A stretch of DNA of 64,000 bases from IMG/VR virus record IMGVR_UViG_2541047860_000002, one strand, 5' to 3'. The DNA comes from a virus (taxonomy: Duplodnaviria > Heunggongvirae > Uroviricota > Caudoviricetes). Below are positions 1 through 64,000 of this stretch, in pieces. The notes beneath the pieces are model-generated. The model was not told the origin of the DNA. It saw only the letters and a program-made list of their open reading frames with translations, and did not search any database. Position 1 is the stretch's first letter; each line of letters starts with the position of its first letter. The position numbers were made by a program, and so were the translations under genes.

Positions 1-1459
1 CTGGTACCGAGTTCTCTTAAACCAAGGTATTGGATAACAGCCAGTGTGCTTGTTTTAGCCAGAATATCGCGACCGACTGACGTTAAATCAGTCTGCGCTA
101 CCGTATCCTTACCGGTGAAATAAGGCAGTTTGTTTGCACCAGTCGCAAGACCAGCGAGCGCGGTTAAAGTTGCATCCAGAGGCTGTTTGCCTGCCAGCGC
201 ATTTGTCATGGTTGTCGCAAAGTTCGGGTCATTGCCCAATGCTGCTGCAAGCTCATTCAGGGTATCAAGAGCTTCAGGTGATGAGCCGACCAATGCAGAG
301 ATAGCAGCCCGTACGTAAGCAGTCGTAGCGATCTGCGTATTGTTTGTGCCCTGTGCGGCGGTCGGCGCAGTAGGGACACCCGTTAATGCAGGGCTTGCCA
401 AAGGCGCTTTGAGAGCCAGGGCATTGTTGATAGTTGTGCTGAAATTCGGGTCGTTATTGATCGCAGCCGCTATTTCTTTCAACGTATCCAATGTGCTAGG
501 CGCACCGTTGATAAGTGTCGTTATAGCTGCCTTAACAAAGGCTGTATTTGCAATCTGCGTGCTATTTGTGCCTTGTGAGGCCGTAGGCGCTGTCGGTGTA
601 CCTGTAAACGCCGGGCTTGCCAAAGGAGCTTTAAGAGCCAGTGCGTTATTGATAGTTTCGCTGAACTTTGGGTCGTTATTGATGGCTGCTGCAATTTCTT
701 TCAGCGTGTCCATCGTTCCCGGAGCACCATTGATAAGCGCATTTATAGCAGCATAGACAAAGGCCGCATTTGCGATCTGTGTGTTGTTTGTACCGGGTTC
801 AGGTGTTGGCGAAGTCGGCGTACCTGACAGATGCGGACTATCGAGCGGAGCTTTTGTATCAACCAAATCATGGAGAGTTTTGACAGCCAGAGGTGTAGCC
901 GCTTTTCTTTCTTCTGTACTGCTTATTTCATTAGAGAATTCGACACCAACAGCACGGTTAACCCGGTATTTAAGCACAATCATTTCTTTAGTCACAGCCG
1001 TTGCGCCGCTAGGCACGATAACTCGACATAATTCAATTTGATTCTGCCCAATAGTATTGTCCGTACGCGCGTAAATTCTTGCAGCACTGACAGAAGATGC
1101 GCTATCTACCTGTGTCGTTTTTACACCATGTTCAAAATTGGCTTCCAGCACAATAATGTTGGTAGCCCCTGCCTTTACCGAGACAGTCACATCTTCTATT
1201 TGCTGAACGGATATCTGAACATTATTCACATCTACTGAAGCAGCCCCTTTACCTTCTGAATTTTCAGAAGTTATACGGACGCTCAACCCTGTGCCGGGAA
1301 CTGGTTCAAATCCACAGTAAAAGCCAGGCAAAACAATATTTTTTAGTTTTCTGTTAAGAGCCGAACTACTATAGAGTTCGAAATATTGAACATCAGCAAG
1401 CAAAGGCTGTGAGACACCAGAGGATAGTGTCATTATGTTGTTCGTTTTATCAGCCCCCA
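1..1459 (-). CDS. Phage tail fibre protein, partial (start codon at 1459, 3' end runs off the window)
   Basis: Minus-strand translation from ATG 1459 gives three ~43-aa repeats (SPxFTGTPTAPT..GTNxTQIANTAFV..LINGAP.TLDTLKEIAAAINNDPxF) and a C-terminal LPYFTGKDTVAQTDLTSVGRDILAK motif typical of side tail fibres; no in-window stop, so absent from ORF track. Confidence 0.8.
180..830. repeat. Tandem ~129-bp coding repeats inside the tail fibre gene
   Basis: Three near-identical nucleotide blocks visible by eye; they generate the spurious plus-strand ORFs 130..318, 340..756, 781..1041. Confidence 0.5.
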
Positions 1460-1462
1460 TAA

Positions 1463-1909
1463 TCAACCCTCAACTTGCTCGATTGTCATGAGAATACTGT
1501 AACGTTTACCTTTATAGAGGGTATCTTGCTGGGTGCAAAGCACACCAAAAGCCTGTTCCTCAGCATCAACAAGCACAAGCGTGTTAAAGTCGTAAGGCGT
1601 GTTATCCGGCATTCTTTCTTGAGGGAAGGCTGCATTGATAGTGATAATCCCATCCACGCTGGACAATATCAGATCGGACACGGCAAACTGTTGAGCGTCA
1701 CTCAATTTAAAATCGAGTGGAATGTCCGCTATATTCCAGCCTCCTGCACCATTAGCAGTTACCAGACTAGATTTGCACCAATACGCCTTAGAGATAACAA
1801 AACGCGCACCTTTGCCGATCGCCGACTCTGCGCGGCGTGAATAATAGTAGGAAAGCAATTGCGCCTTATACAGGCGGTTACCATCTCTTGCCTTTAAATT
1901 TTCAGCCAT
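1463..1909 (-). CDS. Hypothetical protein immediately upstream of tail fibre gene (tail fibre operon)
   Basis: 148-aa ORF, position only. Confidence 0.4.
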   Translation of the reverse strand: MAENLKARDGNRLYKAQLLSYYYSRRAESAIGKGARFVISKAYWCKSSLVTANGAGGWNIADIPLDFKLSDAQQFAVSDLILSSVDGIITINAAFPQERMPDNTPYDFNTLVLVDAEEQAFGVLCTQQDTLYKGKRYSILMTIEQVEG

Positions 1910-2003
1910 ACGAACATAGCCCCTTCATAAGCAATGAACCAAAGGAGAGTATGCTCAGTTTGTGATTTCCGTTGTTCTTCCCCCAAATGCGGGGGAAGAA
2001 TTA

Positions 2004-2849
2004 TTAAACAGGTTGAAGGTGGTAATCCAAAGGCCACGCATCGAGTGGGGTTACATCAAGATGTAATTGCTTTTCTGCCGTTCGGTTCGGTATGGCGTTA
2101 AGAGAAATATTGTCTACCTGGCAGGAGGTATCACTACGGGATAGCACATCAGCCATACTCTCAGTAACATAAACACCTTCAATTACCGAAACATCCGTAG
2201 ACAAGCAATTTAGTATTTCTGCCACTTCAGGGAATACAGCACTAAGCCGAAACGAGACGCCATCAAAAACAATATGCAATGGCAACAAAGGGGCTATTAC
2301 TGTTTCGAAGTCAGATAACAATTTCTGCACAGCCGCCTCTTTATCCTGCTCTCCATATGAGCGATATAGCTTGTTCTGATCAACAACGACCAGCCCCCTT
2401 GATGTCAGGAAGAACTCACCGAATTGAGCCTGTGCCGTAGGTATTTCTATTTCGGTCGCAAAATATGAACCATAGGGGTGTTTTTCTATATTTACAGGTG
2501 CATACAGCGGTTCCCAACTAACAGGAATACAACCGAATTCACGCCAGAATGTCTGCTCAATTGGCAAGATAGTGCCTTTAAAGTGCACTTCATCTAAACG
2601 TTGTGCCAGCAGCATTGGCCTACGAGCCTTATCTTTTTCAGTGATAACGAAAAAACGCCCGTATTCAGCAATGCGGGCATCCATATCCTCACTGTCCATA
2701 GTGAAGAAGGATTTTCTGTTACTTATTCTTGTTAATATTGGTTCTACTGCCTCATTCCAGACATCCTGTAAAGCGTCTATAAATGCACTCCAGAGATGTG
2801 AATCCTGTTTTACTTTAGTTAATCGTTCCTTAAGCCAATTATCTTTCAT
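2004..2849 (-). CDS. Hypothetical tail/baseplate protein
   Basis: 281-aa ORF co-oriented in morphogenesis block. Confidence 0.4.
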   Translation of the reverse strand: MKDNWLKERLTKVKQDSHLWSAFIDALQDVWNEAVEPILTRISNRKSFFTMDSEDMDARIAEYGRFFVITEKDKARRPMLLAQRLDEVHFKGTILPIEQTFWREFGCIPVSWEPLYAPVNIEKHPYGSYFATEIEIPTAQAQFGEFFLTSRGLVVVDQNKLYRSYGEQDKEAAVQKLLSDFETVIAPLLPLHIVFDGVSFRLSAVFPEVAEILNCLSTDVSVIEGVYVTESMADVLSRSDTSCQVDNISLNAIPNRTAEKQLHLDVTPLDAWPLDYHLQPV

Positions 2850-2859
2850 GCTAACCTCA

Positions 2860-4290
2860 TTACGGGTAAGAAATACTGAACGTTGAAGATTTCACGTCAA
2901 GATAAATGAAGTCATTAAAGTAAACTGCATCTTTCATATTTTGTATTGTTATGTCATAAGAGAGAAACATATCCAGCGACTCTATTACTCGCCAAATATC
3001 TTTAACTTTTACCTGTGCATAACATTGCTGAGAATCATCATCACTCTGTAGTAATAAACTGAATGATGACGAATCACGACCAAAATTATCTTCCAACGCT
3101 GCTTTAATAGCATTTTGAGCGTCGTCTATCAGAACATTTTTACGTGCAATACCTGTAAATTTTATAGTAAATGGTTGTTCATTTGTATCTACATACTCAA
3201 ACCGCTTGTTCAACTCATTTGGAACATTCTCTAGAGCTTTCAGTATTTCTGATTTTAGCTGAGCCTGGCTTACACCTGGCTTATGTCCGCAAAAGAAAAT
3301 CTTGTTGATGTTTCGAACGTCAAACCCAGTTATTTTCTCTTGTAACGCTTCGCCCCAAACGTTCAACCATGAAGTTCCATGAACAACATTCTGAATGAAT
3401 TGGCGATAATCACCGCCCCATACCACTTGTTCATCGTATGCAACATAATACTGAGCACGATTTCGAGTTTCTTCTGTAGTTTCCATACCACTACCACCGG
3501 TAATGATCGAATCAGTTTTAAACTCTAGTGACTCCACATATTGAGCGATATTTCCAGCCGGTTCTAACTTTTGTCCTTCAGCCAAAGTATAGTCGCCAAG
3601 GCTAGCCATAACATCGATTCGAACCTGACAGCCTGCTGGAGGCATCATACCCATAGAACCATCACCAAACTTGACTCCTAGTTGTTCTGTAGGTTTATAT
3701 GCCAATGAATAGTGCTTACTCTTGTCTCTGGACATTCTAAATAATGGGTTATATGTCCATTTTTCTTCTACGCCATCTGTAATAACATAAACATCCAGGC
3801 TGGAGACTTCTTTTGTTAACTCTCTGGAAAGCAACAATGTCAGAAATAAAGTTTCCTTCTCAATATCAAATGTAACGCTAACAGCTTCATGCTGTTTAGT
3901 TTCTACGCCAGAAACAGTTCCTCCAGCAGGAATTACAACACTATTAATAATTGCCAAAGGTGTTTGGTCATTGGCAAGCAATTCAGCCCCGGCTGGTAAC
4001 GTAATATCCCGATCAGTTTTATTAGTTATAGACGTTGTTCCGTATGAAGCACTAACAAATCGCCCTACGTAACTACGGTCTTCAGCAACCGCTAAAATAC
4101 TTGAGCGGCGCGTAGCCGTTGAAATAAGTCCCTCAGTGAGGCCGCGGCTTGCAAATGTACGAGCAATATAAATAAGCTGTGATCCGAATATAGCGTGCAT
4201 CTGCACAAACTGACTATTTACAAATCGTGACCACCATGTGTTTTCATTTAACTTAGCGTTAAATTTATCCAGTAATTCTGTAATCGTCAC
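2860..4290 (-). CDS. Baseplate protein, gpJ-like
   Basis: 476-aa ORF; size, position next to gp25-like gene and overall resemblance to baseplate J family. Confidence 0.5.
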   Translation of the reverse strand: MTITELLDKFNAKLNENTWWSRFVNSQFVQMHAIFGSQLIYIARTFASRGLTEGLISTATRRSSILAVAEDRSYVGRFVSASYGTTSITNKTDRDITLPAGAELLANDQTPLAIINSVVIPAGGTVSGVETKQHEAVSVTFDIEKETLFLTLLLSRELTKEVSSLDVYVITDGVEEKWTYNPLFRMSRDKSKHYSLAYKPTEQLGVKFGDGSMGMMPPAGCQVRIDVMASLGDYTLAEGQKLEPAGNIAQYVESLEFKTDSIITGGSGMETTEETRNRAQYYVAYDEQVVWGGDYRQFIQNVVHGTSWLNVWGEALQEKITGFDVRNINKIFFCGHKPGVSQAQLKSEILKALENVPNELNKRFEYVDTNEQPFTIKFTGIARKNVLIDDAQNAIKAALEDNFGRDSSSFSLLLQSDDDSQQCYAQVKVKDIWRVIESLDMFLSYDITIQNMKDAVYFNDFIYLDVKSSTFSISYP

Positions 4291-4661
4291 GCGCCCACCC
4301 CACTTGATTTCTGCATAACAATATCCATGCTCCCACCTTTCGCATAAAAACTAATTAATAAAGAATCTTCAGAAATTGATGTGCAACGAATCCCCTCCAC
4401 ATCCAAACCTGGCAAGTCTTGTCGTAGTTTTTTCATCATTCTCCCTTCAATAGCCACTTCAACTATGTGCGAAGTTTCAGAGCCGAATGGTTCATGCTTA
4501 AATTCTTCCATTGGATTCCCCCAAGAGGGTAAACCATAAACACTCCCTTCAGGGGTTCGTAGCCACTCGTCAAGTCGGGCCATCCATGCTGCGGTACTTC
4601 CTTCTGCAATAATGACACCGCTCTCATTCGTTTGAAGTCTTGCGTCTATTTCATAAAGCAT
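4287..4661 (-). CDS. Baseplate wedge protein, gpW/gp25-like
   Basis: 124-aa ORF overlapping downstream gene start by 4 nt; size and context. Confidence 0.45.
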   Translation of the reverse strand: MLYEIDARLQTNESGVIIAEGSTAAWMARLDEWLRTPEGSVYGLPSWGNPMEEFKHEPFGSETSHIVEVAIEGRMMKKLRQDLPGLDVEGIRCTSISEDSLLISFYAKGGSMDIVMQKSSGVGA

Positions 4662-4666
4662 CTGTA

Positions 4667-7600
4667 TTAATCCTCAAGCAGAGCATCCAGCGACGGGTCA
4701 TTAATAGTTGTGCTAGCACGTGGTCGCGGTTGCGGCTGCGATGTTTTGACAACCTTATCCGGATCGCCTTTTGTATTGTTCTTGTTCACATTCAGAAGGT
4801 CGTTCAGGATAGAGCAGATGTTATCCAGCGCCTTCAACATAGCAGGATCGTTATTTATAGTGTCAGTAGTTAATGGTTGTCTTATTCCGCTTCGTGCGAG
4901 ATCTGTTACAGTAGGAAGCTGTGGTGGCATAGCAAGAAAAGGTTCTTGCACGGCTGACGCAGAGCCAAATATGGCATTATTGGCTTCGTTTGATATACCT
5001 CTAATGCTATCTGCGGTTTGTTGAATACCATTATTCAGCCAACTACCGGCGCTCCTGGTAAGCGGGCTAATAGCCCTAGCAATTGTTGAGTTCTGCCCAG
5101 TAGCCTGATAAACCAAATCATTAACAATGCCAGTGCCATCTACCCCACCAATAAGTCGTGAAACGTTATCGCCAATTGCAGGTAACACAGCAGAGCTAAT
5201 ACGTTTCAGACCTGTTAATGACGAGTCAAACAAAGAGCCAAGCACCCCCTTATCTTCACCATCAATTACCTTGTATCCATTGTCATAAACTGGAATCCCC
5301 CTTGAGTTTACAGAGATTTTTTCACTCTCACTTGCCGAAGAAACACCGGAAAGAAGATCCACTGAAGGCATATCGCGTTCAGCTTTTGGTCTTTTTTGTA
5401 AAGCGTCTCTTATATCAGTTACCTGGCTTGCTTTTTGAAATCCAAAAGATTTACCGGTTAAGCTGGATATCTTTTCAGTAAGAGCCTGATCCATTCCTTT
5501 CGCTTTTTCGGAAAGCGAAGATATAGAACCAAACGAAGTCGCCGACGCAAAATCCTTAATCAGGCCAAGGCTTGTACCAGCAAGGCTGGTAGCCGCACCT
5601 CCAAATAAATTACCTACCCCGCTGTCATTTATAGCGATTAATCTCTCAAGCAGACTTGATGGCGAGCCAGTATTAACATCAACATTCTCTGGATTAATCG
5701 GTTGCGATTGATTGCCTGTTTTTTGTGGCTTTTTGACTGCCTGGGCATGTTGTGCAACCTCAATTGGCTGTTGTGTTGCTGTCGGAACGGCATTCAAAAC
5801 TGGTTGAGCTGGAGATTTTCCATTAGCATATTTTACCTTGCGACCAACACTATATTGCGAATTGCGGGCAATTAGCTGACCACCATTTTCTTTCTGAATT
5901 TTATTAATCCGCGCCAATGTTTCGTCAGAGAATTGTCCCTCCCATCGACCAGTGTTTGTGTTAAATGCCCCAAGAGCATTCTTTATGAACTCATTGTTAA
6001 CCGCCGGGTTTCCACCTTCTTTCGTCGCTATTGCACGAACTAATTGCGTCATAACCTCTGGGTTGCTGACGTCTATTTTTTCATTAGGCGAGACGCCAAG
6101 ATATTTGCTGACGTTATCAATATATTGATTAGTATTGTTCTCCTTTGGGGGTGCCCATTTGGAAATAATACTGGATACCGTCTGTAGCTTCTGATACCCA
6201 GCGGCGGCGCTGGTGCCGTTGTAATAGCTTGACACCTGGTTTGCCAGCGCCCTGATCCCTTCTTCAGGCGTGTTAAATCGCGCAAAACGTTGTTCACCTT
6301 TTGCATTTGGTGCTTCCAGCGCCGCCCCTTCCTGATTAGCGAAAACAAGGTTGCCGAGGTTATTATTCCGGTAATTGCGGTTTTTAGCGTTGCTGCCACC
6401 AATATTCAGATCCGCTGCAATGGTGTTGCTGGCAGGGGCATTAAATTCAGCCGGGGAAGTATACCCGTGCTCACCAACACCATCTTCACCATCACGCCCG
6501 CCTTGTAGCTGCTCACCTAAAGAATGAATCGCATCGACGGTCTTCTTGGTGCCATCCTCAACCGCTTTTTTTACTTGTTTCGTGTTTTCGTCAGTGGATA
6601 AAAATGTATCCTTAAGGCTACCAAAAACAGATTTGGTGATATCTACTGCACCGTTAACACCACGAGCAATATCTCCGGTATCAAAATTCTGAAGTTTTTC
6701 ACCAGCTCTTTCAAATCCTAGCGCAGAAATTCCTTTCCCTATCAAGTTTGTTGCGCCCGACACCAAGCCCCCCATATCGAGCACATTAGCTGTTGCGTAA
6801 GCCGTTTTTTGCTGTTCGGATACAGCATCATCGTCACTTAAACCAAAGGCTGCCTTTTGCGCCTCTGTATCTGTGTAACCATCTATGGCGTCATATCCAG
6901 CCATTGCCAGCGAACCGATGATAGGGACCGCTCTTGCCGCTGTGGATGCTGCTGATTTAACACCTATTTTTGCAGCACTTTTGAGGGCTACAGATTCAGT
7001 TTTTTTCTTTGCAATGGCTTCGCCGGTTTTAATGGTAGTATCTTCAGCCACAACACCAGCTGACTTCACGGCCTTAGCAGTATTTTTTGTTTCCTTTGCA
7101 ATCCCCTTTGATGTATCGCTGATAGTGCTTACATCTTTGGGTTTGCTGATCTTATTTTTAACTGCTTTGGCTGTTCCGACACCAGTGCCAGCTGCAGCGC
7201 TACCGGCAGCAACTTTTTCGCCAACGGAGAGTGCTTTTTTCCCAAGATTGCGGCCTTTCCTTTTCGATTTGTTCCGTTTATTTTTTCCCGCCCGATCACC
7301 AATATTGATTTTATTTCTTCTGCTTGCTCGATTTTTCCAGAGATCACTTAAGCCGAACTTATTTCCAGAAGACACTGATTTCCGAAGCTTAACTATCTCG
7401 TCAGAAACATTTTCCAGACCATCAATTATTTTGTTGTCATTGGTCTGAAGGATTTTGGTTTGCTCTTCTACTGCTTGTGCGGATTTTGTCTCAACAGCGT
7501 TATTGAACGCTTTTGCAGATGTTGATTTTTGAGAATTCACCGCCGCCGGATAAGTAATTACTGGTGATATCGCTTTCGAGGTTGATGTTTCTTTTTTCCC

Positions 7601-8449
7601 CTTTTCTACCCATTCTTTAAGAGATTCTGCTTTACCTGTGATCTCTTTAGTTATGTCGTACATGCCACGAGCCGCCATCCATAACGGCCCACCAGCACCG
7701 ACACCAGCTGCATTTGTTAAAGACTCTTCACTGGAAGACTGATTGCCATCTACCCCCATAATGGAACCTAGCTTTCTGAGAAAGCCAGCTTGTAATTTTG
7801 CGTCGGCTTTACGTGCGTTCTGCAATTCTTTTTTTTTGGCTACATCCTCATTGCTTTTTTGGGATACAAAACGTCCATTACTATCCCGCAGCGGGCCTTT
7901 TAGACTTTGGGGGGATTGTGGTTCAAGAGGTGCTGAATTAGCAGCTACCGGTATAAAACCGTCCGATTTTCGGATGGTCTGACGTGATTGCACAGAGCGA
8001 ACACTTTCTGGTGTGTTCGTTGCAACGATAGAGCGGTCCACGGTTTGGTTTATCGTTGCCCTCTCCTTTTTAGCAGGGAGACGTTTTTTATATGGGTTAG
8101 TTTGGACATCTCTAACGCTATCAGATGTACTTTGCTCGTAGTCTTTACGCCTGCGTGATAGTCTGTTGCTAACTCTGCCTTGCCTTTCGTCCTGTTGAGT
8201 TATGGTTCTTGCCCCAGAAAGAATGGCGTCTTTTACCTCAGCAAGAGCTTTAAGTTCGTTTGTGCTCGCTTCCTGAATAGCGTCAATTATTGCGATACGG
8301 TCTTTATTTTCTTTCAAAATAACCTCTCTTTTACCAGCGCGATCAACGTTTCCCAGCTTGAGCTTTGTATTTTTCTTCCAGGGCTTTTGACATATGGAGT
8401 GCTCGCCATTGCGGTAATTGTTCAACGTCGCTAACGGGCTGATATCCAT
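4667..8449 (-). CDS. Large virion protein (Sit-like tape-measure / putative peptidoglycan-hydrolase domain)
   Basis: 1260-aa ORF, K/R-rich low-complexity stretches, central block (FARFNTPEEGIRALANQVSSYY..) resembling a muralytic domain; position as sit in P1. Confidence 0.5.
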   Translation of the reverse strand: MDISPLATLNNYRNGEHSICQKPWKKNTKLKLGNVDRAGKREVILKENKDRIAIIDAIQEASTNELKALAEVKDAILSGARTITQQDERQGRVSNRLSRRRKDYEQSTSDSVRDVQTNPYKKRLPAKKERATINQTVDRSIVATNTPESVRSVQSRQTIRKSDGFIPVAANSAPLEPQSPQSLKGPLRDSNGRFVSQKSNEDVAKKKELQNARKADAKLQAGFLRKLGSIMGVDGNQSSSEESLTNAAGVGAGGPLWMAARGMYDITKEITGKAESLKEWVEKGKKETSTSKAISPVITYPAAVNSQKSTSAKAFNNAVETKSAQAVEEQTKILQTNDNKIIDGLENVSDEIVKLRKSVSSGNKFGLSDLWKNRASRRNKINIGDRAGKNKRNKSKRKGRNLGKKALSVGEKVAAGSAAAGTGVGTAKAVKNKISKPKDVSTISDTSKGIAKETKNTAKAVKSAGVVAEDTTIKTGEAIAKKKTESVALKSAAKIGVKSAASTAARAVPIIGSLAMAGYDAIDGYTDTEAQKAAFGLSDDDAVSEQQKTAYATANVLDMGGLVSGATNLIGKGISALGFERAGEKLQNFDTGDIARGVNGAVDITKSVFGSLKDTFLSTDENTKQVKKAVEDGTKKTVDAIHSLGEQLQGGRDGEDGVGEHGYTSPAEFNAPASNTIAADLNIGGSNAKNRNYRNNNLGNLVFANQEGAALEAPNAKGEQRFARFNTPEEGIRALANQVSSYYNGTSAAAGYQKLQTVSSIISKWAPPKENNTNQYIDNVSKYLGVSPNEKIDVSNPEVMTQLVRAIATKEGGNPAVNNEFIKNALGAFNTNTGRWEGQFSDETLARINKIQKENGGQLIARNSQYSVGRKVKYANGKSPAQPVLNAVPTATQQPIEVAQHAQAVKKPQKTGNQSQPINPENVDVNTGSPSSLLERLIAINDSGVGNLFGGAATSLAGTSLGLIKDFASATSFGSISSLSEKAKGMDQALTEKISSLTGKSFGFQKASQVTDIRDALQKRPKAERDMPSVDLLSGVSSASESEKISVNSRGIPVYDNGYKVIDGEDKGVLGSLFDSSLTGLKRISSAVLPAIGDNVSRLIGGVDGTGIVNDLVYQATGQNSTIARAISPLTRSAGSWLNNGIQQTADSIRGISNEANNAIFGSASAVQEPFLAMPPQLPTVTDLARSGIRQPLTTDTINNDPAMLKALDNICSILNDLLNVNKNNTKGDPDKVVKTSQPQPRPRASTTINDPSLDALLED

Positions 8450-8463
8450 ATAGAGTCAGGTTG

Positions 8464-9285
8464 TTAATAATGGTTAGCCATCCATTCAGATCTAATTGAT
8501 GGGATAAACTCTCTATTGAGAAAGGGGACGTACAGTGTGGTTGTCACATCTGCACCCTCCTTAGCGTTTTTGCAATGTTGCGGAGGCAGGATCAGTCGGC
8601 TTGTGCCTCTCTCAATAGACATTTTCAGGCCGTGGCGTAGGTCTTTTTGCATAAGCTGTATGCGAGCCACAAGCGGTGTAAACTCGGTTTCAAGCGCCAT
8701 GCTTTCAATAATGTCAAAGCGTCGGTTAGCGGCCTGCGTGAAGTCCTCCGGATCGTCTTCAAGCGCCGTGCATAAAGCCAGTTCAGCAATCCGCATCCGT
8801 GCCACGCCAGCACTGTATTCGGGGCTTTTCATATCAGGAAGTGACGCTCGCATTCGTTCAAGGAGTTCCGCGCCTTTCCCGGTTAATGGTTTAAGTATCC
8901 AGTCTGTTGGTACTCCATTTACTGGTACGTTGGTTTTCACGTAAGGAGGTACGGTGAGTATTTCTACTGTTTGGGCCAGGTCGCTCAGGTTAATATCTGC
9001 ATGATGCGTATTACCGCAGTGACTGCACTCATAGGAGTAGGTCATTACTGCATCGGGGCGCGAATTAACAAATATCCACCAAAGAGCAGTTCTGCGATCC
9101 TGAACTGTCCAGTTAGCACTGTCGTTAATTTCACCATCCTGCATAGAGTTAAGGTACTCTGTAGTAGTTGCCTCATCTTCTGCCGGGTTCAGGTCAGAAT
9201 ATTTCAGCGCATCCTTCACGGTAGGGGCGTGGAACTGAATTTCTGTCTCAGGACGGGAAGGCAATGGGAATTTTGGAATGTTCAA
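8464..9285 (-). CDS. Hypothetical protein (CxxC..HH motif)
   Basis: 273-aa ORF. Confidence 0.4.
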   Translation of the reverse strand: MNIPKFPLPSRPETEIQFHAPTVKDALKYSDLNPAEDEATTTEYLNSMQDGEINDSANWTVQDRRTALWWIFVNSRPDAVMTYSYECSHCGNTHHADINLSDLAQTVEILTVPPYVKTNVPVNGVPTDWILKPLTGKGAELLERMRASLPDMKSPEYSAGVARMRIAELALCTALEDDPEDFTQAANRRFDIIESMALETEFTPLVARIQLMQKDLRHGLKMSIERGTSRLILPPQHCKNAKEGADVTTTLYVPFLNREFIPSIRSEWMANHY

Positions 9286-9531
9286 GTATTCCTCCGAAAA
9301 GCAGGTATCTGTTCATTTTCCAGAGGATAGGGAGTGTGTGATTTGCGATGGGGATTGAATGAAGATCTTTGCCGGTCGAGAAGCGATTATTGAGGGTGAT
9401 TTTTACACCTTAAGTGACGCTACTCACATATCCACAGAGTATTTTTATAAACCTTTTTCCATTTTTAATCCTTTTTAGATCCTTTTTAGGCGTCGCTGGA
9501 GCCAGTAGTGGCGCGGGCTGTAGAGGAGGCT

Positions 9532-9650
9532 GGTGTAAGATTTGCCCTCAATTAAATACGATCGGTGTAAGATTTGCCCTCAAAAGGTGTAAGATTTGCC
9601 CTCAAAAGGTGTAGTAATTGCCCTCAAAGTGATGTAAAAATTGCCCTCAC
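9532..9650 (+). repeat. Iteron array (oriV) upstream of repA: five direct 20-bp repeats
   Basis: GGTGTAAGATTTGCCCTCAA at 9532, 9564, 9586; GGTGTAGTAATTGCCCTCAA at 9608; GATGTAAAAATTGCCCTCAC at 9631; 22-23 bp phasing for the last four; DnaA-box-like ATATCCACA at ~9426. Confidence 0.8.
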
Positions 9651-9673
9651 CATTTGAAGGATCACACAGGGTT

Positions 9674-10429
9674 ATGAACAGAGCGGAATTAACAGCAAAA
9701 GCCGTCAGCCTGATTGAGTCAGCGACACCTATTAGTCGTAGTTTGGCACAAGCCAATGAGATCACGGAGGCTGCTTATCACCTGACTCGCGACCAAAAGC
9801 GACTGTTGTTTATTGTGGTGGGAAGACTTCGCTATGCTTCTAAGGATGGCGTTCTTGGTTCAGGTGCCTGTGAGTTGACGGTCAACGAATATGCAGAGAT
9901 GTATAATTTGCCCTCTGCTGAAGCCAGCAAGGATATTCGTAAGGCCATTTCAGGGCTTAGCGAGAAGAAAGTTACGATATATAACCCTGATGAATCGACC
10001 GAATCAGAAGACAGTTATGAGTCTTATCCTTGGATGATTAAGGATGCCTATTCACCACGGCGCGGGACTTACATTATTCATCTTAATCCATATCTCATGC
10101 CGTTTTTTACTCTGCTTGATAAGAGATTCACAAGGCTGAATTTTACCGAAGTATCTCGCCTTACAAATCCTTATTCTATGCGGCTTTATGAGTCCTTATG
10201 CCAGTACAGGAAGGATGATGGAAGCGGCTTTGCCATACTTGGCGTCGAATGGATGCGGGAGCGTTATGGGTTACCAAAAAGCTATCAGCGGTATGCCGAA
10301 TTTAAGAGAAGTTTTTTAACGAAGGCTGTAGCAGAGATTGAAAAAAATACAAAAATGAAAATAGTCTTCTCAGAGGTGACGGAAGGCGGCAAAGTTACCA
10401 GGATAAAATTTACCTATCAGCAGTCTTAA
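9674..10429 (+). CDS. repA: Replication initiator RepA (Rep_3 family, iteron-binding)
   Basis: NPYSMRLYESL and LTVNEYAEMYNL motifs characteristic of Rep_3 initiators; ORF track start 9641 is TTG inside the last iteron, ATG at 9674 preferred. Confidence 0.8.
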   Translation: MNRAELTAKAVSLIESATPISRSLAQANEITEAAYHLTRDQKRLLFIVVGRLRYASKDGVLGSGACELTVNEYAEMYNLPSAEASKDIRKAISGLSEKKVTIYNPDESTESEDSYESYPWMIKDAYSPRRGTYIIHLNPYLMPFFTLLDKRFTRLNFTEVSRLTNPYSMRLYESLCQYRKDDGSGFAILGVEWMRERYGLPKSYQRYAEFKRSFLTKAVAEIEKNTKMKIVFSEVTEGGKVTRIKFTYQQS

Positions 10430-10765
10430 GGGCAATTTTTACACCCCTCTCAAGGTGTAGAATTTGCCCTTAACGATCGGCAATTGAGGGCAATTTTTAC
10501 ATCTTAATTGCATGTATCTTGTTATTAGCAAGTTGTGTTTTTATATAACGTATTGATATATAAGGACTATGTAAAAATCGCCCTCAACCAATATCGTGCG
10601 TATCGTGCATTCTTATTGCGCTTTTTTATTATCATTCACTGTGTTAACTGATTGATATTATTGAAATGTGTAAAGAATGCCTTCATTACAGATGAATTGA
10701 TGATGTAAAAAATGCCCTCAAAATTGCGCTACCTTCCCTACCCGCTATCGTTGAGGGCGTGGGTG
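10427..10765. repeat. Second iteron cluster downstream of repA (copy-control array), both orientations
   Basis: Iteron-like units at 10427 (inverted), 10454, 10484 (inverted), ~10569, 10702, ~10751. Confidence 0.7.
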
Positions 10766-10810
10766 CTGGCGGGAAATGAGCAACCCTCCAGCACACATAA
10801 TTAAAGCTAT

Positions 10811-11518
10811 TCAGAATTTGATCACTCCACTCACAGCCCCCTTTAACGCACTTGTAGCCATGCCAGCGGCACCGTTGACCAAAGCAGAAACACCTGAGCC
10901 TGCGGATGTGTATTTCTGGAAAGTGATTGGGTATGACAAGAACTCTGACACCTGATCACGTGAGCGTGTGATTTCCCCAAGTTGCGTAGGAAATACGCGC
11001 ATTTCTTCTTCCAGTTCTTTTCCGCCGTCCTGAGTCACCCGGTAGACACGGATTTTCATCAGATATTCAGGAGGAAGGTTTATTGTTCCATCAGGATTTG
11101 TTACACGAGAACGACGCTCTTTGAACCAGTCCATGATCTTGCCATCTTCGGTATCCCTCACGGTCATAGTGACCGGTCCGGCGCTAACATAGGTTGGCTT
11201 GCTGAATTCTACGCTGCCGATCACCTTGCTTTCTGTCTCGATGTTCCCACTGCTGTAGGTGATATCCTTCACGAACATATCGAAGCCGTTCAGACCATCC
11301 ACTTCAACGGTCCACTGCCACCCCTGGGCGTAACGGATACGCATAGCGGCAGCAACAATATTTTTCCCGTAGGCAATATCGCTACTGTAATTCCCGCTTA
11401 CCCCGCCGCCTGATATGGCTTTATCAAGAATGTCGCTAATGAGGTTGCTGGTGAATGATTTCGTGTTAAATGACAATGCGGTGGTCAACGTTCTACCAAC
11501 GCTGCTGAAAATACTCAC
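10811..11518 (-). CDS. Hypothetical virion structural protein
   Basis: 235-aa ORF in tail gene block. Confidence 0.4.
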   Translation of the reverse strand: MSIFSSVGRTLTTALSFNTKSFTSNLISDILDKAISGGGVSGNYSSDIAYGKNIVAAAMRIRYAQGWQWTVEVDGLNGFDMFVKDITYSSGNIETESKVIGSVEFSKPTYVSAGPVTMTVRDTEDGKIMDWFKERRSRVTNPDGTINLPPEYLMKIRVYRVTQDGGKELEEEMRVFPTQLGEITRSRDQVSEFLSYPITFQKYTSAGSGVSALVNGAAGMATSALKGAVSGVIKF

Positions 11519-11533
11519 TCTGCGCCTCCAGCG

Positions 11534-12085
11534 TTAAAAAATGGTAGCCCCCGGAATAATGGCCCGGTTTGAGGACATTTTTTCCTCAATCTCCTGCACG
11601 CGGGCATATAGCGTGGCTTCATCGGGCAGATCGGAGTAGTCAAATTTCCCGTCGATGGACGCTCTACGCTGCCGAGCGACATTTCTTACATTGATAAGCG
11701 CCTCTAGATATTCCTCCAGCATTCCAATGATTGCAGGAGGCACTTGCCATTCATCCAGCTTTCTGTCGCGTAGGTTAACCAGATACAGCATTCGTAAAGG
11801 CCAGCGTTCTGAACCTGTTAGCTCTAATTCAATAAATCCGGATAATTCATCCGAATAGACCAACAGGCCGTTGTTGTCGGTAACATGAACCAGAGAGAGA
11901 TAATCTTCTGGCAACGGAATTGCAGTACCACCAGCTTTTTCAAGTTTTAACGTTTTCACTACCCCTGCCCTGTCCTGATACGTGGTCAGAGCTTTGATCA
12001 GGAATGCTTTCAACGTTTCTTCTTCACGCACAAGCAGTGGATTAAATCGCTCTTTAACGCTTTCTAATAATTCAATTGGTGTCAT
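11534..12085 (-). CDS. Hypothetical virion structural protein
   Basis: 183-aa ORF. Confidence 0.4.
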   Translation of the reverse strand: MTPIELLESVKERFNPLLVREEETLKAFLIKALTTYQDRAGVVKTLKLEKAGGTAIPLPEDYLSLVHVTDNNGLLVYSDELSGFIELELTGSERWPLRMLYLVNLRDRKLDEWQVPPAIIGMLEEYLEALINVRNVARQRRASIDGKFDYSDLPDEATLYARVQEIEEKMSSNRAIIPGATIF

Positions 12086-12139
12086 TGTTGCCTACAACTC
12101 AATAACAAGGATGTTCCCGCCACAAGGGCGGGATAGGGA

Positions 12140-12631
12140 TTATTCCGCCCAGTTGTAAACAATGCGCAGAGAAGGTTTAACGACCGCCGTTACGTCTTCG
12201 GATGAGAAGTCCACGGCGTCGGAATACACTTTGCAATGAGAATATGTGCGGATCAGACCTTTATGGTTACCGCTATTCGATTCAGCCGCCGCCTGTAAGG
12301 TAATTTCCAGATATTCTTTTCCGTATACCATCTGTTTTACAGCGGCGAGAACTGCGCCTTCGATAGTTTCCGCGCATGTGACCTGAAATTCACCAGAGTT
12401 GCGTAATGGTCCGTGCTGGTTGAATTTCATGCCACCAGGGGCGTAATCCTCCACATCTTCACGTGTCATTTCTGGTAACTGAGCTGTACGAACTAGTACA
12501 GACAGATGTTCGTAACCCTTAATGGTCATCCAATATTCAGAACCAATAAGTTTTTCGCCTGCAGCCAGGTTTTTATTAAACCGGGATTTTAGAAAGGCCA
12601 TATCGGCTTTTGTATTTGCAAAACCGGACAT
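12140..12631 (-). CDS. Putative tail tube protein
   Basis: 163-aa ORF; size and position upstream of sheath gene block. Confidence 0.4.
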   Translation of the reverse strand: MSGFANTKADMAFLKSRFNKNLAAGEKLIGSEYWMTIKGYEHLSVLVRTAQLPEMTREDVEDYAPGGMKFNQHGPLRNSGEFQVTCAETIEGAVLAAVKQMVYGKEYLEITLQAAAESNSGNHKGLIRTYSHCKVYSDAVDFSSEDVTAVVKPSLRIVYNWAE

Positions 12632-12639
12632 AAATACTC

Positions 12640-13230
12640 CTACACAAAAACAGATGAGATATTGCTACGGTTGATCGATGTGTTACCGCTGCATTGCAGG
12701 GTTACCGTGTTATGAGTGAAATAGCCTTCCGGTGTGCGCGGGGCGTCCAGTTGGTAACTCACGCTTTTGATAACAACGTCGGTAAGGGCTATGTTCCTAC
12801 CTATGTTTAACGTTACTGTCTCCGGGCGACGACCGAATGGCGCTACATTGTTCAGTTCCGGCGATTCCATCTTCAGCAATGCTGTAATGGCTGCGTTCAC
12901 TTCAAGTTGCGCGTTCGTTGTCGCCATAAAATCAATTACCAGATTAAATTCAGGCGGTTGCTGACCTTCCCAAACAAGCATTGAGTTGAAGAGGGTTTTT
13001 GTTGTTACGCCGGTTGCGGTCTGAAGCGTATCTGCAAGAGAGCCAGCCGCAGCGCTAATACCGCCAAGCAAACCTCCTACTGACTGGTTTTCAAATGGTG
13101 ATTGCCACATTGATGACAGTTCTGCGGTAGATCCTTCACCGATATAACCGACGACCATATCCTCTGAAGAGAGGATATAAACCTTCATTAACGGACTTAT
13201 TCCGTCAGGCATTATCGCGCCGCAAATCAA
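12640..13230 (-). CDS. Hypothetical tail protein
   Basis: 196-aa ORF. Confidence 0.4.
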   Translation of the reverse strand: MICGAIMPDGISPLMKVYILSSEDMVVGYIGEGSTAELSSMWQSPFENQSVGGLLGGISAAAGSLADTLQTATGVTTKTLFNSMLVWEGQQPPEFNLVIDFMATTNAQLEVNAAITALLKMESPELNNVAPFGRRPETVTLNIGRNIALTDVVIKSVSYQLDAPRTPEGYFTHNTVTLQCSGNTSINRSNISSVFV

Positions 13231-13279
13231 ACGCTATTTCTCCCAGGTAGAGGCCACCTTTGCAGGCGGCCTATGTCAC

Positions 13280-14020
13280 TTACAAACCGCGTTTTTTGCG
13301 AATGCGCATTGATTTTTTGCGGTTGATATTCGCTACGGATGTATGTGCTTTGCGGCGTGCTTTTTTCAGCGCCTGTTTTTGCAATGACGTCATGCGGCGA
13401 GGACGCGGGCGTTTACGGATGATGGTAACCTTGCCATCACGAACCACTTTTTTACGTACCGCTTCCAGCATTGCGCTATCACCACCAGCAACGGTGTAAA
13501 TGGCAATAGCTGTTTCCATCATGTCGGTGTCGCTTTCGGAAAGAGCGTCATAAACACGTTCGGCAGCTGAGTCATCTTCATCGTCGATCATTTCGGTTAC
13601 ATCGTCCTGATCAGCGCCAAGCGCAACAGCTGCATCAGCAAGAGCTGCGAGAGCATCGTTATAAGCATCGATTTGCTCATCGGTGAAATCGGTGTCTTCA
13701 TCGATATCAGCCAGGCCAGCCATAGTGATTGCTAATGCATCAAATGAGTCAGCCTCCGGATCACCATCTTCAACCCAACCAGCAAGCATGGACGCTGCCA
13801 GGCTGCGCATATCACCTTGTGCACGGGATTCAACCGCTTCCATCATCGCGGTTTCAATGTCGTCTTTGGGCTTTGGTTGAGTGTCCTTTCCTTTCTGTCC
13901 TGCGCTTTCCAGCATGGCGTTATCATTATTGTCCTGCGTGGATTTATCACCGCTTTCAAAGCAGCCAGAACCGAAAATCGCACGCATAAAAGGATCAGCT
14001 GTATAATTTTTCATATTCAA
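13280..14020 (-). CDS. Acidic protein with basic C-terminal tail
   Basis: 246-aa ORF, D/E-rich body, C-terminal RKRPRPRR..RKKRGL. Confidence 0.4.
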   Translation of the reverse strand: MNMKNYTADPFMRAIFGSGCFESGDKSTQDNNDNAMLESAGQKGKDTQPKPKDDIETAMMEAVESRAQGDMRSLAASMLAGWVEDGDPEADSFDALAITMAGLADIDEDTDFTDEQIDAYNDALAALADAAVALGADQDDVTEMIDDEDDSAAERVYDALSESDTDMMETAIAIYTVAGGDSAMLEAVRKKVVRDGKVTIIRKRPRPRRMTSLQKQALKKARRKAHTSVANINRKKSMRIRKKRGL

Positions 14021-14058
14021 ACCTCTTTCCCCCGCATCATTTAGCGGGGGGTTATAAA

Positions 14059-15717
14059 TCAGCGCATCAGAATTGGCTTACCGACGATTCGGCGAGCTGT
14101 ACCGGTCGGACAAACAGACCAGGACACTTCCCACAGATCGATGTCCTTTTGGACAACCTGAACAACATATGGATCTTCGCCCTGGGATTTGTCACGTGGA
14201 GTAACCAGCGCACCGGCTGCAACGTAACGGTCAAGCAATTCAGTCATTGCTTTCATGAGCGTTTCTTTGGTAATGCCATCCGGTTCGTGCTTAATCGCCT
14301 GAGCTACGTCATAGAAATTTCTGGCGATGGCGTTCATCAAGGAAGACACATGCTGGAATCGCAGATAATTGTTTTTGCTGTAAGTTGTTAAAGAGTCGTC
14401 AATGTAAACGGACCCGTCAGCAGCAACTGAAACTGGATTAATGCGCGCAAGAACGAACGCTTCACGATCAACTGCACCGATATTTGGAATTCGGGCAATG
14501 TTCTGTCGATCAATAATCGCGCGTGATATACCTGCGGGTGAGTAATGCCAACCACCAACATCCGGTACCAGCGCAACTCCTTTTGCTTTCGCTACGAATG
14601 CGTCGCAACTAATGCCATAGACGACATTCATCCCAGTGAAGGTATCTCGGCAGGAAAGCGGGAAGTAGTAACGGCTTGGTTGATGTGAGCCGCCAAAACT
14701 ATGGCTTTTCGCTTCTGAAATAGCGTTTTCAGGTGTCTGGTTGCCCTTCAGGTCATAGAACATGTCTACGCGAACATCTTCAGCCAGCTTTTTGATTGCG
14801 GCTAAGGCGGATGCGTCATAACAACCCAGTGACAGCAATGCGGTGTAATTAACCTCTGAAGCTTCGAGAACCTTTAATGCTTCCAGATAGTCTTCAGTGT
14901 TAATTGTGGACAGATCGCCATCAGTACCACCTTCAAAAGCTACATCCTCAAAAATGAGTTGAGCAGCAGATGCTTCTACATCATCTGCCAGCACGGCACC
15001 AATGCGAGTGGACTGGCTTTCAAGCAGTGTCGGAATCCATGCAGGTTGGCCCATGTCGTTAGTGCCTTCTGGATTGAAGGACACCTGGTGGCTTTCCAGT
15101 ACCTCAATGGACCCATCAGTTTGTTTTTCTTTCAGCGTCAGCGTAAAGAGTTCGCTTTCTTCATTATCGCGGGTTAGTGATAACGTGCGATTTTGAGATG
15201 CATCACCATCTTTGATGAAGAATAATGCTTTCTCATCACCTTTTATCTGAGGCGTCTCTTTTGGTGTGAAGACCTCTGATTGAGTCGTTACTGTTGAAGC
15301 AACACCAACGCTTAATGTGTCATCTGGATTTACTGTGGTTTCAGTTGGTTCAACGGAAAGTTCTTTACTCGCCTTTGCCGCTTTTGCTCTGCCCACAACG
15401 GAAACAGAAATACCCGGCACCTTCATGTCTTTAGCGCAAACTCGAACGACATATCCAGAACCGCCTTTTACTGCACGCTCCACGTGGCGGTATGGTTCAA
15501 ATGCCGCGCCCAGGCGAGGGTGAATCGGTGAACCTAATACGCTTTGATAAGTCGTATCGTCAACTTTCAGTACCTTACCCGGTGCGCCACGACGCGATAT
15601 TACAAGCCCAGCAAAGACGGAAGCGCCACCGCTGGTATTGGTGAGGGTAGCGTCAGCATTGACTGACATTACAGCAACGCCAGCTGCCTGCCCTACCGAA
15701 AAACTAATCTTATTCAT
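14059..15717 (-). CDS. Contractile tail sheath protein
   Basis: 552-aa ORF; size, composition and position between tube and capsid genes. Confidence 0.65.
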   Translation of the reverse strand: MNKISFSVGQAAGVAVMSVNADATLTNTSGGASVFAGLVISRRGAPGKVLKVDDTTYQSVLGSPIHPRLGAAFEPYRHVERAVKGGSGYVVRVCAKDMKVPGISVSVVGRAKAAKASKELSVEPTETTVNPDDTLSVGVASTVTTQSEVFTPKETPQIKGDEKALFFIKDGDASQNRTLSLTRDNEESELFTLTLKEKQTDGSIEVLESHQVSFNPEGTNDMGQPAWIPTLLESQSTRIGAVLADDVEASAAQLIFEDVAFEGGTDGDLSTINTEDYLEALKVLEASEVNYTALLSLGCYDASALAAIKKLAEDVRVDMFYDLKGNQTPENAISEAKSHSFGGSHQPSRYYFPLSCRDTFTGMNVVYGISCDAFVAKAKGVALVPDVGGWHYSPAGISRAIIDRQNIARIPNIGAVDREAFVLARINPVSVAADGSVYIDDSLTTYSKNNYLRFQHVSSLMNAIARNFYDVAQAIKHEPDGITKETLMKAMTELLDRYVAAGALVTPRDKSQGEDPYVVQVVQKDIDLWEVSWSVCPTGTARRIVGKPILMR

Positions 15718-15784
15718 GCTGGTTCTTATCCTCTAAAGCGAGAGAACGAGGCAAGGCTACCCACGGTTAATGGGCAGCCTCTGA

Positions 15785-16063
15785 TCAGGATTCGCTTACC
15801 GTGAAGTTGTCGCCTACGGTTACTTCTTTCGTAGTTGGTTCAACACTGACGGCGCTTACGCTTTTAGGTGCCTCCCTAACAGTGACTGTGCACTGTGCGG
15901 TTTTATTGCCGTCATTTGTTTTGATTGTCAGCACTGCCTGCCCGGCCTTAAGAGCGGTACATGTAGTGCCATCAACCTGGACAATTTCAGGGTGATCGGA
16001 CTCAACAGTGAAAGATTTGTCTGTTGCGTCAGATGGCGAGATAGTTACTTGAATGTTTGCCAT
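15785..16063 (-). CDS. Ig-like (Big_2-type) domain protein
   Basis: 92-aa T/V-rich beta-sandwich-like sequence. Confidence 0.45.
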   Translation of the reverse strand: MANIQVTISPSDATDKSFTVESDHPEIVQVDGTTCTALKAGQAVLTIKTNDGNKTAQCTVTVREAPKSVSAVSVEPTTKEVTVGDNFTVSES

Positions 16064-16210
16064 TCTTTTCTCCTGAACGCCCCTTATTCAGGGGCGTGTT
16101 TTTGCCTTACTTCTGCTTTGTTTTTTTCTGTGCCTTTGAAGTGTTCGCGGCGATAGTTTCACCTTCATCTACGTCAAGTGACGTTGGTGATACCGACACG
16201 TTCGCCACCA

Positions 16211-17908
16211 TCACTTTTTTTCGTTAACCTTGCCTGTCAGCATGTCGATAGCGCCTTCTTTGGCACGAGTCAGACGCAGGCGGGTGAAGTAGTTTTCACC
16301 GTTGCGAGGATGTACTTCGTTGATGGCACTGCCCCAGAGAGTGGTACGGTTAACGAGAGACGGATTGGTTTCGTGCACGTAAGGGATTGCAGGGACTGCA
16401 TCACCAGCAATCAGACCGGCTTTACCGATGCCTTCGCCACGCCCATAGAAGAAGATGTCATCCAGCCCGAAGTCATATCCCTGTGCCTGGAATTGCTCAC
16501 AGACAGGTTGCGGCACTTCGTAAATACGAATCGTGCCAAACAGGGTGCCGATGTACTGTACATACGGCGACTGAACGTAACCTGGTGCGATCTGGAAGTG
16601 CTGTGGAGGCAGAGAGCGCAGGAAGTTCGCGGCGTCACCACCAGCAAAGCCGCCACGAATACCCGTTGTCAGGGTACGATTTGCCATTTCCTGAGACAGA
16701 GCGTTTACTACGTGACGCAGGAGGCCGACCCAGGACTCATAGTTTTGAGCTTCCGGCAGAGCCACATCAAATTCACGGCCATAAACGGTATGGAATACCA
16801 GGGTGCGCAGACGCATGATGTCGGTTTCATGGGAGATCCAGTTACGCATCGCGGAGAACTGAAGTGCCGCTAATTCAAGGCCGTGCTCACGGCTTAAATC
16901 GGATGCGGACATTACCGTGTGTTCGGAAGCAATTACGTACTGGGACGGACGAACTTCGTACTTACGCATAGCCTGGTTGATCACAGGAATCAGGCTTGGA
17001 TTGCGCTCGATGTTAATTTCGACCTGAACAGCAATTTCAGTACCTTCTGGCGGAGCCTGGGTAAATGTAATGTCAATGACACCAGTGTCATAGGCAACTT
17101 TGGCAGTCGCTGAGAAAGCATTACCTTTGCTGTCTTTAGCATTGAAATAAAGGTTGCCATCGCCGTCGTCAACTTTGGACGGTTTGCGGTTGATCAGCAG
17201 TTTGTTATAACCAGCGCGAAGCGGGCAGGATTGTCCCTCAAAATTTTGGATGTCGAACTGGAAGGTTTTGGTGCTGCCATCCCCTTTAGTGGAAAGGGTA
17301 TACAGGCGCTTCATTTGAGAATAAACACCAGCTGACTGCATATTCAGTTCGTCACCTTGTTTGAAGGTGCCGAATTTTGTGCCTGCTACGTTGACCAGTT
17401 CATAAATATTTGACTCGTCACGATCACAAGGAACAAAAGTACAGGCATCACTGGTAGCAGCGCCCAGAGAGGCAGGCAGAATTAGAGCAGCATATTGAGC
17501 AACTTTCATTACGCCGTCAGAGCTACGCATTGATTGCGCGACAGACTCAAACATTGCCTTACCCGTGCCTTCATGGGTATCACTGGCACATTCAGTCATC
17601 AGGCGTTCAAGAGCCATGTGTGCGTTCGCCAGGATGTCACTTGCCGGGTAATGACCATGTTGACGTTTATACTCATGCAGAGACATAGCCCACCCACCAG
17701 TGATCTGACGAGCGACCTCTGGATTTACGCCTTCAAACATAGGCACTTTCTGGATTGCTTTATCCAGGTTTTCCATCATTACTGCCTGGTCAGCAATCAT
17801 GTTGCCTGCTGCATCGGTGGTCGGATCGACGGTCATAGCCATGACGCTTGCCGCCCGATTCATAATCTCGCGCTCGCGATCACGAGCTGGCTGAATGTTT
17901 TTATTCAC
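16211..17908 (-). CDS. Major capsid protein (P1 gp23-like)
   Basis: 565-aa ORF at head of morphogenesis block; resemblance to P1-type major head protein. Confidence 0.6.
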   Translation of the reverse strand: MNKNIQPARDREREIMNRAASVMAMTVDPTTDAAGNMIADQAVMMENLDKAIQKVPMFEGVNPEVARQITGGWAMSLHEYKRQHGHYPASDILANAHMALERLMTECASDTHEGTGKAMFESVAQSMRSSDGVMKVAQYAALILPASLGAATSDACTFVPCDRDESNIYELVNVAGTKFGTFKQGDELNMQSAGVYSQMKRLYTLSTKGDGSTKTFQFDIQNFEGQSCPLRAGYNKLLINRKPSKVDDGDGNLYFNAKDSKGNAFSATAKVAYDTGVIDITFTQAPPEGTEIAVQVEINIERNPSLIPVINQAMRKYEVRPSQYVIASEHTVMSASDLSREHGLELAALQFSAMRNWISHETDIMRLRTLVFHTVYGREFDVALPEAQNYESWVGLLRHVVNALSQEMANRTLTTGIRGGFAGGDAANFLRSLPPQHFQIAPGYVQSPYVQYIGTLFGTIRIYEVPQPVCEQFQAQGYDFGLDDIFFYGRGEGIGKAGLIAGDAVPAIPYVHETNPSLVNRTTLWGSAINEVHPRNGENYFTRLRLTRAKEGAIDMLTGKVNEKK

Positions 17909-18034
17909 GGTTAAGCCCTAAATTCGGGCGCGGCGTGAAGGTTCTTTTGACGGGCTAACAATACCTACTTTGTGATTTAGTCAATAGGTTTAGTAAAATA
18001 AAATCTATTAACACGCATGTTGTTATGTGATTTA

Positions 18035-18053
18035 ATTTTAGTTTTCTAACACA
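18035..18053 (+). promoter_or_regulatory. Dispersed operator-like motif (reverse orientation of ATGTTAGAAAACTAA)
   Basis: ATTTTAGTTTTCTAACACA 14 bp upstream of ORF 18067. Confidence 0.4.
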
Positions 18054-18066
18054 AATCATTAGAGTT

Positions 18067-18459
18067 ATGTCGTATCGAATCTTTGTTTCGTATAAAAATG
18101 GCGCTAAGAGCCACTCTCTGAACACAACAAGTCGCTTTCTTGTTGAGGCGCAGTTGGCATCAATTCTTGCCGAAAGTGAGATACTCTCGCTCGCTGAACG
18201 GATCGTTATCCAGTTTTCTGGTAGAGATATACTCAATGTCCCCGCCCTCACCCCGGCATCCGAAGTTATGGAATCAATTAAATGGCCTGTATGCGGATGT
18301 CCTGCCAGGGTTGAAGAGCCGGTAACTGCAACGCTCTACATGCCGAAAGCTGTAAGAGATTGGCTTGCTATGGTTGGCAATGGGAAAGTCAGTGCTGGAC
18401 TTCGCAAGTTAATTGAAATGGCAGATATTCCTGAGTTAAAAAATGCATGGCGACAATGA
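18067..18459 (+). CDS. Hypothetical protein
   Basis: 130-aa ORF. Confidence 0.4.
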   Translation: MSYRIFVSYKNGAKSHSLNTTSRFLVEAQLASILAESEILSLAERIVIQFSGRDILNVPALTPASEVMESIKWPVCGCPARVEEPVTATLYMPKAVRDWLAMVGNGKVSAGLRKLIEMADIPELKNAWRQ

Positions 18460-18475
18460 GTAAACAAGGGACAAA

Positions 18476-18934
18476 ATGAGTCACGTTAACCCATCAAAAA
18501 CACAATATCGCTTAATGCTGGCGATCGCGTCAGCTATACCAACCAGCCTGAATCCCCCGGCAGGCTATCCCGCTGTTGTTGATGATTGTTTTCAGTATTA
18601 CGGAGAAGACATCCTGAGCCAGTCAAAAGCGCTCAAGCAGTTATGTAAGGCAGGTATTCTTCACTGTATCGGAGATCCGGACGATTTTGTTGTTATGCTG
18701 GCGGATCGTGACTCTTTTCTACTGTCCTGGAAAGCCGGTGCGCGCGAAGCACGTTTGGGGAATGGTATTGGTTACATAGACTATAGTGATTGTCCGCTGG
18801 CATTTGCTGGTGGATACATGCATTGGCATGAGCGAAATAGAGGCCGTCAGCGTCAGTATCGCTTGAGTGACTTTAACGTCTGTCACGGTTTCGAAGAAGC
18901 TGACAGCCAGGACATCTGGCTTCAGGAGCCTTGA
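18476..18934 (+). CDS. Hypothetical protein
   Basis: 152-aa ORF. Confidence 0.4.
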   Translation: MSHVNPSKTQYRLMLAIASAIPTSLNPPAGYPAVVDDCFQYYGEDILSQSKALKQLCKAGILHCIGDPDDFVVMLADRDSFLLSWKAGAREARLGNGIGYIDYSDCPLAFAGGYMHWHERNRGRQRQYRLSDFNVCHGFEEADSQDIWLQEP

Positions 18935-19254
18935 TCCCCCTTCCCTTCCCAAATCTCCCTGTTTCTTTGGTTATTCAGTGCGTTTCGTTGGTTGCATTCG
19001 TCGATCGTGCTGAATAACTGTTCAGCGTATGTCGGATACTTGTTTAACAGCACTGGCGTGTCCTCTGGCACTAAACAAGGGGAGTAATCAATCAGATTTG
19101 CCTGCGGCTTGCTGGTGGCTTCTACGGTAATTTTCACTGGCACGCTGGTTGATGGCTTTTGCCCGTTCCCGCTGCATCCTGATAACGTCATCAGGCACAC
19201 GCACATCGTTAATCCCAGCACGGCGTAACGCATTTTCAAGGCGAGTGATTTCAT
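18922..19254 (-). CDS. Lipoprotein, o-spanin-like (Rz1-like)
   Basis: Signal peptide with lipobox LSGC, Pro-rich mature part, additional Cys; start embedded in 3' end of upstream gene in another frame. Confidence 0.45.
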   Translation of the reverse strand: MKSLALKMRYAVLGLTMCVCLMTLSGCSGNGQKPSTSVPVKITVEATSKPQANLIDYSPCLVPEDTPVLLNKYPTYAEQLFSTIDECNQRNALNNQRNREIWEGKGDQGS

Positions 19255-19579
19255 TCTGGCTTTCCTCTCGTTGTTTGATTAGGTTGGCATTCAGTTCTGC
19301 TGTTTTGCGCTGGTACTCCTTTTCCAGTGCTTTAATTCTTTCGTTTTCGGTCAGCATGGCTGAGCGAGCGTTCTCACTTAACTGTAATGCGGTAGAAAGC
19401 GTGTTGTTCGTGCTTTCCAGTTGTGATTTTGAGTCTTCAAGCGATCGGACATACCTGATGTGTTCGATAACTGCCGTCGTTGTTCGGTAAATTCCAGAAA
19501 TGGCTAAAAGCGCAATTACAATCAAAATTATCTTTTTCAAAACCATCCTCTTCAGGTTCATTTTTTTGGTGTTAAACAT
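19088..19579 (-). CDS. Membrane-anchored coiled-coil protein, i-spanin-like (Rz-like)
   Basis: N-terminal TM helix then ~120-aa coiled coil; overlaps lipoprotein gene. Confidence 0.45.
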   Translation of the reverse strand: MFNTKKMNLKRMVLKKIILIVIALLAISGIYRTTTAVIEHIRYVRSLEDSKSQLESTNNTLSTALQLSENARSAMLTENERIKALEKEYQRKTAELNANLIKQREESQNEITRLENALRRAGINDVRVPDDVIRMQRERAKAINQRASENYRRSHQQAAGKSD

Positions 19580-19618
19580 GTACCAATTTACATCCTTTTG
19601 TGTTCCTAAGTGGTGTTG

Positions 19619-20422
19619 CTATGGTTCCTTTTTGGTGTTCGTTTGGAGCGCGTCGATAACGCCTTGTGGCATGATTAAACTGATTGCCGGACTCATTACT
19701 GCATCATCCAGTAGAGAACCAGTTAACGTGATGGCGACAGCGTTCTCTAAACCTTTGGTTGCCTGAGTGGTTGACGTTTTAATGCGACCTGCAAGGGCTA
19801 CGACACTCTCACTTGCTGAGTTAATTTCGGAGAGTAAAACTTCGGCGGCTGTCACTGCTTCCCGTAAAGCATCAATTTCATCCTGAGTAATGACTGGAGC
19901 CTGAGCGCCCCCAGTACCACCCTGCCCACCATTGCTATCACCACCAGCACTTCCGGCAGCTTCAATTTTTGCGTTAATGGCGTTCATGGCGGTTTTCAGA
20001 GCATCAAGTTTTAGCGCCGTCAATGCGTCCGTTAGAGATTGCGGAATGGAAACATTCCCCATTCCCTCAACAAGGGCGAAAGCAGGTATGGGGGGCAGCT
20101 CGTTACCTTTTGCGTAGCATTCCCAGCCAATCTTCATCTGTAACAGCTCTGATGGCTTGGTGTATGGGGAAAGAGAATCAGCCAGTAATGAAGACGCTTT
20201 GCTGGCCTCATTGAGCTGTTCAGAAAAGCCAAGCAATTGAGTAGTCCAGGCCGAAACAGAATCAGGATAGGTTTTATCGGCGTGAACTATTCCCTGTATG
20301 GCGCTGGCGAGTGATGAGGCTTTTACAGAAGCTGCCCGGCTTATGGTTATAGATTCTGGTGTAGAGATACCGGCATCTGACAGAATTTTGAAGGCTTTAA
20401 CTTCACCTATTGAATCAAGCAT
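19619..20422 (-). CDS. Hypothetical protein (Gly-rich linker, coiled-coil)
   Basis: ORF track start 20521 trimmed to internal ATG at 20422, which overlaps the stop of the upstream PAAR-like gene. Confidence 0.4.
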   Translation of the reverse strand: MLDSIGEVKAFKILSDAGISTPESITISRAASVKASSLASAIQGIVHADKTYPDSVSAWTTQLLGFSEQLNEASKASSLLADSLSPYTKPSELLQMKIGWECYAKGNELPPIPAFALVEGMGNVSIPQSLTDALTALKLDALKTAMNAINAKIEAAGSAGGDSNGGQGGTGGAQAPVITQDEIDALREAVTAAEVLLSEINSASESVVALAGRIKTSTTQATKGLENAVAITLTGSLLDDAVMSPAISLIMPQGVIDALQTNTKKEP

Positions 20423-20706
20423 TATGCAACCTGAAAAATATCCTCGCCGTTGGCGATAACAGAACCACAAGAAAGCGGATCGCCTACACAGACAACTCCC
20501 TTTCCACCTATCGAAAACCATACTCGCGTCGATACAGCTGCCCCTGGGTGTGCACTGTTACCGTCAGTGTGACTGGGAAACATGGCACCATCTACAACAA
20601 CTGGCTTACCGTTAACGGTGAACCAAGGAACGGTTTCAGCTACCAGTCGCGGCGGAAATCCTCCGTGACCAGAACAAAGGGTGTCGCTGGTGGCTATTGC
20701 GCTCAT
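20422..20706 (-). CDS. PAAR-like spike-tip protein (putative)
   Basis: 94-aa protein with CSGHGG and SCGSVIANG motifs resembling PAAR-like domains. Confidence 0.4.
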   Translation of the reverse strand: MSAIATSDTLCSGHGGFPPRLVAETVPWFTVNGKPVVVDGAMFPSHTDGNSAHPGAAVSTRVWFSIGGKGVVCVGDPLSCGSVIANGEDIFQVA

Positions 20707-20972
20707 TCTTCACCTCCTGGTTATCCTCCTATTGTCATCACTTTGTTATTTCGTCATTCAAACGGAGAGTTAAATTTCGGAATATTTTTGTATTCTCAAT
20801 TCATTCGCAAATAAATCTCACTATCAGCCCATCATTCAGTGGGTGATTAAGATATTCTCAAAATAAACTCAACAAGCGCTCTTTTTTGTCTCGTTTGGTG
20901 TGGATTTTTGGGGGCTTCTCTTTTAAAATTACATTTTGATTCTCAAATGTGTCTCAGAAGTGGAGCAAGAAG

Positions 20973-21929
20973 ATGCGCATTTTTATCGATGATGGTTCAA
21001 CCAATATCAAAATGCTGTGGGAGCACGACGGGGAAACTCGCACTCACATCAGTCCTAACAGCTTTAAGCGCGGATGGTCAGCAACATTTGGTGCTGGCAA
21101 GCCGTTTAACTATGTCATTGACGACGAAAAGTATTCGTATGATTTGATCTCGCCAGATGTTCTGCCGACGAATAACGTGGAATGGCAATACAGCCCGCTT
21201 AACGTCCTGGCTGTTCACCATGCCCTGCTGACAAGTGGCATTGAGCCGCAGGAAGTAGAAATTGTGGTCACGCTGCCTCTGGCGGAGTTTTACGACGACG
21301 ACGCGCAATACAATCTCGATAACATCGAGCGCAAGAAAGCCAGCCTTATGCGCCCCGTCACGCTGAATAAAGGCAATGTGTTCACGATTAAGAAAGTTAC
21401 GGTACGCCCGGAGTCTATTCCGGCAGGAATTGGCCTGTGCGACAATCTGAACCCTGCCCATTCTGTTCTTATCGTCGATTTGGGTGGAACTACCCTTGAT
21501 GTTTCAATGGTCGCCGGGCAAATGACGGCAGTTTCCCGTGTTTTTGGCGATTCAAATCTTGGCGTCTCTCTGGTTACCAGGGAAGTAAGGCAAGCACTTG
21601 CCAGAGCCAATACCGAAACGTCAAATTACAATGTCGATCAGCTCATTATTAACCGCCACGATGAAGATTATCTGAACGACAATATCAATGACCCATCAGC
21701 GATTGGTGATGTGAAAAAGGCCATTGCCGCAAGCATTGACCGTCTGCGTACCCGCGTTCTTGATGTGATTGGCGACTTTAAAGGATATACGCATGTCATG
21801 GTGATCGGTGGTGGCGCACCGCTGGTGGCAGATGCAATTCGCGAGCAAGTTAATATTCGTGATGACCGTTTCTTCGTGGCGGATGACCCGCAACTTGCTC
21901 TTGTTCATGGCCTGAAAGCAATCGGTTAA
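20973..21929 (+). CDS. parM: Plasmid segregation actin-like ATPase ParM/StbA
   Basis: MRIFIDDGSTNIKM, ISPNSF, VAVHHALLTSG, IIDLGGTTLD and GYTHVMVIGGGA motifs closely matching ParM; GGAG 7 nt upstream of ATG 20973. Confidence 0.85.
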   Translation: MRIFIDDGSTNIKMLWEHDGETRTHISPNSFKRGWSATFGAGKPFNYVIDDEKYSYDLISPDVLPTNNVEWQYSPLNVLAVHHALLTSGIEPQEVEIVVTLPLAEFYDDDAQYNLDNIERKKASLMRPVTLNKGNVFTIKKVTVRPESIPAGIGLCDNLNPAHSVLIVDLGGTTLDVSMVAGQMTAVSRVFGDSNLGVSLVTREVRQALARANTETSNYNVDQLIINRHDEDYLNDNINDPSAIGDVKKAIAASIDRLRTRVLDVIGDFKGYTHVMVIGGGAPLVADAIREQVNIRDDRFFVADDPQLALVHGLKAIG

Positions 21930-21936
21930 CGAGGTA

Positions 21937-22281
21937 ATGTCCATGTCTCAGGAACGTAAGAAAGTGATGATTTATCTTCGCCCAGAGGCTTATGCCAATG
22001 AAAAGGCGGCGAGCGAGAAGATAAAAAAACATAGCGATATGGCAAGAACCGCATTGTTGGCAGGGCTTGCGCTGGGAGAAGTCGATAGCAGGCTTCCAGG
22101 ATTACTGGCTTCTCTGCTGACCGAAGATAATAATCCGGAGCTGATCCGAAAAATGCTGGCATCCTTCCTGGAACTACCAGCTGCGGTTGAGGAGCGCCCT
22201 GCCTCCATTGAGCCAGTGAAGGAGCAAGTTGTTGCCAAAAGCGCGTCGGCGCGCAATCTGGCTGACTCTCTACCTGATTGA
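21937..22281 (+). CDS. parR: ParR-like partition adaptor (RHH)
   Basis: 114-aa ORF immediately downstream of parM. Confidence 0.55.
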   Translation: MSMSQERKKVMIYLRPEAYANEKAASEKIKKHSDMARTALLAGLALGEVDSRLPGLLASLLTEDNNPELIRKMLASFLELPAAVEERPASIEPVKEQVVAKSASARNLADSLPD

Positions 22282-22319
22282 CAGAAGATGTGCTGGTTTA
22301 AGGCTGCAAATTGCAGCCT

Positions 22320-22420
22320 TTTTTATACCTTAATGGTGCCTAATTGGTGTTAATCTGGCACCAGTTAGGTGCTGTTATGGTGCAATTTTGTATCTGGTTC
22401 CAATTTGGGGCTGATTTCGT
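22320..22420. repeat. Centromere-like repeat cluster (GGTGCNC / CCAATT elements) upstream of parA
   Basis: TGGTGCCTAATTGGTG, TGGCACCAGTTAGGTGC, TGGTGCAATTTTG, GGTTCCAATTTGG. Confidence 0.45.
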
Positions 22421-22568
22421 GTTAAATAGGATGCAATATAAGGTGTATTTGGTCTGATTGATGTTATACTTTGCCAAACATTCATGACTCCATTATAGAG
22501 CCTGTCCCGCATCAAAAAGGCTCTTATCTGGAACCGTTTTGATACCAAAATCACACCGAGGAACGGAT

Positions 22569-23210
22569 ATGATTATATTGGTAGTCAGCCAAAAAGGTGG
22601 CTGTGGAAAATCAACCACAAGCGTAAACATCTGTGCGGAGCTTGCCCGCGCAAATAAGGATGTAGTGTTACTAGATGCAGACAAGCAAGGAACAGCTGCC
22701 CGCTGGGCAGCTGACCGTAACACGGCAGAGGTTTCTCCTGTTATTCATTGTGTCCAGAAGTTTGGTAATATTCGAGAAACACTTCTCGATCTGGATAAGC
22801 GTTATGAATTTGTAGTTGTTGATACAGCCGGGCGCGATAGCAAAGAGATGCGTACAGGCATAACCGCTGCAGATATTGTGTTGGTCCCATTCAGACCATC
22901 TCAACCAGATTTAGACACGCTGGCACACTTTGTTGAAGTGTTTGAAGAGGCTTTGGACCTGATGCCTAATCCTAGCATTAAGGCGTTCGCAGTCTTAACA
23001 ATGGCCCCATCCAATCCGGTTGTGAATGAAACTAATGAGGCCAAAGAGTACCTGGCTGAATATCCGCAACTGAAGTTGCTGAAAACCATCATTCGTGATC
23101 GTAAGGTTTACCGCGATTGCATGGCTGAAGGGAAGGGCGTTGTTGAGATGGACAACGGGAAAGCTAAAGGTGAAATCCAGATGTTGGTTAAGGAGTTATT
23201 AAGTGATTAA
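22569..23210 (+). CDS. parA: ParA/ParF-type partition ATPase (type Ib)
   Basis: Deviant Walker A KGGCGKST near N-terminus; ORF track start trimmed to MIILVVSQKGG. Confidence 0.8.
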   Translation: MIILVVSQKGGCGKSTTSVNICAELARANKDVVLLDADKQGTAARWAADRNTAEVSPVIHCVQKFGNIRETLLDLDKRYEFVVVDTAGRDSKEMRTGITAADIVLVPFRPSQPDLDTLAHFVEVFEEALDLMPNPSIKAFAVLTMAPSNPVVNETNEAKEYLAEYPQLKLLKTIIRDRKVYRDCMAEGKGVVEMDNGKAKGEIQMLVKELLSD

Positions 23211-23490
23211 GCCTCGTAAATCGGTAAAAGCCCCCGAAGTAAAAGACCCCGATCTTGAACGCCGAATTGAGGATTTTGCCAGTAAGGCTGATTTGGTGCC
23301 GGGTGAGCAACCAGAAGACAACAAAGTGCTCGATAAGGACGCTCCACGTGATTTTAAATCTATTCGTGTTGGTTTCAATGAATACGAGTACCAAGTACTT
23401 GATGCGTTAAGTAAAAAGCATAATCGCAGCAAATTGAATATGATCCGCCATGCTATCCTCATGTTAGCGGAGTCTGAGGAAGCAAAATAA
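23203..23490 (+). CDS. ParG-like small centromere-binding protein
   Basis: 95-aa ORF overlapping parA stop. Confidence 0.5.
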   Translation: MIKPRKSVKAPEVKDPDLERRIEDFASKADLVPGEQPEDNKVLDKDAPRDFKSIRVGFNEYEYQVLDALSKKHNRSKLNMIRHAILMLAESEEAK

Positions 23491-23524
23491 AGTCTTTCAG
23501 GTTGGTTTTAGAACTTAAAAAGTC

Positions 23525-23590
23525 TTGAACCAAGGTGTACCAATACACCACTAATTTGGTGCACCTTTACATCCTTTTTGGTTCCAATTG
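23525..23590. repeat. Second centromere-like repeat cluster downstream of parG
   Basis: GGTGTACCAATACACC palindrome, TTTGGTGCACC, GGTTCCAATTGTGTACC. Confidence 0.45.
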
Positions 23591-23757
23591 TGTACCATTT
23601 ATCATTAATTTACTTATGCGCAAAAGTGGGCTTCATGAAAAAGCTCATTATTGAAATAACGATAGAAAGCAATTTCTAATCAACTAGTGGTTGTCAGCCT
23701 ATTCGGCTTATAAGATCATACGCTGTTATACGTTGTTTACGCTTTGAGGAATCCACA

Positions 23758-25419
23758 ATGAGTGAGGCAGAAGCCCGCCCGACTAACTTTATTCGTCAGA
23801 TCATCGATGAAGATCTGGCCAGTGGTAAGCACACCACAGTACATACCCGTTTCCCGCCGGAACCGAATGGCTATCTGCATATTGGTCATGCGAAATCTAT
23901 CTGCCTGAACTTCGGGATCGCCCAGGACTATAAAGGCCAGTGCAACCTGCGTTTCGACGACACTAACCCGGTAAAAGAAGATATCGAGTACGTTGAGTCG
24001 ATTAAAAACGACGTTGAATGGTTAGGTTTTCACTGGTCTGGCAACATCCGTTACTCCTCCGATTATTTTGACAAACTCCATGCCTATGCTGTTGAACTGA
24101 TCAACAAAGGCCTGGCGTATGTTGACGAACTGACGCCGGAACAGATCCGCGAATACCGCGGCACCCTGACGCAGCCGGGTAAAAACAGCCCGTACCGCGA
24201 CCGCAGCGTTGAAGAGAACCTGGCGCTGTTCGAAAAAATGCGTGCCGGTGGTTTTGAAGAAGGTAAAGCCTGCCTGCGTGCGAAAATCGACATGGCTTCG
24301 CCGTTTATCGTGATGCGCGACCCGGTGCTGTACCGTATTAAGTTTGCTGAACACCACCAGACTGGCAACAAGTGGTGCATCTACCCGATGTACGACTTCA
24401 CCCACTGCATCAGCGATGCGCTGGAAGGTATTACGCACTCTCTGTGTACGCTTGAGTTCCAGGACAACCGTCGTCTGTATGACTGGGTACTGGACAACAT
24501 CACCATTCCTGTTCACCCGCGCCAGTACGAATTCTCGCGCCTGAATCTGGAATACACCGTGATGTCCAAGCGTAAGCTGAACCTGCTGGTGACCGACAAG
24601 CACGTTGAAGGCTGGGATGACCCGCGTATGCCGACCATTTCCGGTCTGCGTCGTCGTGGTTACACTGCGGCTTCTATTCGTGAGTTCTGCAAACGCATCG
24701 GCGTGACCAAGCAGGACAACACCATTGAGATGGCGTCGCTGGAATCCTGCATCCGTGAAGATCTCAACGAAAATGCCCCGCGCGCAATGGCGGTTATCGA
24801 TCCGGTGAAACTGGTTATCGAAAACTACCAGGGCGAAGGCGAAATGGTCACCATGCCGAACCATCCAAACAAACCGGAAATGGGTAGCCGTCAGGTGCCG
24901 TTTAGCGGTGAGATTTGGATCGACCGCGCCGATTTCCGCGAAGAAGCTAACAAGCAGTACAAACGTCTGGTGCTGGGTAAAGAAGTGCGTCTGCGTAATG
25001 CTTACGTCATTAAGGCTGAACGCGTGGAGAAAGATGCCGAAGGCAATATCACCACCATCTTCTGTACTTATGACGCCGACACCTTAAGCAAAGATCCGGC
25101 AGATGGTCGTAAAGTGAAAGGCGTTATTCACTGGGTGAGCGCGGCACATGCGCTGCCGGTTGAAATTCGCCTGTACGACCGTCTGTTCAGTGTACCGAAC
25201 CCAGGTGCTGCGGATGATTTCCTGTCGGTGATTAACCCGGAATCGCTGGTGATCAAACAAGGCTTTGCTGAACCGTCGCTGAAAGAAGCGGTAGCGGGTA
25301 AAGCATTCCAGTTTGAGCGTGAAGGTTATTTCTGCCTCGACAGCCGCCATTCTACGGCGGAAAAACCGGTATTTAACCGCACCGTTGGGCTGCGTGATAC
25401 CTGGGCGAAGTTAGGTTAA
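23758..25419 (+). CDS. glnS: Glutaminyl-tRNA synthetase
   Basis: 553-aa class I aaRS with HIGH (HIGHAKS) and VMSKR motifs and full-length enterobacterial GlnRS-like sequence; own promoter region and terminator. Confidence 0.95.
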
Positions 25420-25446
25420 TAGGTATTTCGCCACATGAAAAAGTAA

Positions 25447-25469
25447 ACGCCGCTACTGCGGCGTTTTTT
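25447..25469. terminator. Bidirectional rho-independent terminator between glnS and dam
   Basis: ACGCCGC-TACT-GCGGCGT hairpin with flanking A and T tracts; dam stop codon lies in the T tract. Confidence 0.6.
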
Positions 25470-26373
25470 ACTTCATTATTGCAATTATATCGTTAGCAAC
25501 TACACGTGTTGACGCCTTGCAGGAAACCGACCGTCTGGCTGCCATATGATGTACTTTAAACCCGTTTCCTTCATATAGTTCACGGATGTTTGGAGCACCA
25601 CTATTTGTAATCACTACCTTAGCGCCGCGCTGGTGGGCTTCCACCAATAGAGATACCAGCCGTTTCTGTTCGTCGAAACGGAAGCTATTTCCTGAATAAC
25701 TGGTAAACCATTCTGTATCCGGCAGCGGTTCATACGGCGGATCGCAAAAAATCACATCGCCTTCACCAGCCGCCTCGATGACGCCAGCAAAGTCACCTGA
25801 TACAAAGGAAGTGTTTTTGAGTACGTCATCAGCCAAAAATGCCTCCATCTCTGCATGTGGGAAGTAGGGCGCTTTGTATTTACCATACCCTACGTTGAAC
25901 TCGCCATTTTGGTTGTACCGTGTTACGCCATTAAAACAGTGCCGATTAAGGTACAAAAAGGCAGCAGCATGATGTAGTTGGTCATACTTTCCTCTGTTAA
26001 ATGCCTCACGCACTTCGAGGTAAGCGTCAGCGTTGTTGTAATTTTGGAAAAAACTATATGACAGCGTGACTAGAGAATGTCTTTCTCGCTGCAATGTCTG
26101 ATAGAAGTTAATCAAGTCACCGTTAATATCATTAAGCAGGTTGTGGCGAAATCCTGCATTCGTAAATACGGAACCGCCACCAACGAATGGTTCTATTAAC
26201 CGCTTACCGTGTGGTAGATGCTCAAGCACTATAGGCAACTCTGAAAATTTACCGCCTACCCATTTGAAGATCGGACGCTCGTATTCATCCGGAGTCCGAA
26301 TGGTGCGCATATAGCTAATTTCCGCCATCGAATCATGTCTTTCTATGGCTGTGCTTACTAGAGATTTACTCAT
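25468..26373 (-). CDS. dam: DNA adenine methyltransferase (Dam family)
   Basis: FKWVGGK and DPPY motifs; start set to ATG 26373, which overlaps the upstream stop (ATGAGTAA). Confidence 0.8.
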   Translation of the reverse strand: MSKSLVSTAIERHDSMAEISYMRTIRTPDEYERPIFKWVGGKFSELPIVLEHLPHGKRLIEPFVGGGSVFTNAGFRHNLLNDINGDLINFYQTLQRERHSLVTLSYSFFQNYNNADAYLEVREAFNRGKYDQLHHAAAFLYLNRHCFNGVTRYNQNGEFNVGYGKYKAPYFPHAEMEAFLADDVLKNTSFVSGDFAGVIEAAGEGDVIFCDPPYEPLPDTEWFTSYSGNSFRFDEQKRLVSLLVEAHQRGAKVVITNSGAPNIRELYEGNGFKVHHMAARRSVSCKASTRVVANDIIAIMK

Positions 26374-27016
26374 AGAGCACCCCCTTATTTGCTTCGAAAA
26401 CTGCTTTTGCGAATCCATTCGGAGTAGCACTTCGAAAATTAGCCCTTTCAGGCCCAGGTGGCGCGGTATGGATTCTGTTATCTGGCTTGCCTAATGATTC
26501 GTCCATTAGGGCATCAGGCATGACAAAGCCCTGCCCGCTCCAGAGGCATGTTTTTTTGGTGTAATTGTCTTCCTTGCAATATGCAGTGAAGTGGTAAGGA
26601 TGGAAGATGTGATCAGGTTTACGCCAGAATGTCGATATTTGGCTGACCGGGTTTTCAATCATGTACGGGCAACCAATCATCTTTGCAATGTCGTAACACT
26701 GCCAGACGACTTGCATCGCTTTGAACTGGAAAACCGGATCTTTGTCAGCCTTATGTGCAAACCAGCGCGCACCGGAAACAGCAAGGTCCGTGCACGGCGG
26801 AAAACCAGCTAAAAACACAATACGTTGTAAATTATTTCGGAGAAAAGCATAAACTTCATCACTATCGATAATCGCACTGATACGTGTCAGAACTGCGCCT
26901 GATTGCATCAGCTCATCTGTGGTCTTTGCGTGTTGTGGATCGACGATAACAGCATCTATACCATGCTCCAGCCAGGGGGCGACCATTTTCCCCGTGAAAT
27001 CACAAAGACTCACCAT
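26366..27016 (-). CDS. C5-cytosine DNA methyltransferase-like protein
   Basis: GFPPCTDLAVSG (PC motif) and MIENPV (ENV motif); degenerate motif I; start trimmed to ATG 27016 just after rdgC stop. Confidence 0.5.
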   Translation of the reverse strand: MVSLCDFTGKMVAPWLEHGIDAVIVDPQHAKTTDELMQSGAVLTRISAIIDSDEVYAFLRNNLQRIVFLAGFPPCTDLAVSGARWFAHKADKDPVFQFKAMQVVWQCYDIAKMIGCPYMIENPVSQISTFWRKPDHIFHPYHFTAYCKEDNYTKKTCLWSGQGFVMPDALMDESLGKPDNRIHTAPPGPERANFRSATPNGFAKAVFEANKGVLYE

Positions 27017-27029
27017 AAGAGGTCTATTG

Positions 27030-27935
27030 TTAACGTTCTGCTTCACCACCAACGGCCTCCACCAGCGAAGTGAACATCGCTGATAATTCAGCAGTAAACA
27101 GGATAAAGTCAGCGTCAAATCGTTGAGCAACATCCTCTCGATCAATATCGTCGTTCTGGTCGTACAATTCGTCGCTGAACGACAAAGCCTTGATACTCAT
27201 ATCGTCATTCAGTCTGAAAAATGCACGGTCTTGCCAGTTAACCGCAACTGTGGTTGCAACCTTACCAGCTTCTATATGACTCATGATCTCGTCGGATAGC
27301 AGGTCCACTTTTTTGCAGCGGACCGCGCCGCCATCATCAAGCAATGCTTTTAAGGTCGCTTCCTCACCGGCACGGAAACCGTTCGGGAAGCCATTTTTAA
27401 TCCAGCCAGTGATGGTCAGTTCTAATGGGTCTTTCGGAGAGAAGGGGACAACGGGCAAGCTGCCAAGAGATTTCCGTAACAAAGCCAGCTGATCCTCTGC
27501 TTTTTTAGCACTGCTCGCCTCGACAAAAACCAGATGATTGCTTCGGTCTATCAGGATTTTAGCGACTGATTTTCTCGTGAAAGCACGAGGAAGAAGAGAG
27601 TGAAGCACTTCATCCTTCAGCGAATCTTTTTCGGTCTTCTTCAGCTTTCTGTCTTGTTCTTCTTCAAGTTTCAGGATTTTTTTCTGTAGCTCTTCTTTGA
27701 GCACTTGAGAAGGTAGGATTTTTTCCTCTCGTTTATGCTGTATCAGAAGAAAACCCTTGTATTCATGGGTGAGGTTGTCGCCAAGGACGGGGGTCCAACC
27801 AGCTTTAGCAATATCCTGAGAACCGCATGGGGTAAACACAAACTTGTTAAGGGCAGCATTTACTTCTGCGGTATCCCAGTTAACTTCGCGTGAAAGACGA
27901 TAGATGAAGATATTTTTGAAAGCGACTGATCTCAT
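27030..27935 (-). CDS. rdgC: Recombination-associated protein RdgC homologue
   Basis: [52 protein letters not shown] and [19 protein letters not shown] blocks match RdgC, divergent from host copy. Confidence 0.85.
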
Positions 27936-27946
27936 GTCTCACCATT

Positions 27947-27999
27947 TATGTTAGAAAATGCATGTTAATTATCTAACACAAATGGGTGCATTTTCTATC
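27947..27999. promoter_or_regulatory. Operator-like motif cluster upstream of rdgC operon
   Basis: TATGTTAGAAAATGC plus inverted TCTAACACAAA and TTTTCTA within 50 bp. Confidence 0.4.
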
Positions 28000-28648
28000 C
28001 TTTCTTGAAATCGAAGTTGCCAGCAGTGGCCTGAAAGGTTCCTCCTGCCTTGAAAGCTATGTCCCCGTTAGCGGTGACAGCTATATTTTCCCCATTAACA
28101 TTGATGTTGTTGGCTGATTTGACGTTAACACTCCCTCCTGCATTCACGATTACATCAGCCGGACCAATGATATATATCTGCCCGGACTCATTCATGCCAA
28201 TCCTTGAGCCAGCTGCCGTATTGGCAATTTCATAGCCGCCACCAGCAGTTCGTACTTCAAGAATATTGTTGCGGTGAATAACGAAGTCTTTCGTTGCTGA
28301 GATTTGGGGGCGGGGAGGTGCTCCATCTACTTCCGGCGGCGTCCAGCCGTTGCCTTTGCCAGATGCTTCTGGTGCAACGTTTGGAATTCCTCCCGGTGCA
28401 TCCTGAGCGGCACCAACTATCATTGGGCGTCTGGTGTCTATTCGACCGTTAACATCTAAATAAGGAAACTCTACCCAGACCAGGTCACCTTTGACTGTAG
28501 GTACAAAAGCGTTCCCGATGGGTAACTGGTATTCCGCCCAGGGTAGATCGTCATCAGGAACGCCATTCCAGTCAGGTAAAACACGGACTTGAGCACGCAT
28601 AAGCCCTGCCGGGTGCACAGTTCCAACAATTTGCGCTCTACGCTTCAT
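27995..28648 (-). CDS. Baseplate central spike protein, gpV-like
   Basis: 217-aa ORF; N-terminal OB-like region and Gly/Asn-rich C-terminal beta-helix-like repeats. Confidence 0.5.
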   Translation of the reverse strand: MKRRAQIVGTVHPAGLMRAQVRVLPDWNGVPDDDLPWAEYQLPIGNAFVPTVKGDLVWVEFPYLDVNGRIDTRRPMIVGAAQDAPGGIPNVAPEASGKGNGWTPPEVDGAPPRPQISATKDFVIHRNNILEVRTAGGGYEIANTAAGSRIGMNESGQIYIIGPADVIVNAGGSVNVKSANNINVNGENIAVTANGDIAFKAGGTFQATAGNFDFKKG

Positions 28649-29625
28649 TTGTTCGGCACTCCCAATATCATTCGTGTTGTGTAGCCTACGCGGTCCTCAA
28701 AGTGCGCAACATTTTTTACTATCAGCTTACGGGGCATTGATTCATCAATGCGGTTTTCCTGGTCATAGCGGTATACGATAATCTCTATTACCATCCCCGG
28801 TTTTATATCAGGATTGCCTGCGACTTCTATATCCATTTTGGGGACGAGAGACAGCTGCATATTGCGAAGAGTTTCCATATCAGAGTCGGATATATAACGC
28901 ACTGGGAGTGAGCTATCGCCATATTCGACGTAGCCATCGGTCATGGAATACCCAACAAAACGATATTGATTCTTTGCTGTTGACGCATGTTCCTGTTGGA
29001 GTAGGCGCATTTTTGACAAAGTGTATTCTGCTTTAGGGTTATTCCCCTCGTAGGTAAATGATGGCGTTTGCTTCATCAGATCAGCCAGGGTGTAAAAGTT
29101 AAATTCCCCCCGACATACCCAACACAATGCACCTTTGTCTCGCGCTATCTCCGAAAGCATTTTTGACGGTTTGTCACCAGCATTCAGATGATATGTAACT
29201 GCGCGTTTTAGCACGCTGCTGGTAATTTTAAGCTTGCCGGAATATGCCTTGAATATAGCGTCTGGTGTTTTGTTGGTATGTAAATTTGTGCGCGGGGAGG
29301 GGATCTTAAACCTGCGCACGTCTTCACTGACAGCAATAACGGTAACAACATCACCAGCCAGCATTGCAGACGTAACAAAGAAATCTGTTTTAAAAGTGCC
29401 TGCATTACCGTTTGGATCGCCCATTTCAGCCACCAGCGATGCACCGTATTTGGCTTTCCAGTCATCAATTACGGTGCCGGTAGCGTCATGAATTTCCAGT
29501 TTTAGCAAAGGGGCTTTGAGGCTGGTTTTTTCTACATATACTGCGGTAAAAATCCAGTCTCGTGGCACTTTGTTATCGTTAATGAGCACTGACTGTAGAA
29601 AATATTGTTGTAACTCCTGGGCCAC
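28645..29625 (-). CDS. Hypothetical tail/baseplate protein
   Basis: 326-aa ORF. Confidence 0.4.
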   Translation of the reverse strand: MAQELQQYFLQSVLINDNKVPRDWIFTAVYVEKTSLKAPLLKLEIHDATGTVIDDWKAKYGASLVAEMGDPNGNAGTFKTDFFVTSAMLAGDVVTVIAVSEDVRRFKIPSPRTNLHTNKTPDAIFKAYSGKLKITSSVLKRAVTYHLNAGDKPSKMLSEIARDKGALCWVCRGEFNFYTLADLMKQTPSFTYEGNNPKAEYTLSKMRLLQQEHASTAKNQYRFVGYSMTDGYVEYGDSSLPVRYISDSDMETLRNMQLSLVPKMDIEVAGNPDIKPGMVIEIIVYRYDQENRIDESMPRKLIVKNVAHFEDRVGYTTRMILGVPNK

Positions 29626-29628
29626 TTA

Positions 29629-30396
29629 TCACCCCATAGATATCGAGGTTTCGGTAATAATACGTTTTGCGTCCAACTCCCATGCTGTGATCACGTCTGC
29701 AATCACACTTATCGGCGCTTGTGTGGCATAAATACGCTCTTCTCCAATTGGTGCTGAAACATCCGTAAAGCCGACTTCTTTGGCATCCTGTATCGAGCAA
29801 ATCAGCGGGACCGGGACACGAACAAGGTGAGTGGTTGCTTCAAATTGTGTACCTGTCATCAGGCGAAGCCGTGCGCCCAGCGAATTACACATCAGACTCA
29901 TGGTCGCTTTATCAGTTGCCATTAACGTAACGTCATACGTCAGAATGGCCTGGGTGTATTCCAGTTCTGCTAAAGGCGTTCCGGTATCTGGTTCGCAAAA
30001 ACTGGCTACTTTTTTGCGGTCAATCTGCTGATCATCGTTGATATAATTGATATCCATAGTGCGTGAGATATTGACCAGGGGGAGAGCATCCCGGTTAATG
30101 TTCTGGTTTTCAGGTTTTCTCCCTTGCCCGGCATTTGCGCGACGAACTGCTTTAAGAAACTCGATCGCATTGTCGAAACGGGCCATATAGACACGCTCTG
30201 CTGGTGGACGATTCAGGAATGACGCAAAGCGTTTTTCTTCCGGCGCGGGGGCCACCAGTAAGATATCAGAAAAAATGTTGCTGATTAGCGTCGCAAACGC
30301 GTTATCCACGTTTTCAAAGCCCGTGGTCTGGAATTTTCCTGTGCGTAAGGTTTGCCATTCACCGGTTCGCGCCAGGAGGGTTTTATTTGAAGTCAT
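29629..30396 (-). CDS. Hypothetical structural protein
   Basis: 255-aa ORF. Confidence 0.35.
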   Translation of the reverse strand: MTSNKTLLARTGEWQTLRTGKFQTTGFENVDNAFATLISNIFSDILLVAPAPEEKRFASFLNRPPAERVYMARFDNAIEFLKAVRRANAGQGRKPENQNINRDALPLVNISRTMDINYINDDQQIDRKKVASFCEPDTGTPLAELEYTQAILTYDVTLMATDKATMSLMCNSLGARLRLMTGTQFEATTHLVRVPVPLICSIQDAKEVGFTDVSAPIGEERIYATQAPISVIADVITAWELDAKRIITETSISMG

Positions 30397-31196
30397 TCGA
30401 TCACTCCGTTTTGAGTCGTATCAAAATTCCTGGCAGGTATGCAGTAGTAAAGCGAACCAACATGCTGTGTGCCGTAGCTAAAAATACGGTGCACGTACCA
30501 CCAGCGGCGGGCTACGCCGTTTACCATCTCTTCATTCCATTCAAGAATTGAGCCGACGGGGACGTTATTTGCTGCAATACGCAGAATCAGAACATCATCG
30601 GTTAAGCCATCCTGCTCACCGTCTGCGTCAATCGCATGGAAAGAGTCACGCCCGTCAGGGTTATCCAGCACATAAACGATTTCAGGTTCCTGGTAAGTCA
30701 GTTCGCGTTGGTTGTTATCCAGTTCAGTGAATGACTCTTCTCCTGTTTCGTCGCTGACTACCCCATATGTGCCAACATCTGGTCGATATAAGAGAGCCTG
30801 AAACGCGTCTGGGCTGGATTCAATAATCAGCATCCAGTCTGCGCGGATTTGGTCGTTAAAGGCTTTATGCCCGTTATAGCGTGCTTTTAGCTGTGGAGTT
30901 GGTTCTCTGCCAGCCAGGGAAGGAGGAAGTATGGCTATATCTGATTCGCCAGCATCCGGAGTAAGGCCACCGTTGCTATCAGCAAAATTATCATGGCTAT
31001 CAGCTTTGGCGGCGGGTTGCTCTTCCAGAATGCTGAATGAATCCGAACCGGTATTGCCATGTTCCGGCGCGCCTCCTGCATTCGCTTCAATCGGCGCTGG
31101 CGTTTCTCTCTGCGTGCTGTCATGTTCTGACTCCTTACTTGCCAGGTTTGCATCGTCAGCAAACCATTCGTCAAAACGGCCCATAAGCATCCTCAA
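30393..31196 (-). CDS. Hypothetical acidic protein
   Basis: 267-aa ORF. Confidence 0.35.
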   Translation of the reverse strand: MRMLMGRFDEWFADDANLASKESEHDSTQRETPAPIEANAGGAPEHGNTGSDSFSILEEQPAAKADSHDNFADSNGGLTPDAGESDIAILPPSLAGREPTPQLKARYNGHKAFNDQIRADWMLIIESSPDAFQALLYRPDVGTYGVVSDETGEESFTELDNNQRELTYQEPEIVYVLDNPDGRDSFHAIDADGEQDGLTDDVLILRIAANNVPVGSILEWNEEMVNGVARRWWYVHRIFSYGTQHVGSLYYCIPARNFDTTQNGVIE

Positions 31197-31346
31197 AGGT
31201 CGATCTGTCAGGTATCGAAAGGAAGATTTTCGGGAGATTGTGATTTTGGATGAAGGAGGGGGAATTCATAAAATGCACTTGCGCACAGTGCAACAGTGCG
31301 CTATAGTTATGGCATTCGGTAATCATCACGGAGGATCAAATGACTA

Positions 31347-31649
31347 ATGACCAAAAAAATTAACATAAAGGATTTCAGGGATGCGTGGCTTGATGATTTT
31401 TTTGAATTTTCAACACCACATAGAAAGATACCTCCTGATATTCATATGACATTGTCACGGAAGTTGGACATTATCAATGCCGCAACTACCTGTAAGGATT
31501 TAAGATCACCACCAGGTAATCGGTATGAGGAACTGTCAGGGAAGCTAAATGGCTATTCATCAGTAAGGGTGAATAAGCAATATAGGTTAATTTTTAAGTG
31601 GGTTAACGGAAAGGCCGAGGACTTGTATCTCGACCCTCACAAATACTAA
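31347..31649 (+). CDS. higB: HigB-family toxin (RelE/ParE fold)
   Basis: KDFRDAWLDDFF..IPPDI..LSRKL..DLRSPPGNRYEELSGKLNGYSSVRVNKQYRLIF signature. Confidence 0.8.
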   Translation: MTKKINIKDFRDAWLDDFFEFSTPHRKIPPDIHMTLSRKLDIINAATTCKDLRSPPGNRYEELSGKLNGYSSVRVNKQYRLIFKWVNGKAEDLYLDPHKY

Positions 31650-31719
31650 AACAGATACCCGGTTACGGACCGGGTTCTGACCAGAGTCCACTTAATACGT
31701 ACGCTAGTAAGGGCAAAAA

Positions 31720-32058
31720 ATGAAACAGGCAACCAGAAAACCGACGACCGTAGGTGATATCCTGCTGTACGAATACCTGGAGCCGTTAGAGCTGAAGATC
31801 AACGAGTTAGCAGAAATACTTCATGTTCATCGTAACACCGTAAGTGCTCTTGTTAATAATAATCGTAAGCTAACGATGGATATGGCATATCGCCTGGCAA
31901 AAGCATTCGATACTTCTGTAGATTTTTGGATTAATCTTCAGACCGCAGTAGATCTGTGGGAAGTCGAAAATGATATGCGCGTTCAGGAAGAGTTAAGTCG
32001 TATCAATACTGCTGAAAAATTTATTTCTCAGCGGAACCTGAATAAAAAAGCAGCCTGA
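31720..32058 (+). CDS. higA: HigA-family HTH antitoxin (YbaQ-like)
   Basis: XRE-type HTH; closely resembles E. coli YbaQ as I recall it. Confidence 0.75.
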   Translation: MKQATRKPTTVGDILLYEYLEPLELKINELAEILHVHRNTVSALVNNNRKLTMDMAYRLAKAFDTSVDFWINLQTAVDLWEVENDMRVQEELSRINTAEKFISQRNLNKKAA

Positions 32059-32080
32059 TATAGTAAAACACATACAAAAA

Positions 32081-32108
32081 GCCCACTTAGCAAGTGGGCT
32101 TTCCTTTG
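32081..32108 (+). terminator. Rho-independent terminator after higA
   Basis: GCCCACTTAGCAAGTGGGC hairpin followed by TTTCCTTTG. Confidence 0.55.
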
Positions 32109-32114
32109 TAATTA

Positions 32115-32315
32115 ATGAACATTAAACCTATCCGTACAGAACAAGATTATGAGGCCGCACTGCGTGCGGTCAAACCGATGTTCGATAACGAACCGGAAAT
32201 GAATACTCCGGAAGGTGATTTCTTTGAGGTTATGAGTCTTCTCATTGAGGAGTACGAGAAGAAACATTACCCAATTCAGCCACCATCACCTGTTGAATCT
32301 TTTAACTATCCATAA
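32115..32315 (+). CDS. Small protein resembling only the N-terminal domain of HigA-type antitoxins (no HTH)
   Basis: IKPIRTEQDYEAALRAV...TPEGDFFEVMSLLIEEYEKKHYPI; ORF stops where the HTH domain would begin. Confidence 0.4.
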   Translation: MNIKPIRTEQDYEAALRAVKPMFDNEPEMNTPEGDFFEVMSLLIEEYEKKHYPIQPPSPVESFNYP

Positions 32316-32336
32316 TAAAAGTAATCAGGATAAGCT

Positions 32337-33065
32337 ATGATGTCAGAAAAAGTTAAAGATAATCCGTCTATAAATGAAACAGAACTAAAATCATTTTCTG
32401 AAATAATAAAAGATAAAATATTTAACAAGGTTTTTGCATATGTTGTCATTTCTTTTCTAATTTTTAACTGGAAGGATATTTTAATTATATTAAAGTCAAA
32501 GGACGACATCCTATATACATTATCTATTGTTTTTGTTGGTGGTAATGTCCCGTTCTTTGATAATTGGATTGTATCCCCGTGGGTTTATCACTTTGTAATC
32601 CCATTTGGTTATGGGGTATTTGCATCTGTGTTAGCTCCTATTCTCACACTGAAGATATCTAAGCTAACAAGTAAATTATACACTGAAATAAGATATTTAG
32701 ATGAAGATGCTGATTATGATAAAAGAATAGAATTGCAAAGAAAGAAAACAAAGTTAAATCAAGCAACCAATGACGCTAAATATTCAAAACAAATCTTAGA
32801 TGAAAATGAAAATAAACTTAATGACCTAGCTACGAAACGGCGAGAAATTTGTGGCGCGATAAAACTATTGCATTCTGATGTTGGCAGTATTATTGAACTA
32901 TATAAAAATAAGGGGGTTAGCATTGAATCTCCGCAAGATTTATGTGATTTTATAGTCGCTATAAAAAGCACATCATTCTATAATGATGACAAGCATTTTA
33001 ATAAATTGGTGTCTGATATTTCCAGTTTGTTTGATAATACTGGAATTGATCTTTCAAAAAAATGA
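32337..33065 (+). CDS. AT-rich gene for a multi-pass membrane protein with C-terminal coiled-coil domain
   Basis: ~27-30% GC versus ~48% surroundings; three predicted TM helices then ~130-aa K/D/N-rich soluble tail; no family recognised. Confidence 0.5.
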   Translation: MMSEKVKDNPSINETELKSFSEIIKDKIFNKVFAYVVISFLIFNWKDILIILKSKDDILYTLSIVFVGGNVPFFDNWIVSPWVYHFVIPFGYGVFASVLAPILTLKISKLTSKLYTEIRYLDEDADYDKRIELQRKKTKLNQATNDAKYSKQILDENENKLNDLATKRREICGAIKLLHSDVGSIIELYKNKGVSIESPQDLCDFIVAIKSTSFYNDDKHFNKLVSDISSLFDNTGIDLSKK

Positions 33066-33071
33066 AAGCCC

Positions 33072-33110
33072 AGCATAAACTACTAGGCTATGTGTGGTTT
33101 ATGCTTTTTT
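33072..33110. terminator. Hairpin plus T-run terminator
   Basis: AGCATAAAC...GTTTATGCT followed by TTTTTT. Confidence 0.5.
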
Positions 33111-34292
33111 CACGTACTCTATAAACATCTTCTCAGCCTGTTCTTGTGGCGTTCCAGCCATGACAAGCGCATCAATGAACGCCTGCTTCTTCAGTGCGAA
33201 CTGATCGGCAAGGCGTTGCTGAAGTTCCTTATTTTTCTGTTTCTCACGTTGCAAGGCCGCTTCTTTTGCAGCCGCCCGTTTTTTCTGTGCGTCTGACAAC
33301 TTTCTGGCCCTGGTCAATTGGTCACGTAGCTTGTCGATCTTGCCGTTGTCCTTTGCCAGTTTTGTACTTAAAGCTGCCTGGCGCTTCTGATAGAGCCTCC
33401 ATTCGCGTTTGGCGGCTTCAACGTTCGTTTTACTGCTACGATTGCGATTAAACTCCTTCTCGTCTTCTTTTGAGAAGTGTTTGGTTGTACGGCGGCGATC
33501 GTCACCAAATGCAATTTGCGTTGCAGCCTTTTGTAGCGCACGAGCAATACTCATTTGCCAACTGGCGGACTGTAACCGCGTCATTGAGTGGATCACGTGT
33601 TTACAGGCGACGCCTTGCAGCTTCGGGTTGCGAACTTTTGGATAGGCGTATTCTTTTGGCGGTGCCAGGGCAAAGTTACCCGCAGTGGCGATGTAACGAT
33701 ACCAGTATTGATGACGACCACAGTCACAATCGAAAGACACTCGCCCGGCGCACAGTGATTTAGTGATTTTGAGAGCTGATTTATCGTCTTCTGCGATGTC
33801 ATCAACCATCTGATCCCATTCTTCAAAGCGTATCCGGACGATATGGTGCTGGTGGACGGATATATCCGATGCTTCTACGCGGATATTAATCACATTGTGG
33901 CGAAGAGATACGGGTGTAGCTCTTTTGATACCAGATCCGTCATCCACGGCGTTATTTGCACGCTTAATATCGATTGCCTGGCTGGATGCCACCAGCTGGG
34001 CGTATGTGATGCCAGCCGTCTTGCTGTCATATTTTTCGCGCGTTTTACTCCGTAGCTTTTCGAAACCTTTCAGGTCGTCTCGCGTGAAGAACGTGCCGCC
34101 TTTTTTCTTCCCTAACTTGAGAATATCTTCGGCGGATTTGTTCCTCAGTCTACCTGGCGTCAGCGTCCGGTGAGCTTGTCGGCGCTTACGGGTTTGTTCT
34201 TTCCTGATAAGCTCGAATAAACGCGTGAAGTCCTTAGAGGACAGGCCGTCAGTGATATAGCGCCCGTCCTGGTTTTTCAGGAAATCAGGCAT
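33099..34292 (-). CDS. Hypothetical protein with Cys/His cluster and basic coiled-coil C-terminus
   Basis: 397-aa ORF; CDCGRHQYWYRY..CKHV motif. Confidence 0.4.
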   Translation of the reverse strand: MPDFLKNQDGRYITDGLSSKDFTRLFELIRKEQTRKRRQAHRTLTPGRLRNKSAEDILKLGKKKGGTFFTRDDLKGFEKLRSKTREKYDSKTAGITYAQLVASSQAIDIKRANNAVDDGSGIKRATPVSLRHNVINIRVEASDISVHQHHIVRIRFEEWDQMVDDIAEDDKSALKITKSLCAGRVSFDCDCGRHQYWYRYIATAGNFALAPPKEYAYPKVRNPKLQGVACKHVIHSMTRLQSASWQMSIARALQKAATQIAFGDDRRRTTKHFSKEDEKEFNRNRSSKTNVEAAKREWRLYQKRQAALSTKLAKDNGKIDKLRDQLTRARKLSDAQKKRAAAKEAALQREKQKNKELQQRLADQFALKKQAFIDALVMAGTPQEQAEKMFIEYVKKA

Positions 34293-34614
34293 TTTCTATC
34301 TCCGGTTCCGCGCTCGCGTAATCACGGATCTTGTTCCTCAGCCATGCCACATCAGGAAGAGTTAACGTGGTCCCGGCGGGCATTTCTTCCATTTCTGACT
34401 CATGGCCCACCAGCACCCGGAATACCCAGCGCAAATCTGCATTGCCATACGCCCGGTAGGCTGCAAGGTCTGAACGATATACTTCATCAATCTTTATCGT
34501 GTACTGGAAATTATCAGAGTGATACTCCGATACCCGCTTAATCATTTCCTGGTGAAACAGCGCACGAAAAATATCGTCTTCAATGTACCTATCGTCGAGT
34601 CTGCTATAGCCCAT
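34285..34614 (-). CDS. Hypothetical protein
   Basis: 109-aa ORF overlapping downstream gene start. Confidence 0.4.
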   Translation of the reverse strand: MGYSRLDDRYIEDDIFRALFHQEMIKRVSEYHSDNFQYTIKIDEVYRSDLAAYRAYGNADLRWVFRVLVGHESEMEEMPAGTTLTLPDVAWLRNKIRDYASAEPEIENA

Positions 34615-34807
34615 AACAAAGCCTCTCAGTCATAACCTGGGGGAAACTGTATGCAGGGTGTGAAATGCGAGAAACAGACAGGCCACCAGTTCAGGGGGAT
34701 GTGGCTCATAAATCCCCTCACTGGTGACAAGTGACTTTCATTAATCTTTATGCGGGGGCCAGCTTCATTTGCTGGCATTAGATTAAAAATTAAACGGAGT
34801 GAATGAC

Positions 34808-34942
34808 ATGGATGTTATCTTCGAATTATTAATTCTAATTGATCTGTTTATGAACGCTTCATTGACCACTCAAATACTCGCGTCAATATTTTTGTTACTC
34901 TTCTACCTGGTGTTGAGGGAGTTAACAAAGCTACTAATGTGA
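34808..34942 (+). CDS. Small hydrophobic peptide (44 aa), possible type I toxin-like or membrane peptide
   Basis: GGAG 8 nt upstream of ATG; MDVIFELLILIDLFMNASLTTQILASIFLLLFYLVLRELTKLLM; below 60-aa ORF cut-off. Confidence 0.3.
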   Translation: MDVIFELLILIDLFMNASLTTQILASIFLLLFYLVLRELTKLLM

Positions 34943-35596
34943 TCAAAGTATCACGGTATCTTCATCAACTTCTTTCCCAGCCAGTGACTTTGGCTGGGAG
35001 GTGCCTGCTTTAACTTTTTCATGCCCAATAATGGAAAGGAACGAAGCGAGTATGCCTGTTTTTTGCTCTTTCTCGACTGTACCGGTCATCTGCTCTACGT
35101 AATCCGCACTGGCAACGTTGTGGTATACGGTCGCGTAGCAACACAGGATCATCAGAATATGCTCCGGCCTGATATCCTGCCAGTTCACCCTGTAGACTTC
35201 TTCTCCGTTACCGTTGTATTCGGTATCAACGATAGAGTCGGGGATTTCGAAAGCACCTTTGTTATTTTGCGGCAGGGATAATAGTTTCTGGAGTTTTAAC
35301 TCTTTGTATCTTTCCATCCCGACGATGATTGCTGCTCTACCATCGGCATGACGGGTCTTGAGAGTCACCTGGCTTGCTCCGGTGCCAGCGGAGATCGTTG
35401 GCGTAATTTCGTCTACCAGTACCTTAAATTTGCTTTTCCGCAGGGCTGCTATAGCTGGAGGAATTTTTTGCTTTTGCTCCAATGCTGACGCGGGAAGGGG
35501 TTTTACTTCGTTAATAATGAGAGCACCGTCTTTCAGTATTGCAGTGAGCATTTGAGGCTTGCTGGTGGTCAGGCTGAATATTGCGATCTTTTCCAT
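34943..35596 (-). CDS. Hypothetical protein
   Basis: ORF track start trimmed to MEKIAIF with GGAGG RBS. Confidence 0.4.
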   Translation of the reverse strand: MEKIAIFSLTTSKPQMLTAILKDGALIINEVKPLPASALEQKQKIPPAIAALRKSKFKVLVDEITPTISAGTGASQVTLKTRHADGRAAIIVGMERYKELKLQKLLSLPQNNKGAFEIPDSIVDTEYNGNGEEVYRVNWQDIRPEHILMILCCYATVYHNVASADYVEQMTGTVEKEQKTGILASFLSIIGHEKVKAGTSQPKSLAGKEVDEDTVIL

Positions 35597-35938
35597 TGTC
35601 CTTCCTCCACGGATGACGGATACAAAAAAAGGCCGCACATGGCGGCCTGCTTTGGCGTTATGACTCCCTACCGCGCTTCGGCTGAAAGTTAATCGTCAAA
35701 AGAACCTTCAACGGGAGCCGTTAGCGCGATGGATTATGTGCAGTTTGTGATTTCCAAAATAGTGTCAACCACTTTTTGTGGATTTTATTTTTTGACAGAA
35801 ATTTGGCCTAAATCATGTTGATTTGGCTGATTATTTTTATAACATAAAAGTCATTTTGATTGCATGAAGGACGGTGCAGTGAAGTTAAGGGTTTTAGGGA
35901 CCGCGCTCGCGGCTAAGATGGTAAGGTATGGAGTTAAT

Positions 35939-36763
35939 GAAATGTTTTTTATAAAAAATGGAAAAAGATTTTCCTCAACAATACTAGCTACTGTTGTTGC
36001 TCTTTTTGTCCCCACACTCACCTTTGCTTATGATTTTAGCAAAATTGACTGCAATTCCCCTAAAACTAGGCAGATGTTAATCGATGATTATAATGAACTG
36101 CTGAAGGACGATCAGGAAGCAATTTCTGTAATCGATGCTTATAATCAGATCAATGAGATAAGAGAAAAAAATAAGCTCCAATGCCTGGGAACGTATGAAT
36201 TCTCAGATGGAAGTGCGCTTAGGGTTAGATATAAGTTATATTTAAATAGCCTCGGCACCCCCATATATGAATTTGCTCCAGTTGAGGAGTTAACGCAAGA
36301 TGACGTAAGCGCATCTATCCAAAATATCCCTGCAACCACAGCGAGTAAGGCTGGAGGGAATGAAGAAACGTACTCCTGTAAAGTGGCTGTAACCTACAAT
36401 GGAAAGCGCTCTAACTATATGGGGGATACTGGAGTCTGGGATCGTGTGATTACTGACTATGGCACTTATTTCTCATGGGATTTGCCGCGCGGAAATCGAG
36501 GCAATAGTACAGGCCAGGATGCTTTTAGTGGCATGGACGAATCAAAGCCAGCATTAGAAAATAAGCTGGTGAGAAAGGAAGTCGAAAAAGATGGTAGCGT
36601 GGTTGATGAATTTAGGACTGATGTAAGTTATGGGGAAAAACAACCAGTTCATAAGTTTGTATATGCTCGTAGAATAAAACCTACAGGCATGAGAGAGTAT
36701 TATGTTACGGATTTAACAGACAAGCGGGCGTTTATGTTTCTGAATTGTCAGAGAGATTCGTGA
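35939..36763 (+). CDS. AT-rich gene for a secreted protein of unknown function
   Basis: Signal-peptide-like N-terminus (MFFIKNGKRFSSTILATVVALFVPTLTFA); low GC; ORF track start 35864 is an upstream extension. Confidence 0.45.
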   Translation, partial: EMFFIKNGKRFSSTILATVVALFVPTLTFAYDFSKIDCNSPKTRQMLIDDYNELLKDDQEAISVIDAYNQINEIREKNKLQCLGTYEFSDGSALRVRYKLYLNSLGTPIYEFAPVEELTQDDVSASIQNIPATTASKAGGNEETYSCKVAVTYNGKRSNYMGDTGVWDRVITDYGTYFSWDLPRGNRGNSTGQDAFSGMDESKPALENKLVRKEVEKDGSVVDEFRTDVSYGEKQPVHKFVYARRIKPTGMREYYVTDLTDKRAFMFLNCQRDS

Positions 36764-36803
36764 TTGACATAGCAGGCTTACTATTAAGCCTGCTTTTTGG
36801 CTA

Positions 36804-37163
36804 TTACTCGGTAATAGTTTTGCAGTTGTTTTGATTTAATGACAATCCTAGCTTGCTAGCAGCCAACTCATTTTCTGTGTGAGAACCAGCAAAAATGAAG
36901 CCTTGTTTTATCTTATTTACGGTGAAATATTTATTATACATGAACGCCCAGATAAATGAGGCAATCCACGGGCCAATTCCGGCTGTGAGGAATGCCAGTA
37001 TCAGCATCACTACGAATACCCCAATAAAAGTTATAAAGTCTTTCCTGAACAAAGCTGGAAAAGCACCAAACAAGAATGTAGTCCAGGAAAAACCATAAAA
37101 ACCGGTGATTGATTCGCCAGTTTGAGGGTTTTCAAGTTTAATTTTAGTAGCCACGATTATCAT
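36804..37163 (-). CDS. Small inner-membrane protein
   Basis: 119-aa ORF with two predicted TM helices. Confidence 0.4.
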   Translation of the reverse strand: MIIVATKIKLENPQTGESITGFYGFSWTTFLFGAFPALFRKDFITFIGVFVVMLILAFLTAGIGPWIASFIWAFMYNKYFTVNKIKQGFIFAGSHTENELAASKLGLSLNQNNCKTITE

Positions 37164-37299
37164 CCTTTTACATAAAAAACATATAGTTATAGTGCTGTGT
37201 GAGATTCTAATGTTACTAATTTACACTTTGTAATGCAATTAAATAACTTTAGGCAGTGAAAGTAACTATTCGTGGCAGACTATCGTTAAGACCTTTCAA

Positions 37300-37584
37300 T
37301 TATGGTTGCTGTAAGTGGAGGGGAACAGCCTGTTCTATCATCTCGCGTATCAAGCCAACTTCAAGTAGTTCCTCGGATTCCCAGTATCTGTTTGTCACCA
37401 GATCCAGGCTGGCTATGACCTTGTGCCGGTCATTCGGCATAGCCAATTTTTCTGCTATAACCATCAGTGAAAACTCTTCATCCAGTAGAATTTGATACCA
37501 GTTTTTTGATAGTTCCACTTCCCTTATGAGACTGAAACGTCGCTGGATTGTGGCAGCAGAGTAAGTGAAATCTATTTTCTTCAT
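37300..37584 (-). CDS. Hypothetical protein
   Basis: 94-aa ORF. Confidence 0.35.
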   Translation of the reverse strand: MKKIDFTYSAATIQRRFSLIREVELSKNWYQILLDEEFSLMVIAEKLAMPNDRHKVIASLDLVTNRYWESEELLEVGLIREMIEQAVPLHLQQP

Positions 37585-37643
37585 CGTGCGGAGAATCCGG
37601 TTATTTAGTAGTTAAAGCCCCGGACAGGCCGGGGCAACAGTAA

Positions 37644-38585
37644 TTAACTAACAATCCAGTCCGTAGCAACAACATCCTCTGGAGCTAAATCAATCGCATG
37701 GATTTTCCCATCCCGGATAGTGCGCCAGTGCTTTCGTGATCCACCTTCGGGCCATACCCATACACCTTCAGGCCAAGATGCTCGACGGCATACGATTGCA
37801 TACCCTGTTTTAATCCTCTCTCTGGCGGTATGCAACGACAGGTTTGCCTTTGGACTTTCAGGCACAGGATGGTGGATTGCCTGAAACATCCCCATCTTTG
37901 GATGATACCAGCGTTTATTGCGTGGTTCTGCCTCCGACATCACCTGCTTAAAGGCTTTCCGGAAGGGGGCCAGAGCCACAATGGAGCGTCGCGCAAGCAA
38001 GCCATCGGGGGTCAAAAACTCATGTGTATCGGTGGGAATCCGGTAAGCGTTAACCAGGTTGCGGCATTTGGCTTCAGTCAGGCCGCATTTCGCCGCCAGC
38101 TGGCGGTAGCCAATGTAACCTTCCGGCATATTGCCTTTCTTGATTTGCTCGAGTGTTTCAGCAACCATCGATACTTGTGCTGATACCTCGGCTACCTGGG
38201 CATTTACGGCGTTGATCCGGCGTTCATGCTCAAGATGCATTTGCGCCATTTCAGCCAGGATTTCGGCTTTTGATTTTAACTGTACCCGGGCATTCTCCAG
38301 TTCGCGCCAGCGGTCCACTAGCCGGGCGGTAAATTCGGGAGAGAGCTGCGCGACGACAACAATGCTGTCTCGTTTTCCTTGCTCGCCTTCGAAGACATAG
38401 ACCGGATCTTTGACAACCTTCCCTAAGTTATTGATTCTTTCGACGAACTCATTTTGAGTTTCTCGGATGACACCGCTAGCCATCATATTGCGAATGGTAC
38501 GTAAAACATTGCCGTGACGACTACCAACTAACTCTGCAATATCTAGGCTACTCATTGTCGCTTTTTGAGAGATGGACAGATTCAT
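37644..38585 (-). CDS. Phage antirepressor (Rha/Ant N-terminal domain)
   Basis: N-terminal SSLDIAELVGSRHGNVLRTIRNM typical of Rha/AntA family. Confidence 0.65.
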   Translation of the reverse strand: MNLSISQKATMSSLDIAELVGSRHGNVLRTIRNMMASGVIRETQNEFVERINNLGKVVKDPVYVFEGEQGKRDSIVVVAQLSPEFTARLVDRWRELENARVQLKSKAEILAEMAQMHLEHERRINAVNAQVAEVSAQVSMVAETLEQIKKGNMPEGYIGYRQLAAKCGLTEAKCRNLVNAYRIPTDTHEFLTPDGLLARRSIVALAPFRKAFKQVMSEAEPRNKRWYHPKMGMFQAIHHPVPESPKANLSLHTARERIKTGYAIVCRRASWPEGVWVWPEGGSRKHWRTIRDGKIHAIDLAPEDVVATDWIVS

Positions 38586-38800
38586 CAGTGCACCTCCACG
38601 CAGTTCATCGGCAGATTCCAGTAATTGAGGATCTCCATCGCATCAAGAGTGAAGCGAGCAGCAAAAATGCAGGGTTCTTCGGGAAGGTATGAGCGCGCCT
38701 CTGATTCGGTAGCAGCCATGACGCAGATATACAGGTGCTTTTGGCAGGAATAGAAACGCCAGATAAATTCAGAATGAGTTGGGGTAGGGATAGTAGCCAT
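38585..38800 (-). CDS. Small protein translationally coupled to antirepressor (Icd-like position)
   Basis: 71-aa ORF whose stop overlaps the ant start. Confidence 0.35.
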   Translation of the reverse strand: MATIPTPTHSEFIWRFYSCQKHLYICVMAATESEARSYLPEEPCIFAARFTLDAMEILNYWNLPMNCVEVH

Positions 38801-38829
38801 ATTGGCAGCCTCCTTTTGCTAATTTAAGG

Positions 38830-38940
38830 AGCTACCGCGTGAGGTCTCAATCTCAATGGCGGTAGCACTGGCTGGGTTGAGACTACCGGCGCAAAAGGGA
38901 ACCGGCCTGCCTTTCGGCAGCCCAGCCAGCACTACCATTG
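38830..38940 (-). ncRNA. Candidate structured leader / antisense-type RNA upstream of icd-ant
   Basis: Nested inverted repeats: GCTACCGC/GCGGTAGC, and GGTAGCACTGGCTGGG (38861-38876) pairing 14/16 with CCCAGCCAGCACTACC (38921-38936); no ORF. Confidence 0.25.
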
Positions 38941-39112
38941 ATCTTGGAGCTATACGCTACGTATGGCTGTGCGATGGCATGACACAAAAAAAGACGCTTT
39001 CGGCGTCTGTGTCGCCTTTTGCATTATCCGGGGTCTCAATCCCGGCACCCGTTTTTCTAAGGTGCCGTAGAAATATACCCCACGATAATGCCAGGGCGCA
39101 ACAGTCAGTATT

Positions 39113-39280
39113 TTATGCTTTGGCGGATTTTTTCCGGGCTTGCTTGCAGGCGTAGGCCATTGCTTTAGCTTTCACTTCATCCAGCTTCCCGGTGATCACT
39201 TCTTTTCCGAGAGTGACAAACCAGTCATAGCAACCGCCAGTAATGTTCTTGATTTGAAAGTTGAGGTAGCGAACAGTCAT
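39113..39280 (-). CDS. Small protein (55 aa) with strong RBS
   Basis: GGGGG 8 nt upstream of ATG; below ORF track cut-off. Confidence 0.3.
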   Translation of the reverse strand: MTVRYLNFQIKNITGGCYDWFVTLGKEVITGKLDEVKAKAMAYACKQARKKSAKA

Positions 39281-39599
39281 TTTGACACCCCCAGCGCGAG
39301 TAAAGAATGCAGATTATCGCGTGAGTGGTGGACGACGAGTGATGGGAAAAGACTGTAGTTGTTCATAGTGTAGTGACTCCTTGCTTTCGGAGCCGCCATC
39401 GACTGTTCCACGGTCTGGTGGCGGCGCAATAAAGGCTGGAACACCGTGAGTCAACGGGGGCTTTTCAGCCACCTATATTGCACCGCCATAGGTATGGCGG
39501 CGGCAATAATACGAAAAACTAAACAGTTTGTCTCAAAAAGTTGACCGGTGTGCCAATCGGTAGTGAATGTACATCGGAGAAATTTTCAATTCAACTTAA

Positions 39600-39618
39600 A
39601 ATGTTAGAAAACTAATTT
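39600..39618. promoter_or_regulatory. Operator-like motif AATGTTAGAAAACTAATTT
   Basis: Core ATGTTAGAAAACTAA identical to the site at 54926. Confidence 0.4.
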
Positions 39619-40190
39619 ATCAATTCAATTGCCATCTGATACAACGCCATTTCATCGGCATTGTGCCGCATGAAATCTGCTTTTCCGCCTATTTTTCCAT
39701 CAGCATGAACAGGGACCAGCCAGGGATATTGTTCTCGGACCTCGGCTGGCGCTGCGTACTGGTGGTGCCATTTACACAAAGGGAGGACATATTTATGCGC
39801 GTTCTCTGCCGTTCTCCCGAAGATATGGTGCAGGGATACTACTGGGCTATGTTGCCCGTGAATATGGCAGGCAATGCAGGGGAGAGTACCGATAGCGGTC
39901 TGTATCCGGCGTTCATCGGCTGTGAGTGATCTGCCCTTCAGGCCGCGTGACGTGCGTGTTTTTTTGGACGGAGCGGATACAGCTTTCTCTTTTCTCCGCT
40001 GGTCATATTGCTTTGCTTTTTCAATTTTTTTTTGCCGATATTCAGGCGATGCGGCTTTTTCTCTCGCTCGCTGCTGCTGGCGTTGAGCTTGTTGAAGGCG
40101 CTTTGCCCTTTGTTCCTCTCGCCAGGCCGGGTCAGCCAATTTTTGCATGGCTTTTTGTCTCTGTTTCTCCCAGTAGCTCTGTTTCTGCAT
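39612..40190 (-). CDS. HNH-like nuclease with basic disordered N-terminus (Ref-like, putative)
   Basis: N-terminal 100 aa K/R/Q-rich; C-terminal CIACHIHGQH..SLHHI..CKWHH metal-binding motif. Confidence 0.45.
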   Translation of the reverse strand: MQKQSYWEKQRQKAMQKLADPAWREEQRAKRLQQAQRQQQRAREKAASPEYRQKKIEKAKQYDQRRKEKAVSAPSKKTRTSRGLKGRSLTADERRIQTAIGTLPCIACHIHGQHSPVVSLHHIFGRTAENAHKYVLPLCKWHHQYAAPAEVREQYPWLVPVHADGKIGGKADFMRHNADEMALYQMAIELIN

Positions 40191-40211
40191 GATGGCTGCC
40201 TCTTACTTTTC

Positions 40212-40272
40212 AGCGATTTTTCTATGATTGATCAAAATTGTTAGATATTCAAAATTGATTTTCTAACACAAA
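40212..40272. promoter_or_regulatory. Operator-like motif cluster in divergent promoter region
   Basis: ATTTTTCTA, TTGTTAGATA and TTTTCTAACACAAAA. Confidence 0.4.
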
Positions 40273-40462
40273 ACATTAATATCATTCCTGATAACTGTTT
40301 GGAGGACATGATGCTTATAGCTTTAAGTGCGATCCACCAGCCATCTGTGAATGAGATTGGCCTGTTCTATGTGTTGTTTTTCGGGGCGTTGGCGCTACTT
40401 GAGCTTGGTATTGAGCTTTTCGCAGTGCTTATGTTTTGCGTCACGATTTTGGGGAAATTTTG

Positions 40463-41086
40463 ATGGTGAAACGTGTTTTGAAAATTTACATCGCGGGGCC
40501 GATGACTGGTTATCCAGATTACAACCGTGCGGCGTTTAATGCGAAAGCGAGCGAGTTGATGGCTGAAGGGCATATCGTTCTGAATCCAGCGGTGTTACCT
40601 GGTGGCCTTTGCCAGAGTGAATACATGGATATTTGCCTGGCAATGGTGCGTTCTGCTGATGCGATCTATTTGCTCAATCAATGGGAAGAATCGGTTGGTG
40701 CTCGTGCAGAGCACGCGTTGGCTGAAAAGCTTGGGCTGACTGTAATTTATGAGTCACCAACCAACATTGAATGCCAGGTTGCTACGCATATTTACCGGGA
40801 ACTGGTCAATGCGTTACGTGATGTTGCTATTGAATGTCACGGCACGGATCAGCTTCGCGCTCGCTTAAGCCAAACCCTTTCCAGTTACCTGTCTTTGGCT
40901 GAAGGATACAACCTCCGACAGCGAAGAATGGTCAGATTAATCACGCGGTTATCTCAATCCCTGGCAAATGCTGAACCAACTAATCCGCTACCTAATGACG
41001 CAATGAATTATCTGAAGTCATGCGGCGTTGTTTCTGAAGATGCAGTTCGTTTTGTGGAGTTTATGTCTCAGAGGATGTCGGCGTGA
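40463..41086 (+). CDS. Nucleoside 2-deoxyribosyltransferase-like (DUF4406-like) protein with C-terminal shared module
   Basis: KIYIAGPMTGYPDYNRAAF N-terminus; C-terminal HIYRELVNALRDVAIECHGTDQLRARLS also found in ORF 46824..47990. Confidence 0.4.
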   Translation: MVKRVLKIYIAGPMTGYPDYNRAAFNAKASELMAEGHIVLNPAVLPGGLCQSEYMDICLAMVRSADAIYLLNQWEESVGARAEHALAEKLGLTVIYESPTNIECQVATHIYRELVNALRDVAIECHGTDQLRARLSQTLSSYLSLAEGYNLRQRRMVRLITRLSQSLANAEPTNPLPNDAMNYLKSCGVVSEDAVRFVEFMSQRMSA

Positions 41087-41400
41087 GCTGGCGGGGATGG
41101 GGAAGGGCAGAAATCATGATACTCCGCCAGTGCGCCGGAACTATGACGGTCGAGAGTATTGGGAAGCTGATCGGTCGTACCGGTGATGCCGTCAGGACTA
41201 AAGCGCGGGAGTTGGGGATCAGCATGATTCTGAAAGGAGACTTTCATCCGTCAGCCAAATACCGGCAGAGCGATATAGAACTGGCACGGCAGCTTCATCA
41301 GTGTGGTGTTCCCCGCCGTGAGATCGCGGAAAAACTCGAAATGCCCCTGGGCATGATTAATCAGTACGTTTATTTCGAAAGGAGAGTGTATGAAGTCTGA
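41083..41400 (+). CDS. Hypothetical protein
   Basis: 105-aa ORF. Confidence 0.35.
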   Translation: MSWRGWGRAEIMILRQCAGTMTVESIGKLIGRTGDAVRTKARELGISMILKGDFHPSAKYRQSDIELARQLHQCGVPRREIAEKLEMPLGMINQYVYFERRVYEV

Positions 41401-41899
41401 AGGTTTAACGCCCGCACAACTGGCAGAGCGTAACGCTGAGTATGTAACGGAAATTTCCCGACTTGAGCAAGAACGCTCGGCGCTGGCGGCGGAGAATGCG
41501 GGAATAAAGTCTGCAATTCCAGAATCACGGGATATTGAGGATGACAATGACAATATGGATGACGTATCTCTCGCGGAAGATTTCGGGTTCAATCATGCAA
41601 TAGAACTGATGAGGAGACGGATTCCTGAAACTCCGGCCACCGACGCTTTCCTGGCTGAAGTACGTGCGGAGGCACGCAACGAGGGGATTAACTACACCGC
41701 AAGCCGTCTTGCTGCTGCGTTCAATCACGGATTTATCAATAAGTCTTTGCGTGAAGTTTTCGACGTTACACGCATGATTTTGTCAGCGAAAGAAGAGTTG
41801 GCTAATGAACCGCATCCGCTTGATGGCCTGTCCGGTGAATATGCGGAGAAATCCCTAGAAGAATGGGCGGAACAGATTCGCAAAGGAAGCAGCCAGTGA
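41390..41899 (+). CDS. Hypothetical protein
   Basis: 169-aa ORF. Confidence 0.35.
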   Translation: MKSEGLTPAQLAERNAEYVTEISRLEQERSALAAENAGIKSAIPESRDIEDDNDNMDDVSLAEDFGFNHAIELMRRRIPETPATDAFLAEVRAEARNEGINYTASRLAAAFNHGFINKSLREVFDVTRMILSAKEELANEPHPLDGLSGEYAEKSLEEWAEQIRKGSSQ

Positions 41900-42171
41900 A
41901 TATCGACACCACGATAACGATCGATACGGCCCTAAATACCGGACTGGCACTTCTCGGTTGGCTTTACATCATGTCCAGTACATGGCGATGGCTGGGTTCC
42001 ATTTTCCTAAAACAGTGGAAAAAACGGCGCAAACAGGAACTACGCCAGAAGGCATTAGAAGCGTTCTATGACGCATTTGAACTTAGCCGCATAGAACCAG
42101 GCACAACAGCCAGGATAGCGACAAAAGGCGACCTGATGATAGTGATGTTCAGACAGGAGAAAACAAAATGA
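41863..42171 (+). CDS. Hypothetical small membrane protein
   Basis: 102-aa ORF with one hydrophobic helix. Confidence 0.3.
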   Translation: MGGTDSQRKQPVNIDTTITIDTALNTGLALLGWLYIMSSTWRWLGSIFLKQWKKRRKQELRQKALEAFYDAFELSRIEPGTTARIATKGDLMIVMFRQEKTK

Positions 42172-42392
42172 CAGAACAGACGATGACAAATCGCGAACTT
42201 GTTGATGCCGCGATTGAACTTGCTGGCGATTTTTATTCCATGATGGGTTACGAGCATCGACCTGGTTTTAAGTATTGGGAGTCACCGCATCCGCAAGAAC
42301 AACAGGTGTTTGAAATGGCTTGCCGTGCTTTTGAGTTTATTCGCGGTTCTGATGTGATGGAGGCCGTTGCCGATTTGGAGGATGAAGAGTGA
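42168..42392 (+). CDS. Hypothetical protein
   Basis: 74-aa ORF, overlapping start/stop. Confidence 0.35.
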   Translation: MTEQTMTNRELVDAAIELAGDFYSMMGYEHRPGFKYWESPHPQEQQVFEMACRAFEFIRGSDVMEAVADLEDEE

Positions 42393-42700
42393 GCACAATT
42401 AAAGAAATGCCGGTAGAACGTGATGAATATGGCTGCTGGACACATCCGGAGTATGAAAAGTTTTGCGCAGGCCGTGAATATATTTCCACTGAGGAATTTG
42501 ACGCCTGGATGAAGGGAAATAATCTTCAGTGGACTATTCGCAGTATGGATGAAGATGATTTTGATCTGGACGCAGCTGGTCCCGATATTGCCGCCTGGGA
42601 ACCGGAGCGACCAGAGGGTGAAGGCTGGTTTGTTGGCTCTATTCATGACACTGAAGATGGTCCGGTTTGTATCTGGCTGCGTGAGAAGGTTGCCGCATGA
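42389..42700 (+). CDS. Hypothetical protein
   Basis: 103-aa ORF, overlapping start/stop. Confidence 0.35.
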
Positions 42701-43389
42701 CACAGGCTATGCATGAAGTGAATTTATATAGCCGTATTGATGGTTCTGGCTACAGAAACATATGGGTTGTTGGTGATCTGCATGGTTGCTACACCAGACT
42801 GATGTCCGAACTCCATCGTGTGGATTTTGACCCGGCGCAGGATTTACTGATATCGGTTGGCGACCTTATCGATCGCGGTACTGAAAATGTCGAATGTCTG
42901 GAACTATTGCAGATGCCCTGGTTCAGGGCAGTAATGGGGAACCATGAGCGGTTGATGCTTGATGCGTTAAGTCCTGATGGCAACGTGAATAACTGGCTAA
43001 TGAATGGCGGACAATGGTTCTTCATGCTGGACACTGATCAGGAAATATTAGCCAAGGCGCTGGTGGAGCTGGTAAAGCGTCTGCCATATATCATTGAGTT
43101 GAACACCGGGCATGAAACTATCGTTATAGCCCATGCCGACTATCCAGGTGGAGAGTACCAGTTCGGTAAGGATGTGTCGCTTTTTGATGTTGTCTGGTCG
43201 CGCAGTCGCGTCGGTGATTCGATAGATGGCATTGGTGGAGAAATCACAGGCGCAGATCGCTTTATCTTTGGGCACACACCGGTACGAAGACCAAAAGCAT
43301 ACTGGAATCAGCACTACATAGACACGGGCGCGGTTTTTTGCGGAAATCTGACGCTAATGCAGGTGAAGGGAGGGCAGCTTAAAGTCTGA
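42697..43389 (+). CDS. Ser/Thr protein phosphatase (lambda PPase / PrpA-like)
   Basis: GDLHG, GDLIDRG and GNHE metallophosphatase motifs. Confidence 0.8.
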
Positions 43390-43409
43390 TCAAATCATTT
43401 ACGCACTCA

Positions 43410-43450
43410 AAATTTGTTAGAACATTGATTATAGTTTTCTAACATATTAT
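43410..43450. promoter_or_regulatory. Operator-like motif pair
   Basis: TTGTTAGAACA and inverted TTTTCTAACATA upstream of ORF 43487. Confidence 0.4.
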
Positions 43451-43486
43451 TTTACCGCTCGGAACAAAACAGAGTCGGTATACATT

Positions 43487-44482
43487 ATGAGTGCAATAAT
43501 CACACCTCATTTCGTAAACGGAGCTGGTGTGGCTGTCTTTCCGGTAGACAAGCCCACCAGTAACTACATTGGCGCAGGTCGCCGTTTCATTATCTCCCCA
43601 CTTCCGCGTGAACAGGCTGAAAACACGCCAGATGGCGTAGTGGATCTGAATTATTCGCTGGTTGCCAACCAGTCTCTGAAACCGTTTTTTCAAAGCGAGC
43701 GCGTATTTAACGCGTTGGGCGGTGAAGATTCGCTTGTTCATTGGGTAAGTTCCAATATCCACGATTGCCAGGCGCACGATAAGCGCGATTGCAGCCACCA
43801 GCTAACCACTCATTTCTATAACGGCTCTGCCGTTCGCCTGTGCTGGAAGCATGATGCGGAATACATGATGAAGGGGTACAGCAAGTTGGACGACCAGTTA
43901 TCCCTGAATCGTGCCAACTGGGTTATGAACTGGGCTGCGAGCGAGTTAAAACTACCGCCAGAACGCGATCTGAGCATGGTTGAACTCACTTTTTGGGCCA
44001 TTCGCCGGAATCTGAAAGATGAGCTACCAGATGAAGCCGGTCGCATTGCATTTTGTCAGCCAAAAACTGAAATCCCTACCGGTACGCTGAAAGAATCAGA
44101 TATCACCTGGGAGCACAGTACCCGCGAGCTGGTGGACATAACCGCAGAGCAGATCGTCAACCTGTCTGTAGATGAGGATTCCGGCCTGCTTTATATGCGC
44201 CGACCAAAAGCGGTCCTCGGTAAAAGCCCGGCTTATCTCCGGTTTGTGGTTTCTCGTCCGTGCATCGGATGCGGTGGCAAAGTTAACCACCCGTTCATGT
44301 ACCGCGCCCGCTCGTTAAACGAACACGACCGCTGGGCTGTTCCTCTTTGCGATGACTGCGCCAGAAGCGCAGAAAACGATGTCCGGGCATGGGAAAAAGC
44401 ACATGGCATACGCCTTTACGTAGCCGCTAACCAGCTTTTTGACTTCGCCATCGAGCGCGGAGTGATCACTTTCAATAACTGA
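43487..44482 (+). CDS. Hypothetical protein with C-terminal Cys cluster
   Basis: 331-aa ORF; CIGCGG..CDDC. Confidence 0.4.
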   Translation: MSAIITPHFVNGAGVAVFPVDKPTSNYIGAGRRFIISPLPREQAENTPDGVVDLNYSLVANQSLKPFFQSERVFNALGGEDSLVHWVSSNIHDCQAHDKRDCSHQLTTHFYNGSAVRLCWKHDAEYMMKGYSKLDDQLSLNRANWVMNWAASELKLPPERDLSMVELTFWAIRRNLKDELPDEAGRIAFCQPKTEIPTGTLKESDITWEHSTRELVDITAEQIVNLSVDEDSGLLYMRRPKAVLGKSPAYLRFVVSRPCIGCGGKVNHPFMYRARSLNEHDRWAVPLCDDCARSAENDVRAWEKAHGIRLYVAANQLFDFAIERGVITFNN

Positions 44483-44486
44483 TGAG

Positions 44487-45179
44487 GTGGATCAAAAAAT
44501 GAAAGAACGCGGGATGATTTTTAACGATGAGATGGTCAGGGCCATCCTCGAAGGAAGGAAGACGCAGACTCGCCGACCTGTAAAAAATGTCAGGGCCGAT
44601 AACTGCCTGGTTATCCGTAAACCGACAAAGAAACGCAATGGTGTCTATACCCACGTTATGGATGCACCTGAACATGGTTTATGCCCGTTCGGTAACGTTG
44701 GTGATCGCATATGGGTCCGTGAGGCGTGGGCGATATTAGGCAATGAGGATGGTTGCAGTGTGGACTGGAACGACAACCTTTGTCGTGGCGATGAGAAGAA
44801 CGCAGCAAGGATTTATCGGGCCAGTTGTGAGCAAAAGCCGGGTGATTACGGCTTGTGGTCGATACCCGATGATGCCGACTGGAAACCTCACACTGTGAAT
44901 GAAAAATTTGATGGCGGGTGGCGTCCATCAATTCACATGCCGCGCTGGGCATCGCGCATTTTGCTGGAAATTACCGACGTGCGTGTGGAACGGCTGCGTG
45001 ATATGAGCGAGGCAGATGCTAAAGCAGAAGGCGCATCTCCGGCGATGTACAAAATTACGCCGCCGGAAGCTGTTTATCGCGTTGGTTTTGGTGATATCTG
45101 GCGCAGTATTTACGGGCAGGATAACTGGCTATCTAACCCGTGGGTATGGGTAATCGAGTTTAAGCGCATTCAGGAATAA
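44487..45179 (+). CDS. Hypothetical protein
   Basis: 230-aa ORF. Confidence 0.4.
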   Translation: MDQKMKERGMIFNDEMVRAILEGRKTQTRRPVKNVRADNCLVIRKPTKKRNGVYTHVMDAPEHGLCPFGNVGDRIWVREAWAILGNEDGCSVDWNDNLCRGDEKNAARIYRASCEQKPGDYGLWSIPDDADWKPHTVNEKFDGGWRPSIHMPRWASRILLEITDVRVERLRDMSEADAKAEGASPAMYKITPPEAVYRVGFGDIWRSIYGQDNWLSNPWVWVIEFKRIQE

Positions 45180-45262
45180 ACCGTGAGTATGCATCAAATC
45201 GTCAGTTTTTCAGGTGGACGAGCATCGGCCTGTCTCGTTCATCTGTTCGAAGAGGTAGTGGC

Positions 45263-45466
45263 ATGACAATCGTAAAAACCCATACCGGCACCGTGATCAC
45301 CAAAGACGGTCCGCAGGTAAAAAAACTGCACCAAACAGAGCGGATGTGGGTCGTCGGCAAAAATGAGTTTTACCACAAAGATACCGGACGCCGCCACTTT
45401 GCAGAAAATACGCGCCGTCGACTGCTGTTAGACACCATCAAGCCTATCGAGGTGAAGCATGTTTAA
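45263..45466 (+). CDS. Hypothetical small protein
   Basis: 67-aa ORF. Confidence 0.3.
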   Translation: MTIVKTHTGTVITKDGPQVKKLHQTERMWVVGKNEFYHKDTGRRHFAENTRRRLLLDTIKPIEVKHV

Positions 45467-45698
45467 ACAGAACGAAAAAGCTATCGCTCAAATTGCTGAT
45501 TATATCCCGCGTGCGTGCCGGGGTATGCAGTTGCAGGAAGCCAAAGCGCGCCTGGAGAAAAAAATTGCGCTCTATATTGATGACGGCTGTGATGCTGCCG
45601 TTCTTAACGCGGCGTTCGCACCAGCTCTTAACAGTCATACTCGGGAGTCTTTTTTTTCGTGCATCGAAGCGCAACTCCGCAAAGGAGGCAACCAGTGA
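45459..45698 (+). CDS. Hypothetical small protein
   Basis: 79-aa ORF. Confidence 0.3.
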   Translation: MFKQNEKAIAQIADYIPRACRGMQLQEAKARLEKKIALYIDDGCDAAVLNAAFAPALNSHTRESFFSCIEAQLRKGGNQ

Positions 45699-46420
45699 GC
45701 CAGATTGATTATCAAAAGCTTCGTGAAATCGCTGAAAAAACAAAAATTGCCGGTGAAGCACCTGTAATGCCTTTCGATCAGCGAATTAATGCGCTTAACG
45801 ATTTTATGAAGCACTTTTCGCCAGATATCGCGCTGGCATTGTTGGATGAACGGGAAAGAAACCAGCAATACATCAAACGCCGCGACCAGGAGAACGAGGA
45901 TATTGCGCTTACGGTTGGGAGGCTGCGCGTTGAGCTGGAAGGCAAAGACAGCAAAATAGCCAATCTTACCGCCGAACGCGATGCTCTTCGTGAAGGTGAG
46001 ATGGGCGACGCTAGGCATAGCAACACACGGGCCGCAGCTGATATCTACTTCCAACTGGTCGAGGAATGCGAAATTCCTGCTGGCGGATCTCTGGTCGAGT
46101 ACGTTGACGATATGCGCGAGAAGCTGGAAGCCGCAGAGAAGCGCATTGCAGAACTGGAAGCACGGGAAATAAAACCAGCCAAAGGCGAAGTTCTTGTCGT
46201 TGTCTCTGGTTTTACTGGTTGCGGGAAAAGCGCCATTGCCGGGGAAATAGAAATTGCGATGAAAGCTATTGGTGTGCCGGTTCAATGGACTAATGGCGAT
46301 GCAGAAAAGCATATGACCGGCGCTGACTGGCTGACAGCGATTGAGATGTACAAACCAACTGTGCGCATCGTGGAAGTTAATGTGCCACGCGCCGCTGGCA
46401 TTCGCATCAAAGGAGAGTGA
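45695..46420 (+). CDS. Coiled-coil protein (Ead/Ea22-like)
   Basis: GTG start with AGGAGG 6 nt upstream, overlapping previous stop (GTGA). Confidence 0.4.
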   Translation: MSQIDYQKLREIAEKTKIAGEAPVMPFDQRINALNDFMKHFSPDIALALLDERERNQQYIKRRDQENEDIALTVGRLRVELEGKDSKIANLTAERDALREGEMGDARHSNTRAAADIYFQLVEECEIPAGGSLVEYVDDMREKLEAAEKRIAELEAREIKPAKGEVLVVVSGFTGCGKSAIAGEIEIAMKAIGVPVQWTNGDAEKHMTGADWLTAIEMYKPTVRIVEVNVPRAAGIRIKGE

Positions 46421-46421
46421 T

Positions 46422-46616
46422 ATGGCAACCAACAACCGTAAAGCAAAGATTCTGTTAGTTCGTAGAAACGCTCCTGGCGTCTGGCAGTGGGTGAGACTCA
46501 GCAACCGACGGATGGGGTTGATGAAATATTACGGGATGATGGATTGTGGTTTTTGCAAAAAGCCCAGCGCGGCGCAAAACCGCTGGAAAAACCATTTGCG
46601 CACTAAAGGAGAGTGA
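46422..46616 (+). CDS. Hypothetical small protein
   Basis: Start preceded by AAAGGAGAGTGAT. Confidence 0.35.
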   Translation: MATNNRKAKILLVRRNAPGVWQWVRLSNRRMGLMKYYGMMDCGFCKKPSAAQNRWKNHLRTKGE

Positions 46617-46617
46617 T

Positions 46618-46827
46618 ATGGCTATTGCCGCAAGTTACACCATGCATCTCTATTGTGACTGCCGCCAGTGTACGGAAGGTGTATATCCAGTGCCAGACTT
46701 CGGTGAGTATATCGGTACGTCATGGTCTGGTTGTGCAAAAGAGGCGCGCAAGGATGGCTGGCGCATAAGCAAAGACAAAACGCGTGCTTTTGCGCCCGGG
46801 CATAAAGTTTTGAGGATTAACAAATGA
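46618..46827 (+). CDS. Hypothetical small Cys-rich protein
   Basis: Identical initiation region AAAGGAGAGTGATATGGC as previous gene. Confidence 0.35.
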   Translation: MAIAASYTMHLYCDCRQCTEGVYPVPDFGEYIGTSWSGCAKEARKDGWRISKDKTRAFAPGHKVLRINK

Positions 46828-47990
46828 CCACTATTACCAAAGAGCGACTGCTGGCAATCAAGCAGTGGCGCGAAACATACGGACCTGGTAGCAACGTTGT
46901 ACTGCCAGCAGAAGAAGCGGAAGAACTGGCACGGATTGCTCTGGCAGCGCTGGAAGCTGAACCTGTTCTGTATCAGTCCTGCACTCGCCCCACTTGGAAT
47001 AGCGGTGTTCCGTGGACGGAATGGAAAGAACGTAGTCGTGAGGGCTACGAAAACGATTTGCGCTTTACAGACACGCCTGACCATGCCGGTTGGATAAACA
47101 AATGCCGAAAACAATATACCACTCCGCCAGTTCCGGTAATGCAGGCTGATGTCGCGCAAGCAATTGAAAACCTCAAGCAGAAGTTAGTGGAATGCAATCG
47201 CTATAACTACTGCGCAGATGCCGTTAAAGGTGTTGAGGATGCCAGCCGCGTCTTGGCACTCCAAAATCAAAATATGTCAGCGCCGATAACGCCGGAGGCT
47301 ATTGAAAACGCAATTGAATACATCCGCAGTATCGCTTTTCACATCAATGAAGACGATTACCACGGCAAACATATTGCGTATTTCATGCGACAAGCATTGG
47401 CCTGGCTGGAAGGGCATTCATGCAGCAACGATAGACTGGGTAAAGCCGATAATCAACCAGTACGCGGCAACCAGGCTGCCGAATCCAATCGCGGTAATGA
47501 GTGGACCGGCAATCCTGATATTGATAACGCCATCATCATGCTCGATCGCATAGATACTCTGGAAAATTGCGATGATGACCGTATTGAGGCTGTTAAGGCC
47601 GTTTTGCGTAGACTGGCTGGCAACTATCCGGATATTCCGGATAGTTCGGTGCCAGCGCCAGGAAAGGGCGTCACCGGTGAACGTATCCGAATTAAGCCGC
47701 ATGTTTATCGCGAACTGGTTAACCGTCTCCACGATACAGCGATCAAGTGTGCTGGCACCCAGCAATTACGAGAAAGAATTAGCCGTGTTTTAGGCGACGT
47801 TATTACGCCAGATCATCATAAACAAGCCGAGAAAAGTGGCTTGGAAAGGTGTCACCTTGAGGCGGCATTAAACATTAAGCCGGGGCATACACTTGGCATT
47901 ATTGATGCACTATTGGTTCATAAGATGGCCAGGGCTTTATTGCCGCTGGTGGCTGAAAAGCATGAGGTGGACCATGCCAACGAAAGCTGA
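46824..47990 (+). CDS. Hypothetical protein carrying C-terminal module shared with ORF 40463..41086
   Basis: HVYRELVNRLHDTAIKCAGTQQLRERIS. Confidence 0.4.
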   Translation: MTTITKERLLAIKQWRETYGPGSNVVLPAEEAEELARIALAALEAEPVLYQSCTRPTWNSGVPWTEWKERSREGYENDLRFTDTPDHAGWINKCRKQYTTPPVPVMQADVAQAIENLKQKLVECNRYNYCADAVKGVEDASRVLALQNQNMSAPITPEAIENAIEYIRSIAFHINEDDYHGKHIAYFMRQALAWLEGHSCSNDRLGKADNQPVRGNQAAESNRGNEWTGNPDIDNAIIMLDRIDTLENCDDDRIEAVKAVLRRLAGNYPDIPDSSVPAPGKGVTGERIRIKPHVYRELVNRLHDTAIKCAGTQQLRERISRVLGDVITPDHHKQAEKSGLERCHLEAALNIKPGHTLGIIDALLVHKMARALLPLVAEKHEVDHANES

Positions 47991-48258
47991 ATTACAGGTG
48001 CGCGTAGATGAGCTTGAAAAAGAGAACGCGAGCCTCAAAAAAATGCTGTCGCGGGCGGAAAGGGAATTATCAGGCAAATTATTGCCAGAAGAACTGCCAC
48101 CAGCAGATATACCTGATCGAGTGTCCTGGTGGATGAAGTATTTCCGTGCACCGTGGGAGGCGTTTTGGTGCTACCACCATCGCAGATGGTGTGATGAACT
48201 TGATAGCAGTTTTCCCTACTTTGCGGAAGGGAACACCTGCCCTCAATGCAGGGGATAG
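47974..48258 (+). CDS. Hypothetical coiled-coil / Cys-rich protein
   Basis: ATG 47974 with GAGGTGG RBS; ORF track start 47893 is an upstream extension. Confidence 0.35.
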   Translation: MPTKAELQVRVDELEKENASLKKMLSRAERELSGKLLPEELPPADIPDRVSWWMKYFRAPWEAFWCYHHRRWCDELDSSFPYFAEGNTCPQCRG

Positions 48259-48593
48259 CATTTGACGAAATCGATCACCCTATCCTGAACTTCAGAAAGA
48301 AGGTCTTTTTCACGCGCCAGGACGTCAGGATATTGACGTTCTGGCCTTACCAGATGCCGGAGCTTCCCATTAAGCAGAATGGCCTCAGAAAACACTTTTA
48401 CGCTGTGCTTTATCCCCTCTGTTTCACTTTTCAGCGTCAAAATAAAGCGCAATTGCTTATTAGCCTGATTCAGATTCAATACACGAATTTGCAGTTCGTC
48501 TATGCTGTTTCGCAATGGGATTGATGCCACCACACTGGTGCAGTCTCTGATTGTCTGAATTGAACGGCTAACATTGAGAACGTTGTTGTGCAT
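48243..48593 (-). CDS. Hypothetical protein
   Basis: 116-aa ORF, opposite strand to neighbours. Confidence 0.3.
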   Translation of the reverse strand: MHNNVLNVSRSIQTIRDCTSVVASIPLRNSIDELQIRVLNLNQANKQLRFILTLKSETEGIKHSVKVFSEAILLNGKLRHLVRPERQYPDVLAREKDLLSEVQDRVIDFVKCYPLH

Positions 48594-48745
48594 GTGCCCG
48601 ATCCACTAACTCCTGGAGGTTTCTTGTGTCAGATCGAAATATAGCAGCTAAAAGCCAGGAAGAGCGAGACAAGGTGAACGTAGACCTTGCCGCCAGCGGT
48701 GTTGCTTACAAACCCCGCTTTCACAAACTATGCCTTTTCAATGTA

Positions 48746-48765
48746 TACTGTATGAATAAACAGTA
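48746..48765 (+). promoter_or_regulatory. LexA (SOS) box overlapping the humD promoter
   Basis: TACTGTATGAATAAACAGTA = CTGT-N8-ACAG consensus, 18 bp upstream of ATG. Confidence 0.7.
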
Positions 48766-48783
48766 TCATTGAGGTAAAACGCT

Positions 48784-49173
48784 ATGGGCTTCCCTTCTCC
48801 TGCGGCGGATTATGTTGAAAGCCGAATTTCTCTTGATCAACAACTAATCAGGCATCCATCAGCAACCTACTTCATGCGGGCAGCTGATAGCCATCACCGT
48901 GAGGGAATATTGCAGGGTGCTTTGCTGGTGGTTGATTCTTCGCTTACTCCAGTTGATGGTTCGCTGCTTGTGTGCGCTATGGAGGGTGAATATCGCATAA
49001 AGAGATACAGGAAGTATCCGCGCCAGCACCTGGAGGATTTAAGCACCGGGAAGAAAGAGGCGTTACCAGTAGATGACGATGGATACACGGGCAGTAATGC
49101 TGTTTTTGGTGTGATCACCCACATTATCAATGACGCCAGGGGCGGTGAATTTGATGATAGTCCTGCTATATGA
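48784..49173 (+). CDS. humD: UmuD'-like protein (P1 HumD homologue)
   Basis: MGFPSPAADYVE..HPSATYF matches UmuD from its RecA cleavage site onward, so the product is pre-truncated like UmuD'. Confidence 0.85.
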   Translation: MGFPSPAADYVESRISLDQQLIRHPSATYFMRAADSHHREGILQGALLVVDSSLTPVDGSLLVCAMEGEYRIKRYRKYPRQHLEDLSTGKKEALPVDDDGYTGSNAVFGVITHIINDARGGEFDDSPAI

Positions 49174-49307
49174 TTTGTTTTCAGAGAAACCATAGAGAGG
49201 CATGACTGGATCTATATCGCCCTGGCCATTTAAATGATTCCTCCCATTAGACGCGGTTACTCACTTGAAGATAAGATGAGGTTATAATTCTCTTTTTAGG
49301 TACGCGA

Positions 49308-49730
49308 ATGAGTTCGTCTGCTTTTGTCACTGTTGTCACTGGAGTAAGCGTTTTTGTCCTAGGTCGACTCATCATCAAGGGGGTTGAGTCTTACATTTCA
49401 TTCAAGGAACAGTTGGGGGAAATATCGCATCTGTTATTGTCTAACCAAGCAAAGCTATCGAATCCCCGCTCTGACTTAAAACAAGAAATCATCCATGATT
49501 TGAAAGATGCGGCAGCACAGTTACGGGTGAAGTACGAACTATTACCTTTCTATATCAAAATGTTACACATCGGTTTTCGCCTTGTTCCATCAGAAACTGA
49601 AATTCGTAAAGCGGCGCAAGAATTGAATCTGATAGCCTCGATACATGACGGTAAAACCGGAGAGCTGCCATATGAGCACATAGCCAAGATTGGATTACTG
49701 CTCAGAATTCCAACCACTTATTCTGCTTAA
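49308..49730 (+). CDS. Membrane-anchored protein of unknown function
   Basis: N-terminal TM helix (FVTVVTGVSVFVLGRLII). Confidence 0.4.
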   Translation: MSSSAFVTVVTGVSVFVLGRLIIKGVESYISFKEQLGEISHLLLSNQAKLSNPRSDLKQEIIHDLKDAAAQLRVKYELLPFYIKMLHIGFRLVPSETEIRKAAQELNLIASIHDGKTGELPYEHIAKIGLLLRIPTTYSA

Positions 49731-49838
49731 TCCCAGCAATTGCAAGACTGCATCTCGAGGATTTAAGGCACCAAGAAGTGGTATTCAGCATCATTAAAAC
49801 CTATAATTGCGTACACATAACGAGCACACGAGGTGTTT

Positions 49839-50060
49839 ATGCAATCCATTAACTTCCGTACCGCGCGCGGCAACCTTTCTGAAGTGCTCAACAATGTTGA
49901 AGCCGGGGAAGAGGTTGAAATCACCCGCAGAGGCCGTGAGCCAGCAGTAATTGTTAGCAAGGCTACTTTTGAAGCCTACAAAAAAGCGGCGCTGGATGCC
50001 GAATTTGCATCCCTGTTTGACACCCTGGACTCCACCAACAAGGAACTGGTTAACCGATAA
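49839..50060 (+). CDS. phd: Phd antitoxin
   Basis: [49 protein letters not shown] matches P1 Phd as I recall it; ORF track start 49833 trimmed. Confidence 0.9.
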
Positions 50061-50440
50061 TGAGGCATATATCACCGGAAGAACTTATTGCGCTTCATGA
50101 TGCGAATATAAGCCGCTACGGTGGCCTGCCGGGAATGTCAGATCCGGGTAGGGCAGAGGCCATTATCGGGAGAGTTCAGGCCAGAGTTGCCTACGAAGAG
50201 ATCAGCGACCTTTTCGAAGTCTCCGCCACCTACCTGGTGGCTACAGCGAGAGGGCATATATTCAATGATGCCAATAAGCGTACCGCGCTAAACAGTGCGC
50301 TGCTATTTCTACGCCGTAACGGGGTGCAGGTATTTGATTCACCTGAACTGGCAGACCTTACTGTAGGCGCTGCGACTGGCGAGATATCTGTATCTTCTGT
50401 CGCCGACACGTTACGTAGATTGTATGGTTCTGCGGAGTAG
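50060..50440 (+). CDS. doc: Doc toxin (Fic-fold kinase)
   Basis: 126-aa protein directly coupled to phd; [11 protein letters not shown] Fic-like motif. Confidence 0.9.
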
Positions 50441-50445
50441 ATTAA

Positions 50446-50642
50446 TGGCACGTAAATACAACAAGTTGTCCCGTGAAGCGTTAAAGATGCTTCTTGATGG
50501 CGTGAGTCGCCGCGAGGTAAAGCAATACCTGGTTGGTAAGCAAATTGGTGCCAGGACCGCTATTGCTGTGTTATGCCGTCAGGAAATGGTTGTGCTTAAA
50601 CAGAGAATGCTTGGTAGCAGACAAAGTGCTTCCAGTATTTGA
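50446..50642 (+). CDS. Hypothetical small protein
   Basis: ATG at 50446 within ORF 50424..50642. Confidence 0.3.
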
Positions 50643-50646
50643 AAAG

Positions 50647-50673
50647 AAGCCCGCCATACCAAGCGGGCTTTTT
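50647..50673. terminator. Bidirectional terminator between convergent genes
   Basis: AAGCCCGC...GCGGGCTT hairpin followed by TTTTT. Confidence 0.5.
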
Positions 50674-50674
50674 G

Positions 50675-51451
50675 TTATTTCACCTCTTCTGCCGCTGTAT
50701 CATTGGACTGTTCTTCTTTGGCCCGTTCTGCAATCGCCGCACGGCATTTCGCCCTGGCTGTAGCGATTGCTTCTGCTCGCACATCGTCTGGAATCGTTGA
50801 CGTGATATACATATCCAGTTCTTCGGCACGGAATACTGTTTGGTCCAGATATTCGCGTAGCATCCAAGTAAATTCGAAATCACACGCGATAATCTCTGCG
50901 CTACCTTCTGCACCATTTGGGAAATGAATAAATGCCTGTTTAGCCAAACCGATAACACGACATGCGGTTGCCAAAACAGCGACAACCAGGTTTACATTTT
51001 CACACGCTACGGGCTGATTAACGCCGGAGATTACTCCATTTAACTGTCGGTTATATGGAAGGTAGTTTGAGATGCGTTCTACGCGCCATGTGCCAGTCAG
51101 GCTGCCATTCTTAAAGATAATTGGTGTAACGGATAGCCCAAGCTCGCGTATAAGTCGTTGCGCTATAGCAGGATCATTAAACATGTCTAATGCTACACAT
51201 TCGAAAGACTGTGCAAGGGTAAACAGTTCTTCCAGAGAGTAGTCTTTGCCCCTGGCGGTGATGTAACGATGAACGCCGCTTTCTGCATCGCTCCATATAG
51301 CTACGCCATGCTCTTCATTCAGCTCTTCATTAAAGCCGAGATACGTCATGATAGTACGTTCAATCGTGTCAAACGGCAGTGACATGTCGGCGTTAACAGC
51401 CACCAGCAGGCCATTACGCAAGCGGTATTGAATTGCTTTAGTATTTTCCAC
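50675..51451 (-). CDS. Hypothetical protein
   Basis: 258-aa ORF. Confidence 0.4.
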   Translation of the reverse strand: MENTKAIQYRLRNGLLVAVNADMSLPFDTIERTIMTYLGFNEELNEEHGVAIWSDAESGVHRYITARGKDYSLEELFTLAQSFECVALDMFNDPAIAQRLIRELGLSVTPIIFKNGSLTGTWRVERISNYLPYNRQLNGVISGVNQPVACENVNLVVAVLATACRVIGLAKQAFIHFPNGAEGSAEIIACDFEFTWMLREYLDQTVFRAEELDMYITSTIPDDVRAEAIATARAKCRAAIAERAKEEQSNDTAAEEVK

Positions 51452-51457
51452 GTTAAA

Positions 51458-52135
51458 TCACTCCACTACAAACCAGTCACATGCCAGTAAGTCGCCTACA
51501 GAAGGAACCCACGGAACAACTACACCTTGTGCATTTTTTAAGGCGAAATAAGCACCATACGGAACGAGGTCGCCGGGGAAATATCCCTTAATGGCTTCCA
51601 TTCGTGCCGGGTACTGTCCTTCAGGAACCAGCCAGCAGAATTGGTTTTCGCCGTTCCACCCGCGTCGAGCAACTTTCTTGCCATCCTTCAGCCACATCAG
51701 CGCGTCAGAAAAGTCGGCTGCTTCAAGGTCGATTTCTTCTTGCTGGGTGGTGATGCCACCAGCAGAAATAGTTACGCTCCCGGTAAGATTAATCATCACG
51801 CCGTTGTCATCCGTAATGATGACCGTGGTTCCATTTTTGGAGGCGTCGTTAACCAGGCCATAGCGTTCCTCAAATGGTTTCTCCGGGGCATAGAACAGAT
51901 AACCGTTTTCATAAACGATCAGATACCCGCCAGTTTTTGGTCGGTGTTTTTGTAAAAACATTGCGTCAACACAAACTGTTGCCCCTTTTGGTTCAACGAG
52001 TTCGATGCAGCCCCAAAGTGGGGCATCAGTTACTCCGAAAATAACAACATTTTTGATTTTCGATGCACTAACGTTTTTGTGAGCTTTGTATTTGGGAAGG
52101 AACTTAAAAAGCTCTTTCGTTGCCATGTTATTCAT
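51458..52135 (-). CDS. Hypothetical protein
   Basis: 225-aa ORF. Confidence 0.4.
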   Translation of the reverse strand: MNNMATKELFKFLPKYKAHKNVSASKIKNVVIFGVTDAPLWGCIELVEPKGATVCVDAMFLQKHRPKTGGYLIVYENGYLFYAPEKPFEERYGLVNDASKNGTTVIITDDNGVMINLTGSVTISAGGITTQQEEIDLEAADFSDALMWLKDGKKVARRGWNGENQFCWLVPEGQYPARMEAIKGYFPGDLVPYGAYFALKNAQGVVVPWVPSVGDLLACDWFVVE

Positions 52136-52149
52136 AGTCTTTTCTCTGC

Positions 52150-52644
52150 TTATAACTTTTCGTACTGAAGCGGTGAACGCTTAATTTCAAAGTGGCCTTC
52201 CGATGTGCTACCAAAGCCACCAGCACCACGTTCCGTTTCGTTGAGTTCCTCAACCTCGACTAGTGAGACTTGTTCAACTCGTTCAAAAATTCCTTGCATG
52301 ACAGCCATTCCAGGCTTGAGACAAACGCCTTCCCCGCCGGGATCAGTAATCAGTTTTGCCATGATTTCGCCGCGATAATCGGAGTCGATAATTCCTACGC
52401 AGTTAGCCAGGCGAGTATGTTTTTTGCAGCCCAATCCGGATCGCGGATAGAGTTTCAGACACCAGCCGGGCGGGATCTCCATAGCCAGTCCGGTATACAC
52501 CCACCAGCTTGAGGAAATTGCACCATTGCTATCGACGCATGGTTTTATTTCAACAGCCTCAAAATCCATCGCCGCCGATCCGGAGGTGGCATAAGCTGGA
52601 AGTTTTGCTGCCGGATGTAGGCGTTTCACTTTTACGTAAATCAT
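52150..52644 (-). CDS. dut: dUTP pyrophosphatase
   Basis: PRSGLG, GIIDSDYRGE and RGAGGFGSTS dUTPase motifs. Confidence 0.75.
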   Translation of the reverse strand: MIYVKVKRLHPAAKLPAYATSGSAAMDFEAVEIKPCVDSNGAISSSWWVYTGLAMEIPPGWCLKLYPRSGLGCKKHTRLANCVGIIDSDYRGEIMAKLITDPGGEGVCLKPGMAVMQGIFERVEQVSLVEVEELNETERGAGGFGSTSEGHFEIKRSPLQYEKL

Positions 52645-53117
52645 TGTTTTTTAGCTCTCTGCGTGAAGGTGTAAACCCGACGTTTGATATGTGGAACGGT
52701 AGGAACAGGAAGACAGGAACTTTCAATAACTCCTTGCTCCTCCAGCGATCGCACCGCCCGCAAGAACTGCGACGTGTCGCCGCCAAACTGGCGGGCATAG
52801 GTGCTGCCGTTATGAAGTATTTGAGCTATTACCCGAGCTTTTGTCTGGCTGTCACGATATGCGAATAGCCGCACGGCCTCTTCTGGCGCAATCGCTAACT
52901 GATAGCCTTTCCCGGCACGGTGTCGAATGAATCCATGCGCCAGTAGGTTTTTGAGTTCGTTACGAGTGCGAACAGATCCGTAATCCAGGAAGTGTGGATT
53001 GATAACGACTGGCTTAAACCATTCCGTAGGTGCTTTAGCTAATAGAGCTAACAGCTTCCCGGATAATTCTGGATAGGAAGACGGGTAACAATTCAGAGAT
53101 GTGTAATAAGTTTTCAC
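52641..53117 (-). CDS. Hypothetical protein
   Basis: 158-aa ORF. Confidence 0.4.
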   Translation of the reverse strand: MKTYYTSLNCYPSSYPELSGKLLALLAKAPTEWFKPVVINPHFLDYGSVRTRNELKNLLAHGFIRHRAGKGYQLAIAPEEAVRLFAYRDSQTKARVIAQILHNGSTYARQFGGDTSQFLRAVRSLEEQGVIESSCLPVPTVPHIKRRVYTFTQRAKKQ

Positions 53118-53458
53118 CGACGCCCCCTTGCAGGATAGCGACCTGCATTAGTATCCGGTGCAATAAAGCCGGTAGTGGGGCGAGTGAAAGCGAGATTAAT
53201 CTTCTCGACCATAGTGCGATAATTTTCCTGATAGTGGGCCAGGAGTTTTTCGGCGGCAATGATGGTTACTTTCCGGACGTAGCTTTCTGCTTCCTCCAGA
53301 TTTCGCCAGTTTTTTTCGAGGGTAAACACAGGGACGGCCTCAAGCCCGGTCATGATGCCGAACACAACGACAGCATGACTGTTCTTAACACCAGCGGCGA
53401 AGGTTACGGTGTAACCATCCACCTTAAAGCGTCTTGATTCCGTGATTTGACTCTGCAA
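53114..53458 (-). CDS. Hypothetical protein
   Basis: 114-aa ORF. Confidence 0.4.
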   Translation of the reverse strand: MQSQITESRRFKVDGYTVTFAAGVKNSHAVVVFGIMTGLEAVPVFTLEKNWRNLEEAESYVRKVTIIAAEKLLAHYQENYRTMVEKINLAFTRPTTGFIAPDTNAGRYPARGRR

Positions 53459-53515
53459 AGCACCCTCCGAAATAGGCGAGGGTACTTTACAGCAAAGATA
53501 ACAATCTAAAAAGAT

Positions 53516-53534
53516 GTGTTAGAAATTTAATTTA
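53516..53534. promoter_or_regulatory. Operator-like motif TGTGTTAGAAATTTAATTT
   Basis: Lies between the dre stop and the start of the 53458 operon. Confidence 0.4.
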
Positions 53535-54560
53535 TGAATCCATCAGGCGGCTATTAGCCCCCACAGACACGCCGCCACGGCGCAGATACCGCATAAGTGT
53601 TTCCGGTTTCTTCCAGGTTCCTTCCTGCATGATCTCCACCATAGACACCTGCTTTTCTGCCATATCGATAGCAGCCCCGACACGAGCACTATGCCCGGTC
53701 CACGTCCGGTATCTCCCCTTGTTTGGAGTGGCATCTCTTTTATTCAGCAACACCCAGGCGTCACTAAATATTTTCTCCATTGCAGGTGCAGTAAGGGGCG
53801 TTGTCGTAATCCTGGCCTTATTGCTACGGTGTATCGGCGGGAACAGCACCGCGTCAGGATGTTCACGAAGCCCGGAAACATCCAGCCAGTCATTCAGCAC
53901 AGCAGTAGTGCGACGGGAAAGCACCTTATCAAGCCCGGCGGCGGTCGTTATTGTCTTCGTGTGTGAAATATGTAGCGTGACAGTGTCACCTGTTTGGTCC
54001 AGATCTCCTACACGAATACGCGAGATTTCAGACATGCGCATCAGCGTATTGTATGCAACAAAGAGAAAAGCCCGGTTGCGCAGGTCCACCAGCCGTTCTG
54101 ACCTGGACAACAGGACGTCGAGCAGTTTCAGATCGTCCCACCGCAGCGGTATAGCCTGGCCTGTTCGTTCGCCTTTTTCCGTTGCCGCTTCACGCCGGAT
54201 GCGCCGCATAGCCAGAGAAACACTTTTATCATCCGAAAGTGGCGGAAGGCCACAATGCGAAAGCAGCATGTTCAGCATGGCGTAGTGCTTATCAATGGTG
54301 GTCGAAGCCAGATCAGCATCATGCAGCTGAAGAAAATACTCGCGGGCCATCTCTGGAGAGATCGGGAACCAGGCGAGCTGGCGAGCGTGACACCATCTCG
54401 CCCAGGAGTGAAACACTAACCGGAGATCGCGCAAAGTATTAGGCGCGTAAGCCCCCTGGTCATTCATGAACCGCATAAAGTTTTCTGCGGCCTCCTGGTA
54501 CTCTTTGCCAATGTTGCGCAGAAAACCACTGGAGCTGCCAGAGATAATTAATTCACTCAT
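53532..54560 (-). CDS. dre: Cre-family tyrosine site-specific recombinase (Dre-type)
   Basis: 342-aa protein alignable with P1 Cre along its length (MRRIRRE.., AFLFVAYNTLMRMSEISRIRVGD, HSARVGAAIDMA, C-terminal Tyr); rox-type site 150 bp upstream. Confidence 0.9.
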   Translation of the reverse strand: MSELIISGSSSGFLRNIGKEYQEAAENFMRFMNDQGAYAPNTLRDLRLVFHSWARWCHARQLAWFPISPEMAREYFLQLHDADLASTTIDKHYAMLNMLLSHCGLPPLSDDKSVSLAMRRIRREAATEKGERTGQAIPLRWDDLKLLDVLLSRSERLVDLRNRAFLFVAYNTLMRMSEISRIRVGDLDQTGDTVTLHISHTKTITTAAGLDKVLSRRTTAVLNDWLDVSGLREHPDAVLFPPIHRSNKARITTTPLTAPAMEKIFSDAWVLLNKRDATPNKGRYRTWTGHSARVGAAIDMAEKQVSMVEIMQEGTWKKPETLMRYLRRGGVSVGANSRLMDS

Positions 54561-54712
54561 GAAACTATTTAACCTCTATATACAGATGACGCTACGCGAA
54601 AAATATAAAAATGACAGGGTAGCTATAAGTTAATTTTCAAGATTCAAACCTTTGATTCGAGGCACGTATTTTCAGTGATGTCAACACTGATCATCCACCC
54701 ATGATTATAGCT

Positions 54713-54744
54713 TAACTTTAAATAATGCCAATTATTTAAAGTTA
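54713..54744. other. rox-type recombination site (14-bp inverted repeats, 4-bp spacer)
   Basis: TAACTTTAAATAAT-GCCA-ATTATTTAAAGTTA, perfect palindrome arms; identical to the rox site of phage D6 Dre as I remember it. Confidence 0.85.
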
Positions 54745-54924
54745 TAAAGTGCCAATTTTTTTTAATCCATCATAGATTGATGATGACCAGTAACACGTTG
54801 CCTTCATGGTCTTTAATTTGCGAAGTGTGGTTTCTACGGTTGGTTTTCTAAAATTGATGACAAAAAATCACAGTTCGATCCTTTACTCACTCTGTTATTC
54901 GACATAAATTTGTCATAGTAATTT

Positions 54925-54942
54925 TATGTTAGAAAACTAAAT
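54925..54942 (+). promoter_or_regulatory. Operator-like motif TATGTTAGAAAACTAAAT
   Basis: 13 bp upstream of ATG 54955. Confidence 0.4.
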
Positions 54943-54954
54943 CGAGTAGGAATA

Positions 54955-55992
54955 ATGAGTAAGAAGTCGATCGAGAAAGAGTACAAACGGTTCCTGCAAA
55001 CCGCTGAACGGTGGAAAGAGCTGGTGGTCGCAAACTCTGTTTTCCATGATACCAGTTATGCTGGCGAGGAATTCCGCCATGTTGCATTAACGCATGACCA
55101 AAACATATTAGAAGAAGCTGAAAAATGTCTTGCTGAATGGAAAGCCTTCGTTGACATGTGCCGCGATTCCGACGGCAAAGCGTCGAACATTGTTGAGTCT
55201 GTATATTCTCCGATCCCATTCATCATTGAGGACACCAATCAAAGCACGCATGTTGTTGTGCAAAGCGCTACAACAACACGTACATTTACACGTGAACAAT
55301 TGCTCAAAAAATACGACAAAATCATAAAGAAAAGCCTGAAAAATAGGGTTTTTTCTCAAATCGTAGGCGCTCTTGAAGAAGAACAGCGCTTCTTTGAAGC
55401 TGAGCCTGAAGGCGAGATCTACCGGGCGCGTAAAGAGGCATATACAGATGTTGTGCTGACAACAAATATCGAAGGCAGCAATGCCCTTTCTCGCTTTAGA
55501 GTTGGCGCACATGGCGCATTGGTTTTCGCAAGACTACCGAAGACAACGATCCCCGTTGTCAATAATGTTGGTGAACGCCGGAGCATTACAATTTATTCTG
55601 GCGTCGAATCGGTACCTTGCAGCCTTCTCGGCGATTTTAACTTATATCGTGTTCGTGACCTGGAAAAACACCAGCCAAGCTACGTTGCGAAGTCGTACAT
55701 CTTAAGGAACATCGATATTCGCAATGAAAGCCTTAAGCAGAAATCCGCTAAGATGCTGGAGGATGCCGATCCGGCTATTCGCCATATCATTGAGCGTAAG
55801 ATACGTACATCACGTGAAGCAATGGCAAGGCTGGATAAAATGGATCTGGAATTGTTAGACGTAATGATGGCCTCTGGAGACGACCTGACCGGCATTAAAC
55901 TGAATGAAGCTCGTAAAAAATACGGCAAAGCAATCGAAGAACGTTACGGATACACATTCCCCCAAACGCAGTACGCCGCGAAGCTCTGGTAA
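54955..55992 (+). CDS. Hypothetical protein at the immunity-locus position (between rox and pacB)
   Basis: 345-aa ORF; no recognisable family; operator-like motif in its leader. Confidence 0.45.
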   Translation: MSKKSIEKEYKRFLQTAERWKELVVANSVFHDTSYAGEEFRHVALTHDQNILEEAEKCLAEWKAFVDMCRDSDGKASNIVESVYSPIPFIIEDTNQSTHVVVQSATTTRTFTREQLLKKYDKIIKKSLKNRVFSQIVGALEEEQRFFEAEPEGEIYRARKEAYTDVVLTTNIEGSNALSRFRVGAHGALVFARLPKTTIPVVNNVGERRSITIYSGVESVPCSLLGDFNLYRVRDLEKHQPSYVAKSYILRNIDIRNESLKQKSAKMLEDADPAIRHIIERKIRTSREAMARLDKMDLELLDVMMASGDDLTGIKLNEARKKYGKAIEERYGYTFPQTQYAAKLW

Positions 55993-56019
55993 TCACAACC
56001 GGCCCCGCATCGCGGGGCT

Positions 56020-57528
56020 TTATATATCCAGATCAGGCATTTCGATATCCGCCAGAACCTGATCTCGGAAAGTTGCCATTTCGGCACCAATATCTTCATT
56101 AGCAGGCACATAGTCCACCAGCATAGTGAAGCAGTAGGTATCCCATCGGTCAGGCGATTTGATGTTTAGCTTTTGCCGCATGTGCTCTTTGCGCATCATC
56201 GCCATTTTCCCTTCTTCATTCAGTAAAAAGGGGATTTTTGACGCTTGCTCTGCCGTTTTAGGGTCACTGTCTATCCGCATACGCCCTGACTTTATGGCAT
56301 CACGCGCCATAATATTTGCGTAGGCACGCTGATTAACAAATCGCTCCCTGTCTTTGTTCGCAAACATGGGTTTTCCCCACCGAATACGTACCGGGTTCGC
56401 ACCACGACGCACCAACTGCGCACACGTATCAGAACCAAAACCATCAGCATCAACCGCGATTGTTATATTCGGGTATTTTTCCGGCGTACATTCGTTATAT
56501 ATGAAGTCAGCAAAGGCCAATGGGTCCATAGTGCCAGGCATCTCCATTACCTTAAAGTTAACAACGCGACGCTTATCCCTGTGACCAGATACCTTGCAGA
56601 TGTTGAGGACCGACTTATCTCGCCCATTACCAACGTCAGCCGTTGCCACCCATCCCCAGTTTTTCTCCAACAACACCTTGCGGCGAGCAGCGCGATCGCA
56701 TTCATCACGACCAAGCAAATAGCCGTTAATTTCTCGTGGGAACTGACCAAGCACCTTGACCATGTACTCAATAGAATCGCGCCCGCCATATTCCAGAAGC
56801 TTCTGCTTGATGAATTGTGGTGTGACGAACGGTGATTCTTCCGAGTTAAGAACAATTGCTGTCCAGATCCCTTTCGGGTTGTCTGGGGTTTTTGCTTGAG
56901 AATGGTGCGAATCGTAGAAATAACCACTTGGCCTTGTTGGCTGGGATAGCATCAACATCCGGTTATCTTCTTCAGTAAGAGCACCGGTCATTACGCCGAT
57001 CGCCTTATCAGATATACCAGATGCTTCGTCCAGAATTAGAAGCAAATGTGCCGCGTGTTCCCCCGCCAGCGCTTCTTCGTTGCCGAGTCGATAACCTTTG
57101 CAGAGAACTTCCCAAATCCCCTTACGGGAGCGCTCATAAAACATGGTGTCAGAGAGGACAAAATAGGTCTGCAACCACCCATGACGCTTAACTGCATTCG
57201 CCCAATACTGTTTAACGTATTTGAATACGCCTGTTTTTACCTGGCCTATCTTGTTAGCAACAATGATGACACGGGCATCGGGGAACAGGATCATAAAAAT
57301 CAACAGCAACATCGCGGTAAGGGACGACTTCCCCGTTCCGTGTCCGGACGTGACGGTCGTCCTACTCCCCGTTTCCTGCACTGACTGAATGATCTGCTGC
57401 TGCTGGTGGGAGGGGAACATCCCAAAAATATCGACAACAGCCTGGGTAAAGTTGTAGCGGTATTTGATTACCATATCGCGCCAGCGTGGATCGCTGGTGA
57501 CGCATTTAATCTTGCGCCCGCCAGCCAT
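56020..57528 (-). CDS. pacB: Terminase large subunit (PacB-like)
   Basis: Walker A GHGTGKS near N-terminus, ~500 aa, directly downstream of and coupled to pacA. Confidence 0.75.
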   Translation of the reverse strand: MAGGRKIKCVTSDPRWRDMVIKYRYNFTQAVVDIFGMFPSHQQQQIIQSVQETGSRTTVTSGHGTGKSSLTAMLLLIFMILFPDARVIIVANKIGQVKTGVFKYVKQYWANAVKRHGWLQTYFVLSDTMFYERSRKGIWEVLCKGYRLGNEEALAGEHAAHLLLILDEASGISDKAIGVMTGALTEEDNRMLMLSQPTRPSGYFYDSHHSQAKTPDNPKGIWTAIVLNSEESPFVTPQFIKQKLLEYGGRDSIEYMVKVLGQFPREINGYLLGRDECDRAARRKVLLEKNWGWVATADVGNGRDKSVLNICKVSGHRDKRRVVNFKVMEMPGTMDPLAFADFIYNECTPEKYPNITIAVDADGFGSDTCAQLVRRGANPVRIRWGKPMFANKDRERFVNQRAYANIMARDAIKSGRMRIDSDPKTAEQASKIPFLLNEEGKMAMMRKEHMRQKLNIKSPDRWDTYCFTMLVDYVPANEDIGAEMATFRDQVLADIEMPDLDI

Positions 57529-58892
57529 TAATCATCCTCCGGCGGTTCTATCGCGATATCATCATCTCCGGCGTCATACCCTGCATCAGATGCATCATAA
57601 TCACCGTAAATTTCAGCCGTTGCCGAAGGGTCAATATCCAGCTCTTCGTCGTTGGCCTCGAATTCTCCAGCTTTACGCTCGCCATTGCGGTCGTAATCTC
57701 CGCACCCCAATTCTTCAACAATGGTTGCCACATCCGCCCGGCGCTCTGCCAGCCATTGCGGATGGTTAGCCTGAAGCGTTGCAAACTCCCTTGCCTCTTT
57801 GTCCAGCTGTTCATCATCAACATCATTGACGTCAGAAACAGGTGGTTCGAGAAGAGTGATAGCTTTCGCCGCGCGCGCCGCGAGGATAGCCGGGACGCTG
57901 ACCCCCTGGCGCTCGATGTATTCAGCAACACCGATATCATCCAGTTCCTCGCGCTCACGCATACGTATAGCGGCGGCGATAACTCTGGCAGCGCGTGCGT
58001 CAGCGCCAATGCGATATTCAATCTCTTTGCCACGCTGTTCGGCCTGTAGGCGTGCTAATTCGAGTTTTTCTCTGGCCTCAGCCTCTTTGAATGCTTGCTG
58101 GCGAGCGCTCTGACGAAGCTTTTCATCCCCCTGTCGCAGCTTTTGTTCGGACTGATATATAGCTGCCAACCTACTGATAAAATCATTCATGTAGTAGGCC
58201 GCGTCACTGATTAGACCGAGAAGGCGCTGCCCAGGGTGCATTCCTTCTGGCTCTTTATCGCCCAAGGCGTCTATTTCCGCCTGTAGACGTTCGGCCTCCT
58301 GATCAACAATGCTTTGATACTGAAGTGCGCGCTCTTGCGCCATTTGAATTGCTAACCGCAGGTGTTCTTCTGCGCCGTTCTTCATCATGTCGCGAGCCAC
58401 ATTCGTAGTGGGCAATGTGGCACGTTGCACAGCACCGCCAGGGATCATTGCTGAAGATCCCTCAATTTTTGGGGCGCTTTTATCTTCTTCGGGGATCATT
58501 TTCGCCATTTTTTCGCGCAATGATCTCCTGACAGATTCTTTTATCTCATTGTTATTATTTGCATTATTTTCATGATCCGAAGTTTTCTTTCTCGGCATAC
58601 TTCGGAAAGAACCTGCGCCCTGCGAATTGTCAATTTCTGTAAATTTTGTTTTTTCTGCACCCTCTTCCAGCTTTTTTGTTGCTCTTCCCGCCCGTTTTTT
58701 TTCAGGTGATTTGGTGCTTTTTTTTGTTGTCTTTACCTGCGACCGCACCTCATTTTTTTTCATATTGAGATGCTTTCTGGCTGTATTGAAGCTAAGGCCA
58801 TGCTCCTCACAGTATTCCTTTACAGTGATCCCTTTTTCTTCACGCAACGCTATAAAGCGGGCGCGGTGCTCCTCCCAATTAACCAGACTCAT
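57528..58892 (-). CDS. pacA: Terminase small / pac-recognition subunit (PacA-like)
   Basis: 454-aa protein with N-terminal HTH-like region and very acidic C-terminus; contains GATC cluster. Confidence 0.6.
   Translation of the reverse strand: MSLVNWEEHRARFIALREEKGITVKEYCEEHGLSFNTARKHLNMKKNEVRSQVKTTKKSTKSPEKKRAGRATKKLEEGAEKTKFTEIDNSQGAGSFRSMPRKKTSDHENNANNNNEIKESVRRSLREKMAKMIPEEDKSAPKIEGSSAMIPGGAVQRATLPTTNVARDMMKNGAEEHLRLAIQMAQERALQYQSIVDQEAERLQAEIDALGDKEPEGMHPGQRLLGLISDAAYYMNDFISRLAAIYQSEQKLRQGDEKLRQSARQQAFKEAEAREKLELARLQAEQRGKEIEYRIGADARAARVIAAAIRMREREELDDIGVAEYIERQGVSVPAILAARAAKAITLLEPPVSDVNDVDDEQLDKEAREFATLQANHPQWLAERRADVATIVEELGCGDYDRNGERKAGEFEANDEELDIDPSATAEIYGDYDASDAGYDAGDDDIAIEPPEDD
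58443..58577. other. Candidate pac site: cluster of five GATC (Dam) sites inside pacA
   Basis: GATC at 58443, 58456, 58494, 58522, 58574, three as ATGATCC elements; ~10x over expectation. Confidence 0.35.
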
Positions 58893-59281
58893 AAAGCAAC
58901 ACCACGCTTTTTAACGGCGGCATTCCACAGCTTATTCGCCATGTCCACCAGCTCTCGTTGCTCTTTTCGCGCCTGTTCGACTGATTTCCTGCTACAGTTT
59001 TTAACCAGTAAGCTACCGTATTCAGGCGTGCGCCCGCGCACCTTGAACTGATATCCGTTCAGACCATGTAGCCAGTATTTTCGTGGATACACACGATCAT
59101 CCAGCTCACAGATTGCCCTGCTTGAACGAACAAAATGACGAATGATGTTAGTTACACTTACTCGTGAAACATGGAGATGAGGGTATTTTTCTTTGGCGAG
59201 AGTGGTAATTTCAGTGACTGTCAGATAGCAGTCAGCCCTGATCATGATATCCGCAATTTCTGCGCTGCTGATTTGTTCCAT
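58889..59281 (-). CDS. Hypothetical protein upstream of pacA (late-activator position)
   Basis: 130-aa ORF overlapping pacA start. Confidence 0.35.
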   Translation of the reverse strand: MEQISSAEIADIMIRADCYLTVTEITTLAKEKYPHLHVSRVSVTNIIRHFVRSSRAICELDDRVYPRKYWLHGLNGYQFKVRGRTPEYGSLLVKNCSRKSVEQARKEQRELVDMANKLWNAAVKKRGVAL

Positions 59282-59389
59282 TAATCCCCCGGGCAGGAAA
59301 TGACCGAGGGGATGATAATGAGAATGTTAAAACTGTATAGACTGGTAAAAAGATGATTATATTAGAAAATTAATATTAAATACCTAACG

Positions 59390-59782
59390 CTACCAGCGAG
59401 ACAAACGAACAACATGTTTCACTTTTGCGATCCACTTTCCGCGATAACTATTGATTACGGCCTGTGCCAGCTTCAAATTGGCTTCAAAATCAGCCTTACT
59501 ACCATCAGACTCCACCAGCATTCCTCCATCTATTTCTGGTAAACATAGATAATCCTGCTCAACCTGCAGCGGCATTGATGGCTCTCTGAATGGCGTTACT
59601 TGCTCTGCTTTCCAGCGAAATCTAACCCTCATCCCCCTGGTGGTCATTACTAGATAGCCTGTTATAGTGCTTTTATGGCCCACATCAGTACGCGTGGCAT
59701 TGCATGACACGATCTTACAGTTAGCGATAGACCACTCCATATTGGTGGCCTGTTGAGTGCTTAATTTGGTAGTCCCGTACAT
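59390..59782 (-). CDS. Hypothetical protein
   Basis: 130-aa ORF. Confidence 0.35.
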   Translation of the reverse strand: MYGTTKLSTQQATNMEWSIANCKIVSCNATRTDVGHKSTITGYLVMTTRGMRVRFRWKAEQVTPFREPSMPLQVEQDYLCLPEIDGGMLVESDGSKADFEANLKLAQAVINSYRGKWIAKVKHVVRLSRW

Positions 59783-60357
59783 CAGAAAGCCTCCCAGTCA
59801 GTCGCGATAATATCCACACCAGTTGCAAACCAGTCTGTCTGCGCCTGTAAATCCCCATTCATCATTACCAGGCGAGGCATCACCATCACATCGCACCCTT
59901 CCACAATATCGAATGCCTCTTCCGGCAAGAATTCGAAGAGCTTTTCTTTGCTGCCAATGCTGCCACGGAACATCGATATATAGCTCCCTTTAGGCCATGA
60001 TGTCCGCCGGGCATCAAGCCCTTTCATCATCCAGTAAAAAGCCGAGGAAAAAGGGATATTCTTTTTGCCAATGATTACATTATTCGCTTCTGTGTACTTC
60101 AGGAACTTAACTAACCTTACCATTGACTCGGATAACGCAACGTATGGCTCATGATTGATTGCTGACACGCTTACACCGTGCAATCCAACGCTTACCACTG
60201 TCATATCGCCGCTCTGTGCGGTTTCGATATTGACGCCTTTGCGAACTAATGAGGCGTAAAGTTCCTCTCGCTTTTGGGTCCAGCGTTCCCGCTTCCCTAT
60301 GAAGTCACTCAAAATGAGATCTTCTTCTGCATATGCGTTATCGTTCGCCATTAACAT
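59782..60357 (-). CDS. Hypothetical protein
   Basis: 191-aa ORF. Confidence 0.35.
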   Translation of the reverse strand: MLMANDNAYAEEDLILSDFIGKRERWTQKREELYASLVRKGVNIETAQSGDMTVVSVGLHGVSVSAINHEPYVALSESMVRLVKFLKYTEANNVIIGKKNIPFSSAFYWMMKGLDARRTSWPKGSYISMFRGSIGSKEKLFEFLPEEAFDIVEGCDVMVMPRLVMMNGDLQAQTDWFATGVDIIATDWEAF

Positions 60358-60811
60358 AACGTCTCCTTTTTTACACGCGCGACTATCCCCCGGAAGTGCC
60401 GGTAGTGATGTCGTAAATTCGTATTAATTAAGGGGTACAGCCTGAGCGGCTATATGATGAATTGAAAGGAGTTGTGGCGGTGGTGCCTCCACCTGCCAGG
60501 TTAGCCACTCCTGGCGACGTCACTTATCAGAACGTAGTGAATAAAAATGGCTTCGTCACGAGCGCATAGCCGCAATTACCACAACGGAAACGGCGCTCAC
60601 GCTAATTAAACGCCTTTTCCTGTTGTGCGCCGTGCTCTTCCGGCTGTCACACCGAATCGCCAGGATGGTGAGTCCTCGGTCCGCCACTGTTATCGGGGCT
60701 TGCACATTCCGGCTACCTGGTCCGTTTGCCTGAGCAAGAGTCAAAGATACCCCTTTAACGTCACCAGACCGCTAACGACGCATGTGCCAGACGCCGTGTT
60801 ACAACCAAATA

Positions 60812-60887
60812 TGGTGGCCCCTACCGGACTTGAACCGGTGACCGTGCGATTATGAGTCGCCAGCTCTAACCACTGAGCTAAAGGGCC
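60812..60887 (-). tRNA. tRNA with CAU anticodon (Ile2 lysidine-type or Met; resembles enterobacterial ileX)
   Basis: Manual cloverleaf: acceptor GGCCCTT/AGGGGCC, D-arm GCTCAGTGGTTAGAGC, anticodon loop CTCATAA, T-arm ACCGG-TTCAAGT-CCGGT, 3' CCA. Confidence 0.7.
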
Positions 60888-61041
60888 AGATTACTGTTAA
60901 TTCCGCTTACGCTTTTTGCCAGGACCGCGTAAGGCTTTTGCTGCTTGCTCGACCCCATATGCAACCACCAGCAGAAATAAAAATGTCCACCAAGGGTTCT
61001 TGTCGGCAAACGTCCAAAATTCCATCATGTTATCTATTTGG

Positions 61042-61869
61042 TTATTTCACCGGAACAAACGGAACAGCGGTATTACTGGTCATATACTGCGGTAGCGTTC
61101 CGTTCCATTTGTTGATCGCTTCCAACTCCATAACGCCGGGGTTCTGGCGCAGAGCCTCACCGCGTAAACGAATGGCATCAGCTTCAGCCTGGGCTTTTGT
61201 GCGAATGGCATCGGCCTGTCCAGCAGCTTCTGCGCGCAGCATGTTGGCTTCTGCTTCGCGTTGCTTGACTTCCTGCTCGCGTTGCAGAGTTTTCTGGTTC
61301 GCCGTGACTTTGGCATTAATGCTGTCGATAACGGTTGGCGGGTACTCCGGCTTGCCCACATATGAGAGGCTCATTACCTGAATACCGATGGGCGTCATTT
61401 CTTCCTGAATGTCTTTAAGGGCTGCATCAAGCAATTCAGATTTGCCACCGTCGATAAATTTGTCGGTGGTCATTTTGCTGGCTAACCGGTTCAGAGCATC
61501 TGCAACCTTCTGGCGTAGATCGGTATCAGTAATATCATCTACACCTTTGCGATAGGTCTGAAATACCGTTGTGACTTTTGCTGGATCAACCTTGTAGGCT
61601 ACGCCGATGTGGTAACCAATGGTTGTTCCGTCGCTCATCTGGAAGCTGAACGGCTCATCGTATGTCTTCATTTGCTTAAAGGTCGGGAAGATATAAACTT
61701 CAGTATTCAAGCCTGTCCAGTAGCGACCAACGCCAACTACTTCACCGATACCTTTATCATCCCCCAGCTTATTTACTTTGATCCCTACGTTACCTGGCTC
61801 TACCCGATCGCATCCGGTCAGACATAAAGAACCAAAAATAATCGCTGCACTAATCAACGTTTTTTTCAT
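61042..61869 (-). CDS. SPFH/band-7 domain lipoprotein
   Basis: Signal peptide with lipobox LTGC; stomatin/prohibitin-like core and Ala/Glu-rich coiled-coil tail. Confidence 0.65.
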   Translation of the reverse strand: MKKTLISAAIIFGSLCLTGCDRVEPGNVGIKVNKLGDDKGIGEVVGVGRYWTGLNTEVYIFPTFKQMKTYDEPFSFQMSDGTTIGYHIGVAYKVDPAKVTTVFQTYRKGVDDITDTDLRQKVADALNRLASKMTTDKFIDGGKSELLDAALKDIQEEMTPIGIQVMSLSYVGKPEYPPTVIDSINAKVTANQKTLQREQEVKQREAEANMLRAEAAGQADAIRTKAQAEADAIRLRGEALRQNPGVMELEAINKWNGTLPQYMTSNTAVPFVPVK

Positions 61870-62086
61870 TAATCAATTTCCTGGTTTTTTCACGAAAAAA
61901 GACTACTGCAAAAGCCGGGTAAATGAGCGCGAGAAGGACTCCCAACAATACAAGTATTGTGCTGTCAGATGAGATCATATTTGGCAAAAGCCAAACATAC
62001 AGAACCAGTGACACAATCAAACAGAGGACGACATAAATATATAACCGCACCCATAGCGTTCGACATTTGTTCGGATTGTTCTGCAT
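61850..62086 (-). CDS. Small two-TM membrane protein, overlapping start of SPFH gene
   Basis: 78-aa ORF, two hydrophobic helices. Confidence 0.4.
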   Translation of the reverse strand: MQNNPNKCRTLWVRLYIYVVLCLIVSLVLYVWLLPNMISSDSTILVLLGVLLALIYPAFAVVFFREKTRKLINEKNVD

Positions 62087-62349
62087 CCTCTCACTCCATT
62101 ATTTACCGAATAAAAAAGCTGCGGTGCCTGGTGCCTCCAGGTGACGTTAACCAGTTAACAATTAACGCCGGGATGTTTGACTTAACCACTAAGGAGGATT
62201 GTTTTAACTGTTCCGCGTGCGCTTAGCCGCATTCACCGCAATGGTAAGAGCACTTGGCTGGCTGGGCGGCGATGACGCCTGTACGCATTTGGTGATCCGG
62301 TTCTGCTTCCGGCATTCGCTTAATTAGCCAAATACTCTTAACGTTGCAC

Positions 62350-62436
62350 TGGCGGAGAGTAATGGAATCGAACCATCATCGCTTGCGCAATGGGACGGTT
62401 TTCAAGACCGCTTGAGCACCATGCTCCCTACTCTCC
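62350..62436 (-). tRNA. tRNA-Ser(UGA)-like, type II (long variable arm), atypical D-arm
   Basis: Acceptor GGAGAGT/ACTCTCC, anticodon stem-loop GCGGT-CTTGAAA-ACCGT, T-loop TTCGATT, 3' GCCA. Confidence 0.4.
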
Positions 62437-62838
62437 AGTGATTGTGATGGTCGGTGCTGAACTCCGACACAGGGTTGTAGCAAGCCCCGCAAAGCGCGCA
62501 CTACTGTAGTTGCGGCACATCAGCCTGTGCATTCACCACAATGTTGAGAACACTGGTTGTCACGCTGCAACGCAACATTTATTCATAGATTGGGATATGA
62601 CCCCGTTACGCCAGTGTTCTCAACGTTGTGGTGCCGGTTACGGTTCCGGCCAGGCCTCTTCCTCAACGGGGTGTTCTCCATACGGACTACCGTTTATTGG
62701 TCGTTCCTGCGGTTTATGTTGTGAAGCCAGATGCTTATCTTCTGGTTGCTTCAAAGAGCTGCACTTCATCACAACGGTAAGAGCACTCGATGCATTTAAG
62801 CCAAGCCCCATAAGGGAGAATGCCCTTACCTGTTGTGT

Positions 62839-62914
62839 TGGTGCCGGTTAACGGACTCGAACCGCTGACATCCTGCTTACAAGGCAGGCGCTCTACCAAC
62901 TGAGCTAAACCGGC
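62839..62914 (-). tRNA. tRNA-Thr(UGU)
   Basis: Acceptor GCCGGTT/AACCGGC, D-arm GCTCAGTTGGTAGAGC, anticodon loop CTTGTAA, T-loop TTCGAGT, CCA. Confidence 0.8.
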
Positions 62915-62918
62915 AATT

Positions 62919-63005
62919 TGGTGGGGAGTGATGGAGTCGAACCACCCGAGTCGCAATGACAGTAGATTTACAGTCTACCCCGCTACCCCTACGGACTAAC
63001 TCCCC
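62919..63005 (-). tRNA. tRNA-Tyr(GUA), type II
   Basis: Acceptor GGGGAGT/ACTCCCC, anticodon stem-loop GTAGA-CTGTAAA-TCTAC, 15-nt variable arm, T-loop TTCGACT, CCA. Confidence 0.6.
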
Positions 63006-63010
63006 TAAAT

Positions 63011-63087
63011 TGGCGATGGTGGGTGGATTCGAACCACCGACCGACAGCTTAGAAGGCTGCTGCTCTATCCTACTGAGCTACACCATC
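63011..63087 (-). tRNA. tRNA-Arg(UCU)
   Basis: Acceptor GATGGTG/CACCATC, D-arm GCTCAGTAGGATAGAGC, anticodon loop CTTCTAA, T-arm GGTGG-TTCGAAT-CCACC, GCCA. Confidence 0.75.
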
Positions 63088-63547
63088 ACTTGCCGGGTAC
63101 GTCTCCGGCGAGGGCTTCCACCTCCGTATGCTTTTCGGCGCACCGCGCCCTGGCTGCAATTCGGTAACAGGGGATGCACAACCCTGGCTTCCAGCGTGAT
63201 TAGCGCCTTCAGCATGACGGGATATACCCGTAGTAGGATGTTATCCCAGAAAGCCATTAATCAATGGCTGTTACGCGGGAGGGACGTAACAGGTAAGGGC
63301 GCTGACCAGAAAGACCTGACCCTTCTCATTCATCTGGTTAATCACACCAGCGCCCTTGCCTGTTATGCCTCCCCGTTCCCTAATACACAGACGGGGACAC
63401 TCTGCGGTCGATTTTTTGACGGGGGACGACTCATACCCCGTGGCGTCTGGCTTCTTAGGCCGCTACCATCATCAGATCATCGTTTGCATTTACTTTAATG
63501 GTCGGTTTCTAAACCGCCGCAAAGTCGCTAACCATGACGAAAACCCT

Positions 63548-63571
63548 AAAAAAGCCCACCCGAAGATGGGC
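63548..63571 (-). terminator. Rho-independent terminator (minus strand)
   Basis: Minus strand reads GCCCATCTTCGGGTGGGC followed by TTTTTT. Confidence 0.5.
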
Positions 63572-64000
63572 AAATACGCTACATCTCACACAAGAAAGAA
63601 GCCGACTGCCTGAGCTGGATTCACTTTCAAATGCCCGCAGAAAGGGATCACAAGTCGGCTTCTTTCTTGATGCGGCACTCTCTCCGCCCGTCACCGCTCT
63701 GTCTCGGTTGTCGCGTTTGCCACGCCAGCCGTAACGAGGTTTAAAGTCTTTACACGTTTCCATCACTCGACTGCCGTCTGTGGCTGTTCGTTGCAGCGGG
63801 GGTGCCTCCCCCTGGGGATATCCCCGGCCTTACCCCATTCTTTCAAGACACAATGCAAGGCCACATCCGCATAGGTGCATTACCGCAACATTAAGGAGAC
63901 TCAGGGCAAAAGGTAACCGCCACAAAAATCCCTATGCCTCCTTAATGTTGAAGATGTGCATTGATGATTAGATGCAGCATGTACCGTTACTCTCTGCCGG

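What the first reader, a model, noticed from the sequence alone, without database searches (positions are those of the whole stretch)
35864..37163. AT-rich moron pair: secreted protein of unknown function and a convergent small membrane protein
ORF 35939-36763 has a classic signal peptide and markedly lower GC than flanking genes. It is followed tail-to-tail by a 119-aa two-TM protein (36804-37163). Both lie in a non-structural island between late genes and the antirepressor locus. Such morons in temperate phages often encode superinfection exclusion, lysogenic-conversion or defence functions.
Basis: partly seen in the sequence, partly recalled or inferred. Interest (0 to 1): 0.5.

Follow-up and report, generated by a model that had tools for sequence, protein, structure and literature searches.

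The report
SimB-like exported protein plus membrane protein cassette
In a D6-like phage-plasmid, the slot that holds phage P1's superinfection-exclusion (sim) genes carries a swappable AT-rich cassette: an exported two-domain protein related to P1 SimB, and an unrelated, widely conserved small membrane protein. The simB link is already in the public annotation, so this is a modest refinement rather than a discovery.

Summary
The window is a D6-like phage-plasmid.

**ORF1 (35942-36763, 273 aa)**
- It has a Sec-type signal peptide.
- Its N-terminal domain is 52% identical to the whole mature P1 SimB.
- A disordered linker joins this to a highly conserved all-beta C-terminal domain with no Pfam or PDB relatives and no detectable relation to SimC.

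**ORF2 (36804-37154, 116 aa, GTG start)**
- It belongs to a strongly conserved small membrane-protein family found in proteobacterial chromosomes, jumbo phages and Lactobacillus phages.
- Its function is unknown.

**The cassette**
- The two genes form one 1.39-kb low-GC block (35922-37313), between mat and the c4-icd-ant immunity region. P1 keeps simABC next to the same immunity operon.
- Other D6-like plasmids carry unrelated exported proteins in this slot.

**Most likely function**
- ORF1 is probably a periplasmic superinfection-exclusion factor. This is inferred, not shown.
- The only P1 protein assigned superimmunity (SimC) has no homologue here.
- ORF2 is not demonstrably its partner.

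GenBank and a 2019 paper already call this gene a simB homologue. What is new is the domain architecture and the modularity of the locus. Interest is modest.

The parts
35922..37313 (.). Exchangeable low-GC cassette: ORF1, terminator, ORF2 and the ORF2 upstream spacer
   Evidence: blastn against allele-B D6-like plasmids (L004-L006) loses homology exactly at 35921 on the left and regains it at 37314 or 37359 on the right. GC is about 0.39 against a window mean of 0.47.
35867..35921 (+). Remnant of the ribosome-binding site and first codons (GTG 35879, VKLRVLG.ALAA) of a 202-aa exported-protein gene found at this slot in other D6-like plasmids. It is in frame with ORF1.
   Evidence: Allele-B gene L004:5938-6546 starts VKLRVLGAALAA. 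tblastn gives 65% identity over 20 aa at 35879-35938. The homology breakpoint is at 35921. AAGGA lies 7 nt before the GTG.
35942..36763 (+). ORF1, a 273-aa exported two-domain protein (homologue of D6 orf79, WP_001427910)
   Evidence: dN/dS is 0.19 against D6.
35942..36028 (+). Sec-type signal peptide (aa 1-29, predicted cleavage TFA|YD)
   Evidence: Sequence features and the crude rule. AlphaFold pLDDT is below 50 for aa 1-16. The position is equivalent to the P1 SimB signal peptide.
36029..36289 (+). SimB-like domain (aa 30-116): one helix packed on a 4-stranded antiparallel sheet, with two conserved Cys
36290..36361 (+). Disordered, fast-evolving linker (aa 117-140)
   Evidence: pLDDT is below 50 for aa 117-138. 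Against D6 it has dS 0.53, dN 0.15 and a 4-aa indel.
36362..36760 (+). Conserved all-beta C-terminal domain (aa 141-273). It has invariant first and last Cys and the motif F-x-W/Y-D-x-x-R/H-G-N/M-R-G-N/D-S-T-G.
36771..36794 (+). Intrinsic-terminator-like hairpin (10-bp stem, 4-nt loop, then TTTTT) ending the ORF1 transcript
36804..37154 (-). ORF2, a 116-aa small membrane protein (GTG start) of the phrog_4915 family
   Evidence: Invariant motifs are GFYGFSWTT.FFG.FPALFR.DF.TF and WAFMYNKYYT.
37155..37299 (-). AT-rich spacer between the pmgF-like gene and ORF2, with no terminator on the minus strand
37300..38942 (-). Context: pmgF-like gene (37300-37584), Rha-type antirepressor (37644-38585), icd (38585-38800) and C4 antisense RNA (38855-38942). 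This is the immI-type region that flanks sim in P1.
34943..35596 (-). Context: mat (maturation control) gene, the conserved left border of the variable slot

Best explanation
The slot between mat and the immI (c4-icd-ant) region of this D6-like phage-plasmid corresponds to the P1 sim (superimmunity) locus, which flanks the same immI operon in P1. It is a recombination hot spot that holds interchangeable genes for exported envelope proteins.

Proposed mechanism for ORF1:
- ORF1 is exported by the Sec pathway and its signal peptide is removed (inferred).
- The mature periplasmic protein has two domains, each probably stapled by a disulfide. A SimB-like alpha/beta domain is tethered by a flexible linker to a conserved beta-barrel-like domain.
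- It acts in the periplasm of cells carrying the plasmid to block genome entry of superinfecting D6/P1-type phages after adsorption (inferred). This is what was reported for P1 Sim.
- Because SimB is translationally coupled to SimC in P1 but covalently fused to a different C-terminal module here, the SimB-like domain is most simply read as a shared adaptor or targeting module, and the C-terminal module as the variable effector (inference).

ORF2:
- ORF2 is an independently distributed small inner-membrane protein that travels in the same cassette.
- Its role is unknown. At most it is a second, independent envelope-acting factor.
For: - Identity of the element: 96% identity to phage D6 and 99.9% to about 92-kb E. 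coli/Salmonella plasmids.
- Position: P1 has simA-simB-simC directly beside c4-icd-ant. Here C4 RNA, icd and ant lie within 2 kb of ORF1.
- Homology: mature ORF1 aa 31-116 match all of mature SimB at 52% identity, E 6e-27.
- Export: a signal peptide is present in ORF1 and in 7 of 9 tested proteins of this slot from P1 and other D6-like elements, against 2 of 76 other window ORFs. Cys pairs are conserved in both domains.
- Accessory, swappable nature: at least four different gene sets occupy the same slot, bounded by conserved flanks. Synonymous divergence from D6 is 0.18, against 0.01-0.08 in neighbouring genes, while dN/dS is 0.19.
- Modularity: the C-terminal domain occurs with a SimB-like N-domain, with an unrelated N-domain, or alone.
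- Other contexts of the C-terminal domain: an integrase island next to a Type I methyltransferase in Buttiauxella, and a run of exported or lipoprotein genes on a mobile-element-like contig.
- Literature: Sim is cited as preventing injection of superinfecting DNA into the cytoplasm (PMC8546580). simA, simB and simC are non-essential for P1 lytic growth (PMC10695390). simABC is a low-GC variable region of P1-like plasmids (PMC9603915).
Against: - The P1 annotation assigns superimmunity to SimC and calls SimB only a 'putative accessory function'.
- ORF1 has no detectable similarity to SimC by BLASTP or hhalign, and the window has no simA or simC homologue.
- A standalone SimB-like protein is a chromosomal orphan with no phage context (L037). 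The domain is therefore not exclusive to phage exclusion.
- No promoter was identified, and expression in the lysogen is unknown.
- No PADLOC defence model matches.
- A co-variation test with the presumed target failed. An allele-B plasmid (L044) has a Sit injection transglycosylase about 98% identical to the window's.
Confidence: 0.5

Rival explanations
1. ORF1 and ORF2 work together as a two-part envelope barrier, analogous to T4 Sp (periplasmic) plus Imm (inner membrane). ORF2 would alter or guard the inner-membrane entry site, and ORF1 would act on the incoming tail tip.
For: - They are exchanged as one block.
- Full-length ORF1 and enterobacterial-plasmid ORF2 hits are both found in 56 PLSDB plasmids.
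- One product is periplasmic and the other membrane-embedded.
- ORF2 homologues in virulent jumbo phages lie among early genes.
Against: - ORF1-type genes occur without ORF2 in L007 and L010.
- ORF2 homologues stand alone in chromosomes of Cedecea, Citrobacter, Variovorax and others, with no ORF1-like neighbour.
- The genes are convergent, so they are not co-transcribed.
- ORF2 is nearly invariant (at least 99% in 45 plasmids) while ORF1 varies from 80 to 100%.
- No sequence relation to Imm or Sp was shown.
Confidence: 0.15
2. ORF1 is a periplasmic inhibitor or binding protein, for example of a peptidoglycan hydrolase or a protease. It would benefit the lysogen as a lysogenic-conversion factor rather than specifically excluding phage.
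For: - SimB-like single-domain proteins exist in bacterial chromosomes.
Against: - There is no Pfam hit to MliC, PliC or cystatin models even at E up to 10.
- Full-length relatives were found almost only on D6-like phage-plasmid contigs.
Confidence: 0.15
3. The cassette is passenger cargo with no role in phage-phage or phage-host conflict. ORF2 is a host-type membrane housekeeping gene picked up by the element, and ORF1 is a periplasmic protein of unrelated physiology.
For: - ORF2 belongs to a family conserved at 50-70% identity across Gamma-, Beta- and Alphaproteobacteria, in non-mobile chromosomal contexts.
- No defence-system model matches either protein.
Against: - Every gene set seen at this slot in the D6-like plasmids and in P1 encodes exported proteins.
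- The slot is a known variable low-GC region next to the immunity genes.
- Both genes are kept under purifying selection on the phage-plasmid.
Confidence: 0.2

Closest known systems
Phage P1 sim (superimmunity) operon simA-simB-simC
   Same: - It occupies the same position beside the c4-icd-ant immI operon.
- It has low GC and is variable among relatives.
- All its products carry signal peptides.
- The ORF1 N-domain is a clear SimB homologue.
   Different: - There is no SimA or SimC homologue here.
- SimB is a free 111-aa protein in P1. Here its domain is fused through a linker to an unrelated conserved beta domain.
- A pmgF-like gene and ORF2 lie between the locus and ant.
- The exclusion phenotype is documented only for the P1 locus.
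Phage D6 orf79 / orf80 and pYU39_89 'simB' (GenBank MF356679; PMC6799933)
   Same: - These are orthologues: ORF1 is 92.8% and ORF2 100% identical at protein level by tblastn.
- They are already annotated as simB-like, and the vicinity is noted as divergent between D6-like plasmids.
   Different: - The annotation uses the long upstream start.
- It does not note the two-domain architecture or the alternative alleles.
- It does not note that only the first third of the protein is SimB-like.
T4 Sp (spackle) and Imm superinfection-exclusion proteins
   Same: They combine a periplasmic or exported protein with a small inner-membrane protein, both made by the resident phage and acting at the DNA-entry step. 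This is an analogy from established knowledge.
   Different: No sequence or fold relationship was shown, and the two genes here are distributed independently of each other.
MliC/PliC-type periplasmic lysozyme inhibitors and cystatin-fold inhibitors

Membership tests
P1 sim (superimmunity) locus | Located beside the immI operon (C4 RNA, icd, ant) | tested here: met
   C4 RNA lies at 38855-38942 (Rfam 76 bits), with icd and the Rha-type ant downstream. Here a pmgF-like gene and ORF2 intervene.
P1 sim (superimmunity) locus | Homology to SimB | tested here: met
   52% identity over 86 aa, E 6e-27, covering all of mature SimB.
P1 sim (superimmunity) locus | Homology to SimC, the product annotated as conferring superimmunity | tested here: not met
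   BLASTP E 0.88. hhalign probability is 0.1-0.2% for the two ORF1 domains against SimC. tblastn of SimC against the window gives E above 2.
P1 sim (superimmunity) locus | Homology to SimA | tested here: not met
   tblastn of SimA against the window gives a best E of 0.94. hhalign finds no match.
P1 sim (superimmunity) locus | Product exported through a cleavable signal peptide | tested here: met
   This is sequence-level only. The n/h/c regions and an A at -1 are present, and the crude rule is passed. The feature is conserved in homologues. No SignalP run and no experiment.
P1 sim (superimmunity) locus | Confers exclusion of superinfecting phage after adsorption | not testable with these tools
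   Requires plating, adsorption and DNA-entry assays.
Moron (independently transcribed accessory gene in a prophage) | Lower GC than flanks and presence/absence polymorphism among close relatives | tested here: met
   GC is 0.38-0.40 against 0.47, the lowest 3.8% of windows. The block is replaced in allele-B and allele-C plasmids.
Moron (independently transcribed accessory gene in a prophage) | Own promoter and terminator | tested here: inconclusive
   A terminator follows ORF1 (36771-36794). No consensus promoter lies upstream of ORF1 or ORF2. ORF2 may be read from the ant operon.
MliC/PliC lysozyme inhibitors | Match to the family profile, or a specific fold match | tested here: not met
Cystatin superfamily | Match to the family profile, or a specific fold match | tested here: inconclusive
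DUF2628 (label that UniRef gives some ORF2 homologues) | Match to the Pfam DUF2628 model | tested here: not met
   No Pfam family for ORF2, P0021 or P0022 at E up to 0.1, nor for ORF2 at E up to 10. The UniRef names appear.
Known anti-phage defence systems (PADLOC) | Match to any PADLOC model | tested here: not met
   No hits for ORF1, ORF2, the allele-B proteins or SimC.

The most novel reading that the evidence does not exclude
The sim slot of P1/D6-type phage-plasmids may be a modular toolbox of periplasmic exclusion proteins. In this reading a conserved beta-barrel effector domain is combined with interchangeable targeting domains (SimB-like, or an unrelated helical one), or is used alone. 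The family is currently outside Pfam and the PDB, and only 31 cluster representatives were found among 1.84 billion. ORF1 would then be the first tractable single-polypeptide version, and would reveal what SimB does and how the 40-year-old Sim phenotype works. ORF2 could represent a second, very widespread family of small membrane proteins that phages borrow to close the inner-membrane entry route.
Probability: 0.2. Interest if true: 0.6.

Novelty: new variant of a known kind. Interest (0 to 1): 0.33.

Why it matters
P1-type phage-plasmids are common in E. coli and Salmonella and carry resistance genes, so what decides whether a cell can take up a second one shapes their spread. The Sim exclusion phenotype has been known since 1982, but its mechanism is unknown.

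This locus shows three things:
- The SimB module is reused, fused to a different and highly conserved periplasmic domain.
- The whole slot swaps between sets of exported proteins.
- The arrangement gives a simple one-gene construct for testing the function of SimB-type domains.

The gain is incremental, because the gene is already labelled simB-like in public records and no function was demonstrated here.

Tried and rejected
1. SimC relationship of the C-terminal domain. BLASTP and hhalign were run against SimC (with its only two full-length homologues), SimA and the allele-B 202-aa and 130-aa proteins. All were negative.
2. Fold assignment.
   - The first AlphaFold model, built from 10 sequences, was poor for the C-domain (pLDDT 58), and its Foldseek PDB search was uninformative.
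   - The afdb50 library was unavailable.
3. Co-variation of the sim-slot allele with the Sit injection transglycosylase, prompted by a remark in PMC6799933.
   - Sit (window 4667-8449) is itself mosaic among D6-like plasmids.
   - An allele-B plasmid (L044) has a Sit about 98% identical to the window's, so there is no strict coupling (n = 3).
4. P1 C1-operator consensus near the cassette. There was one 3-mismatch hit elsewhere in the window, which is chance level.
5. Conserved gene neighbourhood for ORF2 homologues. None was found, in Cedecea, the Citrobacter T6SS-adjacent locus, or the 121Q early region.
6. Pfam, NCBIfam, PADLOC and PDB sequence searches for both proteins and for the separate domains returned nothing significant. 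A weak Lactamase_B_2 hit for the long ORF1 (E 0.003, below the cut-off) was dismissed.
7. The name 'HrgC', given to the 121Q homologue of ORF2, could not be traced in the literature.
8. The P1 genome paper (PMC523184) is not held. Details of Sim processing therefore rest on the GenBank notes, on citations in PMC8546580 and on my own knowledge.

Full report
**What the window is.** The region 35600-37300 is 96.2% identical to Escherichia phage D6. It is 99.9% identical to a series of about 92-kb non-mobilizable E. coli and Salmonella plasmids. The window is therefore a D6-like phage-plasmid, a relative of P1. In the D6 record the two genes are orf79, 'putative superimmunity accessory function protein; similar to P1 gene simB', and orf80, 'hypothetical; similar to p492 of phage 121Q'. 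They are flanked on the left by mat and the homologues of P1 genes 26 and 25. On the right are a pmgF-like gene, a Rha-type antirepressor and icd. Rfam places a C4 antisense RNA at 38855-38942 and an isrK-like RNA at 38987-39065, both on the minus strand. The right flank is thus a P1-type immI region.

**Checking the observation.**
- The ORFs are as described.
- For ORF1 the open frame begins at 35864. The start supported by a GGAG 8 nt upstream, and by the point where PHROG 13054 begins to align, is ATG 35942, giving 273 aa. RefSeq's CDS start falls at about the same place.
- The stretch 35867-35921 is a relic. It carries the AAGGA and GTG start and the first dozen codons (VKLRVLG.ALAA) of a 202-aa gene that occupies this place in other D6-like plasmids. 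It happens to be in frame with ORF1.
- The signal peptide is typical. A crude rule that ORF1 passes is passed by only 2 of 76 other non-overlapping ORFs of the window.
- For ORF2, all 22 aligned homologues begin M-A (21 of them M-A-T/V/I/Q/K). This corresponds to the GTG at 37154, which has AAGGA 8 nt upstream, so the protein is 116 aa.
- GC is 0.40 for ORF1 and 0.38 for ORF2, against 0.47 for the window. The block is in the lowest 3.8% of same-size windows.
- A hairpin with a T-run at 36771-36794 ends the ORF1 transcript.
- Against D6, ORF1 has dN/dS of 0.19, so it is a functional gene. Its synonymous divergence is 0.18, far above that of its neighbours (0.01-0.08). The peak is in the linker and the start of the C-domain, which indicates mosaic exchange.

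**Anatomy of ORF1.**
- BLASTP aligns aa 31-116 with the whole mature P1 SimB at 52% identity, E 6e-27. The rest of the protein has no similarity to SimC.
- A word-indexed search of 5.8 billion proteins found only 11 clusters. Three of them keep the last roughly 135 residues at 55-83% identity but have a different N-terminal domain.
- An exhaustive profile search of 1.84 billion representatives found 31 proteins. About 20 carry the SimB-like domain alone, as exported proteins of 86-148 aa. The rest have the C-terminal domain alone (145-170 aa, exported) or joined to yet other N-terminal regions.
- With this 34-sequence alignment AlphaFold gives a confident model with mean pLDDT 82.7. It has a helix packed on four strands (aa 30-114), a disordered linker (aa 117-138) and an all-beta domain (aa 141-271).
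- Neither domain matches Pfam at E up to 10, and a profile of the C-terminal domain finds no solved structure by sequence. Profile-profile comparison finds no relation to SimC, SimA or the proteins of the alternative cassette.
- Each domain has a conserved pair of cysteines. That fits a periplasmic protein.

**The locus is a swap site.** Among about 120 D6-like plasmids in PLSDB, 52-56 carry the window's arrangement. In the others, homology stops at window position 35921 and resumes at 37314 or later. Four arrangements were seen:
- Allele A: ORF1 and ORF2, as in the window and in D6.
- Allele B: a 202-aa and a 130-aa gene. Both products have signal peptides and neither is related to ORF1.
- Allele C: a single gene with a different N-domain on the same C-domain. 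It abuts the antirepressor directly, with no ORF2 and no pmgF.
- A distant 88-kb metagenomic relative: the 202-aa gene followed by a SimB-like/C-domain fusion that is 57% identical to ORF1.

P1 has simA, simB and simC at its own immI-flanking site, and all three carry signal peptides. The literature already lists simABC among the low-GC variable regions of P1-like plasmids (PMC9603915). It also notes a simB homologue, with no simA or simC, in the D6-like plasmid pYU39_89, and divergence around it (PMC6799933).

**ORF2.**
- It belongs to PHROG 4915.
- Homologues at 50-80% identity occur in chromosomes of Enterobacterales, Burkholderiales and Alphaproteobacteria. They also occur in 121Q-type jumbo phages at about 55%, and more distantly in Lactobacillus phages.
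- The motifs GFYGFSWTT.FFG.FPALFR.DF.TF and WAFMYNKYYT are invariant.
- Genomic neighbourhoods are unrelated to one another.
- There is no Pfam, PADLOC or PDB match.
- In the D6-like plasmids examined it accompanies ORF1 only in allele A: both hit counts in PLSDB are 56, and the fetched allele-B and allele-C loci lack it. It is almost invariant, while ORF1 ranges from 80 to 100% identity.
- It lies downstream of ant and the pmgF-like gene on the same strand, with no terminator between. It may therefore be expressed with the antirepressor operon rather than in the lysogen.

**Interpretation.**
- Shown: the homology to SimB, the shared immI-flanking position, the export signals, the modular architecture, and the cassette behaviour.
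- Inferred: that ORF1 blocks entry of superinfecting phage DNA. This is the phenotype reported for P1 Sim (Devlin 1982 and Kliem & Dreiseikelmann 1989, as cited in PMC8546580).
- The weak point is that the P1 record assigns the phenotype to SimC and only a 'putative accessory function' to SimB. There is no SimC here.
- The fusion itself is informative. A domain that is translationally coupled to SimC in P1, and covalently joined to another conserved periplasmic domain here, is likely to act together with whatever follows it.
- I tested one prediction of a Sit-targeting model, namely co-variation of the slot allele with the injection transglycosylase. It failed in one of three comparisons, so the target remains open.
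- I put the exclusion reading at about 0.5. A cooperating ORF1/ORF2 pair is at 0.15, a periplasmic inhibitor with a host-directed role at 0.15, and neutral cargo at 0.2.

**Verdict.** The finding is real and correctly described apart from minor coordinates. Its core, a simB-like gene in the variable low-GC region next to the immunity genes, is already in GenBank and in the literature. What is added here:
- the two-domain architecture, with a new conserved C-terminal domain;
- the absence of SimC;
- the set of alternative alleles, all of which encode exported proteins;
- the independent, very widespread ORF2 family.

It is a new variant of a known kind, of modest interest.

Noticed in passing
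window 37647-37830 (minus strand; C-terminus of the antirepressor 37644-38585): The last roughly 60 aa of the Rha-type antirepressor resemble a Tad2-like (Thoeris anti-defence 2, PF11195) domain. The Pfam match is weak (E 0.44) but spans the whole profile. The segment is homologous (E 8e-11) to a separate 109-aa ORF in the distant relative L010 (6857-7186, minus strand), which hits PF11195 at E 4.6e-5 and 24.3 bits, against a cut-off of 25. This may be an antirepressor fused to an anti-defence domain.
   Followed up: partly
window 32337-33065 (+): A 242-aa gene with membrane-like segments has GC of 0.29, far lower than the finding itself. It lies directly after RelE/HigA toxin-antitoxin genes. 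It belongs to PHROG 8191 (unknown function) and has no Pfam or PADLOC match. It is present in some D6-like plasmids and absent in others.
   Followed up: partly
window 4667-8449 (-): The Sit-type tail injection transglycosylase (PHROG 7182, 1260 aa) is strongly mosaic among D6-like plasmids. Lengths range from 1260 to 1478 aa and some segments fall to 25-60% identity, while neighbouring structural genes stay at 95-100%.
   Followed up: partly
window 35620-35648 (-): A GC-rich hairpin followed by a T-run lies on the minus strand just upstream of the mat start codon. No minus-strand gene lies upstream of it that it could terminate.
   Followed up: no
window 38987-39065 (-): An isrK-like Hfq-binding sRNA (Rfam 59 bits) lies immediately upstream of the C4 antisense RNA in the immI region.
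   Followed up: no
L039 1716-5052: The standalone C-terminal-domain homologue P0133 sits in a run of seven consecutive small genes. All encode proteins with signal peptides, lipoprotein boxes or membrane anchors, on a 42-kb contig that looks like a mobile element.
   Followed up: partly
L017 2874-10295 (Buttiauxella massiliensis): A homologue with the alternative N-domain and the C-domain (270 aa) lies between a Type I restriction-modification methyltransferase and a tyrosine integrase. This suggests an integrated island.
   Followed up: no
L014 1-5360 (Citrobacter koseri): An ORF2 homologue (60% identity) follows directly after a T6SS VgrG, DUF4123, effector and PAAR gene string. No such context is seen in other species.
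   Followed up: no

Follow-up and report, generated by a model that had tools for sequence, protein, structure and literature searches.

Organisation of the icd-antirepressor leader

The window, a stretch of 64,000 nucleotides, corresponds to Escherichia phage D6 (MF356679 / NC_050154), a P1-like plasmid prophage, with 99-100% identity; a 741-bp query taken at the locus discussed here matches over its full length at 99.2%, and the 313-bp leader is 100% identical to D6. On the minus strand, downstream of positions 38801-39112, the D6 record carries an icd homologue (D6_83) and a putative anti-repressor (D6_82), while a homologue of P1 ref and two small hypothetical ORFs lie upstream. No RNA gene is annotated within 38801-39112 in the D6 record, the interval being spanned instead by a plus-strand 'hypothetical protein orf84'. 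In D6 this interval forms the leader of an immI-type immunity operon. The RNA features found in it (Table 1) are placed as in other c4 elements: they precede icd and the antirepressor gene in an operon of the same orientation, and ant is coupled to icd by the overlap of its start with the icd stop (UGAUG). The leader is common, being present in about 310 of 5,426 complete E. coli genomes and nearly always plasmid-borne.

Table 1. Features of the D6 immI-type leader and adjoining genes (window coordinates)
Feature	Position	Strand	Description or basis
Candidate sigma-70 promoter of the leader	39072..39101	-	-35 TTGCGC (39101-39096), 18-nt spacer, -10 TATATT (39077-39072); read from sequence
IsrK-type leader RNA, 79 nt	38987..39065	-	Hairpin 1 (39065-39045), hairpin 2 with a1 in its loop, single-stranded b1, terminator
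a1, UUGAGAC	39033..39039	-	Loop of IsrK-type hairpin 2; complementary to a'
b1, GCAAAAGG	39015..39022	-	Single-stranded linker before terminator; complementary to b'
Intrinsic terminator of IsrK-type RNA	38986..39008	-	AGACGC-CGAAA-GCGUCU, then U run; terminator scan; last hairpin of the Rfam isrK alignment
C4 antisense RNA gene	38855..38942	-	Rfam RF01695 match; minimum free energy (MFE) fold; helix covariation
Predicted mature c4	38936-38858 (79 nt)	-	5' end at AU/GGU (slash, cleavage site), 3' tail GCC(A)
b', CCUUUUGC	38891..38898	-	12-nt loop of c4 hairpin II
a', GUCUCAA	38877..38883	-	Unpaired strand between hairpin II and 3' arm of basal stem
a2-presenting hairpin	38831..38866	-	c4 3' arm and tail (38866-38859) with 38838-38831; a2 in loop
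a2, UUGAGAC	38844..38850	-	Loop of GCTACCGC hairpin; complementary to a'
b2, GCAAAAGG	38812..38819	-	Overlaps icd Shine-Dalgarno AAGGAGG (38815-38809)
icd-like gene, 71 aa (D6_83)	38585..38800	-	NCBIfam NF033153, 50.3 bits against 25
Rha-type antirepressor gene, 313 aa (D6_82)	37644..38585	-	Pfam PF09669 (Phage_pRha), 36.9 bits against 29.9
orf84 of D6, 99 aa	38856-39155	+	D6 record annotation
'ash family protein', 39 aa	38938-38819	-	RefSeq annotation; over c4; counterpart of Gifsy-1 orf45

A scan of the whole window with Rfam covariance models at gathering thresholds revealed two full-length matches in the leader, both on the minus strand, to the C4 antisense RNA (RF01695) and to isrK (RF01394). 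The C4 match at 38942-38855 reaches 76 bits against a gathering score of 45 and covers model positions 1-87 of 87, and thereby exceeds the scores obtained by the same model for the c4 RNAs defined by experiment in P1 (68.8 bits) and P7 (69.6 bits). A candidate c4-type antisense RNA had been proposed for this region by a sequence-only reading, which named an Rfam scan and an analysis of folding and covariance across relatives as checks, and the proposal is borne out by the full-length C4 match, by a P1-like gene order and by the covarying loops and targets described below. The c4 family assignment of that riboregulator thus stands, but a second RNA in the same leader, the IsrK-type RNA carrying a1 and b1, had gone unrecognised.

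Folding of the leader is well beyond chance, with the 88-nt C4 segment having a minimum free energy of -49.1 kcal/mol (z = -6.3, none of 200 shuffles as good) and the minus strand of the whole 323-nt leader a z of -6.8 (0 of 100 shuffles as good). In the predicted c4 fold, a basal stem formed by 38936-38921 with 38876-38861 encloses hairpin I (38920-38907) and hairpin II (38906-38885), and both a' and b' are unpaired in the MFE structure. The 16-nt inverted pair noticed earlier at 38861-38876 and 38921-38936 is this basal stem, in which all 16 positions pair if G-U is allowed; the corresponding inverted repeat I1 has arms of 19 nt (38861-38879 and 38918-38936) that are 84% Watson-Crick complementary. 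The long repeats emphasised at the outset are hence real and structural, but the antisense contacts reside in the short a' and b' segments and not in these repeats.

The ends of c4 were assigned by taking the G after AU in AUGGU as the start and the NCC following the 3' arm as the end, a rule that yields the annotated 77-nt P1 c4 exactly and 79 nt (38936-38858) in D6. The sequence prerequisites for RNase P are present in D6 c4, with AU/GGU at 38938-38934 and a CCA-like 3' tail (GCCA) past the stem, and the GGU start fits the GGW motif at which RNase P cleaves c4 of P1 and P7 (PMC5320573).

With 59.1 bits (gathering score 50), the isrK match extends from 39065 to 38987 and covers the full model (1-77 of 77). 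The c4-a1b1 model RF03163 overlaps isrK at 39078-39025 without reaching its gathering score in the window (21.7 bits versus 46.7, E = 0.004). The leaders of P1, P7 and a second D6 cassette pass RF03163 at 51-56 bits and the same three remain below the isrK threshold, and in Gifsy-1 RF03163, described as 'a1, b1 targets of C4', overlaps isrK as well. The three hairpins and a U run are nevertheless shared by the P1 leader. IsrK is thus the a1/b1 leader of one branch of c4 systems, and the a1/b1 leader in the D6 window is the isrK-type variant.

The hairpin at about 38985-39020, earlier described as terminator-like, proved to be a minus-strand intrinsic terminator with its stem at 39008-38992 and a T run to about 38986. 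The candidate leader promoter places +1 near 39065, and its -35 and -10 hexamers are equidistant from the first base of the RNA in D6, in JL22-type, lambdoid and Klebsiella relatives and in Gifsy-1 (TTGACA/TATATT), where the IsrK promoter and start site have been experimentally mapped (PMC4825925). A generic promoter scan missed this promoter because its -35 hexamer matches the consensus at just 3 of 6 positions. Between the terminator and c4, a consensus scan found no separate c4 promoter; with the terminator situated between the leader promoter and c4, synthesis of c4 would need read-through or an undetected promoter. Near 39066-39300 there is no match within 3 mismatches to the P1 C1 operator consensus, which is that of P1 and may not be that of D6, and the sole match to it in the window lies at 43410.

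Both a' and b' have two exact complements on the same strand, one downstream of c4 and one upstream inside the IsrK-type RNA, such that a'/a2 forms 7 of 7 pairs and b'/b2 8 of 8 pairs in the D6 leader. The icd Shine-Dalgarno sequence overlapped by b2 lies 8 nt ahead of the icd AUG at 38800. The composite TTGAGAC-N(5-35)-GCAAAAGG occurs three times in the 64 kb (a1b1, a2b2 and c4 itself on the other strand) versus 0.01 expected, and a search of the other 27 kb of D6 found none.

The GCTACCGC/GCGGTAGC hairpin, singled out by the sequence-only reading among the repeats, is also real: it corresponds to inverted repeat I7, with arms at 38831-38838 and 38859-38866 that are complementary at 8 of 8 positions, and is a conserved hairpin that presents a2. 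It joins the last bases of the c4 3' arm and the tail to a segment 20 nt downstream, and this hairpin and the bottom of the c4 basal stem are mutually exclusive. Among relatives it is 94% paired, with 4 of its 8 pairs changed on both sides, one of these double-changed pairs using a tail base outside the c4 stem. Such a hairpin may present a2 in transcripts in which c4 is unfolded or not yet excised, or may influence processing by hiding the NCC tail.

Covariation of helices and target pairings among relatives

A total of 103 loci was gathered from 80 IMG/VR contigs and 8 genome contigs, both sets found via the Icd protein, and from named phages and the remaining D6 sequence, the named phages comprising JL22, RCS47, vB_EcoM-673R5, phiP27, two Stx-converting phages, APSE-1, APSE-7, Klebsiella phage Kp4865-1, Gifsy-1, P1 and P7. 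The whole leader aligns at 93 places, representing 54 distinct sequences. Two of the 8 loci obtained by the Icd-alignment scan of genome contigs, from Erwinia and Martelella, are without a C4 match. When 19 whole leaders were aligned with MAFFT (A2), a' and b' were out of register in rows of P1-type and APSE leaders, and for this reason intermolecular pairs were counted on site windows that had been anchored and concatenated (A4), while 13 well-aligned rows (A3) served for the intramolecular ones.

When the inner part of c4 was searched without bias for complementarity to its flanks in 19 diverse leaders, b'-b1, b'-b2 and a'-a1 were recovered at constant positions in nearly all of them, and a'-a2 in most; in P1-type leaders a2 falls outside the top matches of this search and was taken from guided extraction. 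These 19 leaders contain 9 distinct a' and 12 distinct b' sequences in 17 combinations, and the types found in relatives include GUUCCAA and CCUUUGAC. Cognate pairing amounts to 7.0 of 7 positions at the a site and 7.9 of 8 at the b site, versus 4.9 of 7 and 4.3 of 8, respectively, for non-cognate pairing, the target windows being the best-pairing windows inside small neighbourhoods, which gives a slight bias toward cognate counts. For a'/a2 and b'/b2 together (18-19 relatives, P1, P7 and Gifsy-1 among them), 99.3% of cells are paired and 12 of 15 pairs are changed on both sides, and for a1/a' with b1/b' (18 leaders) the corresponding values are 98.9% and again 12 of 15. With both sets of targets, none of 500 shuffles reached the observed values for cells paired and covariation score, and the best slid-register control was 46% paired. 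RNAduplex energies of cognate versus non-cognate cassettes were noisy, because flanking stem bases found other partners, and were not relied on.

Even when the D6-type group is taken by itself, two a types and two b types are found in each of their four combinations, and every change of a' goes along with changes of a1 and a2 (likewise, a change of b' with those of b1 and b2), a pattern known from the heteroimmunity of P1 versus P7. In a single relative (L043), a1 pairs with a' of the same leader at 6 of 7 positions, which indicates that there is no strict requirement for a1.

The intramolecular helices of c4 and of the IsrK-type RNA, counted in the 13 leaders of A3, have 97.6% of cells paired and 17 pairs changed on both sides, with 0 of 500 shuffles as good and slid controls at 48% or less; within c4, double-sided changes affect 8 pairs of the basal stem, 4 of hairpin I and 1 of hairpin II. 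Several invariant G-U pairs in these helices make sense for the minus strand only. Helices and target pairings alike therefore covary across relatives, and the covariance check named by the sequence-only reading agrees with its proposal, as did the folding.

Relation to c4 of P1 and P7 and to IsrK of Gifsy-1

The c4 RNA was described for the immI regions of P1 and P7 (Citron and Schuster 1990, 1992, as cited in PMC5320573), its mechanism is summarised in PMC5320573, and in both phages it acts in trans and defines heteroimmunity (PMC12197685; PMC5320573). The P1 record gives the order operator Oc4, promoters P2c4 and P1c4, a1, b1, 77-nt c4, a2, b2, icd and ant1/ant2, and the analogy to the P1 antirepressor operon drawn from the D6 sequence holds feature by feature, since a1-b1-c4-a2-b2-icd-ant follow each other in the same order, b2 again lies at the ribosome-binding site of icd, and icd and ant overlap. 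Further shared features are membership of RF01695, the three-helix fold with b' in the loop of hairpin II and a' in the junction strand, the AU/GGU 5' boundary, the NCC tail and an Icd that is 63% identical between D6 and P1. Differences concern the specificity (a' GUCUCAA and b' CCUUUUGC in D6, CUGUCAA and CACUAAC in P1), the sequence of the basal stem, the length of the predicted RNA (79 nt versus 77), the antirepressor, which is of Rha/Roi type in D6 and Ant1/Ant2 in P1, and the a1/b1 leader, which follows the isrK model in D6 and the P1-type c4-a1b1 model in P1. Unlike that of P1, the D6 promoter is also without a match to the P1-type C1 operator, as judged by the consensus of P1, which may not be that of D6. 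The D6 element is accordingly a standard c4 system, an ordinary and already known member of this family, and homologues of c4, icd and the antirepressor have been published for a D6-like prophage, in its ImmI-related region (PMC6799933).

A closely similar arrangement is observed in Gifsy-1, where isrK (34316-34240) is followed by a C4 RNA (34214-34131, 69 bits). In both phages an IsrK-type RNA with its own terminator precedes a C4-family RNA located about 25-45 nt downstream and then the antirepressor gene, and the positions of the promoter hexamers and the placement of a1 in the loop of hairpin 2 are likewise shared. Gifsy-1 is without icd, with a2/b2 directly before anrP, whereas D6 has icd; the D6 ORF that begins at the c4 AUG stops before b2. 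The published model for Gifsy-1 (Hershko-Shalev et al. 2016) is based on translation of orf45 and on activation in trans by IsrK (PMC4825925). That paper makes no mention of c4, and its text contains none of the P1- or Rfam-related terms looked for in it (PMC4825925); a 2025 review handles IsrK and c4 as unrelated.

In the numbering of the Gifsy-1 paper, which was checked against A107 (first AUG of 'orf45'), a1 (UUGGCGU, 26-32) contains G28 and G31, and a' (ACGCCAA, 158-164) contains C162 and C159, and in the a1-a' register G28 stands opposite C162 and G31 opposite C159. The compensatory mutants G28A/C162U and G31A/C159U (PMC4825925) consequently fall on a1 and a' and constitute direct evidence for a1-a' pairing in the c4 family. 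The Gifsy-1 IsrK/orf45/STnc1160 locus looks like the same a1b1-c4 system, which suggests that the short IsrK-type RNA may be able to titrate c4. The IsrK-c4 link could simplify the published Gifsy-1 model. Binding of IsrK to Hfq and its activation of antirepressor translation in trans are known from Gifsy-1 alone (PMC4825925).

As a separate observation, the AUG of Gifsy-1 'orf45' is the AU/GG at the 5' boundary of c4. STnc1160, a stable processed RNA of about 80 nt (PMC4825925), coincides in position with Gifsy-1 c4.

The CI RNA of P4 with its seqA/seqC targets is named as a structural analogue in the part of PMC4825925 that deals with it. According to that description, it resembles D6 c4 as a small immunity RNA processed from the leader of its own operon with targets upstream and downstream, and differs in acting by premature transcription termination (PMC4825925), while D6 c4 would act by masking a ribosome-binding site.

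Regulatory interpretation and alternative readings

The RNA encoded at 38942-38855 is very probably a c4-type antisense regulator of icd and ant. Judging from experiments on P1, P7 and Gifsy-1, its synthesis and action would proceed as follows. The promoter near 39100-39072 would start a minus-strand transcript at about 39065, whose first 79 nt would constitute the IsrK-type RNA, in which a hairpin loop displays a1, a single-stranded linker holds b1 and the intrinsic terminator forms the end. Partial read-through of this terminator would give transcripts that contain c4, from which RNase P is predicted, by homology with P1, to generate by cleavage at AU/GG (5' end at 38936) a stable RNA of about 79 nt. 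In this RNA, a' (GUCUCAA) and b' (CCUUUUGC) would be exposed and pair with a2 and b2 in the icd-ant mRNA, and, as b2 overlaps the icd Shine-Dalgarno sequence, such pairing would block icd translation and hence prevent expression of the overlapping antirepressor gene; in P1, loss of icd translation leads to premature transcription termination. With the antirepressor silenced, the prophage would stay repressed and gain a sequence-specific superinfection immunity. The least certain step concerns a1/b1, which may be a site for c4 on its own leader or may act as a decoy when freed as a short terminated RNA. Most likely, c4 and the IsrK-type leader together keep the antirepressor off. Since specificities can be swapped (9 by 12 types, 17 combinations), superinfection immunity of P1-like and lambdoid prophages would be diversified by changing a few nucleotides of a single RNA and of its targets.

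In a wider scheme, which is possible but somewhat less likely than not, three RNAs would make up a switch, with the IsrK-type RNA as its a1/b1 half: within the nascent leader it would allow c4 to act on the transcript that contains it, and in its terminated form it would imitate the target and titrate c4, which turns on the antirepressor, the Gifsy-1 'orf45'/STnc1160 being a c4 RNA and IsrK its anti-antisense. If true, this switch would merge two systems that are treated separately in the papers cited here, and overexpression of the D6 IsrK-type RNA would be predicted to induce the prophage. The contrasting reading, that the RNA at 39065-38987 works on its own, as a trans-acting, Hfq-dependent sRNA with targets in the host and no part in the c4 circuit, could draw on its own promoter-like site, its own intrinsic terminator and the classification of isrK by Rfam as an Hfq-binding sRNA, but is quite unlikely, given that a1 and b1 covary with a' and b' of c4 across the 18 leaders, that the tandem of IsrK or a1b1 with c4 is kept in P1-like, lambdoid, APSE and Gifsy-1 phages and that the RF03163 motif of C4 targets coincides with isrK in Gifsy-1 and, below threshold, in D6. 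Very unlikely is also a purely cis-acting role of these structures, as a transcription attenuator or as alternative leader folds with no diffusible antisense RNA: the trans action of P1 and P7 c4 in heteroimmunity (PMC12197685; PMC5320573), the processed RNA of about 80 nt that is stably made at the corresponding place in Gifsy-1 and the modular swapping of a/b specificities, which is what a trans-acting immunity determinant predicts, all speak against it. Such a role would nevertheless account for the mutual exclusion of the a2 hairpin and the c4 basal stem, each with covariation support, and for the intrinsic terminator inside the leader, and cis-acting alternative structures have been demonstrated in Gifsy-1 (PMC4825925).

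The statement of the sequence-only reading that the region contains no ORF is incorrect, as the 99-aa plus-strand ORF and the 39-aa minus-strand ORF of Table 1 are both present. That one of them is the actual product and the hairpins incidental is nonetheless very unlikely, even though both are annotated in public records, the 39-aa ORF barely passes Pfam PF10554 (Phage_ASH; 26.8 bits versus 26) and, in Gifsy-1, mutations of the orf45 start codons or an early stop lowered the IsrK-dependent activation of anrP (PMC4825925). On the plus strand, orf84 has no Pfam match and is interrupted by stop codons in close relatives, in which the longest open stretch is 59 aa. The minus-strand ORF is not conserved in length: the D6 copy has 39 aa, a 1-nt deletion leaves 15 aa in APSE and Kp4865-1, and in other relatives it extends over at least 56 aa in frame with icd. 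Its variable columns are spread evenly over the codon positions (17/14/17), its amino-acid identity (0.50) is below its nucleotide identity (0.63) and non-synonymous codon differences outnumber synonymous ones (340 versus 86); the substitutions instead keep the RNA helices. Its AUG, moreover, has no Shine-Dalgarno-like motif just upstream as inspected by eye, and sits at the predicted RNase P site within the basal stem. We conclude that the minus-strand ORF is a by-product of the conserved RNA gene. The Ash protein family (PF10554) as a conserved coding ORF was rejected on account of the borderline score, the variable length and the absence of third-position bias, and it is a possibility that the 'Ash family protein' of Pfam and RefSeq is largely the translation of c4-type RNA genes. 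In the D6 GenBank record and in RefSeq, protein ORFs ('hypothetical protein orf84' and 'ash family protein') are thus placed over an RNA immunity gene, an annotation that can be corrected.

D6 also has a second immI-like cassette at about 20.7-21.2 kb, outside the window. It resembles the first in having a C4 RNA (69.6 bits), an a1b1 leader, icd (D6_19) and a Roi-type antirepressor gene (D6_18), and differs by a P1-type leader (RF03163, 55.9 bits), a' CUGUCAA and b' CGUAAGU. Owing to this difference in specificity, no cross-talk with c4 of the window is expected. Its presence agrees with the two c4/icd regions reported in the D6-like prophage pYU39_89 (PMC6799933).

Placement and variation of the cassette in relatives

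Among P1-like Punaviruses, the cassette composed of IsrK, c4, icd and the antirepressor gene adjoins pacB in JL22 (L091), RCS47 (L092) and 673R5 (L097), with a leader identity to the D6 cassette of 86-93% in JL22 and RCS47, in both of which c1 lies on the other flank, opposite pacB. Since each of these three genomes also carries a second icd locus besides this pacB-adjacent cassette, the cassette seems able to move from one genomic site to another. The leader at L043:1233-1504, an apparent recombinant, combines a GAGAC-type a1 with a GGAAC-type a' and a2, with a1/a' pairing at 6/7 positions; no other leader in the set has an a1 that mismatches its own c4. Enterobacterial P1/D6-type c4-icd cassettes are also present on two short JAFAFU01 contigs labelled 'MAG: Bacillota bacterium' (L003 and L007), where they are probably a binning or contamination artefact.

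The IsrK/c4 tandem of Gifsy-1

On the minus strand of Gifsy-1 (NC_010392, 34131-34329), an Rfam C4 RNA is located 26 nt downstream of isrK, and its position coincides with STnc1160. The boundary at the c4 5' end (AU|GG) is the AUG of the published 'orf45'. The compensatory mutations reported for this locus, G28A/C162U and G31A/C159U (PMC4825925), map exactly onto a1 and a'. Of the P1- and Rfam-related terms looked for in the text of that paper, none occurs there.

Protein ORFs annotated over the RNA genes

Two protein annotations overlie the RNA genes of the leader, namely the RefSeq 'ash family protein' of 39 aa, which scores 26.8 bits against Pfam PF10554 (cut-off 26), and D6 'orf84', and coding-type conservation was found in neither of them. 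PF10554 may in part be a model of translated c4-type RNA genes. The ORF opened by the c4 AUG ends in D6 at a UAG just ahead of b2 and in APSE and Kp4865-1 after 15 codons; in the leaders L045, L096, L002 and L098 it has no stop before icd and is in the same frame.

Possible additional pairing and neighbouring features

The c4 segment GGUAGUCUC (38879-38887, minus strand), overlapping a', could in addition base-pair with GAGGCUGCC (38804-38812, minus strand), which sits between the SD and the AUG of icd. This pairing of 9 bp, two of them G-U, is seen only with the D6 a type and hence may be incidental. A search for a family match to the 55-aa ORF nearest the leader gave none. A promoter-like site further upstream could additionally supply transcription into the leader. 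The second immI-like cassette of D6, adjoined by repL, differs in a'/b' specificity from the c4 of the window, to which it appears orthogonal.

Coordinates of annotated and neighbouring features (window positions unless stated)
Feature	Position	Strand	Remarks
'ash family protein'	38819-38938	minus	RefSeq
orf84	38856-39155	plus	D6
Small ORF, 55 aa	39113-39280	minus	D6 orf85/orf86 region, between ref and leader promoter
Small ORF, 55 aa	39277-39444	minus	D6 orf85/orf86 region, between ref and leader promoter
Promoter-like site	39534-39506		
Cluster of four tRNA genes	60815-63087	minus	Rfam tRNA, 42-75 bits
Second immI-like cassette	D6 MF356679 (L102) 11494-11971	minus	Outside window; P1-type c4-a1b1 leader, C4, icd (D6_19), Roi antirepressor (D6_18)

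Follow-up and report, generated by a model that had tools for sequence, protein, structure and literature searches.

A D6-like phage-plasmid encodes a distant homolog of the P1 C1 repressor that is probably its primary lysogeny repressor

In phage P1, the C1 repressor is described as a monomer on asymmetric operators, and ref and immI are under its control. Its 17-bp operators, which are asymmetric and dispersed, number 22, and it also controls lpa (PMC8546580); going by the title of a reference cited in PMC1934351, Op68 controls the dam/dmt methylase. The P1 record annotates C1 operators that include Olpa and five around c1/coi, some of them designated 'bivalent.' A repressor of mycobacteriophages L5/L1, gp71, likewise acts at many dispersed asymmetric sites, some of them inside transcription units (PMC1934351). 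It is a functional analog only, being an unrelated HTH protein with no sequence or fold similarity found. For the corresponding protein of phage D6, we know of no biochemical characterization, nor do we know of experimental evidence for DNA binding or immunity by a D6-type protein. A study of D6-like plasmids in Salmonella ST213 treated the gene as a homolog of the C1 master lytic repressor gene and did not detect lxc in the D6-like plasmid (PMC6799933).

The DNA that we analyzed is a 64,000-nt stretch from a virus (IMGVR_UViG_2541047860_000002), hereafter the window. As a preliminary description had stated, there is a single rightward 345-aa ORF between the rox site and pacB. It begins with ATG, is the only ORF of at least 34 aa in that interval, and is separated from rox by a gap of 210 bp (Table 1). 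The absence of the P1 coi and imc genes, also remarked on earlier, holds as well: the gap has no ORF of at least 34 aa, and Coi, ImcA and ImcB had no homologs in the window by tblastn (best E 0.77). The protein had been called unknown, however, and that is not the case. By megablast, window positions 53400-57600 match two D6 records, AY753669 for immC (98.3% identity at 100% coverage) and MF356679 for the complete genome (99.4% identity), in both of which the ORF is annotated as c1. The GenBank labels read 'phage repressor protein; similar to the C1 repressor of phage P1' and 'prophage repressor; similar to P1 gene C1.' The 345-aa protein is 99.7% identical to D6 C1, with 1 substitution in 345 residues (AAV84948.1 in AY753669; ASR76322.1, D6_1, in MF356679), and 100% identical to the product of Escherichia coli plasmid NZ_CP027309.1. 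On this sequence evidence, the gene is already known: it is the annotated c1 of D6-type, P1-family phage-plasmids.

Table 1. Features of the window, including putative C1 operators (positions counted from the first nucleotide)
Feature	Position	Strand	Remarks
capsid/orf52 site	18038..18051	-	In the gap that separates the major capsid gene (16211..17908, -) from the divergent orf52 homolog (18067..18459, +)
hrdC inverted pair	27949-27962, 27965-27978	+, -	2-bp gap; 14-43 nt upstream of hrdC (27030..27935, -)
simB site	35831..35844	-	19 nt upstream of the simB homolog (35864..36763, +); overlaps a TTGATT-16-TAACAT promoter-like match
Anti-repressor candidate, Rha/KilA-like	~37644-38585		Downstream of the c4 RNA and icd
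C4 antisense RNA	38855-38942	-	Rfam, 76 bits
isrK-type Hfq-binding RNA	38987-39065	-	Rfam, 59 bits
immI-like operon site	39602..39615	+	At the operon head; overlaps the ref stop codon and a minus-strand TTGAAT-16-TAACAT promoter-like match
ref inverted pair	40239-40252, 40255-40268	+, -	3 mismatches and 1 mismatch, respectively; 2-bp gap; upstream of ref (39612..40190, -)
ppp/pdcB inverted pair	43415-43428, 43431-43444	+, -	2-bp gap; between ppp and the pdcB homolog
dre-end site	53517..53530	+	1 nt after dre; between dre and the downstream orf117-orf116-dut
dre	53532..54560	-	Left of rox/c1
Sigma-70 promoter-like match	54704-54731	-	TTGGCA-16-TATAAT, 11/12; begins within rox and points to dre
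rox site	54713-54744		32 bp, TAACTTTAAATAATGCCAATTATTTAAAGTTA; also annotated in both D6 records (AY753669, MF356679); bounds the immC-like interval on the left
Distal c1-leader site	54840..54853	-	In the rox-c1 gap, with the opposite orientation to the proximal site
Proximal c1-leader site	54927..54940	+	Perfect consensus match TGTTAGAAAACTAA, 14 nt upstream of the c1 ATG
c1	54955..55992	+	345 aa and stop, ATG start
C1 residues 1-240	54955..55674	+	Core conserved among C1 proteins, alpha/beta; DNA-binding fold predicted to be Tus-like
C1 residues 233-345	55651..55989	+	C-terminal extension in the predicted model, absent from P1 C1
Hairpin terminator-like element	56001..56019	+	G+C-rich with a T-run; between convergent c1 and pacB
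pacB	56020..57528	-	Convergent with c1, right side
pacA	57528..58892	-	Right of pacB
lpa	58889..59281	-	Late-promoter activator, beyond pacA
lpa site	59360..59373	+	79 nt upstream of lpa; equivalent of P1 Olpa

The flanks of c1 match those in D6, with rox and dre on one side and pacB-pacA-lpa on the other. Most segments of the window are 95-99% identical to D6, which makes the element D6-like rather than D6 itself, and stretches around 44.5-47.1 kb are replaced. Positions ~44484-47114 and 41502-41884 have either no match or only an 84-96% match to D6, a pattern that resembles early-gene mosaic replacement. The minus strand carries four tRNA genes at 60815-63087, and the D6 record puts tRNAs on the plus strand at other offsets; in this region, the two elements seem to differ. 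At the left end, in a comparison of positions 1-604 with 550-1150, the first ~600 bases are 89% identical to a D6 stretch overlapping that matched by the following segment, and the D6 cixR inversion site is nearby, so that the window may start inside an invertible tail-fiber segment. The gene or a relative of it occurs in 149 PLSDB plasmids, mostly of about 90 kb and nonmobilizable, whose hosts include Escherichia, Salmonella, Citrobacter, Shigella and others.

The preliminary description had recognized no similarity to P1 C1 and had raised the possibility of a repressor from a different family. By eye and at the level of a BLAST database search, the first of these statements stands: tblastn with the 345-aa protein against 50,697 phage records returned D6 only and no P1 match. 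It does not survive pairwise or profile comparison. BLASTP against P1 C1 gave a single colinear alignment of residues 7-237 with residues 8-242 (21% identity over ~240 aa, E 3e-8). The NCBIfam profile NF041318 (phage_rep_C1) aligned residues 7-240 with profile positions 8-245 (E 1.1e-5, 25.2 bits). That score lies below the equivalog cutoff of 500 bits, and P1 C1 itself scores 607.5 bits; by these comparisons, the protein belongs to the C1 family as a distant member and is not a P1 C1 equivalog. Since the NF041318 threshold was missed by so much, function is transferred here across ~20% identity.

Profile-profile comparison gave the same picture. With hhalign, a D6-clade alignment (A1; 9 sequences, down to 43% identity) matched a P1-clade alignment (A2; 11 sequences) with 97% probability and an E of 1e-10 over 230 columns. 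Searched exhaustively with an HMM of A1, 1.84 billion representatives yielded 83 matching clusters that form a continuum from D6-type proteins of 345-380 aa to P1-type proteins of 250-290 aa, with a member of the P1 clade (P0025) at E 4.6e-6. Pfam family PF27008 (Phage_P7_repressor_C1) is precomputed on members of both clades, including one that is 99% identical to the protein studied here (P0001). Conversely, tblastn of P1 C1 into the window had the c1 ORF as its sole match (E 3.6e-6) and revealed no second C1-like gene there. Hence, the protein is a distant homolog of P1/P7 C1, both falling in PF27008, and the proposal of a different family is abandoned. A BLAST-level search by itself would wrongly suggest an orphan.

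Domain searches were otherwise uninformative. A Pfam-A scan of the 345-aa protein yielded no family at E values up to 10, and scans of P1 C1 and of relatives were likewise empty, because PF27008 is newer than the Pfam copy scanned. PHROGs returned only phrog_1678, of 'unknown function,' and no HTH, peptidase S24 or anti-repressor domain was recognized in Pfam, PHROGs or PDB sequence searches.

Gene order tells in favor of the same relationship. In both P1 and the window, lpa-pacA-pacB is followed by a convergent c1 and then by lox or rox with cre or dre. The two proteins thus share a homologous core of ~240 aa, the same genomic slot and the convergent arrangement with pacB, but they are only ~20% identical. 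They also differ in architecture: P1 C1 (283 aa) is 62 aa shorter and ends in a short basic tail, whereas the D6-type protein has a helical C-terminal module of ~110 aa.

We scanned the c1 leader for words that recur elsewhere, and positions 54921-54942 were singled out. Aligned copies gave the consensus tTTaTGTTAGAAAAyTAA. When up to 2 mismatches are allowed, TGTTAGAAAAYTAA has 12 sites in the 64-kb window against 1.39 expected, a number reached in 0 of 100 shuffles; at 3 mismatches, the count in the window is at chance level. All 12 sites lie outside D6-annotated genes, one of them overlapping the stop codon of ref. ORFs of at least 100 aa leave only 15.6% of the window uncovered. The operator-like motif that had been placed 13 bp upstream of the c1 start is among them: it is the perfect match proximal to c1, and the 13-bp spacing is obtained by counting the following A.

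The P1 operator consensus ATTGCTCTAATAAATTT is not enriched in the window (1 match at 3 mismatches against 0.32 expected). Set against the reverse complement of the P1 operators (…ATTTATTAGAGCAAT), the motif has the TTAGA core and an A/T-rich 5' flank in common with them, but its 3' half differs. This comparison fits related proteins with different specificity, i.e., heteroimmunity. Conceivably, a different protein binds the motif. A literature search for operators of phage D6 found nothing relevant.

Three locations carry inverted pairs of one geometry: a plus-strand 14-mer, 2 bp and a minus-strand 14-mer, each forming a near-palindrome of ~30 bp. The plus-strand member of the ref pair, with its 3 mismatches, was kept because it pairs with its neighbor in the geometry of the other two. 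This arrangement suggests that two repressor molecules bind tail-to-tail at the inverted pairs. It differs from that of Oc1ab in P1, where paired sites overlap. The hrdC pair precedes the first gene of the hrdC-methylase-dmt operon. Since the sites at lpa, ref, immI, dmt and c1 match P1 targets, the target set mirrors that of P1; as in P1/P7, there would be many dispersed asymmetric operators, the repressor's own gene included, some of them paired ('bivalent'). A consensus scan for promoters gave no convincing sigma-70 match for c1, and relaxed scans discriminate poorly in A/T-rich DNA, with 2 of the 12 sites (those at simB and at the head of the immI-like operon) overlapping decent -35/-10 pairs.

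Two diverged relatives from public assemblies, L006 and L007 (the latter from run SRR12267734), encode C1 proteins that are 51% and 44% identical to the 345-aa protein, respectively. The order integrase, c1, pacB, pacA, lpa is kept in both. So are TGTTAGAAAA sites at equivalent places: two in the c1 leader, inverted relative to each other, one after the integrase gene and one near lpa. In both relatives, the proximal leader site lies 13-19 nt before the c1 start with its orientation kept, while the leader outside the motif sites has diverged; the site upstream of lpa is also present in L006. In spite of a C1 that is only 51% identical, L006 retains rox exactly. In L007, the Dre homolog is only 64% identical, and a variant 32-bp rox-like site, TAACTTTAGATAACTCCCATTATCTAAAGTTA, adjoins it (L007:9572-9800, 8544-9572); these may be a further heterospecific recombinase/site pair.

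The remaining components of the P1 immunity system are only partly represented. Besides the missing Coi, ImcA and ImcB, Lxc gave a best tblastn E of 0.67 in the window together with D6 positions 1-8872 and 36000-91159. With no Coi and, in these segments, no Lxc found, the D6-type circuit appears to lack two of the three P1 modulators of C1, and its regulation would therefore differ. An immI-like operon is present, with all of its elements on the minus strand: small ORFs, the isrK-like RNA, the c4 RNA, icd and the anti-repressor candidate, headed by one of the motif sites. Since neither coi/imcA/imcB nor lxc was found, repressor inactivation probably proceeds via this anti-repressor.

The preliminary description had named structure prediction as a way to look for a DNA-binding fold. 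A first model, built from the 9-sequence alignment (pLDDT 78.5), was superseded by one from an 84-sequence family alignment (A4), with a pLDDT of 95 and a pTM of 0.81. In this model, the core (residues 1-232) is alpha/beta and has long beta-strands at 99-112 and 155-171. The extension consists of two long antiparallel helices (233-270 and 273-307) and three short ones (316-342), and it is conserved within the D6 clade down to ~30% identity. Across the 84 sequences, F13, R41, W62, P86, P88, R159 and G187 are invariant or nearly so. A Foldseek search of the full PDB with the model gave four significant matches, all of them to Tus, the E. coli replication terminus-binding protein (PDB 1ECR, 4XR0; Pfam PF05472, Ter); the best had an E of 9.2e-8 and a probability of 1.00, and the next match had an E of 0.28. 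In the Tus fold, beta-strands that contact DNA bridge two alpha+beta domains; the predicted model shows this arrangement, so that the core is predicted to be Tus-like. The global TM is only ~0.4, however, and the comparison is based on a predicted model.

At the sequence level, the link to Tus is not significant. hhalign gave 13%, HMM cross-searches gave at most 7.6 bits, and the HMM register is consistent, pairing C1 ~105-170 with Tus ~178-230, but is not significant either. The Ter family of Pfam had no match to the 345-aa protein at E values up to 10 and matched 2 of the 84 relatives, with a best E of 0.012. Hence, the model predicts a Tus-like fold without Tus-family membership, and the resemblance may reflect homology or convergence. 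PDB sequence searches with the 345-aa protein and with a P1 C1 profile returned no match, so there is no solved structure for the C1 family; searches of the available literature found no paper linking C1 and Tus, and C1 together with AlphaFold likewise gave nothing relevant. Tus acts as a monomer, and its interdomain beta-strands read an asymmetric site. The predicted resemblance is mechanistically attractive for a repressor of the C1 type, though Tus arrests replication forks and C1 represses transcription.

We consider it very likely that the 345-aa protein is the primary lysogeny repressor of the immC region, that it is of the C1 type and that it is probably heteroimmune to P1. Homology, synteny and the operator-like motif all support the role of primary repressor that had been suggested before. 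Could the protein bind these sites without being the master repressor? It might act as a Tus-like polar roadblock to transcription or replication, or as an accessory regulator alongside another factor that maintains lysogeny. The only significant structural neighbor of the predicted core is indeed a fork-arrest protein, several sites lie between codirectional genes or at gene ends and not at obvious promoters (those starting at 53517, 39602 and 43415/43431), and the overlap of sites with promoters is weak. However, P1 C1 operators are likewise found in varied positions, the sites at lpa, ref, immI and c1 mirror P1 C1 operators, and the immC interval holds no other repressor candidate. The protein also shares homology and exact synteny with P1 C1, whose role is experimentally established. 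We therefore regard a nonmaster role as improbable.

It is more improbable still that the gene encodes a primary repressor from a family unrelated to P1 C1, which would have replaced c1 here. The tblastn search without a P1 match, the empty Pfam-A scan, the 62 additional residues and the absence of flanking coi/imc speak for such a replacement. Against it stand the colinear alignments with P1 C1, both pairwise and profile-profile, over ~240 residues, the exhaustive profile search that joins both clades and their common PF27008 assignment. At the sequence level, homology to P1 C1 refutes this reading. We give slightly less credence again to an anti-repressor that would inactivate, in the manner of Coi or Ant, a repressor whose gene lies elsewhere. 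Position alone favors it, P1 coi being in the equivalent interval. The protein has no similarity to Coi, though, and its homology is to the repressor itself; the window lacks a second C1-like gene, and a separate Rha/KilA-type anti-repressor with icd and the c4 RNA occupies ~37644-38942. The anti-repressor alternative that had been raised for this ORF is thus unsupported, the candidate for that function sitting elsewhere.

The case for a primary C1-type repressor rests on computation: the ORF, homology, synteny, motif enrichment, placement and conservation. From these we infer DNA binding, repression and immunity, and a role for the C-terminal module, as follows. C1 would recognize an asymmetric operator of ~14-18 bp, as P1 C1 does. 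Its operators would be scattered before early and regulatory genes, namely lpa, ref, the c4-icd-ant immI-like operon, hrdC-dmt, simB and c1 itself; with C1 bound to them, the lytic functions of the plasmid prophage would stay off. The two sites in the c1 leader imply autoregulation, and sites inside transcription units may be roadblocks rather than promoter occluders. The helical module of ~110 aa would pair two repressor molecules on the inverted site pairs. Immunity would be specific to D6-type phages and heteroimmune to P1, and the immI anti-repressor probably inactivates C1.

The gene, at first an apparent orphan, is resolved as the known c1 of D6, and its interest now lies in the operator and regulon map, in the divergent architecture of the system (the C-terminal module, with no coi or lxc found) and in the predicted Tus-like fold. 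D6-like phage-plasmids are common in Escherichia, Salmonella, Citrobacter and Shigella, as the 149 plasmid records attest, and the operator motif gives a testable map of their immunity regulon. The repressor/operator pair is potentially orthogonal to P1 C1 and would stand beside the already-exploited Dre/rox system. It is possible, if on balance somewhat doubtful, that all C1 repressors of P1-like phage-plasmids (P1, P7, D6; PF27008) have a Tus-type fold in which interdomain beta-strands, not an HTH, read asymmetric operators, and that in the D6 clade the helical C-terminal module pairs two molecules on 30-bp inverted operators. If confirmed, a Tus-like fold would provide the first structural rationale for the reading of asymmetric sites by C1-type proteins, and it would explain why C1 never matched any classical repressor family.

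Follow-up and report, generated by a model that had tools for sequence, protein, structure and literature searches.

tRNA gene array of the plasmid prophage

The analyzed window, a stretch of 64,000 nucleotides (IMG/VR record IMGVR_UViG_2541047860_000002), is a D6-like (P1-related) plasmid prophage of Escherichia coli and Salmonella. Screening of the whole 64-kb window with ARAGORN yielded five tRNA genes in total; all of them lie within positions 60812-63087, on the minus strand. Their order on this strand is tRNA-Arg(UCU)-tRNA-Tyr(GUA)-tRNA-Thr(UGU), then tRNA-Ser(UGA), then tRNA-Ile2(CAU). A preceding sequence-only reading, made without database searches, had placed five tRNA genes here and had folded them by hand; its coordinates and all five of its anticodons agree with the ARAGORN prediction. 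Four of the five genes passed the gathering threshold of the Rfam tRNA model (29 bits), with E-values from 1e-14 to 2e-5. All five encode the 3′ CCA, and their anticodon loops are identical to those of the K-12 genes ileX, serT, thrU, tyrU and argU.

Structured spacers separate the tRNA genes, together with a small SPFH membrane-protein module, while Tad2-lpa-pacAB lies downstream of the array, with the Tad2 anti-Thoeris gene approximately 450 nt from the tRNA-Ile2 gene. The element also carries several addiction modules (RelE/HigA, Phd/Doc) and a full-length glnS gene. About 30 complete E. coli genome records contain a locus at least 99% identical to this one and annotated with the same five tRNAs. 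E. coli and Salmonella from clinical and livestock sources commonly harbour plasmids of this type, which often carry resistance genes. Relative to plasmid NZ_AP022217.1, the window is offset by 1.7 kb and its segment at 38.4-41.5 kb is divergent.

Overall, the array belongs to an ordinary type of feature, here in a variant arrangement. Its head occurs among relatives in four configurations (Asn-Thr, Arg-Thr, Asn-Tyr-Thr and Arg-Tyr-Thr), and its neighbours are swapped as well: the position of the SPFH module is taken by tciABC in P1 and D6. Each of the tRNAs is absent from some relatives, and each is dispensable, because near-identical plasmids lack tRNA-Arg(UCU) and P1 itself lacks tRNA-Ser.

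Identity of the tRNA-Ile2(CAU) and tRNA-Thr(UGU) genes

The gene with the CAU anticodon (60812-60887, minus strand; Rfam 64.7 bits) was labelled tRNA-Met by ARAGORN and tRNA-Ile by PGAP. Its sequence is 100% identical to trnI of P1, 89.5% identical to K-12 ileX and only 71.4% identical to metT. Like ileX, it contains the pairs C4:G69 and C5:G68, at which metT has U:A and A:U; these are the identity pairs of E. coli TilS (PMC11947777). The sole difference from ileX in the anticodon stem-loop concerns the closing pair, which is G27:A43 instead of G27-U43. Judged by these features, the gene encodes a putative tRNA-Ile2 and not tRNA-Met, in agreement with the Ile2-like character that the sequence-only reading had ascribed to it. 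C34 is predicted to be converted to lysidine by the host TilS, which would make this tRNA a reader of AUA.

The tRNA-Thr(UGU) gene (62839-62914, minus strand; ARAGORN, Rfam 74.9 bits) shares 98.7% identity with P1 trnT, 80% with K-12 thrU and 83% with tRNA-Thr of T4. It reads ACA, and also ACU/ACG via a modified U34. In both tRNA-Ile2 and tRNA-Thr, the differences from the host genes fall in stems, with pairing kept.

tRNA-Ser(UGA) and its D-arm

The class II, phage-type tRNA-Ser(UGA) gene (62350-62436, minus strand) was found by ARAGORN, with the anticodon at position 33, and a sequence identical to it is annotated as tRNA-Ser by NCBI's PGAP. It had no match at the Rfam gathering threshold; in a permissive search the best match of the clan was tRNA-Sec, with 44.6 bits (cut-off 47, E=7e-7). 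Nevertheless, the gene is real. Over 20 distinct homologues its cloverleaf is 97% paired and 17-18 of 25 pairs have changed on both sides, values that none of 500 shuffles reached, and every helix is backed by covariation, including all four D-stem pairs. A 5-bp variable stem, a GCAA cap, G73, the UGA anticodon and the encoded CCA complete the molecule. Homologues are found in P7, D6, Klebsiella phage-plasmids and rV5-, T5- and T4-like phages, and the gene is present on 577 plasmids.

The sequence-only reading had regarded the D-arm as atypical and in need of confirmation. It has 4 bp in the stem and 5 nt in the loop, with A8; the corresponding values for the host serT are 3 bp and 11 nt. This geometry is genuine, and it is conserved in several phage families through compensatory changes. 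A selenocysteine tRNA was rejected as an identity for this gene, since its anticodon UGA pairs with UCA and not with a UGA stop codon, and its acceptor/T branch comprises 12 bp rather than 13.

The gene resembles the published phage class of "(8/4) tRNA-Ser" or allo-tRNAs (Mukai et al. 2017, PMC5389517). Shared features are the near-threshold match to the tRNA-Sec model, a hairpin-like D-arm, a long variable arm, G73, a 12-bp acceptor/T branch, occurrence in bacteriophages and a serine anticodon. The consensus of that class, however, has a long D-stem with a tetraloop. The stem of the window gene has 4 bp and its loop 5 nt; its relatives have a D-stem of 4 bp (some 5 bp, as in Klebsiella phage B01, with a 4-nt loop) and a loop of 4-6 nt, while the stem of tRNA-Sec has 6 bp. 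In the window gene A8-U65 and G49-U65 are both possible and isoenergetic (8/4 versus 7/5). Within the nearest subfamily, of 20 sequences, 8:65 is paired in all 20 (AU 17, GC 2, UG 1) with three double changes, and 49:65 in 18 with none. When four less similar sequences are added, the counts become 21/24 and 22/24, respectively, so they favour 8/4 only if these four are left out. When 77 unique viral hits were sorted by the geometry of their D-arms, unrelated subfamilies fell together, with no clear separation of 8/4 from 7/5.

Codon usage of the element and its host

Codon usage was compared between 78 intact CDS of the window (16,482 codons), defined by BLAST transfer of the PGAP annotations of NZ_AP022217.1, and 76 K-12 CDS (24,223 codons), a sample of the host genome. 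The element is AT-richer than the host, as had been supposed from its sequence: coding GC is 0.475 versus 0.517 and GC3 0.463 versus 0.544. Enrichment over the host reaches 3.9-fold for AGA, 3.1-fold for AUA, 1.9-fold for ACA and 1.7-fold for UCA (ranks 2, 3, 4 and 6 of 61 codons). Ranked by anticodon species, tRNA-Arg(UCU), tRNA-Ile2, tRNA-Thr(UGU) and tRNA-Ser(UGA) occupy places 2-5 of 40 (P about 1e-4). The codons UAC/UAU are enriched only 1.2-1.3 times, which places tRNA-Tyr at rank 9-13 of 40. Codon compensation therefore holds for four tRNAs (Arg, Ile2, Thr and Ser), but not for tRNA-Tyr.

This narrows the earlier proposal that all five tRNAs read A-ending, host-rare codons and offset the AT-richer usage of the phage genes. 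The same four do read A-ending codons, while tRNA-Tyr(GUA) reads UAC/UAU. As to rarity, AGA and AUA occur 1.8 and 4.1 times per 1000 codons in the host sample; UCA and ACA, at 7.4 and 7.8 per 1000, are low-usage rather than rare, and UAC/UAU (10.9 and 14.7 per 1000) are not rare at all. Within the element, structural and packaging genes are richer in the four codons than the others (median 52 versus 38.5 per 1000, p=0.015). The host-derived glnS contains almost none of AGA, AUA, ACA and UCA.

The host genes argU, ileX/Y, thrU and serT are low-copy. We consider it probable that the array is an accessory tRNA set supplementing the scarce host readers of AGA, AUA, ACA and UCA; provision of tRNAs for codons overused by a phage is a classic, already known phage trick. 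From the observed genes, identity features, provenance and codon statistics we infer the expression, processing, charging, modification and benefit of these tRNAs. Transcription of the array would give a single polycistronic precursor or a few of them, which host RNases would cut; host synthetases would charge the released tRNAs and host TilS would turn C34 of the CAU tRNA into lysidine. They would serve the AT-richer phage genes, the structural ones above all, which use AGA, AUA, ACA and UCA two to four times as often as the host, by the same logic as in the tRNA set of phage T4.

Three limits apply to this explanation. In any AT-richer element A-ending codons will be overrepresented, and the correlation is therefore required by compensation but does not suffice to establish it. 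Near-identical plasmids carry tRNA-Asn(GUU) in place of tRNA-Arg(UCU), and compensation thus cannot be an absolute requirement. Finally, the codons of Tyr and Asn (the alternative allele of the variable slot, only 1.16-fold enriched) are not host-rare, so compensation leaves the variable slot unexplained.

Variable head of the array

The class II tRNA-Tyr(GUA) gene (62919-63005, minus strand; ARAGORN, Rfam 41.9 bits) forms a cassette of approximately 90 nt between the first gene of the array and tRNA-Thr. It is absent from p1_035148, pEC11, P1 and D6, present in Ro157c2YLVW and pM-199-4197, and found on 244 PLSDB plasmids. Identity amounts to 93% with tRNA-Tyr of the rV5-like phage FFH2, 78-82% with that of BF23 and other T5-like phages, and 69% with K-12 tyrU. 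The gene is a cassette inserted into the array head that virulent rV5-like phages also possess.

The array begins with tRNA-Arg(UCU) (63011-63087, minus strand; ARAGORN, Rfam tRNA 72.1 bits, PGAP tRNA-Arg), which reads AGA and, weakly, AGG. Among plasmids, this slot holds the Asn(GUU) allele in 395 cases and the Arg(UCU) allele in 80. The Arg gene differs from the 75-nt Asn(GUU) allele of pM-199-4197 at 13 positions, all within tRNA index 16-45, while the other 47 nt and the flanks show no differences; under random scatter such clustering has a P of about 3e-5. The resulting internal patch of 30 nt (63043-63072, minus strand) covers the D-loop, the anticodon stem-loop and the first base of the variable loop. 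Its changes in the anticodon stem keep pairing (G-C to G-U, U-A to C-G, U-A to A-U and G-C to C-G), and the anticodon arm matches that of FFH2 tRNA-Arg at 15 of 17 positions, compared with 8 of 17 for the Asn allele. The gene displays the arginine identity features A20 (in the D-loop), C35 and the discriminator G73. We interpret tRNA-Arg(UCU) as an apparent Asn(GUU) scaffold of the same slot, rewritten in place by the patch. In a search of the phage collection for the donor, the best full-length matches reached approximately 88%; these were tRNA-Arg(UCU) genes of a generic kind, from cyanophages among others. We found no description of the Arg/Tyr array variant or of the Arg mosaic in the literature. 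Such a mosaic suggests that a phage can switch the amino-acid identity of a tRNA by swapping a 30-nt internal patch, which is relevant to tRNA evolution and tRNA engineering.

A highly mosaic array with four head configurations and swapped neighbours, with repeated hairpins flanking its genes and each tRNA missing somewhere among relatives, could be neutral cargo, i.e. hitch-hiking recombination remnants, some of them non-functional, kept by a recombination-prone spacer location. We regard this as very improbable. Cloverleaves, identity elements and CCA ends are intact in all five genes, changes relative to the host genes, like those among the phage Ser homologues, are compensatory, and the choice of anticodons is non-random (P about 1e-4). 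The Arg patch keeps pairing and introduces A20 along with the anticodon, a combination that indicates functional selection.

The occupants of the head invite another explanation, in which the tRNAs, at least the variable-head Asn, Tyr and Arg, replace host tRNAs destroyed by anticodon nucleases or by defences that deplete tRNAs. On this view the array would belong to an anti-defence island and would not be an adaptation to codon usage. The tRNAs for Tyr, His, Asn and Asp are attacked by colicin E5 and those for Arg by colicin D; between them, the two colicins cover all three occupants of the variable slot. Codon usage explains neither Tyr nor Asn. The Tad2 gene is close by, and the Tyr family of the window is also found in T5-, T4- and rV5-like virulent phages. 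The PtuAB effector of retron-Eco7 depletes host tRNA-Tyr, the isoacceptor encoded in the window; T5-family tRNA-Tyr rescues phages, as does any functional tRNA-Tyr if strongly expressed (PMC11555353). Two observations count against this model, however. Anticodon-loop mutations that evade nucleases have been proposed for phage tRNAs (PMC10264068), but all five anticodon loops equal those of the host, and no strong promoter was found in a crude sigma-70 scan, although the T5 mechanism relies on very high expression. Moreover, the four constant or A-reading tRNAs fit the codon prediction beyond chance. As an account of the array, anti-defence supply seems to us rather unlikely, though the strongest of the rivals.

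A combined scheme is slightly less likely still. The variable head would be an identity-rewriting slot acting as an anti-nuclease module, with compensation left to Thr, Ser and Ile2, and tRNA-Ser would be of the (8/4) type in E. coli. The patch would keep the Asn acceptor stem, T-arm, flanks and processing context, and the Tyr cassette would have come later, from virulent phages.

In the favoured explanation by codon supplementation, the head is modular, with Arg made in place from Asn via the 30-nt patch and Tyr added as a cassette. tRNA-Tyr would stand outside the codon logic and more probably raise or buffer the supply of tRNA-Tyr, for instance against defences that deplete it. The plasmids themselves offer a natural experiment, as otherwise near-identical ones are distinguished only by the Asn or Arg allele and by whether Tyr is present; such pairs would allow a direct comparison of compensation with anti-defence supply in isogenic backgrounds.

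Spacer hairpins and transcription signals

The spacers of the array contain a family of hairpins (all on the minus strand) that have the stem motif ACAACrGGUAAGrGCrCU in common. A long one lies between the Ser and Thr genes (62515-62650; inverted repeat I2, 23-nt arms 96% complementary) and has a folding energy of -61.9 kcal/mol (z=-6.4), a stability matched by 0 of 200 shuffles. Another is located directly downstream of tRNA-Thr (62750-62838; repeats D2 and D5, z=-3.6), a third approximately 180 nt upstream of the array (63265-63385; inverted repeat I3, 27-nt arms 81% complementary, -54.2 kcal/mol, z=-4.8) and a fourth downstream of tRNA-Ile2 (60555-60650; repeats D2, D4 and D5, z=-2.3). The family is a possible processing or termination signal. 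A simple, crude consensus scan of positions 60300-64000, limited to the sigma-70 type, detected no promoter. No P1-type C1 operator was found near the array; the sole match in the window, at 43410, has three mismatches and is at chance level.

The missing P1-type repressor operator beside the array would suit activity in the prophage state. In that case the array would act like a naturally occurring rare-codon helper plasmid, to the benefit of the lysogen or the plasmid: it would improve translation of AT-rich, horizontally acquired host genes or, jointly with the plasmid-borne glnS, support plasmid maintenance. The element persists stably as a plasmid, with several addiction modules and a full-length glnS, and its genes richest in rare codons include toxin-antitoxin and other non-structural genes. 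A possible fitness or maintenance benefit via glnS has been discussed for D6-like plasmids (PMC6799933). In the P1 record (NC_005856), however, the homologous array lies inside the C1-repressed ban operon, under Pban, and would be silent or low in lysogens. It is also the structural genes that are on average richer in the four codons, and the same tRNA set occurs in the strictly virulent T4 and rV5-like phages, which have no lysogen. We consider a lysogen benefit improbable, and supplementation of the host's scarce codon readers remains the preferred explanation.

Comparison with known tRNA arrays

The closest described loci are those of P1 and D6. The P1 locus (trnA Asn, trnT Thr and trnI Ile2) is homologous to that of the window and has the same orientation, and the P1 upstream region, including the 'dicF-like region', is approximately 89% identical. 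P1 differs in carrying Asn at the slot of Arg and Tyr, in lacking Ser, in having tciABC and the plp/upl ORFs where the window carries the SPFH module, and in the presence of ban downstream of the array, where the window has the D6 arrangement Tad2-lpa-pacAB. D6 and D6-like prophages (PMC6799933) encode Asn, Thr, Ser and 'Met' tRNAs together with glnS. D6 shares with the window a backbone comprising RepB, ParM, glnS and the lpa-pacAB genes adjoining the array, as well as tRNA-Ser(UGA) with the odd D-arm, which the annotators of D6 had already flagged. It has Asn and tciAB, in contrast to the mosaic Arg allele, Tyr cassette and SPFH module of the window.

The T5-family tRNA-Tyr (PMC11555353) belongs to the same broad tRNA-Tyr(GUA) family as that of the window, and codon usage explains neither. 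Rescue by the T5-family gene relies on very high expression, whereas for the window gene, which resides in a temperate phage-plasmid, no strong promoter was found.

In functional composition the array is matched by virulent phages. The rV5-like (Vequintavirus) phage FFH2, a virulent myovirus, has the cluster Arg-Tyr-Ser-Thr-Ile2-Pro, with the same five functional identities. Its Tyr and Ser genes are 93% and 90% identical to those of the window, homology runs approximately 90 nt beyond Ser, and in both clusters Arg and Tyr are neighbours, 4-5 nt apart. The Thr and Ile2 genes and the Arg scaffold, however, are unrelated (64-72%), and FFH2 has, in addition, tRNA-Pro and an odd 99-nt tRNA-like element.

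The T4 cluster, the textbook case of codon compensation, consists of Arg (tct), Ile2 (cat), Thr (tgt), Ser (tga), Pro, Gly, Leu and Gln tRNAs. It holds four of the five window anticodons, all its tRNAs read A-ending codons and it has no Tyr. Structured small RNAs lie beside its tRNAs (rnaC and rnaD), as the spacer hairpins do in the window. The tRNAs of the two elements are only 60-83% identical, and in tRNA-Ser of T4 the D-arm is long and canonical and the anticodon occupies position 36. T4 is virulent, while the window element is a temperate plasmid prophage. T4 and rV5 are unrelated lineages with the same functional tRNA set as the window, and the array is a clean worked example of a temperate phage-plasmid that carries nearly exactly the tRNAs its codon usage predicts.

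Identification of the tRNA genes

ARAGORN analysis of the whole 64-kb window called exactly five tRNA genes, each on the minus strand: a CAU tRNA (60812-60887, anticodon cat), tRNA-Ser (62350-62436, tga), tRNA-Thr (62839-62914, tgt), tRNA-Tyr (62919-63005, gta) and tRNA-Arg (63011-63087, tct). The coordinates and anticodons proposed by the sequence-only reading were exactly these. NCBI pipeline annotation of matching plasmids lists the same five genes as tRNA-Ile, Ser, Thr, Tyr and Arg. The feature is a phage tRNA array of the ordinary, already annotated kind, with a variant configuration in this window.

Four of the five genes score above the curated threshold of the general tRNA model of Rfam. 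The exception is the Ser gene, whose top tRNA-clan match in a permissive Rfam search is the selenocysteine-tRNA model (44.6 bits, cut-off 47). The 3′ CCA is encoded in all five genes, and in their anticodon loops they do not differ from K-12 ileX, serT, thrU, tyrU and argU; outside the loops, identity to the host counterparts is 64-89%, with the stems preserved despite the changes. The Arg gene carries A20, C35 and G73, while the Ser gene carries G73 and a 5-bp variable stem, i.e. the features used by ArgRS and SerRS, respectively. G73 and the variable arm have been described as SerRS features (PMC5389517, PMC7609411). In the Rfam alignment, position 9 and the D-stem of tRNA-Tyr are separated by two more nucleotides than in the model and host tyrU, a feature shared by the rV5-like homologue of this tRNA.

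The CAU gene, labelled Met by ARAGORN, matches P1 trnI (named tRNA-Ile2 by the P1 annotators) at 100% identity and shares 89.5% identity with K-12 ileX versus 71.4% with elongator metT. It contains the pairs C4:G69 and C5:G68, as in ileX (U:A and A:U in metT), which are major identity elements for E. coli TilS (PMC11947777), and its anticodon stem-loop is the ileX version except for the closing pair. With these features the gene is a predicted tRNA-Ile2, despite the ARAGORN label. The corresponding Ile2 gene of the D6 record NC_050154.1 (L003 2313-2388) is unannotated, and the three annotated tRNA features of that record lie on the strand opposite to that given by ARAGORN.

Features of the element carrying the array

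The tRNA region is 100% identical to ~90 kb plasmids in several complete E. coli genomes, and ~30 records match it at ≥99%. The backbone is that of a D6-like plasmid prophage, a relative of phage P1, and contains RepB, ParM, a c4/icd immunity region, lpa-pacAB, Phd/Doc and a full-length glnS. Because the best-matching record does not run collinear with the window from end to end, 78 intact CDS were transferred by BLAST. The only part diverging from the best-matching plasmid is the c4/icd/ant immunity segment (38400-41500; ~95% identity versus 99.7-100% elsewhere), in which some genes are replaced; this divergence suggests a different immunity type. Within this segment Rfam places a C4 antisense RNA (38855-38942) and isrK (38987-39065).

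The glnS gene (glutamine--tRNA ligase; 23758-25419, plus strand) is 100% identical to the copy in the best-matching plasmid NZ_AP022217.1 and has host-like codon usage; it is evidently of host origin. No tRNA-Gln was found by ARAGORN in the window. The presence of glnS on D6-like plasmids has been reported previously (PMC6799933).

Codon usage

Codon usage of the 78 window CDS (16,482 codons) was compared with that of 76 CDS (24,223 codons) taken from two stretches of the K-12 chromosome. The window has lower coding GC (0.475 versus 0.517) and GC3 (0.463 versus 0.544). The codons most enriched in the window, out of 61, are AGG (4.7x, rank 1), AGA (3.9x, rank 2), AUA (3.1x, rank 3) and ACA (1.9x, rank 4), with UCA at rank 6 (1.7x), UAC at rank 18 (1.28x) and UAU at rank 26 (1.18x). 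When the 40 E. coli anticodon species are ordered by cognate codon, Arg-UCU, Ile2, Thr-UGU and Ser-UGA occupy ranks 2, 3, 4 and 5; a random set of four would do as well with P≈1e-4. Taken together, AGA, AUA, ACA and UCA are more frequent in structural and packaging genes than in other genes (median 52 versus 38.5 per 1000, p=0.015), while the plasmid glnS contains 2 per 1000 versus an element median of ~40-50.

The observation made in the sequence-only reading is confirmed, and its interpretation, as probable codon compensation, holds for four of the five genes (Arg, Ile2, Thr and Ser), given the ranks and enrichments and the richer structural genes. Its heading, according to which all five tRNAs read A-ending, host-rare codons, does not apply to Tyr, whose codons are neither. 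Compensation fails also for the Asn tRNA that takes the place of Arg in most relatives (codon ratio 1.16). Neutral hitch-hiking of the tRNA genes is unlikely, since identity elements are intact, compensatory changes are seen and the choice of anticodons is non-random.

The variable head and the mosaic Arg gene

Four versions of the array head exist among near-identical plasmids: Asn-Thr (P1, D6 and pEC11), Arg-Thr (p1_035148), Asn-Tyr-Thr (phage Ro157c2YLVW and the unrelated 112-kb IncFIB phage-plasmid pM-199-4197, which also carries Ser) and Arg-Tyr-Thr (this window). The Arg and Asn genes have identical flanks. Set against the 75-nt Asn allele of pM-199-4197, the Arg gene shows 13 differences, all within tRNA positions 16-45 (window 63043-63072), and none in the remaining 47 nt; the chance probability of such clustering is ~3e-5. 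The adjacent Tyr and Thr genes differ from those of pM-199-4197 by 1 and 2 nt, respectively. The patch alters the D-loop (A20 gained), the anticodon (GUU to UCU) and four of the five anticodon-stem pairs, with pairing kept in all, and the new anticodon arm matches that of the rV5-like Arg tRNA at 15 of 17 positions. No close donor of the patch was found in the phage collection.

The Asn allele is most likely ancestral, because 395 PLSDB plasmids from several families carry it, while the Arg allele is present on 80, exclusively from Escherichia or Salmonella. In view of the mosaic pattern, a short gene-conversion patch probably switched the identity of the gene from Asn to Arg in place. No account of such a switch was found in the searchable literature, where absence is not proof.

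The Ser tRNA with a compact D-arm

The D-arm of the Ser tRNA was correctly recognized as atypical: it consists of a 4-bp stem and a 5-nt loop, placing the anticodon at position 33, whereas host serT has a 3-bp stem and an 11-nt loop. This is not a defect of a single copy, as a number of other elements carry this gene too. It occurs in P7 with 100% identity (AF503408.1, 72257-72343, unannotated there), in D6, whose annotators remarked that tRNAscan-SE would not assign an amino acid, and on 577 plasmids, among them Klebsiella phage-plasmids at 90% identity. Homologues were also found in rV5-like phages (90%), T5-like (78%) and T4-like (74%) Klebsiella phages and one Acinetobacter phage, and at least 120 loci on viral contigs match the pattern of a Ser(UGA) tRNA with a short 5′ half.

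The cloverleaf shows 97% pairing over 20 distinct homologues; of its 25 helix pairs, 17-18 are changed on both sides, including all four of the D-stem. None of 500 shuffles reached the observed values, and slid controls dropped to 40-54% paired. A selenocysteine identity was ruled out by the anticodon, which reads UCA, and the 12-bp acceptor/T branch.

Mukai et al. 2017 (PMC5389517) described bacteriophage “(8/4) tRNA-Ser” (acceptor/T-stem bp), found as near-threshold tRNA-Sec matches with hairpin-like D-arms, and the window's Ser tRNA, whose predicted fold agrees with this account, is a candidate for the class. All 20 sequences of the closest subfamily retain the extra acceptor pair 8:65 (A-U, G-C, U-G; three double changes), while the competing T-stem pair 49:65, which would give a 7/5 fold, fails in two of them. 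Adding four less similar sequences, which lie outside this subfamily, produces a tie (8:65 in 21/24, 49:65 in 22/24), and in the window's own tRNA both pairs are possible with equal energy. Experimental work might be worthwhile on two points, this compact tRNA and the mosaic Arg gene.

Expression and surroundings of the array

In P1, the C1-repressed Pban promoter and a “dicF-like region” precede the homologous array. The window homologue of that region (63545-63690, minus strand), upstream of Arg, contains a long hairpin whose 17-nt arms pair perfectly. An intrinsic terminator, GCCCATCTTCGGGTGGGC plus a U-run (63571-63554, minus strand), comes next, and the region looks like a small RNA gene; Rfam DicF gave no match at 63545-63690. 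Neither a P1-type operator nor a sigma-70 consensus promoter was found near the array.

The tRNA genes are bracketed by a family of long, very stable minus-strand hairpins (z down to -6.4) with the common stem motif ACAACrGGUAAGrGCrCU, located at 60555-60650, 62515-62650, 62750-62838 and 63265-63385, with a partial copy near 62216-62254. They may act as processing sites, as terminators or as substrates for recombination. One copy overlaps an Rfam STnc100 match that stays below threshold (62120-62240; 39.4 bits, cut-off 47). The Ser-Thr spacer (62443-62944) is dominated by hairpins and has no PGAP CDS; its sole ORF (62510-62851, 113 aa, Cys-rich) overlaps tRNA-Thr. The homologous P1 stretch (L002 4285-4803) is annotated with plp and upl on the opposite strand, which may not be real genes.

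Between Ile2 and Ser, a module (60897-62086) holding the position of tciA/tciB/tciC in P1 and D6 encodes an SPFH-domain lipoprotein (61042-61869, minus strand) with a small putative membrane ORF on either side (61850-62086, 78 aa; 60897-61028, 43 aa). Stx and other lambdoid prophages carry similar SPFH genes.

Next to the array lies an anti-defence gene: one annotated as Tad2 (Thoeris anti-defence; 59782-60357, minus strand), ~450 nt downstream of tRNA-Ile2. For the variable slot, supply of tRNAs against host defence is a serious rival to codon compensation: a T5-family tRNA-Tyr rescues phages from retron-Eco7 (PMC11555353), a general anti-nuclease role of phage tRNAs has been proposed (PMC10264068) and the anti-Thoeris gene adjoins the array, but the anticodon loops are the same as those of the host and no strong promoter is evident.

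Comparison with tRNA sets of other phages

The T4 set comprises Arg tct, Ile2 cat, Thr tgt, Ser tga, Pro tgg, Gly tcc, Leu taa and Gln ttg, so the four A-reading tRNAs of the window are a subset of this classic set. The virulent rV5-like phage FFH2 carries Arg-Tyr-Ser-Thr-“Met”-Pro. Its tRNA annotated Met(CAT) (L006 1871-1945) has the Ile2 signature (C4:G69, C5:G68 and an ileX-like anticodon arm) and is probably mis-named; read as Ile2, it would make the FFH2 set the five of the window plus Pro. A benefit of the array to the lysogen is a less likely explanation, weakened by the carriage of the same tRNA set by virulent phages. Between Ser and Thr of rV5-like phages, ARAGORN also places an unusual tRNA-like element of 99 nt whose anticodon has four bases (FFH2, L006 1690-1788, and 489-587 in another rV5-like phage, L011). 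Not every tRNA gene is homologous between FFH2 and the window: Tyr (93%) and Ser (90%, with ~90 nt of flank) are common to both, whereas Thr and Ile2 of the window are P1 genes, unlike those of FFH2.
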